Below, piece by piece: positions 1-40,349 of a stretch of 40,349 nucleotides of DNA (position 1 is the stretch's first letter; the number at the start of each line of letters is the position of its first letter). The stretch spans positions 1-40,349 of the forward strand of contig JAFXHB010000083.1 in the NCBI GenBank assembly GCA_017536605.1, written 5' to 3'. The stretch is from Alistipes sp. (GTDB taxonomy: Bacteria > Bacteroidota > Bacteroidia > Bacteroidales > Rikenellaceae). Below the pieces are notes generated by a model. That model saw nothing but the letters and a program-made list of their open reading frames with translations, had not been told where the DNA came from and did no database searches. The position numbers and the translations under genes were made by a program.

Positions 1-132
1 AAGTTGCATCGCTCCGAGCAGAATAGACTTTCCGGCACCCGTCTCGCCCGTAATGATATTGAGCGACGGAGCCCACTCTATTTCAAGGTGGTCTATAAGA
101 GCGTAGTTCTCAACCAAAAGACTCTTTAACAT
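1..132 (-). CDS. recN: DNA repair protein RecN, N-terminal fragment (runs off the window)
   Basis: Manual translation from ATG at 132: MLKSLLVENYALIDHLEIEWAPSLNIITGETGAGKSILLGAMQL, with the RecN Walker A motif (ITGETGAGKS); lies directly downstream of coaBC. Confidence 0.92.
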   Translation of the reverse strand, partial: MLKSLLVENYALIDHLEIEWAPSLNIITGETGAGKSILLGAMQL

Positions 133-134
133 AA

Positions 135-1328
135 CTATCTGTTGAGTAGTTTTTCTATGCGGTCAGCGATATGCTCGGCAACCTCACTCTTTGAGCAGAG
201 AGGTAACTCCTCCTGTGAGAAGGCATCTATGAGAGTAACCTTGTTGGTGTCGCAACCAAATCCTGCACCCTTATCGCGCAACGAGTTGAGAACAATCATA
301 TCCAAATTCTTCTCTCTCAACTTCTTCTCGGCGTTGGTCTTCTCATTTTCGGTTTCAAGGGCAAAGCCTACAACTACGCGGTTGCCCTTCTTCGCGCCAA
401 CCTCGCGTGCAATATCGTGTGTTTTGCGAAGTGTAAGGGTGATTGTATCATCACTCTTTTTCATCTTCTCGCTACTAACCTCTACGGGGGTGTAGTCTGC
501 CACCGCAGCGCACATTACAGCGCAATCCACCTCCTCAAAGCGGGCGAGCGTTGCCTGATACATCTCCTCTGCCGAGCAGACATCTACGCGCTCCACATTC
601 TGTGGTGTAGGCAGTGCGCTCTTACCGCTGATAAGGGTAACCTTTGCGCCTCGCTTGGCGAGAGTGTCGGCTATGGCATAGCCCATCTTGCCCGTAGAGT
701 GGTTTGAGATGTAGCGCACAGGGTCTATCGCCTCGCAGGTTGCACCCGCAGTTATCAAGAAGCGTCTGCCCGCAAGGCTCTGCTTCGCCGAGAGCAGGTT
801 GTCAATCTCTCTAACGATAGCCTCCGGCTCTGCCATTCTTCCCTTGCCCGAAAGACCGCTTGCCAACTCTCCCTCCGGCGACTCCAAGATAACGACGCCG
901 CGCTTGCGGAGTATATCAAGGTTTTCGGTGGTCGTAGGGTGGGCAAACATATCGCAGTCCATAGCGGGTGCTACGACCGTTTGGCAACGAGCCGAGAGGT
1001 AGGTCGTGAGCAGGAGATTGTCGGCAATGCCATACGCCATCTTGGCAATGGTATTTGCCGTGGCAGGGGCTATGAGGTAGCAGTCTGCCCACTCTCCCAT
1101 TGCAATATGGGAGTGCCAATCGCCATTCTCCGGATTGTAGAACTCTACGGCAATAGGGTTCTTCGAGAGGGTTGCCATCGTAACGGGTGTGATAAACTCC
1201 TTGGCTGTCGGTGTCATCACGACTTTGACTTCGGCACCTGCAACGCGCAAAAGACGACAAAGCATAGCCGCCTTATATGCTGCTATGCTGCCGGTTATGC
1301 CCAATAGAATATGTTTACCTTTTAACAT
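135..1328 (-). CDS. coaBC: Bifunctional phosphopantothenoylcysteine decarboxylase/ligase
   Basis: GITGSIAAYKA, APATANTIAK, APAM, GKGRMAEP, TAG..E.IDPVRYISNHSTGKMG, AAVADY and GFALET motifs. Confidence 0.97.
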   Translation of the reverse strand: MLKGKHILLGITGSIAAYKAAMLCRLLRVAGAEVKVVMTPTAKEFITPVTMATLSKNPIAVEFYNPENGDWHSHIAMGEWADCYLIAPATANTIAKMAYGIADNLLLTTYLSARCQTVVAPAMDCDMFAHPTTTENLDILRKRGVVILESPEGELASGLSGKGRMAEPEAIVREIDNLLSAKQSLAGRRFLITAGATCEAIDPVRYISNHSTGKMGYAIADTLAKRGAKVTLISGKSALPTPQNVERVDVCSAEEMYQATLARFEEVDCAVMCAAVADYTPVEVSSEKMKKSDDTITLTLRKTHDIAREVGAKKGNRVVVGFALETENEKTNAEKKLREKNLDMIVLNSLRDKGAGFGCDTNKVTLIDAFSQEELPLCSKSEVAEHIADRIEKLLNR

Positions 1329-1340
1329 CTTCTTGAAAAA

Positions 1341-1372
1341 GCTAACGGCTAATGGCTAATGGCCAATAGCCT
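1341..1372. repeat. Short heptamer tandem repeat (GCTAATG)n
   Basis: gctaacg gctaatg gctaatg gccaata gcct, between rpoZ and coaBC. Confidence 0.75.
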
Positions 1373-1379
1373 AAAAGTT

Positions 1380-1694
1380 TTACTCCTTGCCGTCGCGGAA
1401 GTAAACCTCATCGTCGAGGAACTCCTCGGTTGCGATGATGGTTGGCTTCGGAAGACGCTCGTAGTAGCGCGAAATCTCAATCTGCTCGCGGTTCTCAAAG
1501 GTCTCCTCCATAGTGTCGGTAGGCGACGAGAACTCGTTGAGTTTGTTTTTGAGTTCGCTCTTCAAGTCTGCCGCAATCTGGTTGGCACGACGAGCGATTA
1601 CGTTGATACTCTTATAGACGTTGCCAGTCTCGTGGTCGAAGTCGGCAAGTTTGCGAGTAACGGTGTTGTTCGGAATGTTCTTCTTAATTTCCAT
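1380..1694 (-). CDS. rpoZ: RNA polymerase omega subunit (Bacteroidota type)
   Basis: TGNVYKSINVIARRANQI and FENREQIEISRYYERLPKPT; typical bamD-rpoZ-coaBC order. Confidence 0.9.
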   Translation of the reverse strand: MEIKKNIPNNTVTRKLADFDHETGNVYKSINVIARRANQIAADLKSELKNKLNEFSSPTDTMEETFENREQIEISRYYERLPKPTIIATEEFLDDEVYFRDGKE

Positions 1695-2589
1695 TGTTCT
1701 TATTGTTATTTGCTATGTTGTTCTTATCCAAAAAATCTTTTGCCTCCTTGGTGTATCGCTCCAACTCCTTGCGATACTTTGACTCCGGAAATTCGTTAAT
1801 CAACGAGTAGTAGGAGTCCAGCACATTCAGGTATCGCTCCGCCTGCTTGGACTCAATCGAGTTGTGAGCAAGGCGATACTGCGAAGCGGCGATATGGTAG
1901 AGAATCTCCTCGCGGTACGGCGTGTCGGGGAACTGCTTCAAGGCGTTGCGGAATGCCACCACAGCCGACTTGTATCGCTGAATCTTGTAGTAGGTGTAGG
2001 CGTTGATATACGCCTTCTCCAACAATCGTCCGTGAAGTTCCTCTATCAACTTGGAGAATGCCTCCACGCGCTTGGAGTTCGGATAACGCTCAATAAACTC
2101 CGTAAAGGCGATAATCGCCTGCGTGGTGATTGTCTGGTCGCGAGATGGACCCGGTGCGAGGTAGTAACTACACATCGCCAACATCGCCTCTGCATCCTCC
2201 AAGAAGATACTGCGTCCGAACTTGCGGCGGAAATCTTCAAGTTGCAGGGTGGCATCGGCGTAGTTGCGGTTCTTGAATTTGCTTCGTGCCGCAAAGAAGG
2301 CGATAGAGTCCTCACGCTCGCTACCTACGTAGTAGCCTCTACAAGCGTCAAAGAGATCCGATGCCTTTCTCCACTTATCGATATTGTAGAACTCCAAGCC
2401 CTTTGAGTACATCAGTTGAGGGTCGCCACTCTTGATGATGCGATGTACACCCTTAATCTCCTTGTTTGACTCGGTGTTGCTCTTCTGCTCCCGCTTTGGC
2501 TGTGAAGATACCACCTCACCAAACGAATGGAGGGGGCACACCAAGAGTGCTACCACCGCAACGAGGAGTATTTTGTGAACTCTTTTCAT
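1684..2589 (-). CDS. bamD: Outer-membrane protein assembly factor BamD (TPR)
   Basis: TPR helices, DQTIT.QAI..F.EFI..YPNS and Y.SAVVAF.N.L..FPDT motifs; likely start MKRVHK at 2589, downstream of a promoter. Confidence 0.88.
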   Translation of the reverse strand: MKRVHKILLVAVVALLVCPLHSFGEVVSSQPKREQKSNTESNKEIKGVHRIIKSGDPQLMYSKGLEFYNIDKWRKASDLFDACRGYYVGSEREDSIAFFAARSKFKNRNYADATLQLEDFRRKFGRSIFLEDAEAMLAMCSYYLAPGPSRDQTITTQAIIAFTEFIERYPNSKRVEAFSKLIEELHGRLLEKAYINAYTYYKIQRYKSAVVAFRNALKQFPDTPYREEILYHIAASQYRLAHNSIESKQAERYLNVLDSYYSLINEFPESKYRKELERYTKEAKDFLDKNNIANNNKNNGN

Positions 2590-2637
2590 ATCGGACGTTC
2601 TCCTATTCTTGTGCGCGCGTATGCGTGCTAAATCGTG

Positions 2638-2669
2638 CAAAGTTATAATGAATTAACGAATTTGCCAAA
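2638..2669 (-). promoter_or_regulatory. Bacteroidota sigmaA-type promoter for bamD-rpoZ-coaBC-recN
   Basis: Minus strand TTTG (2669-2666), 20-nt spacer, TAACTTTG (2645-2638); matches TTTG-N19-21-TAnnTTTG. Confidence 0.7.
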
Positions 2670-2693
2670 ATTCTGCCCCCTTTATTGCAAAAT

Positions 2694-3704
2694 TTAGCGC
2701 AAAACACCCTTTTTGACCAACCACTCGGCTATCTGTACCGCATTTAAGGCTGCACCCTTCTTGATTTGGTCGGCTACACACCAGAACGACAATCCGTTGT
2801 CGTTGGTTATATCCTTGCGGATACGTCCCACATAGACAGGCTCTTTGTGGGCGATGAAGAGTGGCATCGGGTACTCCTTCTCGGCGGGATTATCCACTAC
2901 GATAACACCCTCCGCCTCGGCAAACGCCTTGGTCGCCTCCTCAACGGATATTGGTCGCTCGGTCTCCACCCAGATACTCTCGGAGTGGGCTCGCATAACG
3001 GGTACTCGCACGCAGGTTGCCGACACGGCGATATCGGAGTGCATAATTTTGCGTGTCTCGTTGTGCATCTTCATCTCCTCCTTCGTATAGCCGTTGTCGG
3101 TAAAGATGTCAATATGCGGAATGACATTGAAGGCGAGTTGATAGGCGAACTTCTCCACCTTTGCCTCCTCACCCTTTGCGATAGAGGCGTGTTGTGCCTC
3201 CAACTCCGCCATCGCTTGCGCACCCGCCCCACTTGCCGATTGGTAGGTCGAAACGTGTACACGCTTGATGTGTGAGAGTTTCTCTATGGCGTTGAGTGCC
3301 ACGACCATCTGTATCGTTGTGCAGTTCGGGTTGGCGATAATGCGACGTGGTGCGTTGAGGGCATCTTCCGCATTTACCTCCGGTACCACCAACGGCACAT
3401 CGCTATCCATTCTGAAACAACTCGAATTGTCAATCATAAGTGTTCCGTGCTTGGTGATGGTCTCGGCAAACTCCTTTGAGATGCTGCCTCCCGCCGACAC
3501 CAATGCAAGGTCTATATCCTTGAAGTCGTCGTTATGCTTCAACTCCTTGATTATAATCTCTTTACCTCTGAATGTTCGGGTCTGTCCCGCACTGCGTGCC
3601 GAGCCGAATAGTACCAACTCGTCAATCGGGAAATTATGCTCATCAAGGATTCTTAAAAACTCCTGACCTACGGCGCCACTTGCGCCAACAACTGCAACTT
3701 TCAT
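2694..3704 (-). CDS. asd: Aspartate-semialdehyde dehydrogenase
   Basis: [11 protein letters not shown] Rossmann motif, IANPNCTT catalytic Cys, [31 protein letters not shown]. Confidence 0.97.
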
Positions 3705-3717
3705 AATTTTGTGTTAT

Positions 3718-3970
3718 CTGTATGTTGTTACTATTTTGTTATCTCTTCATTTCAAACTTAACGATTGCGTCAGGGCTGAATTATGAAAATTATTCAGTTT
3801 TGACATTCCCTCCAAACCTCCCTTTGACCTTCGGTCTTCCTTCTTCGCGACTCGGCATAGTGTGCAAGCACTCTCTGCTCTCATCTTGTCGGCGGTTGAA
3901 AAAGGGCGGCTTGTCGCTACGCTCCGTTAAATTTGCTACCTGTATGTTATTACTATTTCGTTGTCTTTCA
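3718..3970. repeat. Palindromic MITE/REP-like element with terminal inverted repeats, flanked by imperfect ~31-bp direct repeats
   Basis: Direct repeats ctgtatgttgttactattttgttatctcttca (3718-3749) and ctgtatgttattactatttcgttgtctttca (3940-3970); inverted repeats caaacttaacg (3753-3763) and cgttaaatttg (3925-3935). Confidence 0.6.
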
Positions 3971-3972
3971 AA

Positions 3973-3998
3973 AGGCTATTAGCCATTAGCCATTAGCC
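3973..3998. repeat. Short heptamer tandem repeat (GCCATTA)n
   Basis: aggctattagccattagccattagcc; reverse complement of the 1347-1372 copy with one mismatch. Confidence 0.75.
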
Positions 3999-4015
3999 TT
4001 TTTTAATTGTCAATT

Positions 4016-6442
4016 TTACTCAAAAAATTCGTCTTTGAGTAAAGCGGCCTCCGAAGCGGGGCTCTCGGCATCTTCGCACTCCGCCTCAACCCAATGTGTA
4101 GGGCGGGTGAATTTGTCGGTAGGCTTCACGTTTAGGCTCTCGTCTTTGTGTACTCGGCGCAGAAAGTCGCCCACGATAGGGAGTGCCATAACCGAGCCTT
4201 CGGCGCGACGTGTGAGGTGAATAGATTGGTCCTCGCCTCCTACCCAAGCACCCGCTACGAGTTTCGGGGTGATACACATAAACCACGCATCGCGGTTTTC
4301 GTTTGTTGTACCGGTCTTGCCTGCGACCTCGACATTCTCCATACCGTAGCCCCAGACAAGTCGGCGACCTGTACCTTTGCGGATAACCCCCTTCATCATC
4401 TCAATCATCGTATATGCCGACTCCTTGCTTATGGCATCTTGCGAGGAACTCGTGAATGAGGAGATTATATTTCCTTGCTTATCCTCAATATGCGTAACAA
4501 AGATAGGCGAGGTATAGACACCCTCATTGGCGAAGGTTGAGTACGCGCTGACCATCTCATAGACGTTTGATTCAAACGAGCCGACGCAGAGGGCATATAC
4601 AGGGTCAATAAAACTCATAATGCCCATATTGTGGATAAAATCGGCAACCGCCTGTGGCTGCTTCGCCTGCTTCATAACCCACGCCGAGTAGTTGTTACGT
4701 GAGTGAGCCAAGCCCCAACGCAGAGGGTGCAACACTCCGTCGTACTCAACATTGCCCGACTCCTTGGGCGACCACGCAGCACCCACCGCCGTCTCAATCG
4801 TTACGGGGAGGTTTGGCACCATCGTGCAAGGTGTAAGTCCGAGGTGGTCAATAGCAAAGGTATAGACGAAAGGCTTGATTGTAGAGCCGACCTGTCGCTT
4901 GCCCTGCTTCGCCATATCGTACTTGAAGTATTGGAACGAAGGACCGCCCACATAGGCTTTAAGATGTCCCGTTTGTGGTTCCATTGCAACAAATGCTGCA
5001 CGCATAATTCGCTTATGGTGGAGTATCGAGTCGCGAGGTGTGAGCAGGGTGTCGCGCTCGCCATTGAAGGTAAAGACCTTCATATCGCACCTCTTGTAGA
5101 AGGAGGCGTAGATCTCCTTGTCGGAGATGCCCGCCTGCTTCATATTGTAGAAGCGGTCCGACTGGCGCATTGCTCGCTTGATGATAGCCTCTTCCTCCTC
5201 TTTGGTGAGGTTTTGGAAGAGTTTTTTGGTCTCCCTCACCTGTCTGTCCATTGCAGGCTGAATGGTGGTCTGCAACTGTTTCTGTACGGAGGCCTCCGCA
5301 TACTCCTGCATCGTAGGGTTTATCGTGGTATATATCTTCAAGCCGTCGCGGTAGATGTCGTATGGCGAGCCATCTGCCTTACGATTCTTGTGGCACCAGC
5401 CGATAATCGGATTCTCGTCATACTCCTTGCACGCCTGCTCGTAGTCCCACGTCGTGTAGAAGTTGCGACGCTTCGGACGCTTGGCATTCATCGTCAGTCG
5501 CAACATCTCGCGGAAGTAGGTGGCACGACCGTAGTTGTGCGAGATTGGCTGATAGTTCAGTACGATAGGTAGTGCAGAGAGCGAGTCGCACTCCTCCTTG
5601 GTGATACCTCCTGCGGTCTGGATACGTCGCAGTACGGTGTTGCGACGTTTTAGTGCATTCTCCGGATTTCGTCGTGGCGAGTAGCGTGTCGGCGCATTTA
5701 CAACACCAACCAATACGGCTGCCTCTTGGAGGTTTAACTCGGAAGGTGTCTTGCCGAAGAAGGTTGCTGCCGCCGACTTGATGCCATAGGCATTCGAGCC
5801 ATACTCAACGGTGTTGAGATACATCGCCACAATCTCCTCCTTGGTATAGTTGCGTTCAAGTTTGATGGCGGTAACCCACTCCTTGAACTTTGCGATAACA
5901 AGTTTCAGAGTCCGCACAATTTTATTATCATCGCGCTCCCCGCGAGGGAAGAGGTTCTTCGCCAACTGTTGTGTGATGGTGCTACCTCCACCCTGCGAAC
6001 TATGTTGCAGAACGATGGTCTTTACAGCCACACGTGCCAGCGATGGTATATCGACACCCGAATGGGAGTAGAAGCGGGAGTCCTCTGTCGCAATAAGGGC
6101 AGCAGCCAAAGGCGGCACCTCTCTGCCCGATATGGTTATCAGTTTGGTAGAGTCTATCCGTTTTGTGGAGTCCCGAGGAAAGAGGTCGGCATACTGCACA
6201 TAGGAGCGATTCTGAACAAAGAAACTGCCGATAATCTCTCCGTTGTCGCCATATATCTCGGTTGCCAGATTGCTCTTTGGATTCTCCAACTCCTCAAACG
6301 ACGGCATTCGTCCGAATACGCCACTTGCCGCCAATATCAGCATTAAGCCCAAGAGAACAAACGGGGTGATGAAGAGAACCCATAACCACGTGATAAATCT
6401 TTTGCTCCAACTCTTTTTGCTCTTTTTTGAACCCTTCTTCAT
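4016..6442 (-). CDS. Class A penicillin-binding protein 1A (transglycosylase/transpeptidase)
   Basis: N-terminal TM anchor; GT51 motifs EDSRFYSH and GGSTITQQLAKNL; transpeptidase SxxK (GSTIKP), SxN (SRN) and KTG motifs. Confidence 0.95.
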   Translation of the reverse strand: MKKGSKKSKKSWSKRFITWLWVLFITPFVLLGLMLILAASGVFGRMPSFEELENPKSNLATEIYGDNGEIIGSFFVQNRSYVQYADLFPRDSTKRIDSTKLITISGREVPPLAAALIATEDSRFYSHSGVDIPSLARVAVKTIVLQHSSQGGGSTITQQLAKNLFPRGERDDNKIVRTLKLVIAKFKEWVTAIKLERNYTKEEIVAMYLNTVEYGSNAYGIKSAAATFFGKTPSELNLQEAAVLVGVVNAPTRYSPRRNPENALKRRNTVLRRIQTAGGITKEECDSLSALPIVLNYQPISHNYGRATYFREMLRLTMNAKRPKRRNFYTTWDYEQACKEYDENPIIGWCHKNRKADGSPYDIYRDGLKIYTTINPTMQEYAEASVQKQLQTTIQPAMDRQVRETKKLFQNLTKEEEEAIIKRAMRQSDRFYNMKQAGISDKEIYASFYKRCDMKVFTFNGERDTLLTPRDSILHHKRIMRAAFVAMEPQTGHLKAYVGGPSFQYFKYDMAKQGKRQVGSTIKPFVYTFAIDHLGLTPCTMVPNLPVTIETAVGAAWSPKESGNVEYDGVLHPLRWGLAHSRNNYSAWVMKQAKQPQAVADFIHNMGIMSFIDPVYALCVGSFESNVYEMVSAYSTFANEGVYTSPIFVTHIEDKQGNIISSFTSSSQDAISKESAYTMIEMMKGVIRKGTGRRLVWGYGMENVEVAGKTGTTNENRDAWFMCITPKLVAGAWVGGEDQSIHLTRRAEGSVMALPIVGDFLRRVHKDESLNVKPTDKFTRPTHWVEAECEDAESPASEAALLKDEFFE

Positions 6443-6456
6443 AGTTTTCAATTCTG

Positions 6457-9400
6457 TTAAAACGGTAATCCCATACCTGCCGAGACAAATACGCCTCTCT
6501 TGCCGTGTGGCTTATAGATGGAGAGTGTAAGCGATGTTGTTCCCGAGGCGGGCATACGGAATAGGTTAAAGTCTATTGAGAGATCTCCACCGTAGGCGAA
6601 GATATGTTTGCGATTTTTGAATGTTTGGAGGTTTGTGCCGTTATTTACCTCGCCAAGCAGGAGGTTGTCAAACGAGGCGTAGTCGAAACCGAGGTTGAGT
6701 CGTACTCGTTTGAAGTAGATGATTGAGCCGATACCACCCTCCGGACACCATATCGGCATCGCGTAGTTGAGCGAGGTGGCCACATAGTTATGATTTGCAA
6801 TCTCCGAGGTGTAGAAGCCACGCGGTACCAAACGTCCGGAGTGGAACGCGAGGTTGGAGAGGGCATTCTCCGCCTTGAAGCCTCCGAGCGAGGTTTGATA
6901 TACCCCCGCAATGGAGAGCGAGTGGTGCTTCATAAAGCCGGGGAAGTAGGCCTTTCCATAGGCGGAGATAAGGTGCGAGAAGTTGTTGTCGGCAGGGTTG
7001 AGCGCGTAGTTGAGCGACAGCACCTGTCCCCACTTTGGCAGGAAGTCCTTGTGGGCCAACTGCACCATATCCTGATAGCCAATACCGAATTGCAGGAGGT
7101 GCAAACCCTCCTTATAGCCAATCTTGGCGAGGTTTGATACCTTGCCACTCGTAAGATCAAGGTTGAGGTTGTCAAGTTTGGCAACCAAGCCGTTAGAGTA
7201 GTCGTAGCGTGCCGTGAATTGCGCATAACGGGTGTGGTAACCCGCTTGGAAGTAGAGAGGCAACGAGGCTGCTACGCCGACGTTGTAGTATTTGCCCTGT
7301 TTAGGTACTTCGTTTATTACAAGTTCCTGTTTGCCTGTTATAGGGTTTGTTATATACTCCGCCTTCTCGCCCGGAAGAATCAGAACATAGTCCTGCTTGA
7401 TTGGGTCGTAGAGGTAGGTGTAAGCCGAGTATAGTTGTTGTGTACCTCCATAGGTGGCGTGAATACTTAAATTGAGTCCTAAACCATAGTAGCGGAACGA
7501 GCCTTTGAAGATATGCCCCTCCTTGGCATTCCAACCCCAACTTGCGAAGCCGTCGGCGGTAGAGAGGAGGTTTTGCGACATTACCGTAACACCGAGGTTG
7601 AAGTCCAAAGCACCCTCCTCCGATAGTGCAAACGGGTCGTACGAAACGGGAGCCCACGAGTGGATATTGAAGAGGTGGGCGGCACCCGAATATCTGCGAT
7701 TGCGCAGCCTCTGTGTGTTGGCAGCGGCTCGCTGCATTGAGTCCACACCCACGAAGCGTACGGTGTCAAGGTTTATATTGTTCCACTGCTTACGTTGTGG
7801 ATTGACGACGTTACGTGGCAGGCGTGAAGGGAGTACCGTCGGCAGGGTATCGCGGTCTATGCTCTGCTTGGCGAGGTGGTATCCATATCGGTCGTAGGTG
7901 GTCATCAGCACCTTGCCACTATCGGCAGGCATAGGTGAGAATGAGCCATACTTTGAGGTTGAGATGCGCTTCTCCTCGTTTGTGCGGAGGTCGTAGCAGT
8001 GTACCTCGTCGTAGCCCGACTCTATGGAGCCGAAGTAGAGAACGCCATCTTTGGCACGAAGGTCGCTGATGGTGATATATGCCCCCTGTGTGATATGTTC
8101 AATGTCGTGATTTCTGCCTACGCGACCTATCCACATACCGCTGTCGTCCGTTGCGATAAAGTATAGGGCGTTGGTGTAGTTGTCGTATGCCAAGCCGTGA
8201 ATCTCAATATCGGAGGAGATTTTAATACGCAGATACTCCTCCTCGTGGCGAGGCTTCGGATTGCCGCGCACGATGTTGTACTCTCCATTCGGGAAATACT
8301 CCACCCACGCCAACTCGTGTTCGCTGATGGCGGTAGGGTAGAGGGCTCTACGCAAACGATTTATGGTGCGGGTGCGACCTCGCTCCAAGTCCATATAGCA
8401 CAACTTGGAGTTTACGCGCTCGGCAAAGAGAGTGCTGCGGCGATACTCGGTCCACCAAACCTTGTTGCCTACGACCTCGCTTGGGCGCGAAGATACGACA
8501 CCCGTATAGGCAAGATGTCTTGTCGTGCCATCGTCAAGGTCGGTTACCACAAATGCCGAATGGCGGTCAAGGGTTTGACACAACGAAAGCACCTGCCCCT
8601 CGCCATAGGGTTGTGGATAGCGGTGTTGTGTGAAGCCCTTTGTAGAGGTTGTGGAGATGCGTGTAGAGGAGTCCTCTCGCTCCGGAAGGGTGCGCCAATA
8701 GTCGTTCAGGTCGGCAAAGGTCTCTCGCACGAGTTTTGTCGTGGAGGTGTTGTAGTAACGCTTCATCGCCACCGCAGTAGTTGCGAAGACGTAAGGGTTG
8801 CGCACCGCATAGCGCACTATGTTGTTCCAGATATTTTCGTTGTATTTGGTGTTGGCGTAGGTGGTAATCTGGTAGCCCAAGCGGTAGTGGTCGGGGATAA
8901 ACTCGCGATATGAGCCACAGAACCACTTGTCAATGTTGCGTCGCTCCTTCGTAAAGTCGCCTACGGCACGATAGTGCATCGTGAAACTTGGTTGCAGGGC
9001 GCGTCCGAATGATGACATAGAGGTCTCGGAGAGTACAGCATCGCCCTCCAAACCCCACAGAGGCATAAAGAGAAGTCCTATGGTAGAACTCTGCTCGCCG
9101 AGGATGTAACTAAAAACGCGCACTACGCCTCGGTTTAGGTTGTTATACTGCACGGCGTGGCGATACTCGTGAGCCGCCAACTGTTTAAGCCAAGGCATAG
9201 AGTAACTATCTATCGAGGGGGAGGAGAGTATCTCGACACGCTTCGGAAGCCATATCACAAGTCCGTTTGACGAGAAGTTTTCGGGGTGGATTATGAACGG
9301 AATCTTCATCGGTCCGTGTCTAAAACCAAATCCGATATCGGGCTTGATACTCTGCGTGTAGTACATCATCTTGTAGCCGATGGTGCGAGCCGTATCGGGG

Positions 9401-9546
9401 TAGATAATGTTAATCTTGTCCCCTTTGAGTTTGTTCCAGCGCATATATGTCGGGTCTGCGCCCCACGAGTAATACTGCGCGGACGCTGTGCGTGCGCACG
9501 CGATGAGCGCGCACAAAACGACAATATATCGCCAAACATTCTTCAT
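6457..9546 (-). CDS. Large outer-membrane protein: putative zinc-peptidase-like N-domain, TolB-like propeller and C-terminal beta-barrel
   Basis: Signal peptide ending ASA-Q; AHEYRH plus downstream EGDA; propeller-like repeats; amphipathic strands and terminal Phe (GMGLPF). Confidence 0.6.
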   Translation of the reverse strand: MKNVWRYIVVLCALIACARTASAQYYSWGADPTYMRWNKLKGDKINIIYPDTARTIGYKMMYYTQSIKPDIGFGFRHGPMKIPFIIHPENFSSNGLVIWLPKRVEILSSPSIDSYSMPWLKQLAAHEYRHAVQYNNLNRGVVRVFSYILGEQSSTIGLLFMPLWGLEGDAVLSETSMSSFGRALQPSFTMHYRAVGDFTKERRNIDKWFCGSYREFIPDHYRLGYQITTYANTKYNENIWNNIVRYAVRNPYVFATTAVAMKRYYNTSTTKLVRETFADLNDYWRTLPEREDSSTRISTTSTKGFTQHRYPQPYGEGQVLSLCQTLDRHSAFVVTDLDDGTTRHLAYTGVVSSRPSEVVGNKVWWTEYRRSTLFAERVNSKLCYMDLERGRTRTINRLRRALYPTAISEHELAWVEYFPNGEYNIVRGNPKPRHEEEYLRIKISSDIEIHGLAYDNYTNALYFIATDDSGMWIGRVGRNHDIEHITQGAYITISDLRAKDGVLYFGSIESGYDEVHCYDLRTNEEKRISTSKYGSFSPMPADSGKVLMTTYDRYGYHLAKQSIDRDTLPTVLPSRLPRNVVNPQRKQWNNINLDTVRFVGVDSMQRAAANTQRLRNRRYSGAAHLFNIHSWAPVSYDPFALSEEGALDFNLGVTVMSQNLLSTADGFASWGWNAKEGHIFKGSFRYYGLGLNLSIHATYGGTQQLYSAYTYLYDPIKQDYVLILPGEKAEYITNPITGKQELVINEVPKQGKYYNVGVAASLPLYFQAGYHTRYAQFTARYDYSNGLVAKLDNLNLDLTSGKVSNLAKIGYKEGLHLLQFGIGYQDMVQLAHKDFLPKWGQVLSLNYALNPADNNFSHLISAYGKAYFPGFMKHHSLSIAGVYQTSLGGFKAENALSNLAFHSGRLVPRGFYTSEIANHNYVATSLNYAMPIWCPEGGIGSIIYFKRVRLNLGFDYASFDNLLLGEVNNGTNLQTFKNRKHIFAYGGDLSIDFNLFRMPASGTTSLTLSIYKPHGKRGVFVSAGMGLPF

Positions 9547-9561
9547 CTGTTGTGGTCTGAT

Positions 9562-9897
9562 TTACACCTTCTTACACTTATAGCCAGCGTTGAGAAGCAA
9601 CGAGGTTACGTGCTCCCGATGGTCGCCCTGAATTATCACCTCGCCATCTTTTGTGCTTCCACCTACGCCACAGCCTCGTTTGAGCATACGCCCCAACTCC
9701 GCAAGGTCATCACCCGTACCCACGAAGCCACGCACGATGGTTACAACCTTTCCGCCTCGCCCCTTTGAGTCGCGCCAGACGCGCAAGTCTTGCTGCGACG
9801 GTGGTAGTGTAGCCTCCTCAACCTTCTCGTCGTAGTTGTATTCAAAGTCGGGATTTGTTGAATAGACCATTCCGAGACGCTCTTTCCAATCAGCCAT
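9562..9897 (-). CDS. SUI1/YciH translation initiation factor homologue
   Basis: GMVYSTNPDF, GRGGKVVT, LKRGCGVGGSTKDGEVIIQGDHR. Confidence 0.92.
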   Translation of the reverse strand: MADWKERLGMVYSTNPDFEYNYDEKVEEATLPPSQQDLRVWRDSKGRGGKVVTIVRGFVGTGDDLAELGRMLKRGCGVGGSTKDGEVIIQGDHREHVTSLLLNAGYKCKKV

Positions 9898-9924
9898 AAG
9901 TTCACATTTCTCCAATTAACGATG

Positions 9925-9971
9925 CAAAAGTAACAATTATTTTGGCAACTCTCGCAGATTTTGTATATTTG
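9925..9971. promoter_or_regulatory. Overlapping divergent sigmaA-type promoters (SUI1 gene / DUF4435 gene)
   Basis: Minus: TACTTTTG at 9932-9925. Plus: TTTG 9941-9944, 19-nt spacer, TATATTTG 9964-9971. Confidence 0.65.
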
Positions 9972-9993
9972 TAGAGAGAAAAATGGGAGTTTT

Positions 9994-11055
9994 ATGACAA
10001 CTCGTAGTGTGAATAAAGCGCGTAAGCGCGAGGAGAGGCTTGAAAAAATGAGGGCGAAAGCCCTCCTGCGCAGCAAAGTAGATGTTGAAACATTACCTCC
10101 TGCCATACCGATAGACGACGGTAGAAGGTTGGTACGTGTCTTTGTTGAGGGGTATGAGGATGTGGCATTTTGGCGTGGTATCTTTGACCACTTCAACAAC
10201 CCGCATCTCCGCTTTGAGATATCGGTGCCGACGCGTGAGGACCTACCAAAGGGCAAGAAGGTCTTGCTCTCAATGGCGGATAGGGCAAACGAGGAGTTGT
10301 TGCTCTGTATGGACTCGGACTTTGACTACCTCTTTGAGGAGGAGGACGAGATGTCGCGAAGAATCGTTGAGTCGCCATTTATGTTCCACACCTACACCTA
10401 CGCTACGGAGAACTATCTCTGCTACGCTCCGTCGCTTCACAACGTCTGTGTCAAGGCTGTGAAGAATGATGCCCATATCTTTGATTTTGAGAAATTTATG
10501 CGAGAGTATTCGCGTGCCATATATCCACTGTTTTTGTGGTATGCCTACTCTGCATCGCGCAATACGGAGAGTGTCTTTACGCTGGTAGATTTCAAGGCTT
10601 CGGTACGGCTCGGATACCTCGATATTGTGGAGAATGGAGCCAACACCATTGCGTGGTTGAAGCGCAATGTGGAACGCCGATTGCAGATGTTGTCGTCCGA
10701 CCACCCGGAGATGTCGTCGGAGATACCCGCCTTTGCGGAGCGAATGCGCAAAAAGGGGGTAGAGCCGGAGAACACCTACCTCTATATGCACGGACATACA
10801 CTGATGGATTGTGTGGTGATGCGACTGTTGGAGGGTGTCTGCGAAAAGTTGCGCCAAATCTCCTTGCAGAAGATTATTGCCTCCTCAAAGGAGGGTGTTG
10901 CATTGAAGAACGAGATAAGCAACTATACCAACTCTTTGCGCTCCATACGAGATGTGTTGCTTGACAACGAAAACTATACCGACAGCCCGCTATATGCACG
11001 ATTGAAGGCGGATATACAATACTATATAGACACTACGATAGCGAAAATGAAATAA
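9994..11055 (+). CDS. DUF4435-family TOPRIM-fold protein
   Basis: VFVEGYEDVAFW (TOPRIM Glu), GKKVLL, CMDSDFDYL (DxD), TYTYATENY; start placed at the first in-frame ATG after the promoter. Confidence 0.75.
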   Translation: MTTRSVNKARKREERLEKMRAKALLRSKVDVETLPPAIPIDDGRRLVRVFVEGYEDVAFWRGIFDHFNNPHLRFEISVPTREDLPKGKKVLLSMADRANEELLLCMDSDFDYLFEEEDEMSRRIVESPFMFHTYTYATENYLCYAPSLHNVCVKAVKNDAHIFDFEKFMREYSRAIYPLFLWYAYSASRNTESVFTLVDFKASVRLGYLDIVENGANTIAWLKRNVERRLQMLSSDHPEMSSEIPAFAERMRKKGVEPENTYLYMHGHTLMDCVVMRLLEGVCEKLRQISLQKIIASSKEGVALKNEISNYTNSLRSIRDVLLDNENYTDSPLYARLKADIQYYIDTTIAKMK

Positions 11056-11074
11056 AAGTTGTATATTTGCGCCG

Positions 11075-12100
11075 ATGAATATAGAGATTGAAAAGATAGA
11101 GAGTCTTAAAAGACTCCTTGCCGAGCCTTGTAAAGTGGTTATCGTGGGACATACAAATCCCGATGGTGATGCGATAGGCTCGTCGTTAGCATTGGCGGAA
11201 GTTCTACGTCGGAGAGGTCATTCGGTGCTTTGCTCTGTGCCTAACAACTTCCCTTACTATTTGCGTTGGATACCATCTTCGGAGGAGTTGATAATATATC
11301 GCAATGATGAGGAGCATAGGGTTGATAGTGCGGTTGCGGAGGCCGATGTGATTATATGTGCCGATATGAACGCCCTGACTCGTGCCGACGAACTCGGAGC
11401 GATGGTAGCAAAGAATACCACCGCCAAGCGCGTGCTTATTGACCACCACCTTCAACCGGCAGACTACTTTGATATCTCGTTCTCCCATCCGGAGGTGTCA
11501 AGTACAGCCTTTTTGATGTACTCGGTGATTGTCGCGCTCTATGGTAAGGAGGTGATATCGCAGACCGTGGCGACTCAACTCTATGTCGGTATGATGACCG
11601 ATACGGGTAACTTCGCCTTCTCAAATCTTACACCGGACCTCTTTGAGGGTGTGGCGGCGTTGGCTGCTACGGGGATAGATATTCCGACCATCTACAACAA
11701 CGTCTATAACTCATTTACCGAGGGTCGTGCGCGACTCTTCGGATATGCCATAAATCGGAAAATGAAGACTCTGCTCGGCGGTCGGGTGGCATATATGTCG
11801 CTTACCGAGGAGGAGATGCGCCGCTTCTGGTTCCAACAGGGCGACAACGAGGGCTTTGTGAACTATCCGCTTACGATAAAGAAGATGAAGATGTCGGCGA
11901 TGTTTACAGCGCAGCAGGGCTTTATCCGTGTGTCGCTCCGTTCGCGTGGCGATGTGAATGTCGATACCTTCGCTCGCCGTTACTTCAACGGAGGTGGTCA
12001 TAAAAACGCCGCAGGCGGAAAGTCGTTTGTATCTATGGAGGAGACGATTGAACACTACATAAAATCGGTACAGGAGTTCCACGAGGAGGGGTTGGTATAA
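11075..12100 (+). CDS. nrnA: DHH/DHHA1 phosphoesterase (NrnA-like oligoribonuclease/pAp phosphatase)
   Basis: HTNPDGDAIGS, IDHH, TDTGNF, VSLRS, GGGHKNAAG. Confidence 0.9.
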   Translation: MNIEIEKIESLKRLLAEPCKVVIVGHTNPDGDAIGSSLALAEVLRRRGHSVLCSVPNNFPYYLRWIPSSEELIIYRNDEEHRVDSAVAEADVIICADMNALTRADELGAMVAKNTTAKRVLIDHHLQPADYFDISFSHPEVSSTAFLMYSVIVALYGKEVISQTVATQLYVGMMTDTGNFAFSNLTPDLFEGVAALAATGIDIPTIYNNVYNSFTEGRARLFGYAINRKMKTLLGGRVAYMSLTEEEMRRFWFQQGDNEGFVNYPLTIKKMKMSAMFTAQQGFIRVSLRSRGDVNVDTFARRYFNGGGHKNAAGGKSFVSMEETIEHYIKSVQEFHEEGLV

Positions 12101-13947
12101 TGAAAAAGGGTTCAATGATGAATATATACTTGCGCCTGCTTGACTTTGCCAAGCCGATAAGCAGATATGCTGTGCCATATTTCATCTTTTCGGCACTGCA
12201 CGCGTTGTTCAACACCTTCAACTACGCGATGATTATGCCTATCCTGAACGCAATGTTCGATGAGCACTATAAATTTCAGCCGATATACGAAATGCCGGCA
12301 CTCTCGTTTAAGGGGGTAGTGTTGCAGGAGTGGCTCAACTACTTCTACACCTATACTTTCGGTACGGAGTGGAAGGTTACCAACGTGCTTGCAATGTTGG
12401 CGGTGATTCTTATCGCGATGAATCTGCTCTCGAACCTCTTCCGCTACCTCGGTGGATATACTGTTGAGCAGTTGCGCGTAACGACTGTTCAGCGTATGCG
12501 TAATGCGATGTTTGATAGCGTGATATGCAAAGATGTTGGCTATTTCAGCGACCAGCGCAAGGGAGATATTATGTCGCGCATAACCTCCGACGTATTGGTT
12601 GTGCAATACTGTATTACCAACACTTTGCAGGTGGCATTCCGCGAGCCGTTCCTCATTATTGGATATATCGTTTTGATGTTGAGCATATCGTGGGAGTTGG
12701 CACTCTTCTCGGTCTTCTTCTTGCCATTGGTGGGACTGCTTATCGGAAACATCGTGAAGAAGTTGCGCCACCCTGCAAGTTTAAGTCAAAGACGTATGGG
12801 TGAGTTGGTGAGTGTGCTTGATGAGTCGCTCGGAGGTATTAAAATTGTTAAGACCTACACTGCAACGGAGTATATAAAGGAGAAGTTTCACGATATAAAT
12901 ACCGACCTGTCAAAGATCTTGCTTTGGATGGCTCGCCGTCAGCAGTTGGCATCGCCAATGAGTGAGTTCCTCGGCATTACGGCGGTGGCGATTATCCTGA
13001 TATTCGGAGGCTCGCTTGTGATGAAGGGGTCGTTGAGTGCTGCGGGCTTCATCGCCTTTATTGCCGCCTTCTCGCAAATTACACGCCCTGTTCGCGCCTT
13101 TATTGACCAATTCGCAAGCGTTAATCAAGGTGTAGCAGCGGGCGAGCGTATCTTTGCACTGCTTGATGGCAAAAACGAGATTAACGACGCACCCGATGCA
13201 AAGGAGTTTAAGGGCTTTAACGATAAGATAGAGTTCCGTAATGTGCGCTTCTCTTACGACAAATCGCGTGAGATTATTCGCGGTGTATCGTTTGAGGTGC
13301 GTAAAGGCGAAACGGTGGCTCTGGTAGGTCCTTCGGGTGGAGGAAAATCTACGTTGAGCGAGTTGATGGAGCGATTCTACGACGCCGATGCCGGCGAAAT
13401 CCTTATTGACGGGGTCTCTATACACGACTATAAGCAAGATTCGTTGCGCTCGGCGATGAGCCTTGTATCGCAGGAGACGGTGCTATTCAACGACACTATA
13501 AAGAGCAATATAATGCTTGGTCGTCGTGATGCTACCGACGAGGAGGTTATTGAGGCGTGCAAGGTGGCAAATGCCCACAACTTTATAATGGAGAGTCCGG
13601 AGGGTTACGACACAAATATCGGAGATCGCGGAGCGAAACTGTCGGGTGGTCAGCGTCAGCGTTTGAGTATTGCCCGTGCGGTGCTGAAAAACCCGGATAT
13701 CCTTATCCTTGACGAGGCGACTTCGGCTCTTGATACCGAGAGCGAGAAACTTGTTCAAGATGCCTTGAATAAGTTGTTGAAGGGGCGTACCTCGGTGGTT
13801 ATTGCTCACCGATTGAGTACCATTCAAAATGCCGATAAAATTATCGTGGTTGATGATGGTCAGATTGTGGAGCAGGGACGACACGAAGAACTTATTGCAA
13901 AGGGCGGTGTCTATGCTCACTTGATAGAGTTGCAGAGTCTGAAATAA
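12100..13947 (+). CDS. ABC transporter, fused permease/ATPase (MsbA-like)
   Basis: Six TM segments, GPSGGGKST, LSGGQRQR, ILDEATSALD, IAHRLST. Confidence 0.92.
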   Translation: MKKGSMMNIYLRLLDFAKPISRYAVPYFIFSALHALFNTFNYAMIMPILNAMFDEHYKFQPIYEMPALSFKGVVLQEWLNYFYTYTFGTEWKVTNVLAMLAVILIAMNLLSNLFRYLGGYTVEQLRVTTVQRMRNAMFDSVICKDVGYFSDQRKGDIMSRITSDVLVVQYCITNTLQVAFREPFLIIGYIVLMLSISWELALFSVFFLPLVGLLIGNIVKKLRHPASLSQRRMGELVSVLDESLGGIKIVKTYTATEYIKEKFHDINTDLSKILLWMARRQQLASPMSEFLGITAVAIILIFGGSLVMKGSLSAAGFIAFIAAFSQITRPVRAFIDQFASVNQGVAAGERIFALLDGKNEINDAPDAKEFKGFNDKIEFRNVRFSYDKSREIIRGVSFEVRKGETVALVGPSGGGKSTLSELMERFYDADAGEILIDGVSIHDYKQDSLRSAMSLVSQETVLFNDTIKSNIMLGRRDATDEEVIEACKVANAHNFIMESPEGYDTNIGDRGAKLSGGQRQRLSIARAVLKNPDILILDEATSALDTESEKLVQDALNKLLKGRTSVVIAHRLSTIQNADKIIVVDDGQIVEQGRHEELIAKGGVYAHLIELQSLK

Positions 13948-13972
13948 GACTCCCTACGGATTTGAAATGTAA

Positions 13973-14009
13973 GAAGAGTGGATATTGGATACCCACTCTT
14001 CATTTTTTT
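13973..14009 (+). terminator. Intrinsic terminator between the convergent MsbA-like gene and gcvH
   Basis: gaagagtgg / ccactcttc stem followed by a T run. Confidence 0.7.
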
Positions 14010-14024
14010 GTCGATTATTTATGA

Positions 14025-14408
14025 CTATTTCGCGATAAATGCGGCGTACTCCTCTGCCGAGAGAAGTGCATCAACCTCCGATGGGTTTGACATCGCAATC
14101 TTTACCATCCAGCCCTCGCCGTATGGGTCCTTGTTTACGAGTGCAGGGTCTGCGTCAATAGCAGGATTTACCTCTACAACCTCGCCCGAAACAGGGGTGA
14201 AAGCGTCAGATACGGTCTTTACGGCCTCGATAGTTCCGAAGATATCGCCGGCAGCCAAGGTCTCGCCCTCGGTTTGGATATCAACAAATACGATATCGCC
14301 CAACTCGCTCTGCGCAAAGTCGGTAATACCAACATAGGCGAACTCGCCCTCAACTCGACACCACTCGTGGTCATTCGAGTATTTCAATTCAGCAGGAATG
14401 TTTGACAT
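14025..14408 (-). CDS. gcvH: Glycine cleavage system H protein (lipoyl carrier)
   Basis: [29 protein letters not shown] (lipoyl Lys), [10 protein letters not shown]. Confidence 0.96.
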
Positions 14409-14507
14409 AATCTATATGGTTTTTTAGTTGTTTCTTATTAGGGACGTTAGAGGCGTTAGTGTTTCATTTTCTATTGCTCTCTTGCCATTAGCCTTTTGCA
14501 AATATAG

Positions 14508-15233
14508 TTAAAAAATTATAAACTCAACCTCTTTGAACAAATAATCTTTTATTGTTCCTTTCTCGTTTTCAAGGCGCAAGGCTCCGTTTGGGGCTGTGCC
14601 GAGAATCTTTGCTCGGAATCTTTCGCCAGAAGGTAGAGCGTATGTATGGTATTCTTCTAAACGATAGAGTAACTTATTATATCGCTGATGTATGGAATTT
14701 TCTTCGTTTTTAATTTCACGAAGCGTAGCGTAGTTTCGTTGCAAGTGCTTCAAGAAGCAGTGCAGAACCTCCTCTGCCTTCAACTCTCTGCCCAAGAGTT
14801 GTGCCATCGAAACGGGGTTTGGTAGTGATGCGTCAAACTCGGTCTGGTTGATGTTGATGCCGATGCCGACAATCGTACGGCGTAGGCTTGTCGGTGCGAG
14901 AGAGTGTTCAATAAGTATGCCGACCAACTTTTTGTCGCCCACATATATATCGTTAGTCCACTTTATCCGCGCCTCAATGCCATACTCCGCAAGCGTATCC
15001 ACCAACGATAACGCCACAACCTCCGACACCGAAAACTGCTCGGTAATTGGCAAAAAGGTTGGCTCCAACACCACCGAGAATGTCAGATTCTCGCCCCTCT
15101 TGGAGTGCCAAACGTGTCCGCGCTGTCCTCGCCCTGCCGTCTGAAACTCTGCCCACACGACATCACCCTCGCGATACTTCTCGTCGCGAGCATCATCGTT
15201 GGTTGATGAGGTGATGTCAAGGTGGTATATCAT
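14508..15233 (-). CDS. birA: Biotin-protein ligase without an N-terminal HTH
   Basis: SSTND, QTAGRGQRG, IKWTND, KKLVGILIE, GIGININQ. Confidence 0.92.
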   Translation of the reverse strand: MIYHLDITSSTNDDARDEKYREGDVVWAEFQTAGRGQRGHVWHSKRGENLTFSVVLEPTFLPITEQFSVSEVVALSLVDTLAEYGIEARIKWTNDIYVGDKKLVGILIEHSLAPTSLRRTIVGIGININQTEFDASLPNPVSMAQLLGRELKAEEVLHCFLKHLQRNYATLREIKNEENSIHQRYNKLLYRLEEYHTYALPSGERFRAKILGTAPNGALRLENEKGTIKDYLFKEVEFIIF

Positions 15234-15239
15234 CGCCGA

Positions 15240-15629
15240 TTACTTTACGGCAACGCAATCTATCTCAACCTTCGCACCCATCGGGAGTGCCGCCACCTCG
15301 TAGCACATACGGGCAGGCTTCTCGTTAGGGAAGAAGGTCGCATAGACGCCATTCATCGCTGCAAAATCTTTGATATCAGCGAGCAAAACGGTAGTCTTGA
15401 CTACGTTATCAAAGGAGAGTCCCGCCTCGGCAAGGATAGCACCCATATTTTTGAGCGACTGCTCGGTCTGCTCCTCTATGCTCTCCGGCATTGTTGAGGT
15501 TGTGGGGTTGATTGGCAACTGCCCCGACAGATATAGTGTCTCGGCATCGCCCGATACCAATCGTGCTTGCGAATAAGGTCCAACGGCCTTTGGTGCATCT
15601 GCTGCTGCAATGGTTGTGATTTTAGCCAT
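15240..15629 (-). CDS. RidA/YjgF-family enamine/imine deaminase
   Basis: APKAVGPYSQA, SGQLP, VVKTTV.L, MNGVY..FF, PAR, LPMGAKVEI. Confidence 0.92.
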   Translation of the reverse strand: MAKITTIAAADAPKAVGPYSQARLVSGDAETLYLSGQLPINPTTSTMPESIEEQTEQSLKNMGAILAEAGLSFDNVVKTTVLLADIKDFAAMNGVYATFFPNEKPARMCYEVAALPMGAKVEIDCVAVK

Positions 15630-15636
15630 AATATAC

Positions 15637-17568
15637 CTATTTATTCTCTGATTTCTTGTACTCTTGAACACCGTCGCGGAGGAACTTCACAAAGCCATCA
15701 ACCGAGAGGTCGTAGCCACGCGGGTTGCCTAAAATCTCTCCATCTTTGCCCTGCAAGACATAGTAGGGTTGTGCCGCCACATTGAAGCGTTTGAGGGCGT
15801 AGTGGGAGTTCTTCTTGCCGAGTGTCTTCAACACCTTGCCGTCGTCGGTCGTTACCCACTCACTCTCCGGAAGCGACATCTTGTCGTCGGTGTAGAGTGC
15901 CACTACGACATACTCGTCGCGCAAAATCTGCTGTACGGTGGCATCGGACCAGACTCTGGTCTCCATCTCGCGGCAATTTACGCAACCGTGTCCTGTGATG
16001 TCGATAAAGAGTGGCTTATTTACCTGCTTGGCATACGCCTCCGCCTCCTCTATATCAAAGAAGCCTTGCAAGCCGTGAGGTAGGTGGAGTACATCGCTAT
16101 ATTTTGCGTTGTTTGTTGCGCTCTGCGATGGGGCATACTTCTCAATCACGAAGTCCTGCGTAGAGATTGGAGGCAGATAGCCCGACAAAGCCTTCAACGG
16201 TGCGCCCCAAAGTCCCGGAATCATATAGACTACGAATGTAAATACGCCGATAGCCAACGCCAAGCGACCTACGCCGATATGTTTAACCTCGTCGTCGTGG
16301 GCAAAGCGAATCTTACCCAAGAGGTATAGACCGAGCAACGAGAATACGACAATCCAAATTGCGAGATATATCTCTCTGTCAAGCAGTCCCCAATGATATA
16401 CCTGATCGGCTGTGGAGAGGAACTTGAAGCCCAGCGCAACCTCCACAAAGCCCAACACAACCTTTACCGAGTTGAGCCAACTGCCACTCTTCGGCAACTT
16501 CTTCATAAGCGACGGGAAGAAGGCAAAGAGGGTGAATGGGAGTGCGAAGGCTACGGAGAAGGCGAACATCGTGATAATCGGAGCCCAAATCTCTCCCGAT
16601 GTCGATTTGATAAGCACCGAGCCGACGATCGGACCTGTGCAAGAGAATGACACAAGTACGAGAGTGAGTGCCATAAAGAAGGCTCCAACGATACCGCCAA
16701 TATCCGAGAGCGAGTCGCTCTTATTGACCAACTTGCTCGGCATAACAATCTCAAACGCTCCAAAGAACGAGGCGGCGAAGACCATAAATATCACGAAGAA
16801 GATGATATTCGGAAGCCAATGTGTCGCAATCCAGTTGAAGATGTCGGCAGTAACCGTATCGCCACCGAATATGCGTGTGATAATAATCAACGCAGCGATA
16901 GGGAGCGTATAGAGCAATACGATAAACAGACCGTAGAGTGAAGCGTACAGACGGCCACGAGCCGGAGAGCCGCTGCCCTTCGTGAAGAACGATACGGTCA
17001 TCGGCACCATCGGGAATACGCAAGGTGTCAGCAACGCTGCAAAGCCCCACAATATAGCCTCAACTACCAACGACCATATTGCGCTGCTATCCTCGTCGGT
17101 GGCGGACGGTGTCGCCTCTACCACCTCTGCGCCGGCTGTCGGTGCGCCTATTGTGCAGAGAATCTCGGCTTCGGTTGGCATACCGCAACCCGCATCGCTA
17201 CAAGCCATATACTCAATGGCAACCTTGACCGAAGAGCCACTCTTGCCAACAATCGCCTGTTCAAAAACAGCCTTATCCTTAAACTCTTCAATGCCATTTA
17301 CGATATATGGTGGCGTTACAACCTTAAATGCGCCCTCCAACTTCGCCCCTTCGCTTGGGGTAAAGGTGAGTGTGGTAGGGTAGCAGTCGCTGTTGGGCGT
17401 AACTCCGTAGATGTGCATCTCGGGGGCAATCTTCGCCTCAATAACGAGCGTATATCTATCGCCACCCTCCTCGCGAAGCGAGTGCGACCAGCGGACATCT
17501 TGTGCCATTGCCGAGATAGCAATGAACATAAGTGCCAAAGTAACAAGAACTCTTCTCAAATTTTTCAT
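15637..17568 (-). CDS. dsbD: Thiol:disulfide interchange protein DsbD
   Basis: Signal peptide, N-domain C-x4-C, TM-domain TPCVFPMVP and SCTGP, thioredoxin GCVNCREME. Confidence 0.92.
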   Translation of the reverse strand: MKNLRRVLVTLALMFIAISAMAQDVRWSHSLREEGGDRYTLVIEAKIAPEMHIYGVTPNSDCYPTTLTFTPSEGAKLEGAFKVVTPPYIVNGIEEFKDKAVFEQAIVGKSGSSVKVAIEYMACSDAGCGMPTEAEILCTIGAPTAGAEVVEATPSATDEDSSAIWSLVVEAILWGFAALLTPCVFPMVPMTVSFFTKGSGSPARGRLYASLYGLFIVLLYTLPIAALIIITRIFGGDTVTADIFNWIATHWLPNIIFFVIFMVFAASFFGAFEIVMPSKLVNKSDSLSDIGGIVGAFFMALTLVLVSFSCTGPIVGSVLIKSTSGEIWAPIITMFAFSVAFALPFTLFAFFPSLMKKLPKSGSWLNSVKVVLGFVEVALGFKFLSTADQVYHWGLLDREIYLAIWIVVFSLLGLYLLGKIRFAHDDEVKHIGVGRLALAIGVFTFVVYMIPGLWGAPLKALSGYLPPISTQDFVIEKYAPSQSATNNAKYSDVLHLPHGLQGFFDIEEAEAYAKQVNKPLFIDITGHGCVNCREMETRVWSDATVQQILRDEYVVVALYTDDKMSLPESEWVTTDDGKVLKTLGKKNSHYALKRFNVAAQPYYVLQGKDGEILGNPRGYDLSVDGFVKFLRDGVQEYKKSENK

Positions 17569-17594
17569 CCTTTGTCTAATATATCTTCAAGTTG

Positions 17595-17694
17595 CAAAAT
17601 TACACTAAAAAATTGAAAAAGCATTTTTTGTACTCCACAAAATTAAGATTGTGAGTTGTGAAGGTTGATATTTCTCGTAAAATTCTTACCTTTG
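17595..17694. promoter_or_regulatory. Divergent -7 promoter elements for dsbD and the desulfidase gene
   Basis: Minus TAATTTTG 17602-17595; plus TACCTTTG 17687-17694. Confidence 0.55.
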
Positions 17695-17712
17695 CTCAAT
17701 AAACGAAATGGT

Positions 17713-18999
17713 ATGACATCACTTGAACACGACAAAATCGTAGCGTTGATACGCCGAGAGGTGATTCTCTCGATAGGCTGTACCGAGCCGATGGCGGTAT
17801 CGCTCTGTGTGGCAAAGGCTTGTGAGGTGCTTGGTACGCGACCACAGCGTATGGAGGTGGCGTTGAGTGCCAATATCTTCAAAAATGCGATGGGTGTGGG
17901 TATTCCGAATAGCGGAATGACAGGTCTGCCTATTGCAGTGGCTCTCGGTGCAGTAGCGGGACACTCGGAGTATGGCTTGGAGGTGTTGCGCGATGTAGAT
18001 GCCGCTGCCGTAGAGGAGGCAAAGGGCTTCTTGGCAGAGGTCAAGCCCTCAATCTTTGTAACCGACGAGAGCGACGATATTCTATTTATAAAGGTTACTG
18101 TCGGTGCGGAGGATAGTAGTGTCGAGGTGGTTATTTCGGGTTCGCATACCAACTTCTCCTCAATTCGTCGCAATGGCGAGGAGGTTGCCGTGAATGTCGC
18201 CGTGGCGAATGCAGTAGCCGAAGAGGAGGATTTGGGTTTGACGCTTCGTAAGGTCTATGACTTTGCCGAGGAGGTGCCACTCGAAAAGATTGAGTTTATA
18301 GAGGAGGCTGTGGAGCGCAATGTCGCTGCCGCAAAACTCTCCTTCACGGGCGAGTATGGACACGGCTTGGGCAAGATGCTCCATTCGGAGAGTTCGTACG
18401 CGATATTTGGCGACACGCTATTTACCGATATTTTGGCGCACACGAGTGGTGCGTGTGATGCACGTATGAGTGGTGCTATGGTGCCGATTATGAGCAATTC
18501 GGGAAGTGGTAATCAGGGTATCTCGGCAACCGTTCCGGTAGCACGCTTTGCCAAGGCACGAGGTGTCGGTCGTGAGGAGTTATTGCGAGCCTTGATATTG
18601 AGCCACCTTACCGTTATATATATTAAGGAGAGCCTTGGTCGCCTATCGGCACTATGTGGTTGCGTGGTGGCAGCGACGGGTTCGGCGTGCGGCATTACCC
18701 GCCTGATGGGTGGAGGTTTTGCCGAGGTCTCGGGTGCGGTGAAGAATATGGTTGCCAACCTTACGGGAATGATTTGCGATGGTGCAAAGCCTTCTTGCTC
18801 GTTGAAGGTTACGAGTGGTGTCGCAACGGCGGTACTCTCGGCTACGCTGGCGATGAATCAGCGTGTAACAACCCCGTTGGAGGGTATTATAGAGGAGGAT
18901 GTTGATAACTGCATACGAAACCTCACCGAGATAGGTCGCAACGGAATGAGTGAAACAGACCGCCTAATCTTGAAGATAATGACATCAAAGGAGAGTTAA
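17713..18999 (+). CDS. L-cysteine desulfidase (YhaM/CdsB, serine dehydratase alpha-like)
   Basis: GCTEP, NIFKNAMGVGIP, DARMSG, SNSGSGNQG, GRLSALCGC, GMICDGAKPSC. Confidence 0.88.
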   Translation: MTSLEHDKIVALIRREVILSIGCTEPMAVSLCVAKACEVLGTRPQRMEVALSANIFKNAMGVGIPNSGMTGLPIAVALGAVAGHSEYGLEVLRDVDAAAVEEAKGFLAEVKPSIFVTDESDDILFIKVTVGAEDSSVEVVISGSHTNFSSIRRNGEEVAVNVAVANAVAEEEDLGLTLRKVYDFAEEVPLEKIEFIEEAVERNVAAAKLSFTGEYGHGLGKMLHSESSYAIFGDTLFTDILAHTSGACDARMSGAMVPIMSNSGSGNQGISATVPVARFAKARGVGREELLRALILSHLTVIYIKESLGRLSALCGCVVAATGSACGITRLMGGGFAEVSGAVKNMVANLTGMICDGAKPSCSLKVTSGVATAVLSATLAMNQRVTTPLEGIIEEDVDNCIRNLTEIGRNGMSETDRLILKIMTSKES

Positions 19000-19018
19000 T
19001 CAACTCTCCTCTGTTTTG
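18989..19018 (+). terminator. Hairpin terminator between the convergent desulfidase gene and batB
   Basis: aggagagtt-aatc-aactctcct followed by ctgttttg. Confidence 0.6.
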
Positions 19019-19037
19019 CTGTTTGTAGTGATAGCGA

Positions 19038-20057
19038 TTAGTTCTTCTCGAAGATATTAAATCTTTTCAGGCGAGGGTTGCGGCGTTCAAGCAGAATACC
19101 CTCAACCACGAGTAGTGCGATGGCAACCAAGAGTATCCAAGGGAACTGCTCGTTGTACTCCTCAAAGCGGAGTGTGGTCTGCTCTCCCTTCTCCATCTCG
19201 TTGATTTCATCAACAATTTTATCCAATCCGAAGTTGGCATTTGTAGCGCGTACATAGCCACCATTACCCTCGGTGGCAATATCTTGCAACAACTCCTCGT
19301 TGAGGCGCGACACGACCATATCGCCATTTTCGTCCTTGATAAACTCGCCATTAACCTTTACGGGTGCGCCCTCCGGTGAGCCGATACCTATCGTAAAGAT
19401 TGTTACGCCCTTCTCGCCGGCACGCTCTGCCGCCTCGATAGCACCGTGGTCGTGAGCCTCGCCATCGGTGATGATGACCATAACACGACTTGAATTTTCA
19501 TCATTAGAGAATGAGAGCGTCGTAAGGTCGATAGCATCGGCAAGGTTTGTTCCCTGCACACTCACAAGGTCGGTTGAGAGGCGTTTCGTGAAACTGCGTG
19601 CCATACGATAGTCGGTTGTGATTGGCAACTGCACCTTCGCCTCTCCTGCAAATACGACCATACCTACTCGGTCTTGTTGCATCTGCGAGAGTAACTTATC
19701 TATGGCGTAGCGTGTGCGGTCAAGTCGTGTCGGGGTGAAGTCCTCCGCCATCATTGAGTTGGATATATCCACCACCAACATCATCTCCACGCCGTCGCTC
19801 TTAACTTCGCGTAATTTTGTACCCAACTGCGGACGTGCTGCTGCAAAGACCACGCAGATATAGGCGAGTACAAAGAGTATATATTTTGTCCAGATGCGCC
19901 ACGAAGAGACGTCGCGCAACAGAGTCTGTACAAGTGCGATATTACCGAAGCGTTGCAGACTGCGTTTGCGCAGGCGCAGGAGTATCGCAAAGGCGACAAC
20001 CATAATCGGCACCACAAGGAGCAGCCACAGGAGGTGGGGGTTTGCAAATCTGAACAT
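19038..20057 (-). CDS. batB: BatB, vWA-domain membrane protein
   Basis: MFRFANP N-terminus, DISNSM MIDAS motif, ITDGE, C-terminal TM; TAATG overlap with batA. Confidence 0.88.
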   Translation of the reverse strand: MFRFANPHLLWLLLVVPIMVVAFAILLRLRKRSLQRFGNIALVQTLLRDVSSWRIWTKYILFVLAYICVVFAAARPQLGTKLREVKSDGVEMMLVVDISNSMMAEDFTPTRLDRTRYAIDKLLSQMQQDRVGMVVFAGEAKVQLPITTDYRMARSFTKRLSTDLVSVQGTNLADAIDLTTLSFSNDENSSRVMVIITDGEAHDHGAIEAAERAGEKGVTIFTIGIGSPEGAPVKVNGEFIKDENGDMVVSRLNEELLQDIATEGNGGYVRATNANFGLDKIVDEINEMEKGEQTTLRFEEYNEQFPWILLVAIALLVVEGILLERRNPRLKRFNIFEKN

Positions 20058-21046
20058 TACGGTATTCGTTTTAAGAGAATATATTTCACAAAAAATTCGG
20101 TAATGAGGAGAGCCAAAGCCCACAATACGAATTTGAGGTACTCCTCGTGTACGAGGGTGAACTCTAAAACCTCAACCTTGCTCTTCTCCATCGAGTTAAT
20201 CTCGTCGTAGATACGTTTGAGCGACTCCTTATCCGTTGCACGGAAATACTCTCCGCCCGTCTTTTCGGCAATCTCGCGAAGACTCTCTTCGTCAATCTCA
20301 ACATCCAACATTACGGTATCTACCTCTCGACCTCGCTCGTCAAATAGGGGGTATGGAGCCTGACCATTACGTCCGACACCGATAGTATATACCTTGATAC
20401 CCAAATCTTTTGCAATATCGGCAACCGTGAGTGGAGATATCTGTCCGCGATTATTTACGCCATCGGTCAAGAGAATTATCACTTTACTCTTTGAGTCGCT
20501 CTCGCGTAGGCGATTTACAGCCGTCGCCAAGCCGTTGCCGATAGCCGTACCGTCCTCTATAACACCACTCTTGATGCGCCCCAAGAGCGTTTGCAGAGTC
20601 GCTTGGTCAGTCGTAAGAGGTGCTTGTGTGAACGCCTCACCCGCAAATACCACCAAGCCGATGCGGTCGCCTGTGCGGTTGGCGATAAAGGTGGAGGCAA
20701 CCTCCTTTGCCGCAACAAGTCGGTCAGGCGTGAAGTCGCGGGCAAGCATTGAACCCGATATATCGAGCGACAAGACTATATCTATACCATCACTCGTAGT
20801 CTCAACCTCGTGTTCAACACTCTGCGGACGTGCCACGGCAACGATAAGCAACGAGAGTGCCGCCATACGGAGTATGATAGGGAGGTGGCGCAGGTAGTAG
20901 CGAAGGGTGCGCGGTGCGGTGCGTAGAGCATCGGTGGTCGATATTACTATCGACGCGCCACCCTGCCTGCTACGCCAGATGTAGTAGGCTATAAGCAGTG
21001 GTACTATTGTCAGTAACCACAATATCTTGGGATTTGCAAACTCCAT
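20057..21046 (-). CDS. batA: BatA, vWA-domain membrane protein
   Basis: FANP, DISGSMLARDF, GTAIGNGLA, LLTDGVNN, TGGEYFRAT. Confidence 0.92.
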   Translation of the reverse strand: MEFANPKILWLLTIVPLLIAYYIWRSRQGGASIVISTTDALRTAPRTLRYYLRHLPIILRMAALSLLIVAVARPQSVEHEVETTSDGIDIVLSLDISGSMLARDFTPDRLVAAKEVASTFIANRTGDRIGLVVFAGEAFTQAPLTTDQATLQTLLGRIKSGVIEDGTAIGNGLATAVNRLRESDSKSKVIILLTDGVNNRGQISPLTVADIAKDLGIKVYTIGVGRNGQAPYPLFDERGREVDTVMLDVEIDEESLREIAEKTGGEYFRATDKESLKRIYDEINSMEKSKVEVLEFTLVHEEYLKFVLWALALLITEFFVKYILLKRIP

Positions 21047-21049
21047 ACT

Positions 21050-21817
21050 CTACCAATTCTTTGAGTTGTAAATATATCCTCCGGTCTGCTCCTTCAACTT
21101 ATCCTGTGTCTTGTCCTCCTCGGCCTGTATCGCCTGCAACATAGCCTCTTGTTGCTCCGGAGAGATGCCGTTTTGTTGAGGGCGGTTCTGTTGTTGCTGA
21201 TTCTGTTTATCTTGGTTTTGAGGAGAGTTCTCCTTGTTTTGAGGGTTGTTCTTATCCTCCTTGTTTTGGTCTTGGTTATTTTGATTTTGGTCGTTCTGCC
21301 CTTGCTCCTTGTTCTCTTGGTTTTGGTCTTGTTGCTGTTGTTGCTCCTGATTCTGCTCTTGTTGCTGCTGTTGCTGTTGTTGCATCAACTTTGTGTAGGC
21401 GTAGTTAAACTTCGCATCTTCATCATCAGGGTTCATACGCATCACATTGCGGTAACTCTCCAACGCCTTGTCAAACTTCTGTTGGGCGAATTGGGCGTTG
21501 CCGAGGTTGTAGAGGACATCTCTACGCTCCTTCTCGGTGCGTAACGTGTCAAGTGCGAGCGCGGAGAGAATCTTCTCCGCGGCATCGTATCGTTGAGTCT
21601 CAATCATCGCCGAGGCGAGGTTGTATTGAGCCTCAAAGAGGTCGGGGTTCTGCTCCAACGCCTTCTCGTATGCCGCTACGCTATGTGGGTAACTCTTGAA
21701 ATGGTGCATTATGTTACCCCAGCGAGTCCAACCCCTCTCGGGCATCTTCTGCGCGAGGCTCTCCGCCGATACGAAGAGTGCCAATACGACAACTATATAT
21801 CTAACTCTACTTATCAT
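21050..21817 (-). CDS. batC: BatC, TPR protein with a Q/N-rich linker
   Basis: TPR repeats (YNLGNA), polyQ linker, C-terminal EQ.EAMLQAI...KNW. Confidence 0.85.
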   Translation of the reverse strand: MISRVRYIVVVLALFVSAESLAQKMPERGWTRWGNIMHHFKSYPHSVAAYEKALEQNPDLFEAQYNLASAMIETQRYDAAEKILSALALDTLRTEKERRDVLYNLGNAQFAQQKFDKALESYRNVMRMNPDDEDAKFNYAYTKLMQQQQQQQQEQNQEQQQQQDQNQENKEQGQNDQNQNNQDQNKEDKNNPQNKENSPQNQDKQNQQQQNRPQQNGISPEQQEAMLQAIQAEEDKTQDKLKEQTGGYIYNSKNW

Positions 21818-22857
21818 CTCTTCTCATTCTTGGTGGGGGTATCCTCCGGCTCCTTCTCCTCTACCTCAACAGGTTTGGTCTCCTCAACGAAGTAGTACGC
21901 CTTATCAAATGCGAGTTCGTTATCCTCCGCCTCCGGTGTCGCCTTCGCAAACTTTACGAGGTCGGCATCGCGTAAGATGCTCACCAAATCCATCTTCGAC
22001 TTTTGGGATATCCTCTCGTCTTGCAGAGCCTCGATAATCTCGTCGGTAGCCATCTCCATCGCTCCTATGGAGAAGGCGTTGGCGATATAGGTGCGCAGAA
22101 TATCGCTCAAAGCCGAGTAATACTGCTTGTGCTTGCTATTCTGCCACAACTTCTGATTTTTGAGTCGCTCCAACGCCTCAATCGCTACGATGTGGGCAGG
22201 TGGTGGCGGTGGTGTCTTGAAGATGTCGCGCAGACGCTTTCCTCGTTTGTGCAGATGTCTTGCCAAGAGCCATATAAGGAGTGCCAAGAGCGCAATAACC
22301 GCAATCGCAATCGCCAAGTATCCCGAAATCTCGCCAAAGTAGAATTTAGGCCACATTTGAGGTTTTAGTGGGCGCAACACTGCGGTAGAGTCAATCCGGA
22401 AGGTCGTAACGACAATCGTATTCTCCTCGTCGGTAAAGAGCGTATCGACGATGTTCTTATCAACGTAGAGAGCCTGTCCGCGTCCAAGGTGGTAGATTCC
22501 CTCATCAAAGATGACCATCTCGTATCGCTTGCGAATAAGGTCGTGGCGACCTTCGCCCTTGATGGTATCCGGCTCAAAGTCCCGAATAATCTCCACGCTG
22601 GATACCTCCTTCCCCTCTTCGCTTGCGCGTTCAAAATCAAAGGTCGGGAAGACGATGTGCTGCATCACGTCCCTCTCTACCTCTATCGTATAGACGAATC
22701 TGTCGCCAATCTTGATAGAGTCCTTGTCCAAGTAGGCGGAGATGTACGGGTACTTGTCGCGTAGGGGTGTCGTCTTGGTGGTCGCGCTCTTGGAGCAGGC
22801 AACCGCAGATAGCAACACCGCTATAAACAGGATGGATATGTAGCGAGATAGCTTCAT
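21814..22857 (-). CDS. Conserved bat-operon membrane protein
   Basis: Signal/lipoprotein-like N-terminus, central TM, PPAH..A..AL, K.YYS.LS.ILR.YI, ADLVKFAK. Confidence 0.75.
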   Translation of the reverse strand: MKLSRYISILFIAVLLSAVACSKSATTKTTPLRDKYPYISAYLDKDSIKIGDRFVYTIEVERDVMQHIVFPTFDFERASEEGKEVSSVEIIRDFEPDTIKGEGRHDLIRKRYEMVIFDEGIYHLGRGQALYVDKNIVDTLFTDEENTIVVTTFRIDSTAVLRPLKPQMWPKFYFGEISGYLAIAIAVIALLALLIWLLARHLHKRGKRLRDIFKTPPPPPAHIVAIEALERLKNQKLWQNSKHKQYYSALSDILRTYIANAFSIGAMEMATDEIIEALQDERISQKSKMDLVSILRDADLVKFAKATPEAEDNELAFDKAYYFVEETKPVEVEEKEPEDTPTKNEKR

Positions 22858-23738
22858 CGTTTGTGGAATAGTTTTATCAACTCTGCAACATAGTCCGAAT
22901 CGGTTGAGATATCGGCTATATCTATGCGCTTGTGGCGTAGCAGGTCAAGCGTCTTTGCCTCGCGCTCGTTCCACGCCTCGGCGTAGTGGCGACGTACCGC
23001 TGCCGACGAGGTGTCAATCAACACCTTGCGGGCAGTCTCGGCATCTTGTAACTCTACCAAGCCTATATTCGGCAACTCCCTCTCGCGAGGGTCCGAAACC
23101 TTCAAGGCGATAATGTCGTGGCGCGAAGAGGCGATCTTCAACGCATCGCTCAACGCCTCGTCATCGCTCTTTGCATTTAGAAAGTCGGAGATAAGGAATG
23201 CGGTGCAACGCTTCTTGTTTACACCCGTAAAGTAGCGTACTGCCTCCGAAATAGCGGTGCCGTTTGATTCGGGTACAAAGCCAATCAACTCACGGATAAT
23301 CATCAAGATATGGCTACGTCCCCGCTTTGGAGGGATAAACTTCTCAACCCTATCCGAGAAGAAGATGCAACCCACCTTGTCGCCCGTCTGCGAGGCGGAG
23401 AATGCCAACACAGCAGCCAACTCGGCGATGATACTCTTTTTGAGGTTGTCGGTCGTACCGAACATACGCGAGCCGCTGACATCGACCATCAACATCATCG
23501 TCAATTCGCGATCCTCCTCATAGACCTTGATATGGGGCTTGCGTGAGCGTGCCGTAACGTTCCAGTCAATATCGCGGACATCGTCGCCAATGCGATATTC
23601 GCGTACCTCGGCAAAGGACATACCACGCCCCTTGAATGCCGTATGATACTTTCCTGCGAAGATCTCATTCGACAAACCTCGCGTCTTAATCTCAATCTTT
23701 CGGACGCGCTTTAAGATATCGTTTTCGGTAGGCTCCAT
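22854..23738 (-). CDS. DUF58 vWA-like MoxR partner
   Basis: FKGRGMSFAEVREY..GDDVRDIDWNVTAR, DVSGS, ISDF. Confidence 0.92.
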   Translation of the reverse strand: MEPTENDILKRVRKIEIKTRGLSNEIFAGKYHTAFKGRGMSFAEVREYRIGDDVRDIDWNVTARSRKPHIKVYEEDRELTMMLMVDVSGSRMFGTTDNLKKSIIAELAAVLAFSASQTGDKVGCIFFSDRVEKFIPPKRGRSHILMIIRELIGFVPESNGTAISEAVRYFTGVNKKRCTAFLISDFLNAKSDDEALSDALKIASSRHDIIALKVSDPRERELPNIGLVELQDAETARKVLIDTSSAAVRRHYAEAWNEREAKTLDLLRHKRIDIADISTDSDYVAELIKLFHKR

Positions 23739-24736
23739 TAAGGAACTATTACATTGTTCAATATCTCGGTGATAATATCCTCGGTGGTGATGTTCTCTGC
23801 CTCCGCCTCATAGGTCAAGCCGATACGGTGGCGCAAAACATCGTGGCATACGGCGCGTACATCCTCTGGAATGACGTAGCCTCTGCGACGGATAAATGCG
23901 TACGCACGAGCAGCCTTCGCAAGCGAGATGCTGGCACGAGGAGAGCCTCCGTAGGAGATGAGAGGCTGTAACTTTTCAAGGTTGTACGATGCAGGCTCGC
24001 GTGTAGCGAAGATGATATCTATAATGTACTTCTCAATCTTCTCGTCCATATAGACATCTTCAACGACCTTGCGTGCTTTGATGATATCCTCTGGTGAAAT
24101 AACCTGATTTGGTTGCGGCATACCTGCGCCCGAAAGGTTCATACGCACAATATCGCGCTCCTCCTCCTTGCGAGGATAGGTAATCTTTGCCTTCAACATA
24201 AAACGGTCCACCTGCGCCTCTGGAAGCGGGTATGTACCCTCCTGCTCCAACGGGTTCTGGGTAGCCAACACGAGGAATGGTTCAGGTAACTTGTAGGTGC
24301 TGTCGCCAATGGTTACCTGTCGCTCCTGCATCGCCTCCAAGAGTGCCGACTGTACCTTTGCAGGGGAGCGGTTAATCTCGTCCGCCAAGATAAAGTTTGC
24401 AAAAACGGGTCCCTTCTTTACGGTGAAGTCCTCTGTCTTCTGCGAGTAGATCAGAGTACCCACAATATCGGCAGGGAGCAAGTCTGGTGTAAACTGAATA
24501 CGCGAGAAGTCGGCGTTAATCGCCTTTGCCAAAGTGGTGATTGCCAAGGTCTTTGCCAAGCCCGGAACACCCTCCAAAAGAATGTGTCCATTTGAGAGGA
24601 GTCCAATCAGCAATGTGTCAACGAGGTGCTGTTGTCCCACGATGACCTTGCCCATCTCTGTACGCAGGGTATCCACGAAGAGGCTCTCGCGCTCAATGCG
24701 CTCATTCAACTCTTTGATGTTGATAATATCACTCAT
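23738..24736 (-). CDS. moxR: MoxR-family AAA+ ATPase
   Basis: LEGVPGLAKT, RIQFTPDLLPAD, DEINR, ATQNPLEQEGTYPLPEAQVDRF; start MSDII at 24736. Confidence 0.95.
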   Translation of the reverse strand: MSDIINIKELNERIERESLFVDTLRTEMGKVIVGQQHLVDTLLIGLLSNGHILLEGVPGLAKTLAITTLAKAINADFSRIQFTPDLLPADIVGTLIYSQKTEDFTVKKGPVFANFILADEINRSPAKVQSALLEAMQERQVTIGDSTYKLPEPFLVLATQNPLEQEGTYPLPEAQVDRFMLKAKITYPRKEEERDIVRMNLSGAGMPQPNQVISPEDIIKARKVVEDVYMDEKIEKYIIDIIFATREPASYNLEKLQPLISYGGSPRASISLAKAARAYAFIRRRGYVIPEDVRAVCHDVLRHRIGLTYEAEAENITTEDIITEILNNVIVP

Positions 24737-24755
24737 ATATCTATGTTGGTTTTTT

Positions 24756-24790
24756 GCCATTGGCCATTAGCTTTTGGCCATTAGCTTTTT
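24756..24790. repeat. Degenerate heptamer tandem repeat (GCCATTA-like)
   Basis: gccattg gccatta gcttttg gccatta gcttttt upstream of moxR. Confidence 0.65.
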
Positions 24791-24833
24791 GTTTTGAAAC
24801 TCTTTCGCCTAATTTAACGCAATGTTTTCCTGT

Positions 24834-25418
24834 TTATTGTGCTTGTCCCTCCTGCTCTTTGCGAAGTCGGAGGAAGCAGTGGCGACACACAGGCTCGTAG
24901 GTATCCTTCTCGCCGAGCATCACCAACTTCTCGCTCTTTGCCAAACGGTGCGAATGTTGTGCAGGGTTGCCGCAATGTACGCAGATGGCGTGTACCTTAT
25001 CGACATACTCCGCTATCGCCATCAACGCAGGCATCGGACCAAACGGCTTACCGAGGAAGTCCATATCCAAGCCCGCAACGATTACGCGTACGCCACGATT
25101 TGCCAACTCACGGCATACGTCAATGATACTTTCGTCAAAGAATTGCGCCTCGTCAATACCCACGACATCAACCTCCGACGACATTAGCAGAATCTGCTGT
25201 GGCGACTCTACGGGTGTAGAGCGAATTGTTGAGTGGTTGTGCGACACGACCTCATCTTCCGAGTAGCGAACATCTATTTGTGGTTTGAAAATCTCGACTC
25301 TTTGGTGTGCGAACTCGGCACGACGCAGACGACGAATCAACTCCTCGGTCTTACCCGAGAACATTGAGCCGCAAACGACCTCAATCCAACCCTTCTGTGT
25401 ACTGTTTTCCAAGAACAT
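24834..25418 (-). CDS. tdk: Thymidine kinase
   Basis: [24 protein letters not shown], zinc-binding C..C motifs. Confidence 0.96.
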
Positions 25419-25464
25419 ATTTTTACTATTTTGTTTTCTTAATTTATCTGTTTGGGTTCGGTGT

Positions 25465-26448
25465 TTAGAGCCACTTCTTATAGCGGAAGAAGCCGATAGT
25501 CAGCCCCGAAGCCAACACCATCAGGCAGAGGGCGAAGATGTAGCCCAACGGTATCTGGAAGCCGTTGTCCAACGTATATACCCACTCCAACTCCGGCATA
25601 AAGCGGAAGTTCATACCGTAGATACTTGCCACGAGTGTCGCGGGCATAAAGATTACCGCTGCCACCGAGAAGATCTTTACCACCTCGTTCTGCTCGATGT
25701 TGATAAGACCGAGTGCCGAGTCCTGAATATAGTCAAGACGCTGGAACGAGAAGTCTGTGTGGGAAATCAACGAGTTCACGTCCTTAATCATCAGCTGCAA
25801 GCGTGGATAGATATCATTCGGGAAACGCTCACTACGCAAGATGCCCGACAAGACGCGCTGGCGGTCAAAGATATTCTCGCGAAGCACCATCGTACGCTCT
25901 TGGAGGGTACTGATGCGCAAGAGAATCGCCTTGTCAATGGAGTCCTCCTTGGTGATATCCTTCGAGAGCGACGATACCTGCTTTCCGACCATCTCTACAA
26001 GGTCGGCATCAAAGTCGATGCGGACTTCAAGTAGCGAGATGAGGATGTGGTAGCCCGTCGAGAAACTGCGGTAGTTCATCTGCAAACGCTTCTCTGCCTC
26101 GCGGAAGGTGCGCATATCTGCCTGTCGTACCGACACGAGAACACCCTCATTTGAGAGTATGAACGATACCGGTTCAACCTCAAAACTATCCCCCGTCGGA
26201 ACGAAGAAGTTGGAGTTGGAGATGATGGCATTCTCGCTCTCGGAGTATTTTGAGGTGGACTCAATCTCCTCAACCTGCTGCTTGGTTTGCAGGCTTATCT
26301 CCATAAAGTTCTCAACGGCCTTCTGCTCCTTAATGGAGGGTTGCACCATATCGATCCAAAGAATATCGTCAAAGCCGAGTTCATCAAAGAGTTCGGTGTC
26401 GGCATTGCGAATAATTTTGTTGTATTGCTTTAAGTAGATAGTAATCAT
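25465..26448 (-). CDS. corA: CorA Mg2+/Co2+ transporter
   Basis: YGMNF signature, MPEL, two C-terminal TMs ending KKWL. Confidence 0.95.
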
Positions 26449-26526
26449 AATTCTCTCTTTGTACGGGTTTCACTTTCATTGTCTGTTTGCCAATCGTAGT
26501 GATAGGGGCTTATCTCCCCATTACCT

Positions 26527-27294
26527 TCAACCCGGGTTGACTTTGGGCTTAATTTTCAGCCCGAAGTCCCAAAACTTTTTAAGAGCATTATGTTTCTGTA
26601 TATCGAACAGGTGGTCAATGTTGGTTGTAAGGTACTCGTAGGCATACTCCTTCTCGGCATATTCACTTTCAAGAATAGCCTCGTAGATATGCTCTACACC
26701 GTAGGTCAATGCCGCCTGCAACTCGTCGTGAATCGCATAGTCAAGCCCCTTGCGTGCCACCCATACGGCAAAGGCGAATGGCATACCCGTAAGCGATATC
26801 CACTCCTCCGCCAAGTCGTATGTGTAGGCGAACTTACCCTCGTGGTCAAAGACCTTGTCGCCGATGATGAGAGCAGCCTCTCCCTCGGCGAGGTTCTCCA
26901 ACTGCTCGTACTCCTCCAACTCTACCCACTCGGGCTCAATGTGCCACCGATGCTTTGCGAGGTAGCCGCAGAGTTGCACCGATGTCTTGGAGTGCGGGTC
27001 AAGCAGAATACGCTTCACCTGCTTTATAGGGGTGTTGCCCGCCACAATCACTGTGCGTACCTTGCCAGATGCGCCGATGCAGTAGTCGGTGATAATCTCC
27101 ACGTCGGGAATAGAGTGCGCCATAGCCGCCGGTATCAGTGCGATATCGACCTTGCCCTCAACGAGGTTTTTGTAGCAGTCGGCAGGGGTAGCAAGCAGCA
27201 ACTCGGCACCAAGATTAGCGTGGTGTCGCAGTCCATAGACAAATGGTATCGCATTCAGATACGATATTACTGCTATTTTTGCGTTTATTGCCAT
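26527..27294 (-). CDS. mqnA: Chorismate dehydratase MqnA (futalosine menaquinone pathway)
   Basis: ISYLNAIPFVYG, S.TS..L, LIIGD, DLAEEW...TGMPFAFAVW. Confidence 0.85.
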   Translation of the reverse strand: MAINAKIAVISYLNAIPFVYGLRHHANLGAELLLATPADCYKNLVEGKVDIALIPAAMAHSIPDVEIITDYCIGASGKVRTVIVAGNTPIKQVKRILLDPHSKTSVQLCGYLAKHRWHIEPEWVELEEYEQLENLAEGEAALIIGDKVFDHEGKFAYTYDLAEEWISLTGMPFAFAVWVARKGLDYAIHDELQAALTYGVEHIYEAILESEYAEKEYAYEYLTTNIDHLFDIQKHNALKKFWDFGLKIKPKVNPG

Positions 27295-27364
27295 CGTCCA
27301 TTTGCTCGCTTTTTTAGACTCTCAATTCAACTATTTCGCGCGTACATCGCGCGTAATACTTCTG

Positions 27365-27372
27365 CAAAGGTA
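27365..27372 (-). promoter_or_regulatory. -7 promoter element for mqnA
   Basis: TACCTTTG on the minus strand about 70 nt upstream of the start. Confidence 0.55.
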
Positions 27373-27512
27373 AACAATTTTTGTACAGAGTGTGCCAACT
27401 TTGGGTAAAAAAAATAGAAAAAATTAAAATTTTATTATAAGTTCAATTATTTAACTTTCAAAAAGTTGTGCGATTTAGGACAAAATCGTTGTCAAAAAAA
27501 TGCACTTTCCCT

Positions 27513-27545
27513 CTTGACAAACGCTATTTTTGTGTTATATATTTG
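27513..27545 (+). promoter_or_regulatory. Host sigmaA-type promoter facing the phage-like operon
   Basis: CTTG (27513-27516), 21-nt spacer, TATATTTG (27538-27545); overlapped by an inverted repeat TTGTCAA/TTGACAA. Confidence 0.65.
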
Positions 27546-27702
27546 CACTGTCGTTAGCGCTATTCGGCATAGAGTTATCAACATAAACGATATCGGTGTT
27601 GAAAACTTTATTAAAAACAGAAACGGCTGATATGTTGGTTATTTCGCAACTTTATTAACCGTCTTTCACAAACAATTAACAAACTTATTAAAAAATTTAA
27701 CT

Positions 27703-28122
27703 ATGAATCGTGCTTTATTGCAAGGTGCGGTTGAGGGGTTGGTGTCTGCCTATGGATACACCTTTTTGGTGGAGCATAAGGAGCGTGCGCCATTCCACAT
27801 CACCGCCTATCCGGCAGCCTTTATGGCTCCCCCAAAGTTCAATAAACAAGAGGGACGTCGATTTGGAAAGATTACATACGATATTTCGCTGGTCTTGATG
27901 CGTCAGGGTGCCAAGTTGTCATCGGCGGAGCGCAACGAGCGATATGCCGATATGGAGCGAGAACTCGTGGAGATGTTCGTAAAGTTGAGCAAACTTCCGC
28001 AGATAGCCTCTGTAAATGACCTTACGATAACGCCATACAACTCGACGATAGACCATCACGGGGCTATTGCAATGGTGGCGACAGCGCAGGTAGCAACACT
28101 TTTTGAAGAGAATAAGTTATGA
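27703..28122 (+). CDS. Hypothetical phage-like protein (possible tail terminator/completion protein)
   Basis: 139 aa; YP.AF..P and ITYDISLVLM pattern and size fit tail-completion proteins; ATGA overlap with the next gene. Function is inferred. Confidence 0.4.
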   Translation: MNRALLQGAVEGLVSAYGYTFLVEHKERAPFHITAYPAAFMAPPKFNKQEGRRFGKITYDISLVLMRQGAKLSSAERNERYADMERELVEMFVKLSKLPQIASVNDLTITPYNSTIDHHGAIAMVATAQVATLFEENKL

Positions 28123-29087
28123 AGATAGATTTTTCACCTAACGATTATACCCCTATTGAGCAGGGGTTGTGCTTCGGCTTCTCTACGGAGAGCGAGGAGC
28201 CGACAGATGTTGAGGTTGCGATTGTCAATGCCGATACCGATGAGGTTGTTGCCACCCAACTATTGCGACAGGTTGTGTCGGGCAAGGTCAATATCGCCCC
28301 ATACGTGGAGCGATTCTCTCAACGTGAGCCAAAAGCCTTTGGTAAAGAGGGCTCCTCGCTCTCGCTCTTGGAGGTGGTGCGATATAAGATTCGTATCGGC
28401 GACGTTGAGTCAGAGAGCGTTGCGGTGTCGCCTCTCCGATATGAGTTCTCTGCCCCTGCACTCATTACGAAGATGCCTCTGCGCCGTAAAATCTTCTATG
28501 ATGACTGCGACGAGTTACTCTTCGCCGTGCAGGATAGTACCGACGTGGATGTGGTGATAATGCCAAATATCGGGGCGGTTAAAAGCCTCTCGTACAAGGC
28601 CGCTTCGGGTGTTGTGCGCCTTCTTCTTACACCTTCGGAGTTTGGGCAAGAGGCGAGAAGAGTCTCTGTACTCATCAAACTCAACGCGCAGGATTGGTGT
28701 AGCGTGGAGTACGAGGTGTTGCAGCGTCGCGGACGCTCTCTCTGCGTGGTATGGGAGTCGGCGTGTGGCTCAATGGAGCGTTACATCTTCCCGATGACTT
28801 ACGCCCTGCGTAACGAGGTTACGAAGCAGCGTGTCGGAGATGGCACAAACCTGAATGCAGTGGCGATTATGCGCTCCAAAATTGTGCGAGCGATCTCCAA
28901 CTACGAGCCTTGCGATGTGATTGCTGCATTATCCGATATTATCGCCTCGCCGAAGGTCTGGATTGAACTTAATGCTCTTCTGCACAGGGTAGATGTCGTT
29001 ACTTCGGAGGAGTCCTACAACCTTCTTGGAGAGCCTAACTTTGTTGAGTTGGATTTGCGTATAGAGAGTAGGAGGGTGGCGTTATGA
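28119..29087 (+). CDS. Putative distal-tail/baseplate protein
   Basis: 322 aa, beta-rich; C-terminal W....G..E.Y.F and II.SPKVWI pattern recalls Bacteroidota phage tail proteins. Confidence 0.45.
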   Translation: MKIDFSPNDYTPIEQGLCFGFSTESEEPTDVEVAIVNADTDEVVATQLLRQVVSGKVNIAPYVERFSQREPKAFGKEGSSLSLLEVVRYKIRIGDVESESVAVSPLRYEFSAPALITKMPLRRKIFYDDCDELLFAVQDSTDVDVVIMPNIGAVKSLSYKAASGVVRLLLTPSEFGQEARRVSVLIKLNAQDWCSVEYEVLQRRGRSLCVVWESACGSMERYIFPMTYALRNEVTKQRVGDGTNLNAVAIMRSKIVRAISNYEPCDVIAALSDIIASPKVWIELNALLHRVDVVTSEESYNLLGEPNFVELDLRIESRRVAL

Positions 29088-31462
29088 TAGAGTTGATTGT
29101 AGATGGTCAGGTGTGCGACTTGGGTGATATGCCCACCCTGCCACTCAACTTTGATGCGGAGAGCCTGACCGACGTTGAGGGTGGGCGCAGCGGGCGCACG
29201 GTGGAACTTAATCTCCGCTCTACGCCGAAGAATGATACGCTGTTTGGGGCTTCGTGCGACCTCTACGCTGCGGAGTCATTCAACGCTCGCCACCACTCGG
29301 CGGTGGTTGTGGAGCAGGGGCTGACACTCTTTGCGGGAACGCTCGTTCTGCTCGCTACGGAGGTTGGCAGTGGCTACAAGGTACGCATCGTGGCGGGAGG
29401 CTGCAAGTGGATAGACGACGCGGTGTCGGCATCGCTTGATGATTTGCCGATAGATTTTCAGGGCAAACTCACGCTCACGACGATAGAGAACTCTTGGGAG
29501 AGCGATAGTGCAGTGCGATTTCTGCCGGTCTATCGTGGCGACTACAATATGAGTACCTCCTCGCACTCGACACACCCCGTTGAGCATATTATGTTGTCGG
29601 ACGACTTTCACCCCTTTATCTCGGTTGCGGAGATGGTGCGCTCTATGTTTGCCGGTTATGGTTATACGCTCAAAAGCGACCTGCTTGATAGCGACCTCTT
29701 TGCCTCGCTCTATATGAGTGGCGACTACACCCGCAGCAACCTTGCGACGGATAGTGCCAAGTGCGACTTCTTGGCGCGTCGCGCAGCCCCAATAACCGCT
29801 ACCGCCGATAGTACGGGTAGGGTATACTCCTCAACCGCATTCGCCTCGCATACGCTGGGCAACATCGTCGATACGGCAAACCCCAACGCCATTGACAGTG
29901 AGGGCAACCTGATGAGCGACACCTTCTCAACGAATGGTTGCTTTACGACGAATGACGACGGGCAGATAGTCTTCAAGCCTGTAACCTCCGTGAATGTCGG
30001 CTTTGTGTTGCACGCGGAGTACACTACCGACTACAAAATCGCCACTCGTGAGCGACTCTTTGGCTTTGATGTCTTTGAGGGGTTGAACGGAGTGTATATT
30101 GAGTATGCCCTCAATAACGCATTCAAGGATTACCGTAGAAGCATATCTCCGAATACGCTCTATCGTGCCGTAGTCTTCAACCATATTGAGGGGTACGAGT
30201 ATCGTCTGGTAGAGAAGTTAAAGAGTAACGTAAAGTTGCAGATAGGCTTGTGGGCATCGCGCTCGGCGCAGGTGTTGAGTGCCTCGGCAGAGGGGGACTC
30301 CTTAAACCTCTACTATCGTGCCGTAGGCGAAGAGTCTTGGCAGCCCTACACCGATGATTGGGCCCTCTATGCCGGACACGTAGAGGAGGAGGGACAGGTA
30401 GATGTTGAGTGTACGGTGCGTATCCCTCCACAGGAGGTAAATCGTGGCGAGGAACTTATACTTGACAAGTTTTGGTTTGGCGGAGCCGAGTCGGGTATGA
30501 GCCTGACGCTCGGCACGGGAACATCGTTAAGACCATACTTTACCAACGTGGCGGGTTACGGCTCTACATTAACCTACGCTGACATCGCTCCGAAGCAGGT
30601 GCGCCAGATTGACCTTTTGAGGGCATTAGCGCAGATGTTTAACCTTGCTTTTATAACCGACGAGGAGCGAAAGGTTGTACGAATGGAGCCACTTGAAGAT
30701 GCCTACAAGGGTGGCAAGTTGGTAGATTGGACCTCGCGCATAGACTTTGCACAGCCGATAATGCTCTGCGATACGGGTATTGACCGCCCGCAAGATTATA
30801 TCCTCTCCTACATAGACGCGGATAGGGCGTCGCACCTCTACAACCTCGCCAACGATACGACGCTTGGAAGTTGGGCTTGGCGCAACCCGCTGTATGGTAC
30901 GACGCAGAGTACAAAACGTATTGGTAACCGACTCTTCACGACAACGCTGAATGCGGAGGGGGTGTTGGGGTGTGCCCCTTCGGCTTCGCTGTTGCAGGTG
31001 GGCGACGTTACCCTTGACGAGGCGGCAACCTATGGAGAGTTTACCCACCGTATAGTGAGTTATCGAGGTCTGATATCGTTGCCGAGTGGCGAGAATTGGA
31101 ACGGCAAAGGGTCAGCGCAGGGCTTTCCGTACGCAACATTTATAGATGGCGACAGCGGCATAAATCTCTGCTTCGAGGAGCGTGAAGGTGTAGAGGGACT
31201 TGCACGCTACTACAAAGAGGCACACCTTCGCGAAGAGTGCCGACAGAGGTTGTCGCTTACGCTGCAACTTACACCGGCAGAGATAGTGCATCTCACCAAA
31301 GATGATGGCCATAGTCCATCGGTATTGGATAGATACCGTTTTACGATATTGGGTGAGAGTGCGATATTTCGCTTGGTGCAAATTGAGGCGTGGGACCCGT
31401 TGCAGATGACAGTAAAGTGTGTTTTTCAACGTGAATTGGTAGATGGCTATGACGCAGTATGA
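29084..31462 (+). CDS. Putative tail hub/tip protein
   Basis: 792 aa; N-terminus IELIVDGQVCDL...LTDV...LRSTPKND.LF and later QIDLLRALAQMFNL and VDWTSRID, as in Bacteroidota siphovirus tail proteins. Confidence 0.55.
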   Translation: MIELIVDGQVCDLGDMPTLPLNFDAESLTDVEGGRSGRTVELNLRSTPKNDTLFGASCDLYAAESFNARHHSAVVVEQGLTLFAGTLVLLATEVGSGYKVRIVAGGCKWIDDAVSASLDDLPIDFQGKLTLTTIENSWESDSAVRFLPVYRGDYNMSTSSHSTHPVEHIMLSDDFHPFISVAEMVRSMFAGYGYTLKSDLLDSDLFASLYMSGDYTRSNLATDSAKCDFLARRAAPITATADSTGRVYSSTAFASHTLGNIVDTANPNAIDSEGNLMSDTFSTNGCFTTNDDGQIVFKPVTSVNVGFVLHAEYTTDYKIATRERLFGFDVFEGLNGVYIEYALNNAFKDYRRSISPNTLYRAVVFNHIEGYEYRLVEKLKSNVKLQIGLWASRSAQVLSASAEGDSLNLYYRAVGEESWQPYTDDWALYAGHVEEEGQVDVECTVRIPPQEVNRGEELILDKFWFGGAESGMSLTLGTGTSLRPYFTNVAGYGSTLTYADIAPKQVRQIDLLRALAQMFNLAFITDEERKVVRMEPLEDAYKGGKLVDWTSRIDFAQPIMLCDTGIDRPQDYILSYIDADRASHLYNLANDTTLGSWAWRNPLYGTTQSTKRIGNRLFTTTLNAEGVLGCAPSASLLQVGDVTLDEAATYGEFTHRIVSYRGLISLPSGENWNGKGSAQGFPYATFIDGDSGINLCFEEREGVEGLARYYKEAHLREECRQRLSLTLQLTPAEIVHLTKDDGHSPSVLDRYRFTILGESAIFRLVQIEAWDPLQMTVKCVFQRELVDGYDAV

Positions 31463-31742
31463 ACAGAAACTTATATTTCCTCTCTACAATATGATTAGAG
31501 GGAAGAGCTCCGCAGAGGCTATCAGGATATTGTGGCGTCAAGGTCTGTTGGACCGGAAGGGTATGGAGCGAGGCTACTTTGTGCGTGAGGTGGCACGACG
31601 TGTCCGCGAGGGGGAGATGAAGAGCCTTGCGATAACCAACGTCGCAATCGAAGCCCGATGCTCCTACGAGAAGGTACGACGAGCCGTCTATGAAACCGAA
31701 AAAGAGAACAAGAAAAGAGTAACAAATGGAGACAAAAATTAA
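31443..31742 (+). CDS. Small basic protein with a possible C-terminal HTH
   Basis: 99 aa (alternative start 31449), Arg/Lys-rich; AITNVAIEARCSYEKVRRAVY resembles a helix-turn-helix. Confidence 0.45.
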   Translation: MAMTQYEQKLIFPLYNMIRGKSSAEAIRILWRQGLLDRKGMERGYFVREVARRVREGEMKSLAITNVAIEARCSYEKVRRAVYETEKENKKRVTNGDKN

Positions 31743-32586
31743 AATTACAAACGCTGCCGAGCAGTGCGTCATTGACATTGAAGGAGTTATTGGCGTGAGC
31801 GAAGAGAGCCAATTTGCGCACCCCTCGCAGCGCGTCGCCACCTATGAACGCTTCCGAGAGGTGGTAGATGAGATTTCCGCCATTGAGGCATCGGAGGTGG
31901 TGGTGAATATCCGCTCGGCGGGAGGAGATGTGAACGACGCACTCCTAATCTACGAGGCACTTTCGGCACTTGAAACCAAGGTTACGACTCGTTGCTACGG
32001 ATATGTCGCTTCGGCAGCAACAATTATTGCGCAGGCCGCCTCCGAGGGCTGTCGTGAGATCGCCTCCTCGGCACTCTACCTGATACACCAATCGAGTTGT
32101 GTGGTGGAGGGTAATGCCTCGGACGTGGAGGAGCGTCTAAACCTTCTGCGCAAGACCGACGAGCGCATATCTTCGCTCTACGCCGAGCGTTCGGGTCGTG
32201 AGGTTGCCCAATTTGAGCAACTGATGGCCGAGAATGGCGGACGAGGTCGCTGGCTCTCGCCGGAGGAGACCGTTGAGAATGGGTTGGCCGATGTCGTCAT
32301 AGGTCGTGAGGAGAGTGAGCGACGCGAGTCTATCGTGGATAGGGTGAAGCGTTGGTTCTCGCCTGCCGAGAGCGAGAAGGAGGAGTCCTCCGATATAAAT
32401 GTCCTTCACACCCCCGTTGATGCGGTGGCGACAAGTTCTGTCATAGCATTTGAGGAGGGGCAGAAGCAGGCCTCACCCTCAAAGGTTAAGCCGGTTGAGG
32501 ACCCGTCGGTTGAGGAGATGCGCCTGTCGGGCAACATCTCGGCATACGACGAGGATGCAAAGCGACTTCGCCTGATGGGTATGTAG
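31726..32586 (+). CDS. ClpP-like (S14) prohead maturation protease with a short scaffold-like tail
   Basis: IDIEGVIG, VNIRSAGGDV..AL.IY, G.VASAATII (Ser), YLIH (His), WLSPEE.V..GLAD. Confidence 0.85.
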   Translation: METKIKITNAAEQCVIDIEGVIGVSEESQFAHPSQRVATYERFREVVDEISAIEASEVVVNIRSAGGDVNDALLIYEALSALETKVTTRCYGYVASAATIIAQAASEGCREIASSALYLIHQSSCVVEGNASDVEERLNLLRKTDERISSLYAERSGREVAQFEQLMAENGGRGRWLSPEETVENGLADVVIGREESERRESIVDRVKRWFSPAESEKEESSDINVLHTPVDAVATSSVIAFEEGQKQASPSKVKPVEDPSVEEMRLSGNISAYDEDAKRLRLMGM

Positions 32587-32631
32587 CCCAAAACAAAAGA
32601 AAAACTTTAACAACTAAAAAAGAGAAAAACT

Positions 32632-33603
32632 ATGTTAATTGAAAATCCAAAAGTCTATTCGAATACCGAAGTTGATTCAATCTTTTTCCGTCCATCTTTC
32701 TGCGGAAAGTCAGCCGAAGAGATGGGTATTCACGTAATCTACAATATGCCAATGCCTACAACTGTGCAGGTTTTCGCAAATAAGCGTCGTGTTTTGGAGC
32801 CGTTTGAGTCGGGTTGGAGTGGCTCTGCTACAAATAAGCCGATGCAGGTAACTATCGCGATGAACCGCGTGAAGGCGGAGTCGTCGTACTCGGCAGAGGA
32901 CTACTTCTCTACGGTGTTTGAGTTGATTACCAACTCCTCGGACGTAAACCTCGGCGACCTGACCGGCACCGAACTTGAAAAGGCGGAGACCGAGTTGTTC
33001 CGTAAGGCGATTGCCAAGGAGATCTATGCGACAATGTGGTTTGGCGACGAGAACGGTGAGTTCTACAGTTACGACTCCTTCAATGGCTTCTTGCCAACCC
33101 TTATTCGTACTGCCGTTGATAATGGCACCTCTACGAACTACCAGATTGTTCAGGAGAAGCCGGCAAAGACCGCTGTTCAGATCTTCCGCGATGCGTGGGA
33201 TAACGCTTCGGGAACTATCCGCACTCTCGCGTCGGAGGGCAACCTCGCCTTCTACGTAAGTTCGGACGTGTATGACGACTACCAATTCTACCTTGACGAG
33301 AATGGTACCAACTCGGCATACGTTGATATGCAGAGTGGTCGCCAGAAGTTGTACTACCACGGTATCCCTGTGATTGAGGTGCCAATCACCGGTGCAAACT
33401 TGGACTCTCTCGGCTCGTTCTGCCTCTTGACCGACAGTCGTAACCTTGTCTTGGCACTCAACACCGCCTCTTCGCCGGAGAACGAGGTGAGAATGTGGTA
33501 CAACCCTGACGAGATGGAGAATCGCCAGCGTGCCGTATTCTTGGCAGGTACAGCAATCGTTGATCTCGATTTGGTGTCGGGCTACATCGTTACTTCATAC
33601 TAA
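32632..33603 (+). CDS. Putative major capsid protein
   Basis: 323 aa directly after the head protease; WFGD, FNGF, FYVS..VY..Y, Y.GIPVIEVP, N.V.A.N and WYN.DE..NR pattern; strongly A-rich translation-initiation region. Confidence 0.7.
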   Translation: MLIENPKVYSNTEVDSIFFRPSFCGKSAEEMGIHVIYNMPMPTTVQVFANKRRVLEPFESGWSGSATNKPMQVTIAMNRVKAESSYSAEDYFSTVFELITNSSDVNLGDLTGTELEKAETELFRKAIAKEIYATMWFGDENGEFYSYDSFNGFLPTLIRTAVDNGTSTNYQIVQEKPAKTAVQIFRDAWDNASGTIRTLASEGNLAFYVSSDVYDDYQFYLDENGTNSAYVDMQSGRQKLYYHGIPVIEVPITGANLDSLGSFCLLTDSRNLVLALNTASSPENEVRMWYNPDEMENRQRAVFLAGTAIVDLDLVSGYIVTSY

Positions 33604-33615
33604 TAGTGGCTCCTG

Positions 33616-34089
33616 ATGGTTGACCAGAAACCTGTTGGTGGGGTAGATGCCGTTGTCCTCTACCCCGCCGATGCGGTCAAACACGCACTCTTTTCGCAGG
33701 GTGGTTGCGAGGTTGAGTTTTGGGAGGACGTGCAGGGCGTGGCCGTTAATCTGATTGAAGATGCCTCCCTCTACGAGGAGGTTGCCAAGTCGGTGAATGG
33801 CATCGTCGGAGTAACCCATAACCTGACTCTCGTAGCACGCTACAAAGATGCGGGTGAATGGTTGGCGACACCATTTCTGGATAGGTTGGCACAGGAGGGT
33901 GCTATCGCTACGGTCGCTTTGAGTGATGGTCGCCGTATAGTTGTCGGCTACTCCCAACACTTTGGCGAGGAGCAACCCCTGATGCTCGAAAGCGTAACCA
34001 CCTCTTCGGGTAAAGCGTTGCTTGACACTCCGAGCGTAACCTTGCGATTGGTGTCGCACGATACGGCGTTGGCCGCAGAGATAATTTAA
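33616..34089 (+). CDS. Putative tail tube / major tail protein
   Basis: 157 aa; GGV..V.LY N-terminus, DGR..VVG and SGK...D...VTL.L pattern of Bacteroidota phage tube proteins. Confidence 0.5.
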   Translation: MVDQKPVGGVDAVVLYPADAVKHALFSQGGCEVEFWEDVQGVAVNLIEDASLYEEVAKSVNGIVGVTHNLTLVARYKDAGEWLATPFLDRLAQEGAIATVALSDGRRIVVGYSQHFGEEQPLMLESVTTSSGKALLDTPSVTLRLVSHDTALAAEII

Positions 34090-34107
34090 TTAACCAGAGA
34101 AAAAGAT

Positions 34108-35328
34108 ATGGACAAAACAGAGAGAAAAAGTATAATATGTGTCCCCAAAAACGAGGCCGACACCTACTACGCCACAAGTGGGCGACGTGTAGAGAGCGAT
34201 GACTATTGGCGGTGGGGCGTTGATAACTGCTTTCCGGAGGCTTTGGCCCTACTTTCGCGCCGCTCAACGGTGCATCGTCGTATCGTAAACGATAAGGCTG
34301 ACTACATATCGGGCAAGGGATTTACCTACGACTGCGAGATTCCGTTGCTTGGGGAGATTGTGGCGTGTGCCAACGGCGAGGGTGAGTCGTTGCGACAGGT
34401 TGTAAATAAGGTCGCTTTTGATAAGATACTCTTTGGAAACGCCTTTATGGAGGTTGTAACCGATGAGGCGCACTCTTTCTTGTCGTTCTACCACCAAGAT
34501 GCTTCGCGTTGTCGCGTTGCGAAGTGTGGTCGTCATATCCTCATACATCACGATTGGTCGCAGTTTAAGCGTGGCGAGGCAGTGTCATTGCCCCTCTATC
34601 CGAACTTTGAGAAGCAGAGCGACGGTATGCTCCACTCAATAATCCACTATAAAGATTATGAGCCGATGTTTGAACACTACGGAGTACCACAGTATATCGC
34701 CGGAATGAATGTCTCGGCGATAGCCTACAAGACGGACCGTTGGAATATCGCCCGTTTGGACTCTTCGTTCCAACCATCGGGAATAATGATGTTGGAGAAC
34801 ACGATTGACAGCGAGGAGGAGGCGGCGAGGTTGATGCGCGTTGCCGAGAGTCGCTTTGCGGGACGTCCCGGACAGGTGATGTTCATCATCAAGGGTGGTA
34901 GCGAGGAGGAGAGTTCCCGCTTTATACCGATTGAGTCAAAGAGCGATGGCGATTGGAAGGCTCTGCACGAGCAATCTACCAACGATATTGTGGTGGCGCA
35001 CTCGTGGTTCCGTTCGTTGAGTGGTCTGGACTACACGACAGGCTTCAATGCCGAGCGAATACTCCACGAGTACGAGGTTGCACTCAATACGGTGATTCTC
35101 GGCGAGCAGGCGGAGTTGATGGAGCCGATTCTCAACGCCATCTCCACCATACTCTCGGTAGATGCCTCTTCGCTCGTGATAGTCAATCGCCCGCCGACCA
35201 ACTCAAAGCCTGTCTATATGAAGGTGTGGGAGGCTCGCAAGGCCGATGGTCTTGACTACGACGAGAGCGATGAGCGTCAGCAGCTCTTCCTGTCGGAGAT
35301 TGTGGGTAGTAATGTAACAAGAATTTAA
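34108..35328 (+). CDS. Phage portal protein
   Basis: 406 aa; WG.DN.FP..L......S.VH..I...K..YI.G.G, D..LFGNAF, HYGVP.Y, IVVAH pattern. Confidence 0.75.
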   Translation: MDKTERKSIICVPKNEADTYYATSGRRVESDDYWRWGVDNCFPEALALLSRRSTVHRRIVNDKADYISGKGFTYDCEIPLLGEIVACANGEGESLRQVVNKVAFDKILFGNAFMEVVTDEAHSFLSFYHQDASRCRVAKCGRHILIHHDWSQFKRGEAVSLPLYPNFEKQSDGMLHSIIHYKDYEPMFEHYGVPQYIAGMNVSAIAYKTDRWNIARLDSSFQPSGIMMLENTIDSEEEAARLMRVAESRFAGRPGQVMFIIKGGSEEESSRFIPIESKSDGDWKALHEQSTNDIVVAHSWFRSLSGLDYTTGFNAERILHEYEVALNTVILGEQAELMEPILNAISTILSVDASSLVIVNRPPTNSKPVYMKVWEARKADGLDYDESDERQQLFLSEIVGSNVTRI

Positions 35329-35332
35329 GGCT

Positions 35333-35806
35333 ATGAAGAGTTTAATTACACAAGAGATGGTTGTGGCGTTGGCGTTTGGCGATGGAGAGTATCTCTCGCC
35401 GGAGGCGGTCTGCGAGTCCGATATAGCCATTGCCGAGTCGCGTTATCTGCGACCTGTGGTGGGCGACAAGTTGTGGCAGGCACTCTTGGAGGGTAAATAC
35501 CCGACACTCGTTGAGGAGTATGTTGCCCCTGCGCTTGCTATGGCGGTGCGCACGTTGATACAGCCGGCGTTGAATGTGCGCACGGGGCAGTGCGGACTCT
35601 CAATCGCTTCGACCTATCGCTCGGATAGCGCAACGAGGTCGGCTACGGAGTCGCTGTTGCGTTCACTTGTAAAACGCCGAAAGGCTCTATTCAAGCGTCT
35701 TTCGGACCATTTGAAAACCAATGCTGCGGAGTATGTCGAGTATGATGTATCCCGCGACGCATTACAAAGATGTTCAATTTATGGAGGTATCGTTCAAATT
35801 CATTAG
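35333..35806 (+). CDS. Putative head-tail adaptor (DUF6712-like)
   Basis: 157 aa, helical; I..AE..YLRPVVG..L...L motif; directly after the portal. Confidence 0.5.
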   Translation: MKSLITQEMVVALAFGDGEYLSPEAVCESDIAIAESRYLRPVVGDKLWQALLEGKYPTLVEEYVAPALAMAVRTLIQPALNVRTGQCGLSIASTYRSDSATRSATESLLRSLVKRRKALFKRLSDHLKTNAAEYVEYDVSRDALQRCSIYGGIVQIH

Positions 35807-36227
35807 TGGTGCAGTTTTGGGCATATTGTCGCTCTTTGCACCGATAAAAGCAACAATTATCTGTACGTTGCTGTTTGTTGCCGTTGATTTTATCTTCGGA
35901 GTCCTCGCCTCGCGTGAGGAGAGTCGTCGTCAGGGTAAGCAGTGGTACTTCTCCTCGCAGGAGGCGTGGCGCACTGTGCGTAAGTCGTGTTTTGTACTGC
36001 TTACGATCGTTATGACGTGGTTGGTTGAGAGTTGTGTGCTTGATTTTATGAATCTTCACCTGACACGAATGGTTGCGGGTGTGATTTGCGGTGTTGAGAT
36101 GTGGTCCTTGTTGGAGAATATCTCTGTGCTTTCAGATGCACGCATATTCGTATGGCTACGTCAATATGTCCACCGAAGAATCGAAAAGGAGATAGGTCCT
36201 TGCGATGATGACAAGGGGGCTGCGTAA
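35781..36227 (+). CDS. Phage holin
   Basis: 148 aa from MEVSF; 3-4 TM segments, D...GV.AS, T.RK, E.WS.LEN, charged C-terminus; directly upstream of the lysin. Confidence 0.8.
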   Translation: MEVSFKFISGAVLGILSLFAPIKATIICTLLFVAVDFIFGVLASREESRRQGKQWYFSSQEAWRTVRKSCFVLLTIVMTWLVESCVLDFMNLHLTRMVAGVICGVEMWSLLENISVLSDARIFVWLRQYVHRRIEKEIGPCDDDKGAA

Positions 36228-36630
36228 CAACAATCCGGGTAATATCCGACTCGGCTCGTTCAAGTATCGGGGCGAGGTGGCGAGGAGTAGCGACAGGGCA
36301 TTTAGGCAGTTTGAGAGTATGGCGTGGGGCTATCGTGCAATGTTTGTGCTGTTGCACACCTACGCCCTGCGCTACCAATGTCGCACCCTACGCGACTACA
36401 TTTCGCGCTATGCTCCTCCATCGGAGAATAACACCGAGGCGTATATACGACGTGTGGCTTGTACCACACACCTTGCTCCCGATGAGGTTCTCTCTACGAC
36501 AGATGGTGCGGTGATGACGGCTGTTGTAGCAGCGATGTCGGAGGTGGAGAATGGCATAGCCGCCAATATGAGTGATATTTGGCGTGGTTGGGAACTATTT
36601 ATTGCAGATTTTCAACCTCTTCGGCATTAA
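36205..36630 (+). CDS. Putative endolysin (lysozyme-like, RNNNPGNIR family)
   Basis: RGLRNNNPGNIR, F.QF....WG.RA, I.RYAPP.ENNT.AYI, AM..VENG. Confidence 0.78.
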   Translation: MMTRGLRNNNPGNIRLGSFKYRGEVARSSDRAFRQFESMAWGYRAMFVLLHTYALRYQCRTLRDYISRYAPPSENNTEAYIRRVACTTHLAPDEVLSTTDGAVMTAVVAAMSEVENGIAANMSDIWRGWELFIADFQPLRH

Positions 36631-36636
36631 TTTTTT

Positions 36637-36690
36637 CAGAGTTACCTAATTTGCAGTTGCTATGTATAATTAGGTAACTTTGTTTTTTTT
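36637..36690 (+). terminator. Intrinsic terminator closing the phage-like operon
   Basis: cagagttacctaatt (36637-36651) / aattaggtaactttg (36668-36682) followed by 8 T. Confidence 0.75.
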
Positions 36691-36743
36691 ACAACATTTT
36701 TTTACAACATATCTCTTTGCTTTTTTCTTTCGGAATAATTTCT

Positions 36744-36751
36744 TACCTTTG
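36744..36751 (+). promoter_or_regulatory. -7 promoter element for the lipoprotein islet
   Basis: TACCTTTG followed by a ~280-nt leader. Confidence 0.5.
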
Positions 36752-37034
36752 TACCGCTGGTGATGCTATCATTGGCATACATATATTAGTGAAAGTGTTT
36801 CGCTAATCCTTGATAACGAAATTTGGCGATTTTGTACAAGTAAGGATAAGCAATAAAACACTCACCACCGTATTTGGTATATTCTTTTCTATATACCATT
36901 CGGTGTGGGGTATTGTTTATTTACTTGTGGGCCACGCCAAATGCCTGTTATCAGATAAACGAACGACCTCACACTTTCTTTGTTTTTATAAACGCCCTTT
37001 TGGGGTTGGTGGGCAAACAAAAAATTCATTTATT

Positions 37035-37466
37035 ATGAAAAAACTATTTTTATTAGTAGTTGTTGCAATCTCTGTTGCATCGTGTGGCACATTGAAGAAT
37101 TCTGCCACTTACCGTAGTTTCAGCGTAAGTACTCCGTATGCTGTGCCGGTTATTGCCGATTTAGACATTGCAAGTACAAGAATTACCTATGCCTATATTC
37201 CGACAAAGGTTGTGAAGAATGGCGGTGATGGCAATGTAATCAACACAGCCATTCGAGAAGCGTTGATGACCAATGGTAATGCAGATGTGTTGGTCGGACT
37301 TGAAACTCAAATCAAGTATAATTCGAGAAAGAAAATCAAGTCTATTACTCTCACTGGCTATCCAGCCAAATACAAAAATTTTAGGAATATAGAGACTAAT
37401 ACTTGGTATTCTAACCCTTATTTCCAAGAGCCACATCAAAGACCAAGTGTCTTGAATGTTAAATAA
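37035..37466 (+). CDS. Hypothetical lipoprotein (143 aa), AT-rich
   Basis: MKKLFLLVVVAISVASC lipobox; A-rich upstream region supports this start over 36810. Confidence 0.75.
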   Translation: MKKLFLLVVVAISVASCGTLKNSATYRSFSVSTPYAVPVIADLDIASTRITYAYIPTKVVKNGGDGNVINTAIREALMTNGNADVLVGLETQIKYNSRKKIKSITLTGYPAKYKNFRNIETNTWYSNPYFQEPHQRPSVLNVK

Positions 37467-37482
37467 AAGTAAGGTATATGTT

Positions 37483-37830
37483 ATGAGAAAGATATTGTAC
37501 ATATTTATATGCTTATTTGCACTCACTGCAACGAGTTGCGACAAATATAGCTTATTCGGTAACTCTTGGGTAACTATCGAGTATGACTATGAGGATTACT
37601 ATATTTTCAAGTATAAAGATTTAAAAGTTACCTACAATGGAAAAGAGTACAATTCAATTGGTAGATATAAAGTTCCAGAAGGCTCAATAGTGAAATTGGA
37701 ATGGTATTGGGATAATGAGCACGCAGGAGCAGATACATGGAAAAAAGCCTCATATGAAGTAAGTGCCATTGGCTCAATGAGTATAGTAATTGAAGGAGGA
37801 GATGCACATGTTACATTCAAGAACAAGTAA
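37483..37830 (+). CDS. Hypothetical lipoprotein (115 aa), AT-rich
   Basis: MRKILYIFICLFALTATSC-DK lipobox; beta-rich mature part. Confidence 0.72.
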   Translation: MRKILYIFICLFALTATSCDKYSLFGNSWVTIEYDYEDYYIFKYKDLKVTYNGKEYNSIGRYKVPEGSIVKLEWYWDNEHAGADTWKKASYEVSAIGSMSIVIEGGDAHVTFKNK

Positions 37831-37912
37831 CCAATAATTGTTATGATGCACCAAAGTAGATAACTCCTAAATTAGTATAATTATGCTAAATTTAACTATC
37901 TTTGTGGTAGTT

Positions 37913-39379
37913 ATGAGGCGTATATTGGAGAATCTACGAAATCGTATTGCAGAGATACCGATGGCGATAGTGATGTTGCTATTTGCCCTCGGTATCTCTT
38001 TTGCTGAATATATCTGCCTGCCGATGTGGCTGTGTATAACGATAGTGCTATCATCGCTTCTTGGAGTGCTGTTTGTTCGTGGTATGTGGCAGAGGTTGGC
38101 GGTTGCGATATTGGTTGTGTCGCTTGGTGTAACACTGCACTCGCTCTCCTATGTGGGAGAGGTGCCGTACAATCGTCCGCTGGATATGACGCTCAAAATC
38201 ACGCGCTCAACGACGGTGCGTGGCGACTATGCAGGTGCGGAGGCGACCATCTGCGAGTGTGAAGAGCCCTCGCTTGTGGGACGTATGGTTGTGGTGTGGT
38301 GCGACTCGGCAACAACCCTTACGGCGCGGGACCGCATCTCTCTACGGCAGAAGATTCGCCCCTTCCGCGAGGAGCGCAGGGCGTATGCCGAACTGATGCA
38401 CCACAGGGGTTTTGTAGGTGCTACAACCATCTACCCACAACAGCACTTTACGCTTACGCCTGCCCGCTACACCTCGTTGCACGATTGGGCTACGGAGCGA
38501 CTACGTGAGCAGATACCTGCGGGCGATGCGCGGGCTGTGGTGTTGGCGATGGTTACGGGTTATCGTGGTGAGATAGATACCGCCTTGCGCGAGAAGTATG
38601 CCCTGTCGGGTGCTTCGCACCTCTTGGCGGTGTCGGGACTCCATATAGGCATTGTCTTTATGCTGATAAATATCTTGTTATTGCCGCTGTTGCTCCTCAC
38701 ATACGGTAAGGTGGCGAGGTCGGTATTGGCTATTTTGCTGATTTGGTTGTATGTGGTGTTGTGTGGCGCACCTCCGAGTGCGATACGCGCTGCGGTGATG
38801 TTTTCGCTCTTGCAGATAGCCCTCTCTTCGCCCTATCGCTATCTATCGTTGAATGTACTCGCCGGCACAGCCCTTATTATGGCGATGTTTGATACACACC
38901 TTATATTTGACATCTCGTTTCAACTCTCCTTCTTGGCAGTTGCGGGCATACTCCTTTGGGCAGTCCCTGCCTGTCGGTTGTTGAGGACTCCTTACCGCTT
39001 GGTAAATGGTGTTGTGGCGGTGCTATTGGTTGGTGTATCTTCCACAGTAGCAACCCTCCCGATTGTGTCGGAGAGTTTTGGCATCGTGTCGCTTATTGGT
39101 GTGATAATCAACCCGATAGTGATTGCTCTGGCTAATGTGTTGGTTGTGGCAGGCGTTTTTACGATGTTGATTCCGATACCTGTCGTGGCGAGCCTTACGG
39201 AGGGTGTCGCGCATCTGCAAAATACGATTGTGGAGTGGGTGCAGTCGCTTCCGTGGGGATACTTTGAGTATAAGATGCCGGAGTGGCTCGTGTGGGTAAT
39301 ATATCTTGTATTTGCAGCAATAACCCTATTTGTTTGGTCAATAAAGCGCGAGAGGCGTTCAGAAATTGCGGATTATTAG
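37913..39379 (+). CDS. comEC: ComEC/Rec2 competence (DNA uptake) membrane protein without the C-terminal MBL domain
   Basis: SGASHLLAVSGLHIG, PSAIRAAVM, FDISFQLSFLAV; multi-TM; TATCTTTG promoter element at 37897-37904 supports the 37913 start. Confidence 0.9.
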   Translation: MRRILENLRNRIAEIPMAIVMLLFALGISFAEYICLPMWLCITIVLSSLLGVLFVRGMWQRLAVAILVVSLGVTLHSLSYVGEVPYNRPLDMTLKITRSTTVRGDYAGAEATICECEEPSLVGRMVVVWCDSATTLTARDRISLRQKIRPFREERRAYAELMHHRGFVGATTIYPQQHFTLTPARYTSLHDWATERLREQIPAGDARAVVLAMVTGYRGEIDTALREKYALSGASHLLAVSGLHIGIVFMLINILLLPLLLLTYGKVARSVLAILLIWLYVVLCGAPPSAIRAAVMFSLLQIALSSPYRYLSLNVLAGTALIMAMFDTHLIFDISFQLSFLAVAGILLWAVPACRLLRTPYRLVNGVVAVLLVGVSSTVATLPIVSESFGIVSLIGVIINPIVIALANVLVVAGVFTMLIPIPVVASLTEGVAHLQNTIVEWVQSLPWGYFEYKMPEWLVWVIYLVFAAITLFVWSIKRERRSEIADY

Positions 39380-39391
39380 TACCTTTGCACT

Positions 39392-40349
39392 ATGATAGGC
39401 AGTGAAGAGTTGGAATTTCTCCTTGGCGAGGAGGCGCGTAGGTTGATAGAGCAGAATATCGACCGCAACCCGATAGATATTGCCCTTGCAAAGGGCGTAT
39501 CTCACGCGGCGGTGGTGGCTACGCAGGTGAAACGCTTGCAGCGTGCCAGAAAAAAACTCCCCTCCTACTACGCCTGTCGTGCAATACTGCCTCCACGAGC
39601 ATACGAGCAGTCATCAAGCGAGGAGTGCGCCCTGCGTAAGCCATTGAGTGGTGATTCGGTCTTGGACTTGACGTGTGGCTTGGGTGTGGATAGCGTCGCT
39701 CTGTCGCACCACTTCAAGAGTGTGGTGTCCATTGAGCGAGATGAGGTTGTGGCGAGCGTTGCAAGGGAGAATTTCAAGCGTTTGGGCATTGAGAATATAG
39801 AGGTTGTCTGCACCTCGGCAGAGGAGTATCTTGCCAAGTGCGACCGCCACTTTGATTGGTGCTTTGTGGACCCTGACCGCAGGGGTGCGTCGGGGGAGAA
39901 GATGGTGCGCTTGGAGGAGTGTTCGCCGAATATCGTCGCTCTGATGCCGCAGATTCGCGAAAAGGCAGACCGCGTCTGTGTGAAGTGTTCGCCGATGTTT
40001 GACGTGGAGGAGGCGTTCCGTCTGTTTGGAGATTGTCGCGTGGAGTGCGTATCGCTTGCGGGTGAGGCGAAGGAGGTCAATATCTACCTTGACGGTGGCT
40101 CGGCTCGCCTCTCGGCTGTGGCGGTGTCGCTCGGCGAGGTGGAGTATCCATACGAGGAGCGCAAGGCGGAGTTTGCACCCACGCCAAAGACCTTTGACGA
40201 GTATAGATATGTGGTGTTGCCCGATGTGTCGTTGCAACATACGCGACTTGTGGCGCGAGCCTTTCGCGGAGTATGCGATGTCTGGTCAAATGGGGGTGTA
40301 GCACTCTCGCGTGAGGAGCCGAAGGGGGTGCTTGGACGTATCTTTGTGG
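39392..40349 (+). CDS. Class I SAM-dependent methyltransferase (partial, runs off the window)
   Basis: Manual translation MIGSEELEFL...KKLPSY...EQSSSE...VLDLTCGLGVD...FVDPDRR...KCSPMFD; missing from the ORF track because there is no stop in the window. Confidence 0.85.
   Translation, partial: MIGSEELEFLLGEEARRLIEQNIDRNPIDIALAKGVSHAAVVATQVKRLQRARKKLPSYYACRAILPPRAYEQSSSEECALRKPLSGDSVLDLTCGLGVDSVALSHHFKSVVSIERDEVVASVARENFKRLGIENIEVVCTSAEEYLAKCDRHFDWCFVDPDRRGASGEKMVRLEECSPNIVALMPQIREKADRVCVKCSPMFDVEEAFRLFGDCRVECVSLAGEAKEVNIYLDGGSARLSAVAVSLGEVEYPYEERKAEFAPTPKTFDEYRYVVLPDVSLQHTRLVARAFRGVCDVWSNGGVALSREEPKGVLGRIFV

Follow-up and report, generated by a model that had tools for sequence, protein, structure and literature searches.

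A vertically inherited, phage-derived gene module of Alistipes and other Rikenellaceae that may function as a gene transfer agent

The structural gene block and its control signals

The window, that is, the whole stretch of DNA that was analysed, comprises 40,349 nt of contig JAFXHB010000083.1 from Alistipes sp. GCA_017536605.1. Eleven ORFs (g1 to g11), all on the forward strand, are located at positions 27703-36630, with intergenic gaps of -86 to +45 nt where the longest starts are assumed (Table 1). Each gene covers 92-100% of its ortholog-built profile, indicating that none is truncated or frameshifted, and the eleven intact, co-oriented and tightly packed genes described in the initial annotation are thus borne out by the ORF list, the gaps and the profile coverage. 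Four-nucleotide ATGA overlaps, of which several had been described, do occur, but at two junctions only (g1/g2 and g2/g3). Neither a terminase nor a tape measure gene is encoded in the eleven-gene block, as determined by Pfam and PHROG profile searches.

A Bacteroidota-type promoter motif is found upstream of g1. A plain promoter scan yields 13 sites versus 12.7 expected, with no excess over chance; the motif is considered to lie beyond chance because the pattern precedes 34/41 orthologous blocks, as opposed to 4/522 of the AT-rich TAnnTTTG sites of this genome. Downstream of g11, a hairpin spans 36637-36678 and leads into a run of eight T residues; its folding energy is -20.9 kcal/mol (z -5.1), with 0/200 shuffled sequences equally stable, and it is absent from the output of a simple terminator scan. 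The single host-type promoter and strong terminator that had been proposed are both upheld, as are the location of mqnA immediately to the left and of comEC to the right of the block, while neither a tRNA nor long terminal direct repeats were detected at the block, as had likewise been claimed. Two lipoprotein-like ORFs of low GC content (36%), which are bridged over in one other strain, are present between the terminator and comEC. The GC content (52%) and the codon usage of most of the block's genes fall inside the host range; g4 and g11 lie at the low end of the host range for GC content and codon usage.

Table 1. Features of the structural block and their positions in the window.
Feature	Position	Strand	Basis
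Promoter, Bacteroidota-type TTGACA-18-TATATTTG	27514..27545	+	Motif; recurs upstream of orthologous blocks
g1, 139 aa, likely tail terminator/completion protein	27703..28122	+	Position; joint loss with g7
g2, 322 aa, likely distal tail protein	28119..29087	+	Position before the hub gene
g3, 792 aa, gp27-type baseplate hub with inserted C1q/TNF-like jelly-roll domain	29084..31462	+	Predicted structure
g4, 97 aa, small helical protein of phage origin	31449..31742	+	Homologue in prophage relic
g5, 286 aa, ClpP-type head maturation protease	31726..32586	+	PF00574 E 3e-29; phrog_94 E 8e-41
g6, 323 aa, major capsid protein, HK97 fold	32632..33603	+	Predicted structure, Foldseek
g7, 157 aa, likely tail tube protein	33616..34089	+	Position after the capsid gene; size; joint loss with g1
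g8, 406 aa, portal protein	34108..35328	+	phrog_11226 E 3.5e-18; PF04860 E 4e-8 (under the curated cut-off)
g9, 157 aa, DUF6712, likely head-tail adaptor	35333..35806	+	PF20459 E 9e-10; position behind the portal gene
g10, 148 aa, holin	35781..36227	+	PF05105 E 4e-9
g11, 140 aa, endolysin	36208..36630	+	phrog_873 E 2e-42; PDB 7q47 endolysin E 2e-14
Intrinsic terminator-like hairpin with T8 tail	36637..36686	+	Folding energy versus shuffles, z -5.1

Proteins encoded in the block

Gene identity is established for the protease, capsid, portal, hub, holin and endolysin, as well as for the terminase encoded elsewhere in the genome; the likely functions of g1, g2, g7 and g9 are assigned from their position. 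The protease residues Ser96, His121 and Asp189 are present in 40/40 full-length copies of g5. The predicted model of the capsid protein g6 (pLDDT 72.7) matches the DT57C capsid in Foldseek (E 3.5e-10), with further matches to phiRSA1, T5, RcGTA (6tb9) and encapsulins at 8-16% identity. The g3 model (pLDDT 88.9) is structurally most similar to the phage 7-7-1 baseplate (9rku; Z 11.8, rmsd 5.1, 303 residues aligned), followed by Mu gp44 (1wru; Z 10.0), and tail tips likewise rank top in Foldseek. An insert at about residues 225-488 of g3 resembles TNF/C1q folds and phage fibre domains (Z 7-8.6), making it a candidate receptor-binding part in the predicted structure. The hub is retained in 37/41 loci, and the tail tip was not detected in the genomes G044, G039 and G069.

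No names were obtained for g1, g2, g4, g7 and s101 (see below) from Pfam, PHROG, PDB sequence search, the ESM Atlas or the names of homologues. More specifically, g1 has no family match in Pfam or PHROG, family and PDB searches with g2 gave no informative match, and the sole PHROG match of g7 is the unnamed phrog_19091. Homologues of g1 and g2 occur in related phages, where that of g2 immediately precedes the g3 homologue, and g7 homologues are found in 3/3 phage records searched. The g2 gene is intact in 69/69 scorable Alistipes loci. Genome-wide, g7 was not detected in 12/41 carriers, with a weak, distant match only in a thirteenth, and g1 and g7 have been lost jointly six times, in six independent Alistipes lineages. 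The g4 gene (31/41 loci) occupies the site corresponding to the end of the tape measure gene in related phages, and its homologue directly follows the tape measure C-terminus in the prophage relic G101:C19. The adaptor gene g9 is present in 41/41 loci and the holin gene g10, the start of which is most likely 35781 rather than 35721 as judged from the profile envelope, in 24/41. Residue Glu114 of the endolysin is present in 22/22 copies.

Terminase, repressor and spanin-like genes at remote loci

The element is distributed over three loci in this genome, on contigs C74, C59 (24789-27338) and C138 (6350-7039), all of which are flanked by host genes. The second locus encodes, in order, a CI-like repressor, the 101-aa protein s101 and the large terminase (terL), while the third consists of a spanin-like gene. 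A further gene matched by a phage lysin (C110:10853-11269) is a host glucosaminidase-like gene beside aspS and was rejected as part of the element. The repressor and terL genes are found in 40/41 and s101 in 37/41 cases. The TerL protein matches phrog_38 (E 9e-85), and its Walker A lysine, Walker B motif and five acidic nuclease residues are conserved in 41/41. By coordinates, 0.7-2.6 Mb lie between terL and the capsid gene in ten Alistipes genomes that are closed or nearly so; terL still adjoins the head genes in 4/41 loci, all of them outside Alistipes.

No small terminase was detected in the 21 Alistipes loci, and a form lacking residues 1 to about 45 is present in 6/20 non-Alistipes loci. 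The profile of the small-terminase helix-turn-helix has no match at E<0.05 in the 41 host loci, and the stub was not detected in four closed Alistipes genomes in a search with one positive control. Short ORFs before terL in G044 and G039 resemble small-terminase stubs by eye and were missed by the profile.

The repressor comprises HTH_3 and S24 domains with an Ala-Gly site and a Ser-Lys dyad, and its cleavage residues are conserved. Homologues with 24-48% identity are also encoded in 5/5 element-free genomes. The associated palindrome, about TTCAA-N4-TTGAA, is not consistently found upstream of the structural operon, and an operator shared by both loci was rejected, as the majority of the orthologous upstream regions do not outscore shuffled sequences with a crude matrix. 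The best own-genome match to the palindrome is located at window position 27440. No obvious DNA repair genes were seen by eye beside the six best own-genome palindrome sites with an adjacent ORF. The genome has three integrase-family matches, all of them on other contigs, and no integrase, att site or replication genes are found at any of the loci.

Related phages and gene loss

The relatives of the element are uncultured (pro)phages of Bacteroidales, 35-44 kb in size and recorded in IMG/VR (L096-L116, L121; G648-G652), together with the prophage relic G101:C19; no close cultured phage was found in INPHARED. Close tailed phage relatives are present in the same hosts. Their gene order, which the element shares, is terS, terL, x32, g1, (neck), g2, g3, tape measure, g5-g9 and lysis, and identity to the element is 60-62% for the terminase, 60-65% for the portal and 45-46% for the capsid. 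In a five-gene tree these phages branch apart from the host copies (support 0.99). They encode a full small terminase with helix-turn-helix, a tape measure protein of 1070-1491 aa, a 155-aa protein at the neck position and fibres. The element has lost its genes for replication, integration, the tape measure, the neck and the fibres.

No tape measure gene is encoded in the 41 loci, and a C-terminal stub of it persists in 8/41. Matches to PF10145 are patchy, those inspected belonging to unrelated mobile elements, and tape measure candidates in G179 and G116 were rejected as parts of different elements, which carry integrase or capsid genes themselves. The PF10145 negative is weak by itself, since this family misses the tape measure proteins of G649/G650, and a tape measure gene that is highly divergent or extremely small may be located elsewhere in the genome. 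The phage gene at the neck position was undetected in five genomes in a search run without a positive control, and no sheath gene was seen. Short "viral" contigs in IMG/VR such as L091, L094 and L103 bear the host-type gene set, suggesting that the Alistipes locus probably inflates virus catalogues.

Distribution, inheritance and selection

The capsid gene is present in 264/301 Rikenellaceae genomes, as a single match in 260 of the 264 carriers, and in 201/214 good genomes. The terminase is encoded in 270/301 Rikenellaceae genomes and in 4/347 genomes from other families of the order. Capsid and terminase are absent from identical genera, with seven genera lacking the element, and nine sampled genomes from six of the element-free genera form one branch in the RpoBC tree. 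Within Alistipes, corA/mqnA form the left flank in 19/21 loci. A comparison of the five-gene element tree with the RpoBC tree for 40 genomes shows that 27/37 splits are common to both (random mean 0.2, maximum 3), with one conflict among splits with support >=0.95 and correlated patristic distances (r 0.92). In a tree of TerL only, the host copies are not recovered together, and one common origin would still be compatible with the data (p-AU 0.39).

When pooled across up to six independent close pairs, dN/dS values range from 0.11 to 0.34 for g1-g11, with 0.11 for the portal, and are 0.10 for terL, 0.05 for the repressor and 0.25 for s101, as compared to 0.26 and 0.13 for the neighbouring comEC and mqnA genes. 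The protease, capsid, portal and adaptor genes are present in 41/41 loci, with two broken genes among them, and in 80 further loci an intact capsid (80/80), portal (73/73), g2 (69/69) and g3 (69/71) are found. Head, motor and adaptor form the invariant core, and the basal genera labelled g17 and g11 carry nothing more. The lysis genes are retained in most Alistipes; in non-Alistipes genomes the holin is missing at the locus in 14/20 and an endolysin of the g11 type in 17/20. Congruence with the species tree, conserved synteny (within Alistipes) and dN/dS well below 1 (0.05-0.34 across the element genes), all named in the initial annotation as expectations for a maintained module, are each found here. 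Patchy presence at variable loci and frequent pseudogenes, named there as evidence to the contrary, are not observed.

Domestication and a possible role in gene transfer

These data provide good support for domestication: the element is a phage-derived module that is kept by its hosts, inherited vertically and under purifying selection in Rikenellaceae. The earlier proposal of a host-maintained, phage-derived particle is therefore sustained as regards a vertical, selected module (201/214 good genomes, the trees, dN/dS <0.35, and relatives with records that name Alistipes or Rikenellaceae), but the 9 kb block does not suffice by itself: the terminase and repressor are located at a second locus, the spanin-like gene occupies a third one, and parts of the tail are missing. 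An ordinary defective prophage, slowly decaying or repeatedly re-acquired, would agree with the many losses (tape measure, neck, fibres, small terminase, g1 with g7, g4 and some lysis genes) and with the absence of the element from seven genera. This is very improbable in view of the near-universal single copy with fixed flanks in Alistipes, the tree congruence, dN/dS far under 1, the invariant catalytic residues and conserved promoter, and losses that comprise clean whole genes with very few pseudogenes.

The head and packaging set is complete over two loci (HK97 capsid, protease, portal and large terminase), and gene content suggests, with a probability of roughly 0.6, that the module acts as a gene transfer agent (GTA). 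The structural block and the remote TerL would produce HK97-type heads loaded with pieces of the host chromosome, giving small particles that carry random host DNA to neighbouring cells. The CI-like repressor, with its intact S24 self-cleavage domain, would close the divergent s101-terL promoter and is likely cleaved upon DNA damage, and the structural operon would likely be activated via its conserved promoter by the 101-aa protein or another factor. Proheads would be assembled from protease, capsid and portal. TerL, working without a sequence-reading small subunit, may start unspecifically and load them with host DNA, as suggested by the deletion of the small-terminase helix-turn-helix in the outer genera and the absence of the gene in Alistipes. 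The element itself would be unable to excise, to copy or, its loci lying up to 2 Mb apart, to package itself. The g2/g3 tail tip may dock onto the neck via a tube that is very short or absent, the g3 jelly-roll insert being the likely receptor binder, and the producing cell would be lysed by the holin, endolysin and spanin-like protein. The lack of a tape measure gene leaves the passage of DNA across the Gram-negative envelope unexplained.

That same lack, together with the receptor-like insert in a hub kept in 37/41 loci and the lysis genes retained by most Alistipes, would also suit a PBSX-like weapon or lysis device. Its particles, perhaps loaded with host DNA, would kill competitors or adsorb to them, or DNA and cell contents would be released as a few cells lyse, without gene delivery. 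PBSX packages chromosomal DNA without injecting it (PMC12946183). This is nevertheless unlikely, as, among the structural parts, the tightest constraint is on terminase and portal (dN/dS 0.10 and 0.11) and tube and tip are dispensable, the opposite of what is expected for a killing particle, and no sheath gene is seen. A shade less likely still are tail-less heads that package host DNA and borrow tails from same-family phages, whether these reside in the cell or infect it. The invariance of the head, motor and adaptor core, which is all that the basal genera possess, and the closely related tailed phages in the same hosts are in line with this; g2 and g3, however, remain intact in almost every other lineage, which would make no sense if helpers made whole tails, and no PICI-like integrase, att site or replication gene is present. 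Interference with phages is improbable as well. Here the repressor would be cut on infection or induction, upon which host capsid, portal and unspecific terminase would compete with those of related phages, leading to misfilled or small heads and early lysis; the 60-65% identity of terminase and portal to extant phages makes cross-assembly plausible and the CI-like switch has conserved cleavage residues, but a complete, self-sufficient head set that includes a maturation protease, along with a tail tip, exceeds what this would need.

With regard to expression, the block, its flanks and spacers are equally flat in depth in three RNA-labelled runs, matching a DNA run, such that the reads look like DNA carry-over and give no sign of expression of the block in these runs. 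A gut particle survey includes entries for A. megaguti and A. avistercoris, names which are presumably to be read as Alistipes. In this survey (PMC12946183), these entries represent ordinary prophage induction, and GTA activity of Rikenellaceae is not among the 63 packaging events.

Comparison with known systems

Capsid-forming PICIs, the heads of which rely on tails from phages, are mobile and self-packaging elements with integrase and replication genes. The Alistipes system similarly has head, portal, protease, terminase and adaptor and lacks a full tail, but is fixed, is divided among loci and encodes a tail tip and lysis genes of its own. PBSX of Bacillus subtilis has a full contractile tail, whereas the Alistipes tail is cut down to the tip. 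In both cases a conserved defective prophage with a repressor is concerned, and PBSX packages host DNA (PMC12946183, available part).

The GTA of Faecalibacterium prausnitzii (FpGTA), as described in the available part of PMC12946183, is encoded in two operons, and particles containing 9 kb DNA, with 40 nm heads and no visible tails, have been demonstrated. Like the Alistipes element, it occurs in a gut anaerobe, combines a head operon of about 10 kb with a second locus and is near-ubiquitous in its genus; its small terminase has lost the DNA-binding domain, as in 6/20 non-Alistipes loci of the element (PMC12946183). From the same partial account, FpGTA belongs to another phylum and is podovirus-like, whereas the relatives of the Alistipes element are of siphophage type, and the split-off part is the tail tip in FpGTA and the terminase with CI-like repressor in Alistipes. 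FpGTA is known from particles and the Alistipes element from genes, the likeness being one of described features.

In RcGTA-type GTAs, the head-tail cluster includes a tape measure protein. The Alistipes element differs in lacking this gene, in its optional tube and in retaining a phage-type repressor, and the capsid similarity is at the fold level only (6tb9, 16% identity), the element being nearest to Bacteroidales phages. Shared features include chromosomal head-tail genes without replication or integration genes, an HK97 capsid, the protease-capsid-portal-adaptor set and several loci. The RcGTA small terminase has lost its specific DNA-binding domain (PMC7947584), as in 6/20 non-Alistipes loci, whereas no small terminase at all was detected in Alistipes. 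The repressor resembles the phage-derived S24 SOS repressors of Bacteroidetes in being a chromosomal, strongly conserved HTH_3 and S24 protein, but its palindrome is unlike their GGA-N5-TCC and CTAA-N5-TTAG motifs; Alistipes and Rikenellaceae are not mentioned in the available part of that source (PMC8565304).

No account of this element and no described GTA of Bacteroidota were found in the literature searched, subscription journals being outside its coverage, and the element is not discussed in the available parts of 10.64898/2026.06.25.734096, a study with three Alistipes isolates, and of PMC12694917. The element could tentatively represent the first GTA of Bacteroidota and a new architecture, with a siphophage-derived head, a tip on the neck without tape measure protein, no tube or terminator in six Alistipes lineages, TerL without a small subunit and a DNA-damage switch via a phage repressor.

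Implications for Rikenellaceae

The series from phage via stub-bearing genera and Alistipes to tube-less Alistipes provides a stepwise record of phage domestication, in which recognition of the packaging sequence and tail length were lost and the genes were dispersed. Two general questions also become testable: whether packaging by a large terminase is possible in the absence of a small subunit, and whether DNA can be delivered by a siphophage tail tip that has no tape measure protein. For A. putredinis DSM 17216 and for A. muris DSM 112343, the records include the capsid gene, and such deposited strains make the transfer idea testable. Alistipes and its relatives rank among the commonest gut bacteria of humans and animals and, if the proposed role holds true, a family-wide transfer agent would constitute a standing route of chromosomal gene exchange among them.

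Organisation of the block and identities of its genes

The window comprises the whole of contig C74, from a source genome of 1.42 Mb that is 76% complete. The initial annotation described a block of eleven intact, tightly packed genes, and this largely held. Eleven ORFs, each with a family-profile coverage of 92-100%, are preceded by a Bacteroidota-type promoter and followed by a terminator hairpin (Table), and neither a tRNA nor a terminal repeat was found at the block when the window was scanned; overlaps of the ATGA type, however, occur at only two junctions. No terminase or tape measure gene is encoded in the block, and most of its genes have host-like GC content and codon usage. The placement of comEC to the right was also correct, but two ORFs of low GC content (36%) with lipoprotein-like N-termini lie between the terminator and comEC. 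The codon usage of both falls in the 1-2 percentile of the genome, and they represent a strain-variable insert, since another strain joins position 36555 to 37939 across them. Further to the left, putative MoxR ATPase, DUF58-like, two vWA and TPR genes form a cluster which we take to be a Bat-type operon.

Table. Coordinates of the block, associated loci and neighbouring features
Feature	Contig	Coordinates	Strand	Remark
Bat-type cluster (presumed)	C74	19038-24760	minus	
Match to repressor-locus palindrome	C74	27440-27457		~60 nt upstream of block promoter
Bacteroidota-type promoter	C74	27514-27545		upstream of block
Block, g1-g11	C74	27703-36630	plus	11 ORFs
Hairpin with T8 tail	C74	36637-36686		z -5.1
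Two low-GC ORFs	C74	36810-37830		
CI-like repressor	C59	24789-25463	minus	HTH_3 plus S24
s101	C59			101-aa ORF, divergent from repressor
Large terminase (terL)	C59	25944-27338		464 aa

The protease (g5), portal (g8), holin (g10) and endolysin (g11) were named by family or PDB matches, and the capsid protein g6 is predicted to adopt the HK97 fold. The model of g3 (pLDDT 88.9) is that of a gp27-type hub into which a C1q/TNF-like jelly roll is inserted, and its nearest predicted structures are uncharacterised tailed-phage proteins. No search yielded a name for g1, g2, g4, g7 or g9; positions in related phages suggest that g1, g2, g7 and g9 code for a tail terminator, a distal tail protein, a tail tube and an adaptor, respectively. 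The g9 homologues of G044 (L165) and G039 (L166), from two genera without a tail tip, are 330-379 aa long and carry a long Ser/Thr/Glu-rich insertion, which might form a stalk replacing a tail.

Distribution in the Rikenellaceae

The capsid gene is present in 264 of the 301 family genomes (201 of the 214 that are at least 90% complete), as a single copy in 260 carriers, and the terminase gene in 270. The capsid gene is missing from seven genera, and of their 22 genomes just one has the terminase gene. When 347 genomes from the rest of the order were searched, four gave a terminase match, and the best 80 of 495 GTDB matches carry Alistipes or Rikenellaceae titles. In the RpoBC tree, nine genomes of six capsid-lacking genera form a single branch (support 0.999). 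The branching order of this group and the carriers from the genera coded g17 and g11 has a support of 0.51, which is compatible with a single gain and with a gain plus a loss alike.

Forty well-assembled carriers from 17 genera were studied closely, giving 41 loci with the own genome. Protease, capsid, portal and adaptor genes are found in all 41, with a broken protease and a split portal occurring once each, and genera g17 and g11 retain only head, motor and adaptor. The left flank is corA/mqnA in 19 of the 21 Alistipes loci and differs in other genera. Five short IMG/VR records (L091, L094, L095, L101 and L103) contain the host-type set, with g3 directly before g5 and no tape measure gene, and are probably chromosome pieces labelled as viruses. 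In L119 and L120 the capsid gene is interrupted by 6-7.5 kb.

Dispersed loci of the system

A Terminase_6N search of the own genome pointed to contig C59, where a repressor-s101-terminase locus has host genes on both sides. Repressor and terminase genes lie together in 40 of the 41 loci, and s101 is present in 37. In G065, G027, G044 and G039 the terminase gene still adjoins the head genes, as in the related phages. G294 holds two complete modules (G294:C3, L228; G294:C11, L229) that are not sisters in the TerL tree, reflecting either contamination or a transfer. The palindrome match left of the block, the best in the own genome, is not conserved in most relatives. Searching the own genome with related-phage proteins also revealed a DUF6549 gene on contig C138, which may be read as spanin-like from its place after the lysin gene in related phages and its N-terminal hydrophobic stretch. 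It follows holA or the neighbour of holA in 14 of 20 short loci, a set including prophage and in-block copies, and lies within the block in 4 of the 20 non-Alistipes loci.

Losses relative to related phages

Related phages and prophages of 35-44 kb share the gene order, with a small terminase of full length, a gene at the neck position, fibres and a tape measure protein of 1070-1491 aa in addition. A remnant ORF of 60-117 aa, matching the end of the phage tape measure protein (E about 2e-4), occurs in 8 of the 20 non-Alistipes loci and in none of the 21 Alistipes loci. Genome-wide searches for this protein returned patchy matches only, those inspected lying in other mobile elements; since one of the profiles fails to detect the protein even in the related phages, its absence is likely, not proven. 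In 6 of the 20 non-Alistipes loci the small terminase is missing the helix-turn-helix at its N-terminus, and no small terminase was found in the Alistipes loci searched. The genes g1 and g7 are separated by 5.5 kb. Of 80 fetched loci, 64 could be scored for them: 40 carry both genes, 22 carry neither and two carry just one. Mapped on a tree of 88 loci (64 scorable, 21 Alistipes and three outgroup loci, some genomes occurring twice), this distribution requires six joint losses and two losses of g1 alone, and genome-wide searches found no g7 in 12 carriers, seven of them closed or nearly closed. In the provirus L111 (about 4400-6800), the last ~38 tape measure codons recur as four further short copies with varied genes between them, an arrangement that resembles a cassette array from which the end of the gene is renewed.

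Descent and selection

The tree of g5, g6, g8, g9 and terL from 40 genomes, from which the own genome was left out as it lacks rpoB, shares 27 of 37 splits with the RpoBC tree (shuffled mean 0.2; patristic r 0.92), and a single conflict occurs among the splits that are well supported. In the five-gene tree, the host copies are separated (0.99) from five IMG/VR phages and a prophage relic. The TerL tree alone (24 host and three phage rows) does not establish one origin, nor is one origin rejected (p-AU 0.39). G101 combines a relic prophage belonging to the related phage family (C19; L230, L311) with a host-type copy (C7; L231) in which terL adjoins the structural genes.

Pooled Nei-Gojobori dN/dS values from up to six independent pairs, which are rough because dS reaches 1.4, were 0.11-0.34 for g1-g11; those of terL, the repressor and s101 were 0.10, 0.05 and 0.25, respectively. 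These values are in the range of neighbouring genes (comEC 0.26, mqnA 0.13, and rpoB 0.035). The protease triad is kept in 40/40 copies, nine TerL motif residues in 41/41 and the endolysin glutamate in 22/22, as are the repressor Ala (34/39), Gly (37/39), Ser (36/39) and Lys (36/39). The block promoter pattern recurs in 34 of the 41 loci despite differing flanks. Between the species G128 and G165 (L130, L131), comEC and the gene following it on the block's right side have a dS of 0.03-0.04, against 0.38 for rpoB and 0.2-0.8 within the block, which looks like recent exchange of chromosomal DNA immediately beside it. Between the close species G222 and G249 (L134, L138), dS is 0.39-0.46 for g2, g4 and g9, 0.07-0.11 for g6 and g8 and 0.04 for rpoB, suggesting mosaic exchange of single block genes.

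Proposed function and relation to known gene transfer agents

The constant core of the system is the head and packaging motor, the part reading the packaging site is the first one lost, and the genes are too far apart for joint packaging. As the same pattern is reported for RcGTA (PMC7947584) and for FpGTA of Faecalibacterium prausnitzii (PMC12946183), GTA-like heads are the likeliest product. We infer each step from induction through delivery: small heads would be filled with random host DNA, closed by a stubby tail tip and released through lysis, with DNA damage, acting via the repressor, as the likely trigger. We give this reading a probability of roughly 0.6.

Several points count against it. 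We know of no way of injecting DNA without a tape measure protein, no expression signal was found for the block, no consistent operator connects the loci, and most outer genera carry no lysis genes at the locus. Furthermore, supplementary file 3 of a three-donor gut survey includes no Rikenellaceae GTA event among 63 events (PMC12946183). The genes could instead specify a weapon like PBSX, the defective prophage of Bacillus subtilis, which we consider improbable, or heads that borrow the tails of phages, which appears marginally more doubtful. Interference with phages is less probable again, and plain decay is very improbable.

On its gene content, the GTA-like system would work like a GTA. 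It is not a member of the RcGTA family, because it has no tape measure gene and its capsid similarity is at the fold level only. Our literature searches returned no description of this system. Whatever its product, the system is very probably a domesticated, phage-derived one under selection.

What the first reader, a model, noticed from the sequence alone, without database searches (positions are those of the whole stretch)
27703..36630. Portal and capsid present but no terminase or tape-measure gene
Seen: none of the 11 ORFs has a recognisable Walker A/B ATPase (TerL) or is a long helical, Ala/Gly-rich tape-measure protein. The largest ORF (792 aa) is beta-rich and tail-tip-like. Known: a portal needs a terminase to fill heads, and a long tail needs a tape measure. 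Inference, three options: (a) a split-locus GTA with the missing genes elsewhere; (b) DNA-free or short-tailed particles with another role (decoy, cargo delivery, killing); (c) an anti-phage or satellite-like module that interferes with or borrows an infecting phage's packaging machinery.
Basis: partly seen in the sequence, partly recalled or inferred. Interest (0 to 1): 0.75.

Follow-up and report, generated by a model that had tools for sequence, protein, structure and literature searches.

The report
Ruler-less tamed phage particle of Alistipes
These eleven genes are the particle-building half of an old virus-derived kit kept by nearly all Alistipes-family gut bacteria: the DNA-packing motor sits intact at a second chromosome site and the tail-length ruler gene is gone, so the cells likely make stub-tailed particles that would carry pieces of their own DNA to other cells.

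Summary
Observation confirmed: the 11-gene cassette has a portal, capsid, head protease, tail tube, tail hub, holin and lysin, but no terminase or tape measure (TMP). The two absences have different causes.

Terminase: an intact TerL lies on contig C59, beside a CI-like repressor and a 101-aa gene. Portal occurs in 275 of 300 and TerL in 277 of 300 family genomes, in the same 24 of 31 genera, mostly single-copy, under purifying selection and tracking gyrB. In this genome the repressor's likely operator scores best directly upstream of the cassette.

TMP: really lost. Related wild phages carry a 745-1491-aa TMP right after the hub gene. Several other genera keep only a 54-255-aa C-terminal stub there. 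Alistipes has none (0 of 27 genomes), and the tube gene is also missing in 9 of 30 Alistipes loci.

Best reading: a split-locus, stub-tailed, gene-transfer-agent-like system in Bacteroidota (0.6). Particles, packaging and transfer are untested. Seven literature searches found no description. This scan noted the same system, and the TMP stub, in five other windows.

The parts
27439..27457 (.). Palindromic site of the TTCA-N5-TGAA type, likely operator of the CI-like repressor encoded at the terminase locus on contig C59
   Evidence: Best site in the 1.42-Mb assembly (22.1 bits) for a matrix built from 37 relatives' CI/terminase intergenic regions; 0 of 200 column-shuffled matrices reach this score. 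It lies in the gap shared with divergent mqnA.
27514..27545 (+). Likely promoter: TTGACA plus a Bacteroidetes-type TAnnTTTG box (box type recalled)
   Evidence: Sequence; the same pattern lies within the ~260-300 bp upstream in 11 of 31 cassette loci
27703..28122 (+). o1, 139 aa; likely head-tail joining/terminator protein (inferred from position and size only)
   Evidence: Homologues sit between the chaperone and gp10-like genes of wild phages; no informative family hit
28119..29087 (+). o2, 322 aa; tail-tip protein in the distal-tail position (fold untested)
   Evidence: Homologue precedes the hub gene in wild phages; no library hit
29084..31462 (+). o3, 792 aa; gp27/Tal-type baseplate hub with an inserted jelly-roll domain (about residues 220-489), likely receptor-binding
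   Evidence: Model pLDDT 89; Foldseek top hits are T5, lambda and T1 tail tips; VIA Z 11.8 to the 7-7-1 baseplate (299 aligned, rmsd 5.5), Z 9.9 to Mu gp44; insert Z 8.6-9.2 to phage spike/fibre and TNF-like domains
31443..31462 (+). o3/o4 junction: where wild phages carry the tape measure and other genera carry a TMP-tip stub; here the genes overlap
31443..31742 (+). o4, about 97-99 aa; small protein with a homologue just before the head protease in the related prophage; possibly DNA-binding (untested)
31726..32586 (+). o5, 286 aa; ClpP-type head maturation protease with a likely C-terminal scaffold part; Ser and His motifs present
   Evidence: phrog_94 E 8e-41, PF00574; motifs
32632..33603 (+). 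o6, 323 aa; major capsid protein
   Evidence: phrog_1623 E 1e-8; phrog_212 in 10 of 30 homologues; 44% identical to the prophage gene in the same position
33616..34089 (+). o7, 157 aa; tail-tube-fold protein, dispensable in relatives
   Evidence: Model pLDDT 94; VIA Z 8-9 to phage 80alpha, SPP1, monocin and RcGTA tail proteins; Atlas lead PF25595 at 0.86; present in 21 of 30 Alistipes loci
34108..35328 (+). o8, 406 aa; portal protein
   Evidence: found in 275 of 300 family genomes
35333..35806 (+). o9, 157 aa; DUF6712, likely head-tail adaptor (inferred from position)
   Evidence: PF20459; follows the portal in wild phages too
35721..36227 (+). o10, holin (true start probably near 35781)
   Evidence: PF05105 above cut-off
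36205..36630 (+). o11, 141 aa; endolysin-like protein
   Evidence: phrog_873 E 2e-42

Best explanation
The cassette is the structural and lysis locus of a phage-derived, host-inherited particle system of Rikenellaceae whose intact large terminase and repressor lie at a second locus and whose tape measure has been lost, and it likely builds small DNA-filled heads with a stub tail that would act as a gene transfer agent. Shown: two loci, intact motor, family-wide co-occurrence, purifying selection, host-like trees, TMP reduction and loss, and a shared palindrome in this genome. Inferred steps: (1) a signal, likely DNA damage acting through RecA-stimulated self-cleavage of the CI-like S24 repressor, lifts repression of the 101-aa gene plus terL and, in this genome, of the cassette; (2) protease/scaffold, capsid and portal form proheads; (3) TerL, which has no recognisable small subunit, fills them with host DNA without sequence preference, with the 101-aa protein as a possible helper; (4) adaptor o9 and o1 close the head and join, with few or no tube rings, to o2 and the hub o3, whose inserted jelly-roll domain would bind the recipient surface; (5) holin and lysin release the particles; (6) with no TMP channel, DNA would be ejected into the periplasm and taken up by recipient machinery such as ComEC.
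For: TerL (464 aa, phrog_38 E 8e-85) keeps Walker A, Walker B and nuclease aspartates invariant in 24 of 24 aligned sequences. Portal is in 275 of 300 and TerL in 277 of 300 family genomes, present in the same 24 and missing from the same 7 of 31 genera. They are at least 0.7 Mb apart in 9 single-contig Alistipes genomes, but contiguous (CI, terL, protease, capsid, portal) in G081 and linked in G077. dN/dS is 0.02-0.43 wherever computable in 11 pairs of relatives. Distances correlate with gyrB in 19 genomes (Mantel rho 0.57 portal, 0.38 TerL; 8 of 10 and 7 of 10 supported splits recur). GC3 is host-like. No integrase or replication gene lies in the window. A complete prophage of the same family in G022 shows what was dropped: integrase, replication, TerS, chaperone, gp10-like gene, TMP, fibre genes. 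A profile of 13 full-length phage TMPs hits 8 of 10 gap-locus mini-ORFs at its last ~40-65 positions (E 4e-8 to 3.5e-5). In lambda the TMP C-terminal helix sits in the tail tip (PMC10721106, passages). Precedent: FpGTA has two operons and ~40-nm particles without visible tails carrying ~9 kb (PMC12946183, section 9).
Against: No particle, packaged DNA, transfer or expression was observed; the RNA runs were uninformative. The faecal particle study that found FpGTA reports GTA-like packaging in Gram-positive families and names none for Rikenellaceae, although that family was abundant in its samples (PMC12946183, section 9 and passages). The operator upstream of the cassette is not general: sites above 13 bits occur in only 6 of 31 relatives' cassette loci, and none was found at the cassette in the 5 complete genomes searched. 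No TerS was identified, and TerL starts 10-20 residues shorter than two prophage TerLs. With no TMP, no obvious spanin and often no tube, DNA delivery across a Gram-negative envelope is unexplained. G141 (99% complete) keeps TerL but has no portal or hub match. The portal tree does not show a single domestication. This assembly is only 76% complete, so a divergent TMP on a missing contig cannot be excluded for this genome alone.
Confidence: 0.6

Rival explanations
1. DNA-filled or empty stub-tailed particles are made but serve another role than gene transfer, such as decoys for antibodies or receptors, release of DNA for biofilm, or killing or priming of neighbours through the hub's binding domain.
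For: The parts needed to inject DNA (TMP, often the tube) are the ones lost, while head and motor are kept. G081 keeps head, motor and repressor with no hub or tube match.
Against: FpGTA particles also lack visible tails (PMC12946183, section 9) and RcGTA ejects only into the periplasm (PMC7296036, abstract and passages). Hub and o2 stay under purifying selection. An intact nuclease-ATPase argues against empty particles.
Confidence: 0.2
2. The two loci act inside the cell against, or together with, related temperate phages: the repressor gives immunity, and host-encoded TerL, portal and capsid poison or redirect phage assembly and packaging.
For: Closely related wild phages infect the same hosts (portal 52-66%, TerL 54-62% identity), so subunits could mix. 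A conserved CI-like repressor is part of the system.
Against: Catalytic residues are intact rather than dominant-negative. A whole ordered morphogenesis and lysis set is kept. G022 carries both the system and a full prophage of the same family. No integrase or primase as in satellites.
Confidence: 0.13
3. It is a decaying prophage remnant with no current function.
For: Genes have been lost repeatedly (tube, o1, lysin, chaperone, TMP), and a few good genomes lack one locus.
Against: Open frames in over 90% of 300 family genomes, dN/dS far below 1 with synonymous sites near saturation, clean gene-sized losses, conserved promoter and operator motifs.
Confidence: 0.03

Closest known systems
FpGTA of Faecalibacterium prausnitzii (PMC12946183; section 9 read)
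   Same: Gut anaerobe, two separate chromosomal operons, TerL, portal, scaffold, capsid, baseplate and lysis genes, conserved across the genus, particles without visible tails.
   Different: FpGTA is in Bacillota, described as probably podovirus-like, with TerL and a candidate TerS in the head operon, and its particles were shown. Here the source is a long-tailed Bacteroidota phage family, TerL sits with a CI-like repressor apart from the head genes, and no particle has been shown.
RcGTA of Rhodobacter capsulatus (PMC7296036, PMC9662315; passages)
   Same: Siphophage-derived, vertically inherited, multi-locus, no replication genes, shortened tail, hub with a sugar-binding-type domain.
   Different: RcGTA keeps a ~216-residue TMP and five tube rings; here the TMP is a 54-255-aa tip or absent and the tube gene is dispensable. 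Different phylum, and the nearest relatives found are Bacteroidota phages.
Temperate long-tailed phages of Rikenellaceae (prophage in G022:C31; IMG/VR loci L085-L112, L157-L166)
   Same: Same gene order and clear homology for TerL, o1, o2, hub, protease, capsid, tube, portal and DUF6712.
   Different: They carry TerS, a chaperone, a gp10-like gene and a 745-1491-aa TMP; the G022 prophage also has integrase, replication and fibre genes. The 101-aa gene was not found in 123 viral loci.
Non-canonical LexA repressors of Bacteroidetes (PMC8565304; passages)
   Same: Phage-CI-like HTH plus S24 repressor with a dyad-N5-dyad operator.
   Different: [quoted passage not shown]

Membership tests
Gene transfer agent (viriform) | Genes derived from a tailed phage | tested here: met
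Gene transfer agent (viriform) | No own replication or integration genes; fixed in the chromosome | tested here: met
   None in the window or beside terL; housekeeping flanks that vary between species
Gene transfer agent (viriform) | Vertical inheritance and maintenance by selection | tested here: met
   a single origin is unresolved
Gene transfer agent (viriform) | Functional DNA-packaging motor | tested here: met
   Sequence level only: catalytic motifs invariant; activity not measured
Gene transfer agent (viriform) | Controlled induction in a subpopulation | tested here: inconclusive
   CI-like repressor and shared palindrome in this genome; not general in relatives; no usable RNA data
Gene transfer agent (viriform) | [quoted passage not shown] | not testable with these tools
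   Needs purified particles and long-read sequencing
Gene transfer agent (viriform) | Heritable gene transfer to recipients | not testable with these tools
   Needs a marker-transfer assay
RcGTA family (Rhodogtaviriformidae) | Orthology to the RcGTA g1-g15 cluster | not tested
   No direct comparison was run; only a superfamily-level fold match of o7 to an RcGTA tail protein (Z 8.2); nearest relatives found are Bacteroidota phages
RcGTA family (Rhodogtaviriformidae) | Tape measure protein in the tail | tested here: not met
Intact inducible prophage | Integrase, replication, TerS and TMP in one block | tested here: not met
   against the G022 prophage
Phage satellite (PICI or capsid-forming PICI) | Integrase and primase, mobile and patchy distribution (features recalled) | tested here: not met
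   None found; near-universal single copy in the family
Tailocin | Tail with tape measure and no head (features recalled) | tested here: not met
   Head genes kept, TMP lost

The most novel reading that the evidence does not exclude
Alistipes and its relatives carry a working gene transfer agent, of a kind not found in print for Bacteroidota in my searches, built from a long-tailed phage whose tape measure was whittled from over 1,000 residues to a ~55-residue tip and then to nothing. A siphophage-type hub docks directly on the head without ruler, and in some species without tube, and delivers host DNA to the recipient's own uptake machinery under a dedicated, damage-cleavable repressor.
Probability: 0.4. 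Interest if true: 0.88.

Novelty: new variant of a known kind. Interest (0 to 1): 0.72.

Why it matters
Alistipes and relatives are abundant gut bacteria of people and livestock. A family-wide particle that moves random chromosomal DNA would be an unrecognised route of gene exchange in the gut, and would mean some Alistipes 'viral' contigs in virome sets are host loci (several of the 43 IMG/VR hits are the TMP-less cassette). Structurally, the family gives a graded natural series (full TMP, tip only, none; tube kept or lost) that tests directly whether a siphophage tail tip can assemble and deliver DNA without a tape measure. Cultured strains carry the portal gene (for example Alistipes putredinis DSM 17216, locus L292), so it is testable now.

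Tried and rejected
TMP elsewhere in this genome: PF10145 found nothing; the G022 prophage TMP hit only G022 itself and one long frame in G009, 2 of 25 genomes; profiles of 13 full TMPs and of the TMP tip found nothing here (best E 0.19); the most coil-rich long ORFs look like other proteins, judged by eye. Profiles for TerS (three families), the chaperone and the gp10-like gene found nothing in this genome. The 101-aa gene as TerS: the complex prediction with TerL gave no answer (not evidence either way); no PHROG or Pfam hit; 440 homologous clusters without annotation; not found in 60 genomes of other families or in 123 viral loci. o1 and o2 stayed without a fold. PDB sequence searches for o7, o3, o2 and the capsid gave nothing significant. 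Expression: the two RNA-labelled runs and one guessed-RNA run showed flat depth like the DNA run and very long contigs, so DNA carry-over is likely and nothing can be said. The repressor as the SOS LexA: a recA-like frame is in the assembly (C112) but that contig has no site among the 13 above 9 bits. A third locus through operator search in 5 complete genomes: two extra weak sites lie by unrelated-looking genes. The portal tree was only a quick tree and the one-clade test did not finish. The tube search in five genomes had no positive control in the same call. Literature searches found no description of the system; subscription papers are not covered.

Full report
Setting. The window is the whole contig C74 of a 1.42-Mb, 150-contig assembly, 76% complete. 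Named relatives are Alistipes and other Rikenellaceae. The cassette (27703-36630, 11 ORFs, + strand) sits between mqnA and comEC in housekeeping DNA. Its GC3 (0.54-0.64) matches that of neighbouring genes (0.58-0.70).

What the genes are. o5 is a ClpP-type head protease, o8 a portal, o9 DUF6712, o10 a holin and o11 a lysin-like protein. o6 is the capsid protein on moderate evidence: 'major head protein' phrog_212 in 10 of 30 homologues and phrog_1623 in 26 of 30. The model of o3 (pLDDT 89) matches tail-tip hubs: T5, lambda and T1 tips by Foldseek with low TM-scores, and Z 11.8 (299 aligned, rmsd 5.5) to the phage 7-7-1 baseplate and Z 9.9 to Mu gp44 by VIA. Residues ~220-489 form an inserted jelly roll like phage spike/fibre domains (Z 8.6-9.2). 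The model of o7 (pLDDT 94) has the tail-tube/Hcp fold (Z 8-9; no Foldseek hit at E<=0.001); this superfamily also includes terminators and distal-tail proteins, so 'tube' also rests on position. o1, o2 and o4 have homologues in wild phages but no assigned fold. No ORF has terminase motifs.

The terminase is elsewhere. PF03237 hit contig C59. There, a 464-aa TerL (phrog_38, E 8e-85) follows a 101-aa ORF, and a CI-like HTH+S24 repressor is transcribed divergently. Walker A (43-49), Walker B (D149, D150) and nuclease aspartates 308, 315, 440, 443 are invariant in 24 of 24 aligned sequences, 2 of them prophage copies. The three-gene block recurs in 7 of 7 loci and 15 of 16, with changing flanks.

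Both loci are family-wide. The portal was found in 24 of 24 same-genus genomes and 0 of 16 from other families; TerL in 24 of 24, with one weak hit among the 16. Across 300 family genomes the portal is in 275 (E<=0.001) and TerL in 277 (E<=1e-30), both in the same 24 of 31 genera and both missing from the same 7 (19 genomes). Some TerL matches may be prophage copies. In 9 single-contig Alistipes genomes the loci are at least 0.7 Mb apart. In G081 repressor, terL, protease, capsid, portal and DUF6712 form one block with no hub or tube match in the genome, and in G077 terL is linked to capsid and portal; both have a short gene before terL that could be a TerS (untested). dN/dS in 11 pairs of relatives (not including this window's copy) is 0.02-0.43 where not saturated. 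In 19 genomes portal and TerL distances follow gyrB (rho 0.57 and 0.38); kin are not independent, so this shows congruence, not more. A quick portal tree left one origin neither shown nor excluded: two phage rows fall in an unresolved fork among host copies.

The tape measure is really gone. G022 holds a second, complete prophage of the same family: integrase, repressor, replication, TerS, TerL (54%), chaperone-like gene, o1, gp10-like gene, o2, hub, an 893-aa TMP (phrog_167, phrog_3336), o4, protease, capsid, tube, portal (52%), DUF6712, lysis and fibre-like genes. Of 43 IMG/VR loci with the portal, 19 have a 1060-1491-aa ORF between hub and protease (many near-identical), grouped with that TMP by iterative search. 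In 12 Alistipes chromosomal loci with o4 called, the hub-to-o4 gap is -12 to 70 bp. In 10 other loci the gap is 177-821 bp and holds a short ORF; a profile built only from 13 full-length phage TMPs hits 8 of these 10 at its last positions (1031-1097 of 1098; E 4e-8 to 3.5e-5). A profile of this tip found short frames (54-255 aa) in 16 of 29 genomes of other genera (8 were in the training set; the position of the other 8 was not checked) and in 0 of 27 Alistipes genomes, where the 3 hits are 743-904-aa frames. In lambda the TMP sets tube length and its C-terminal helix sits in the tail tip (PMC10721106, passages), which fits a tip kept after the ruler was lost (inference). The tube gene is missing in 9 of 30 Alistipes and 5 of 16 other loci and was not found elsewhere in five such genomes. 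So the tail has been shortened step by step while head, motor and hub stayed under selection.

A regulatory link. The gap between repressor and 101-aa gene carries a conserved palindrome over the promoter. A matrix from 37 relatives, own genome held out, ranks window 27439 first in the assembly (22.1 bits), then two sites in the C59 gap (16.5 each), then 11.3; 0 of 200 shuffled matrices reach 22.1, though 3 also peak in this AT-rich gap. Against this: only 6 of 31 relatives' cassette loci have a site above 13 bits, and none was found at the cassette in 5 complete genomes. The box differs from the two published Bacteroidetes LexA boxes (PMC8565304, passages). The repressor keeps an Ala-Gly site and Ser/Lys motifs (their role in RecA-stimulated cleavage is recalled). 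I looked for this site because an earlier scan note (e1-5263542) mentioned it.

How it most likely works. Derepression leads to proheads, filling by a TerL with no recognisable TerS, closure by o9/o1, docking of o2 and the hub with few or no tube rings, and lysis. Without a TMP channel, DNA probably reaches only the periplasm, as described for RcGTA (PMC7296036, abstract and passages); uptake through ComEC is recalled from RcGTA work, and comEC is adjacent here and in 4 of 7 loci, which may only reflect the old insertion site. All these steps are inferred. I put 0.6 on GTA-like function, 0.2 on particles with another role, 0.13 on phage interference, 0.03 on a dead relic.

Comparison and novelty. 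It works like FpGTA and RcGTA and meets the genomic criteria for a GTA-type viriform (PMC9662315, passages), but the defining experimental criteria are untested, so it is a candidate, not a member. The FpGTA paper (outline, passages, section 9, supplement search) has no mention of Alistipes and reports no Rikenellaceae packaging event. Searches found no paper on this system; subscription journals and bioRxiv supplements were not covered. This scan reported the same system in four other windows and the 57-aa TMP tip in a fifth (seen after my); these are AI notes, not independent support. What this window adds is both loci in one assembly, the operator ranked genome-wide, and the end state with no TMP at all.

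Noticed in passing
window 36810-37830: Two low-GC (35-38%) lipoprotein-like ORFs between the lysin and comEC; absent in relatives, and a contig in run X14 bridges 36555 to 37939, so this is a strain-specific insertion.
   Followed up: partly
window 37883-39379: comEC lies next to the cassette here and in 4 of 7 relatives' loci; possibly relevant to DNA uptake, possibly just the insertion site.
   Followed up: partly
L105:2366-4750, L088:858-1850, also L091, L092, L093, L095: Wild phages of this family carry extra 41-82-aa copies of the TMP C-terminal motif downstream of the TMP gene (four in L105), suggesting insertions that duplicate the TMP tip or swappable tips; a ready route to a free-standing tip.
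   Followed up: no
L134 (G081:C1, about 1483000-1491000) and L135 (G077:C2): Head-plus-motor versions with terL linked to capsid and portal, no tube and no full hub, and a lengthened DUF6712 (330-382 aa).
   Followed up: partly
G141, G174, G228, G240: Genomes 94-99% complete with TerL but no portal match; G228 has the hub near a contig end (likely assembly gap), G141 has no hub match either.
   Followed up: partly
L115, L117, L121, L082, L084: Some non-Alistipes cassettes still keep the phage chaperone-like gene upstream of o1 although their TMP is only a stub.
   Followed up: no
L074, L075, L073: Cassette copies in IMG/VR whose capsid gene is split by an insertion with a 558-aa ORF, so local inactivation occurs in some strains.
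   Followed up: no
L022:11592-11897 (G000:C59): The 101-aa gene before terL is a Rikenellaceae-restricted family with invariant Y10, W73 and D88 and no known fold or phage homologue.
   Followed up: partly
G022:C31 about 18800-55000 (L048, L049): Apparently complete temperate prophage of the family that gave rise to the cassette, in a genome that also has the domesticated loci.
   Followed up: yes
window 6457-9546: A 1029-aa ORF with no Pfam hit upstream of the penicillin-binding protein gene.
   Followed up: no
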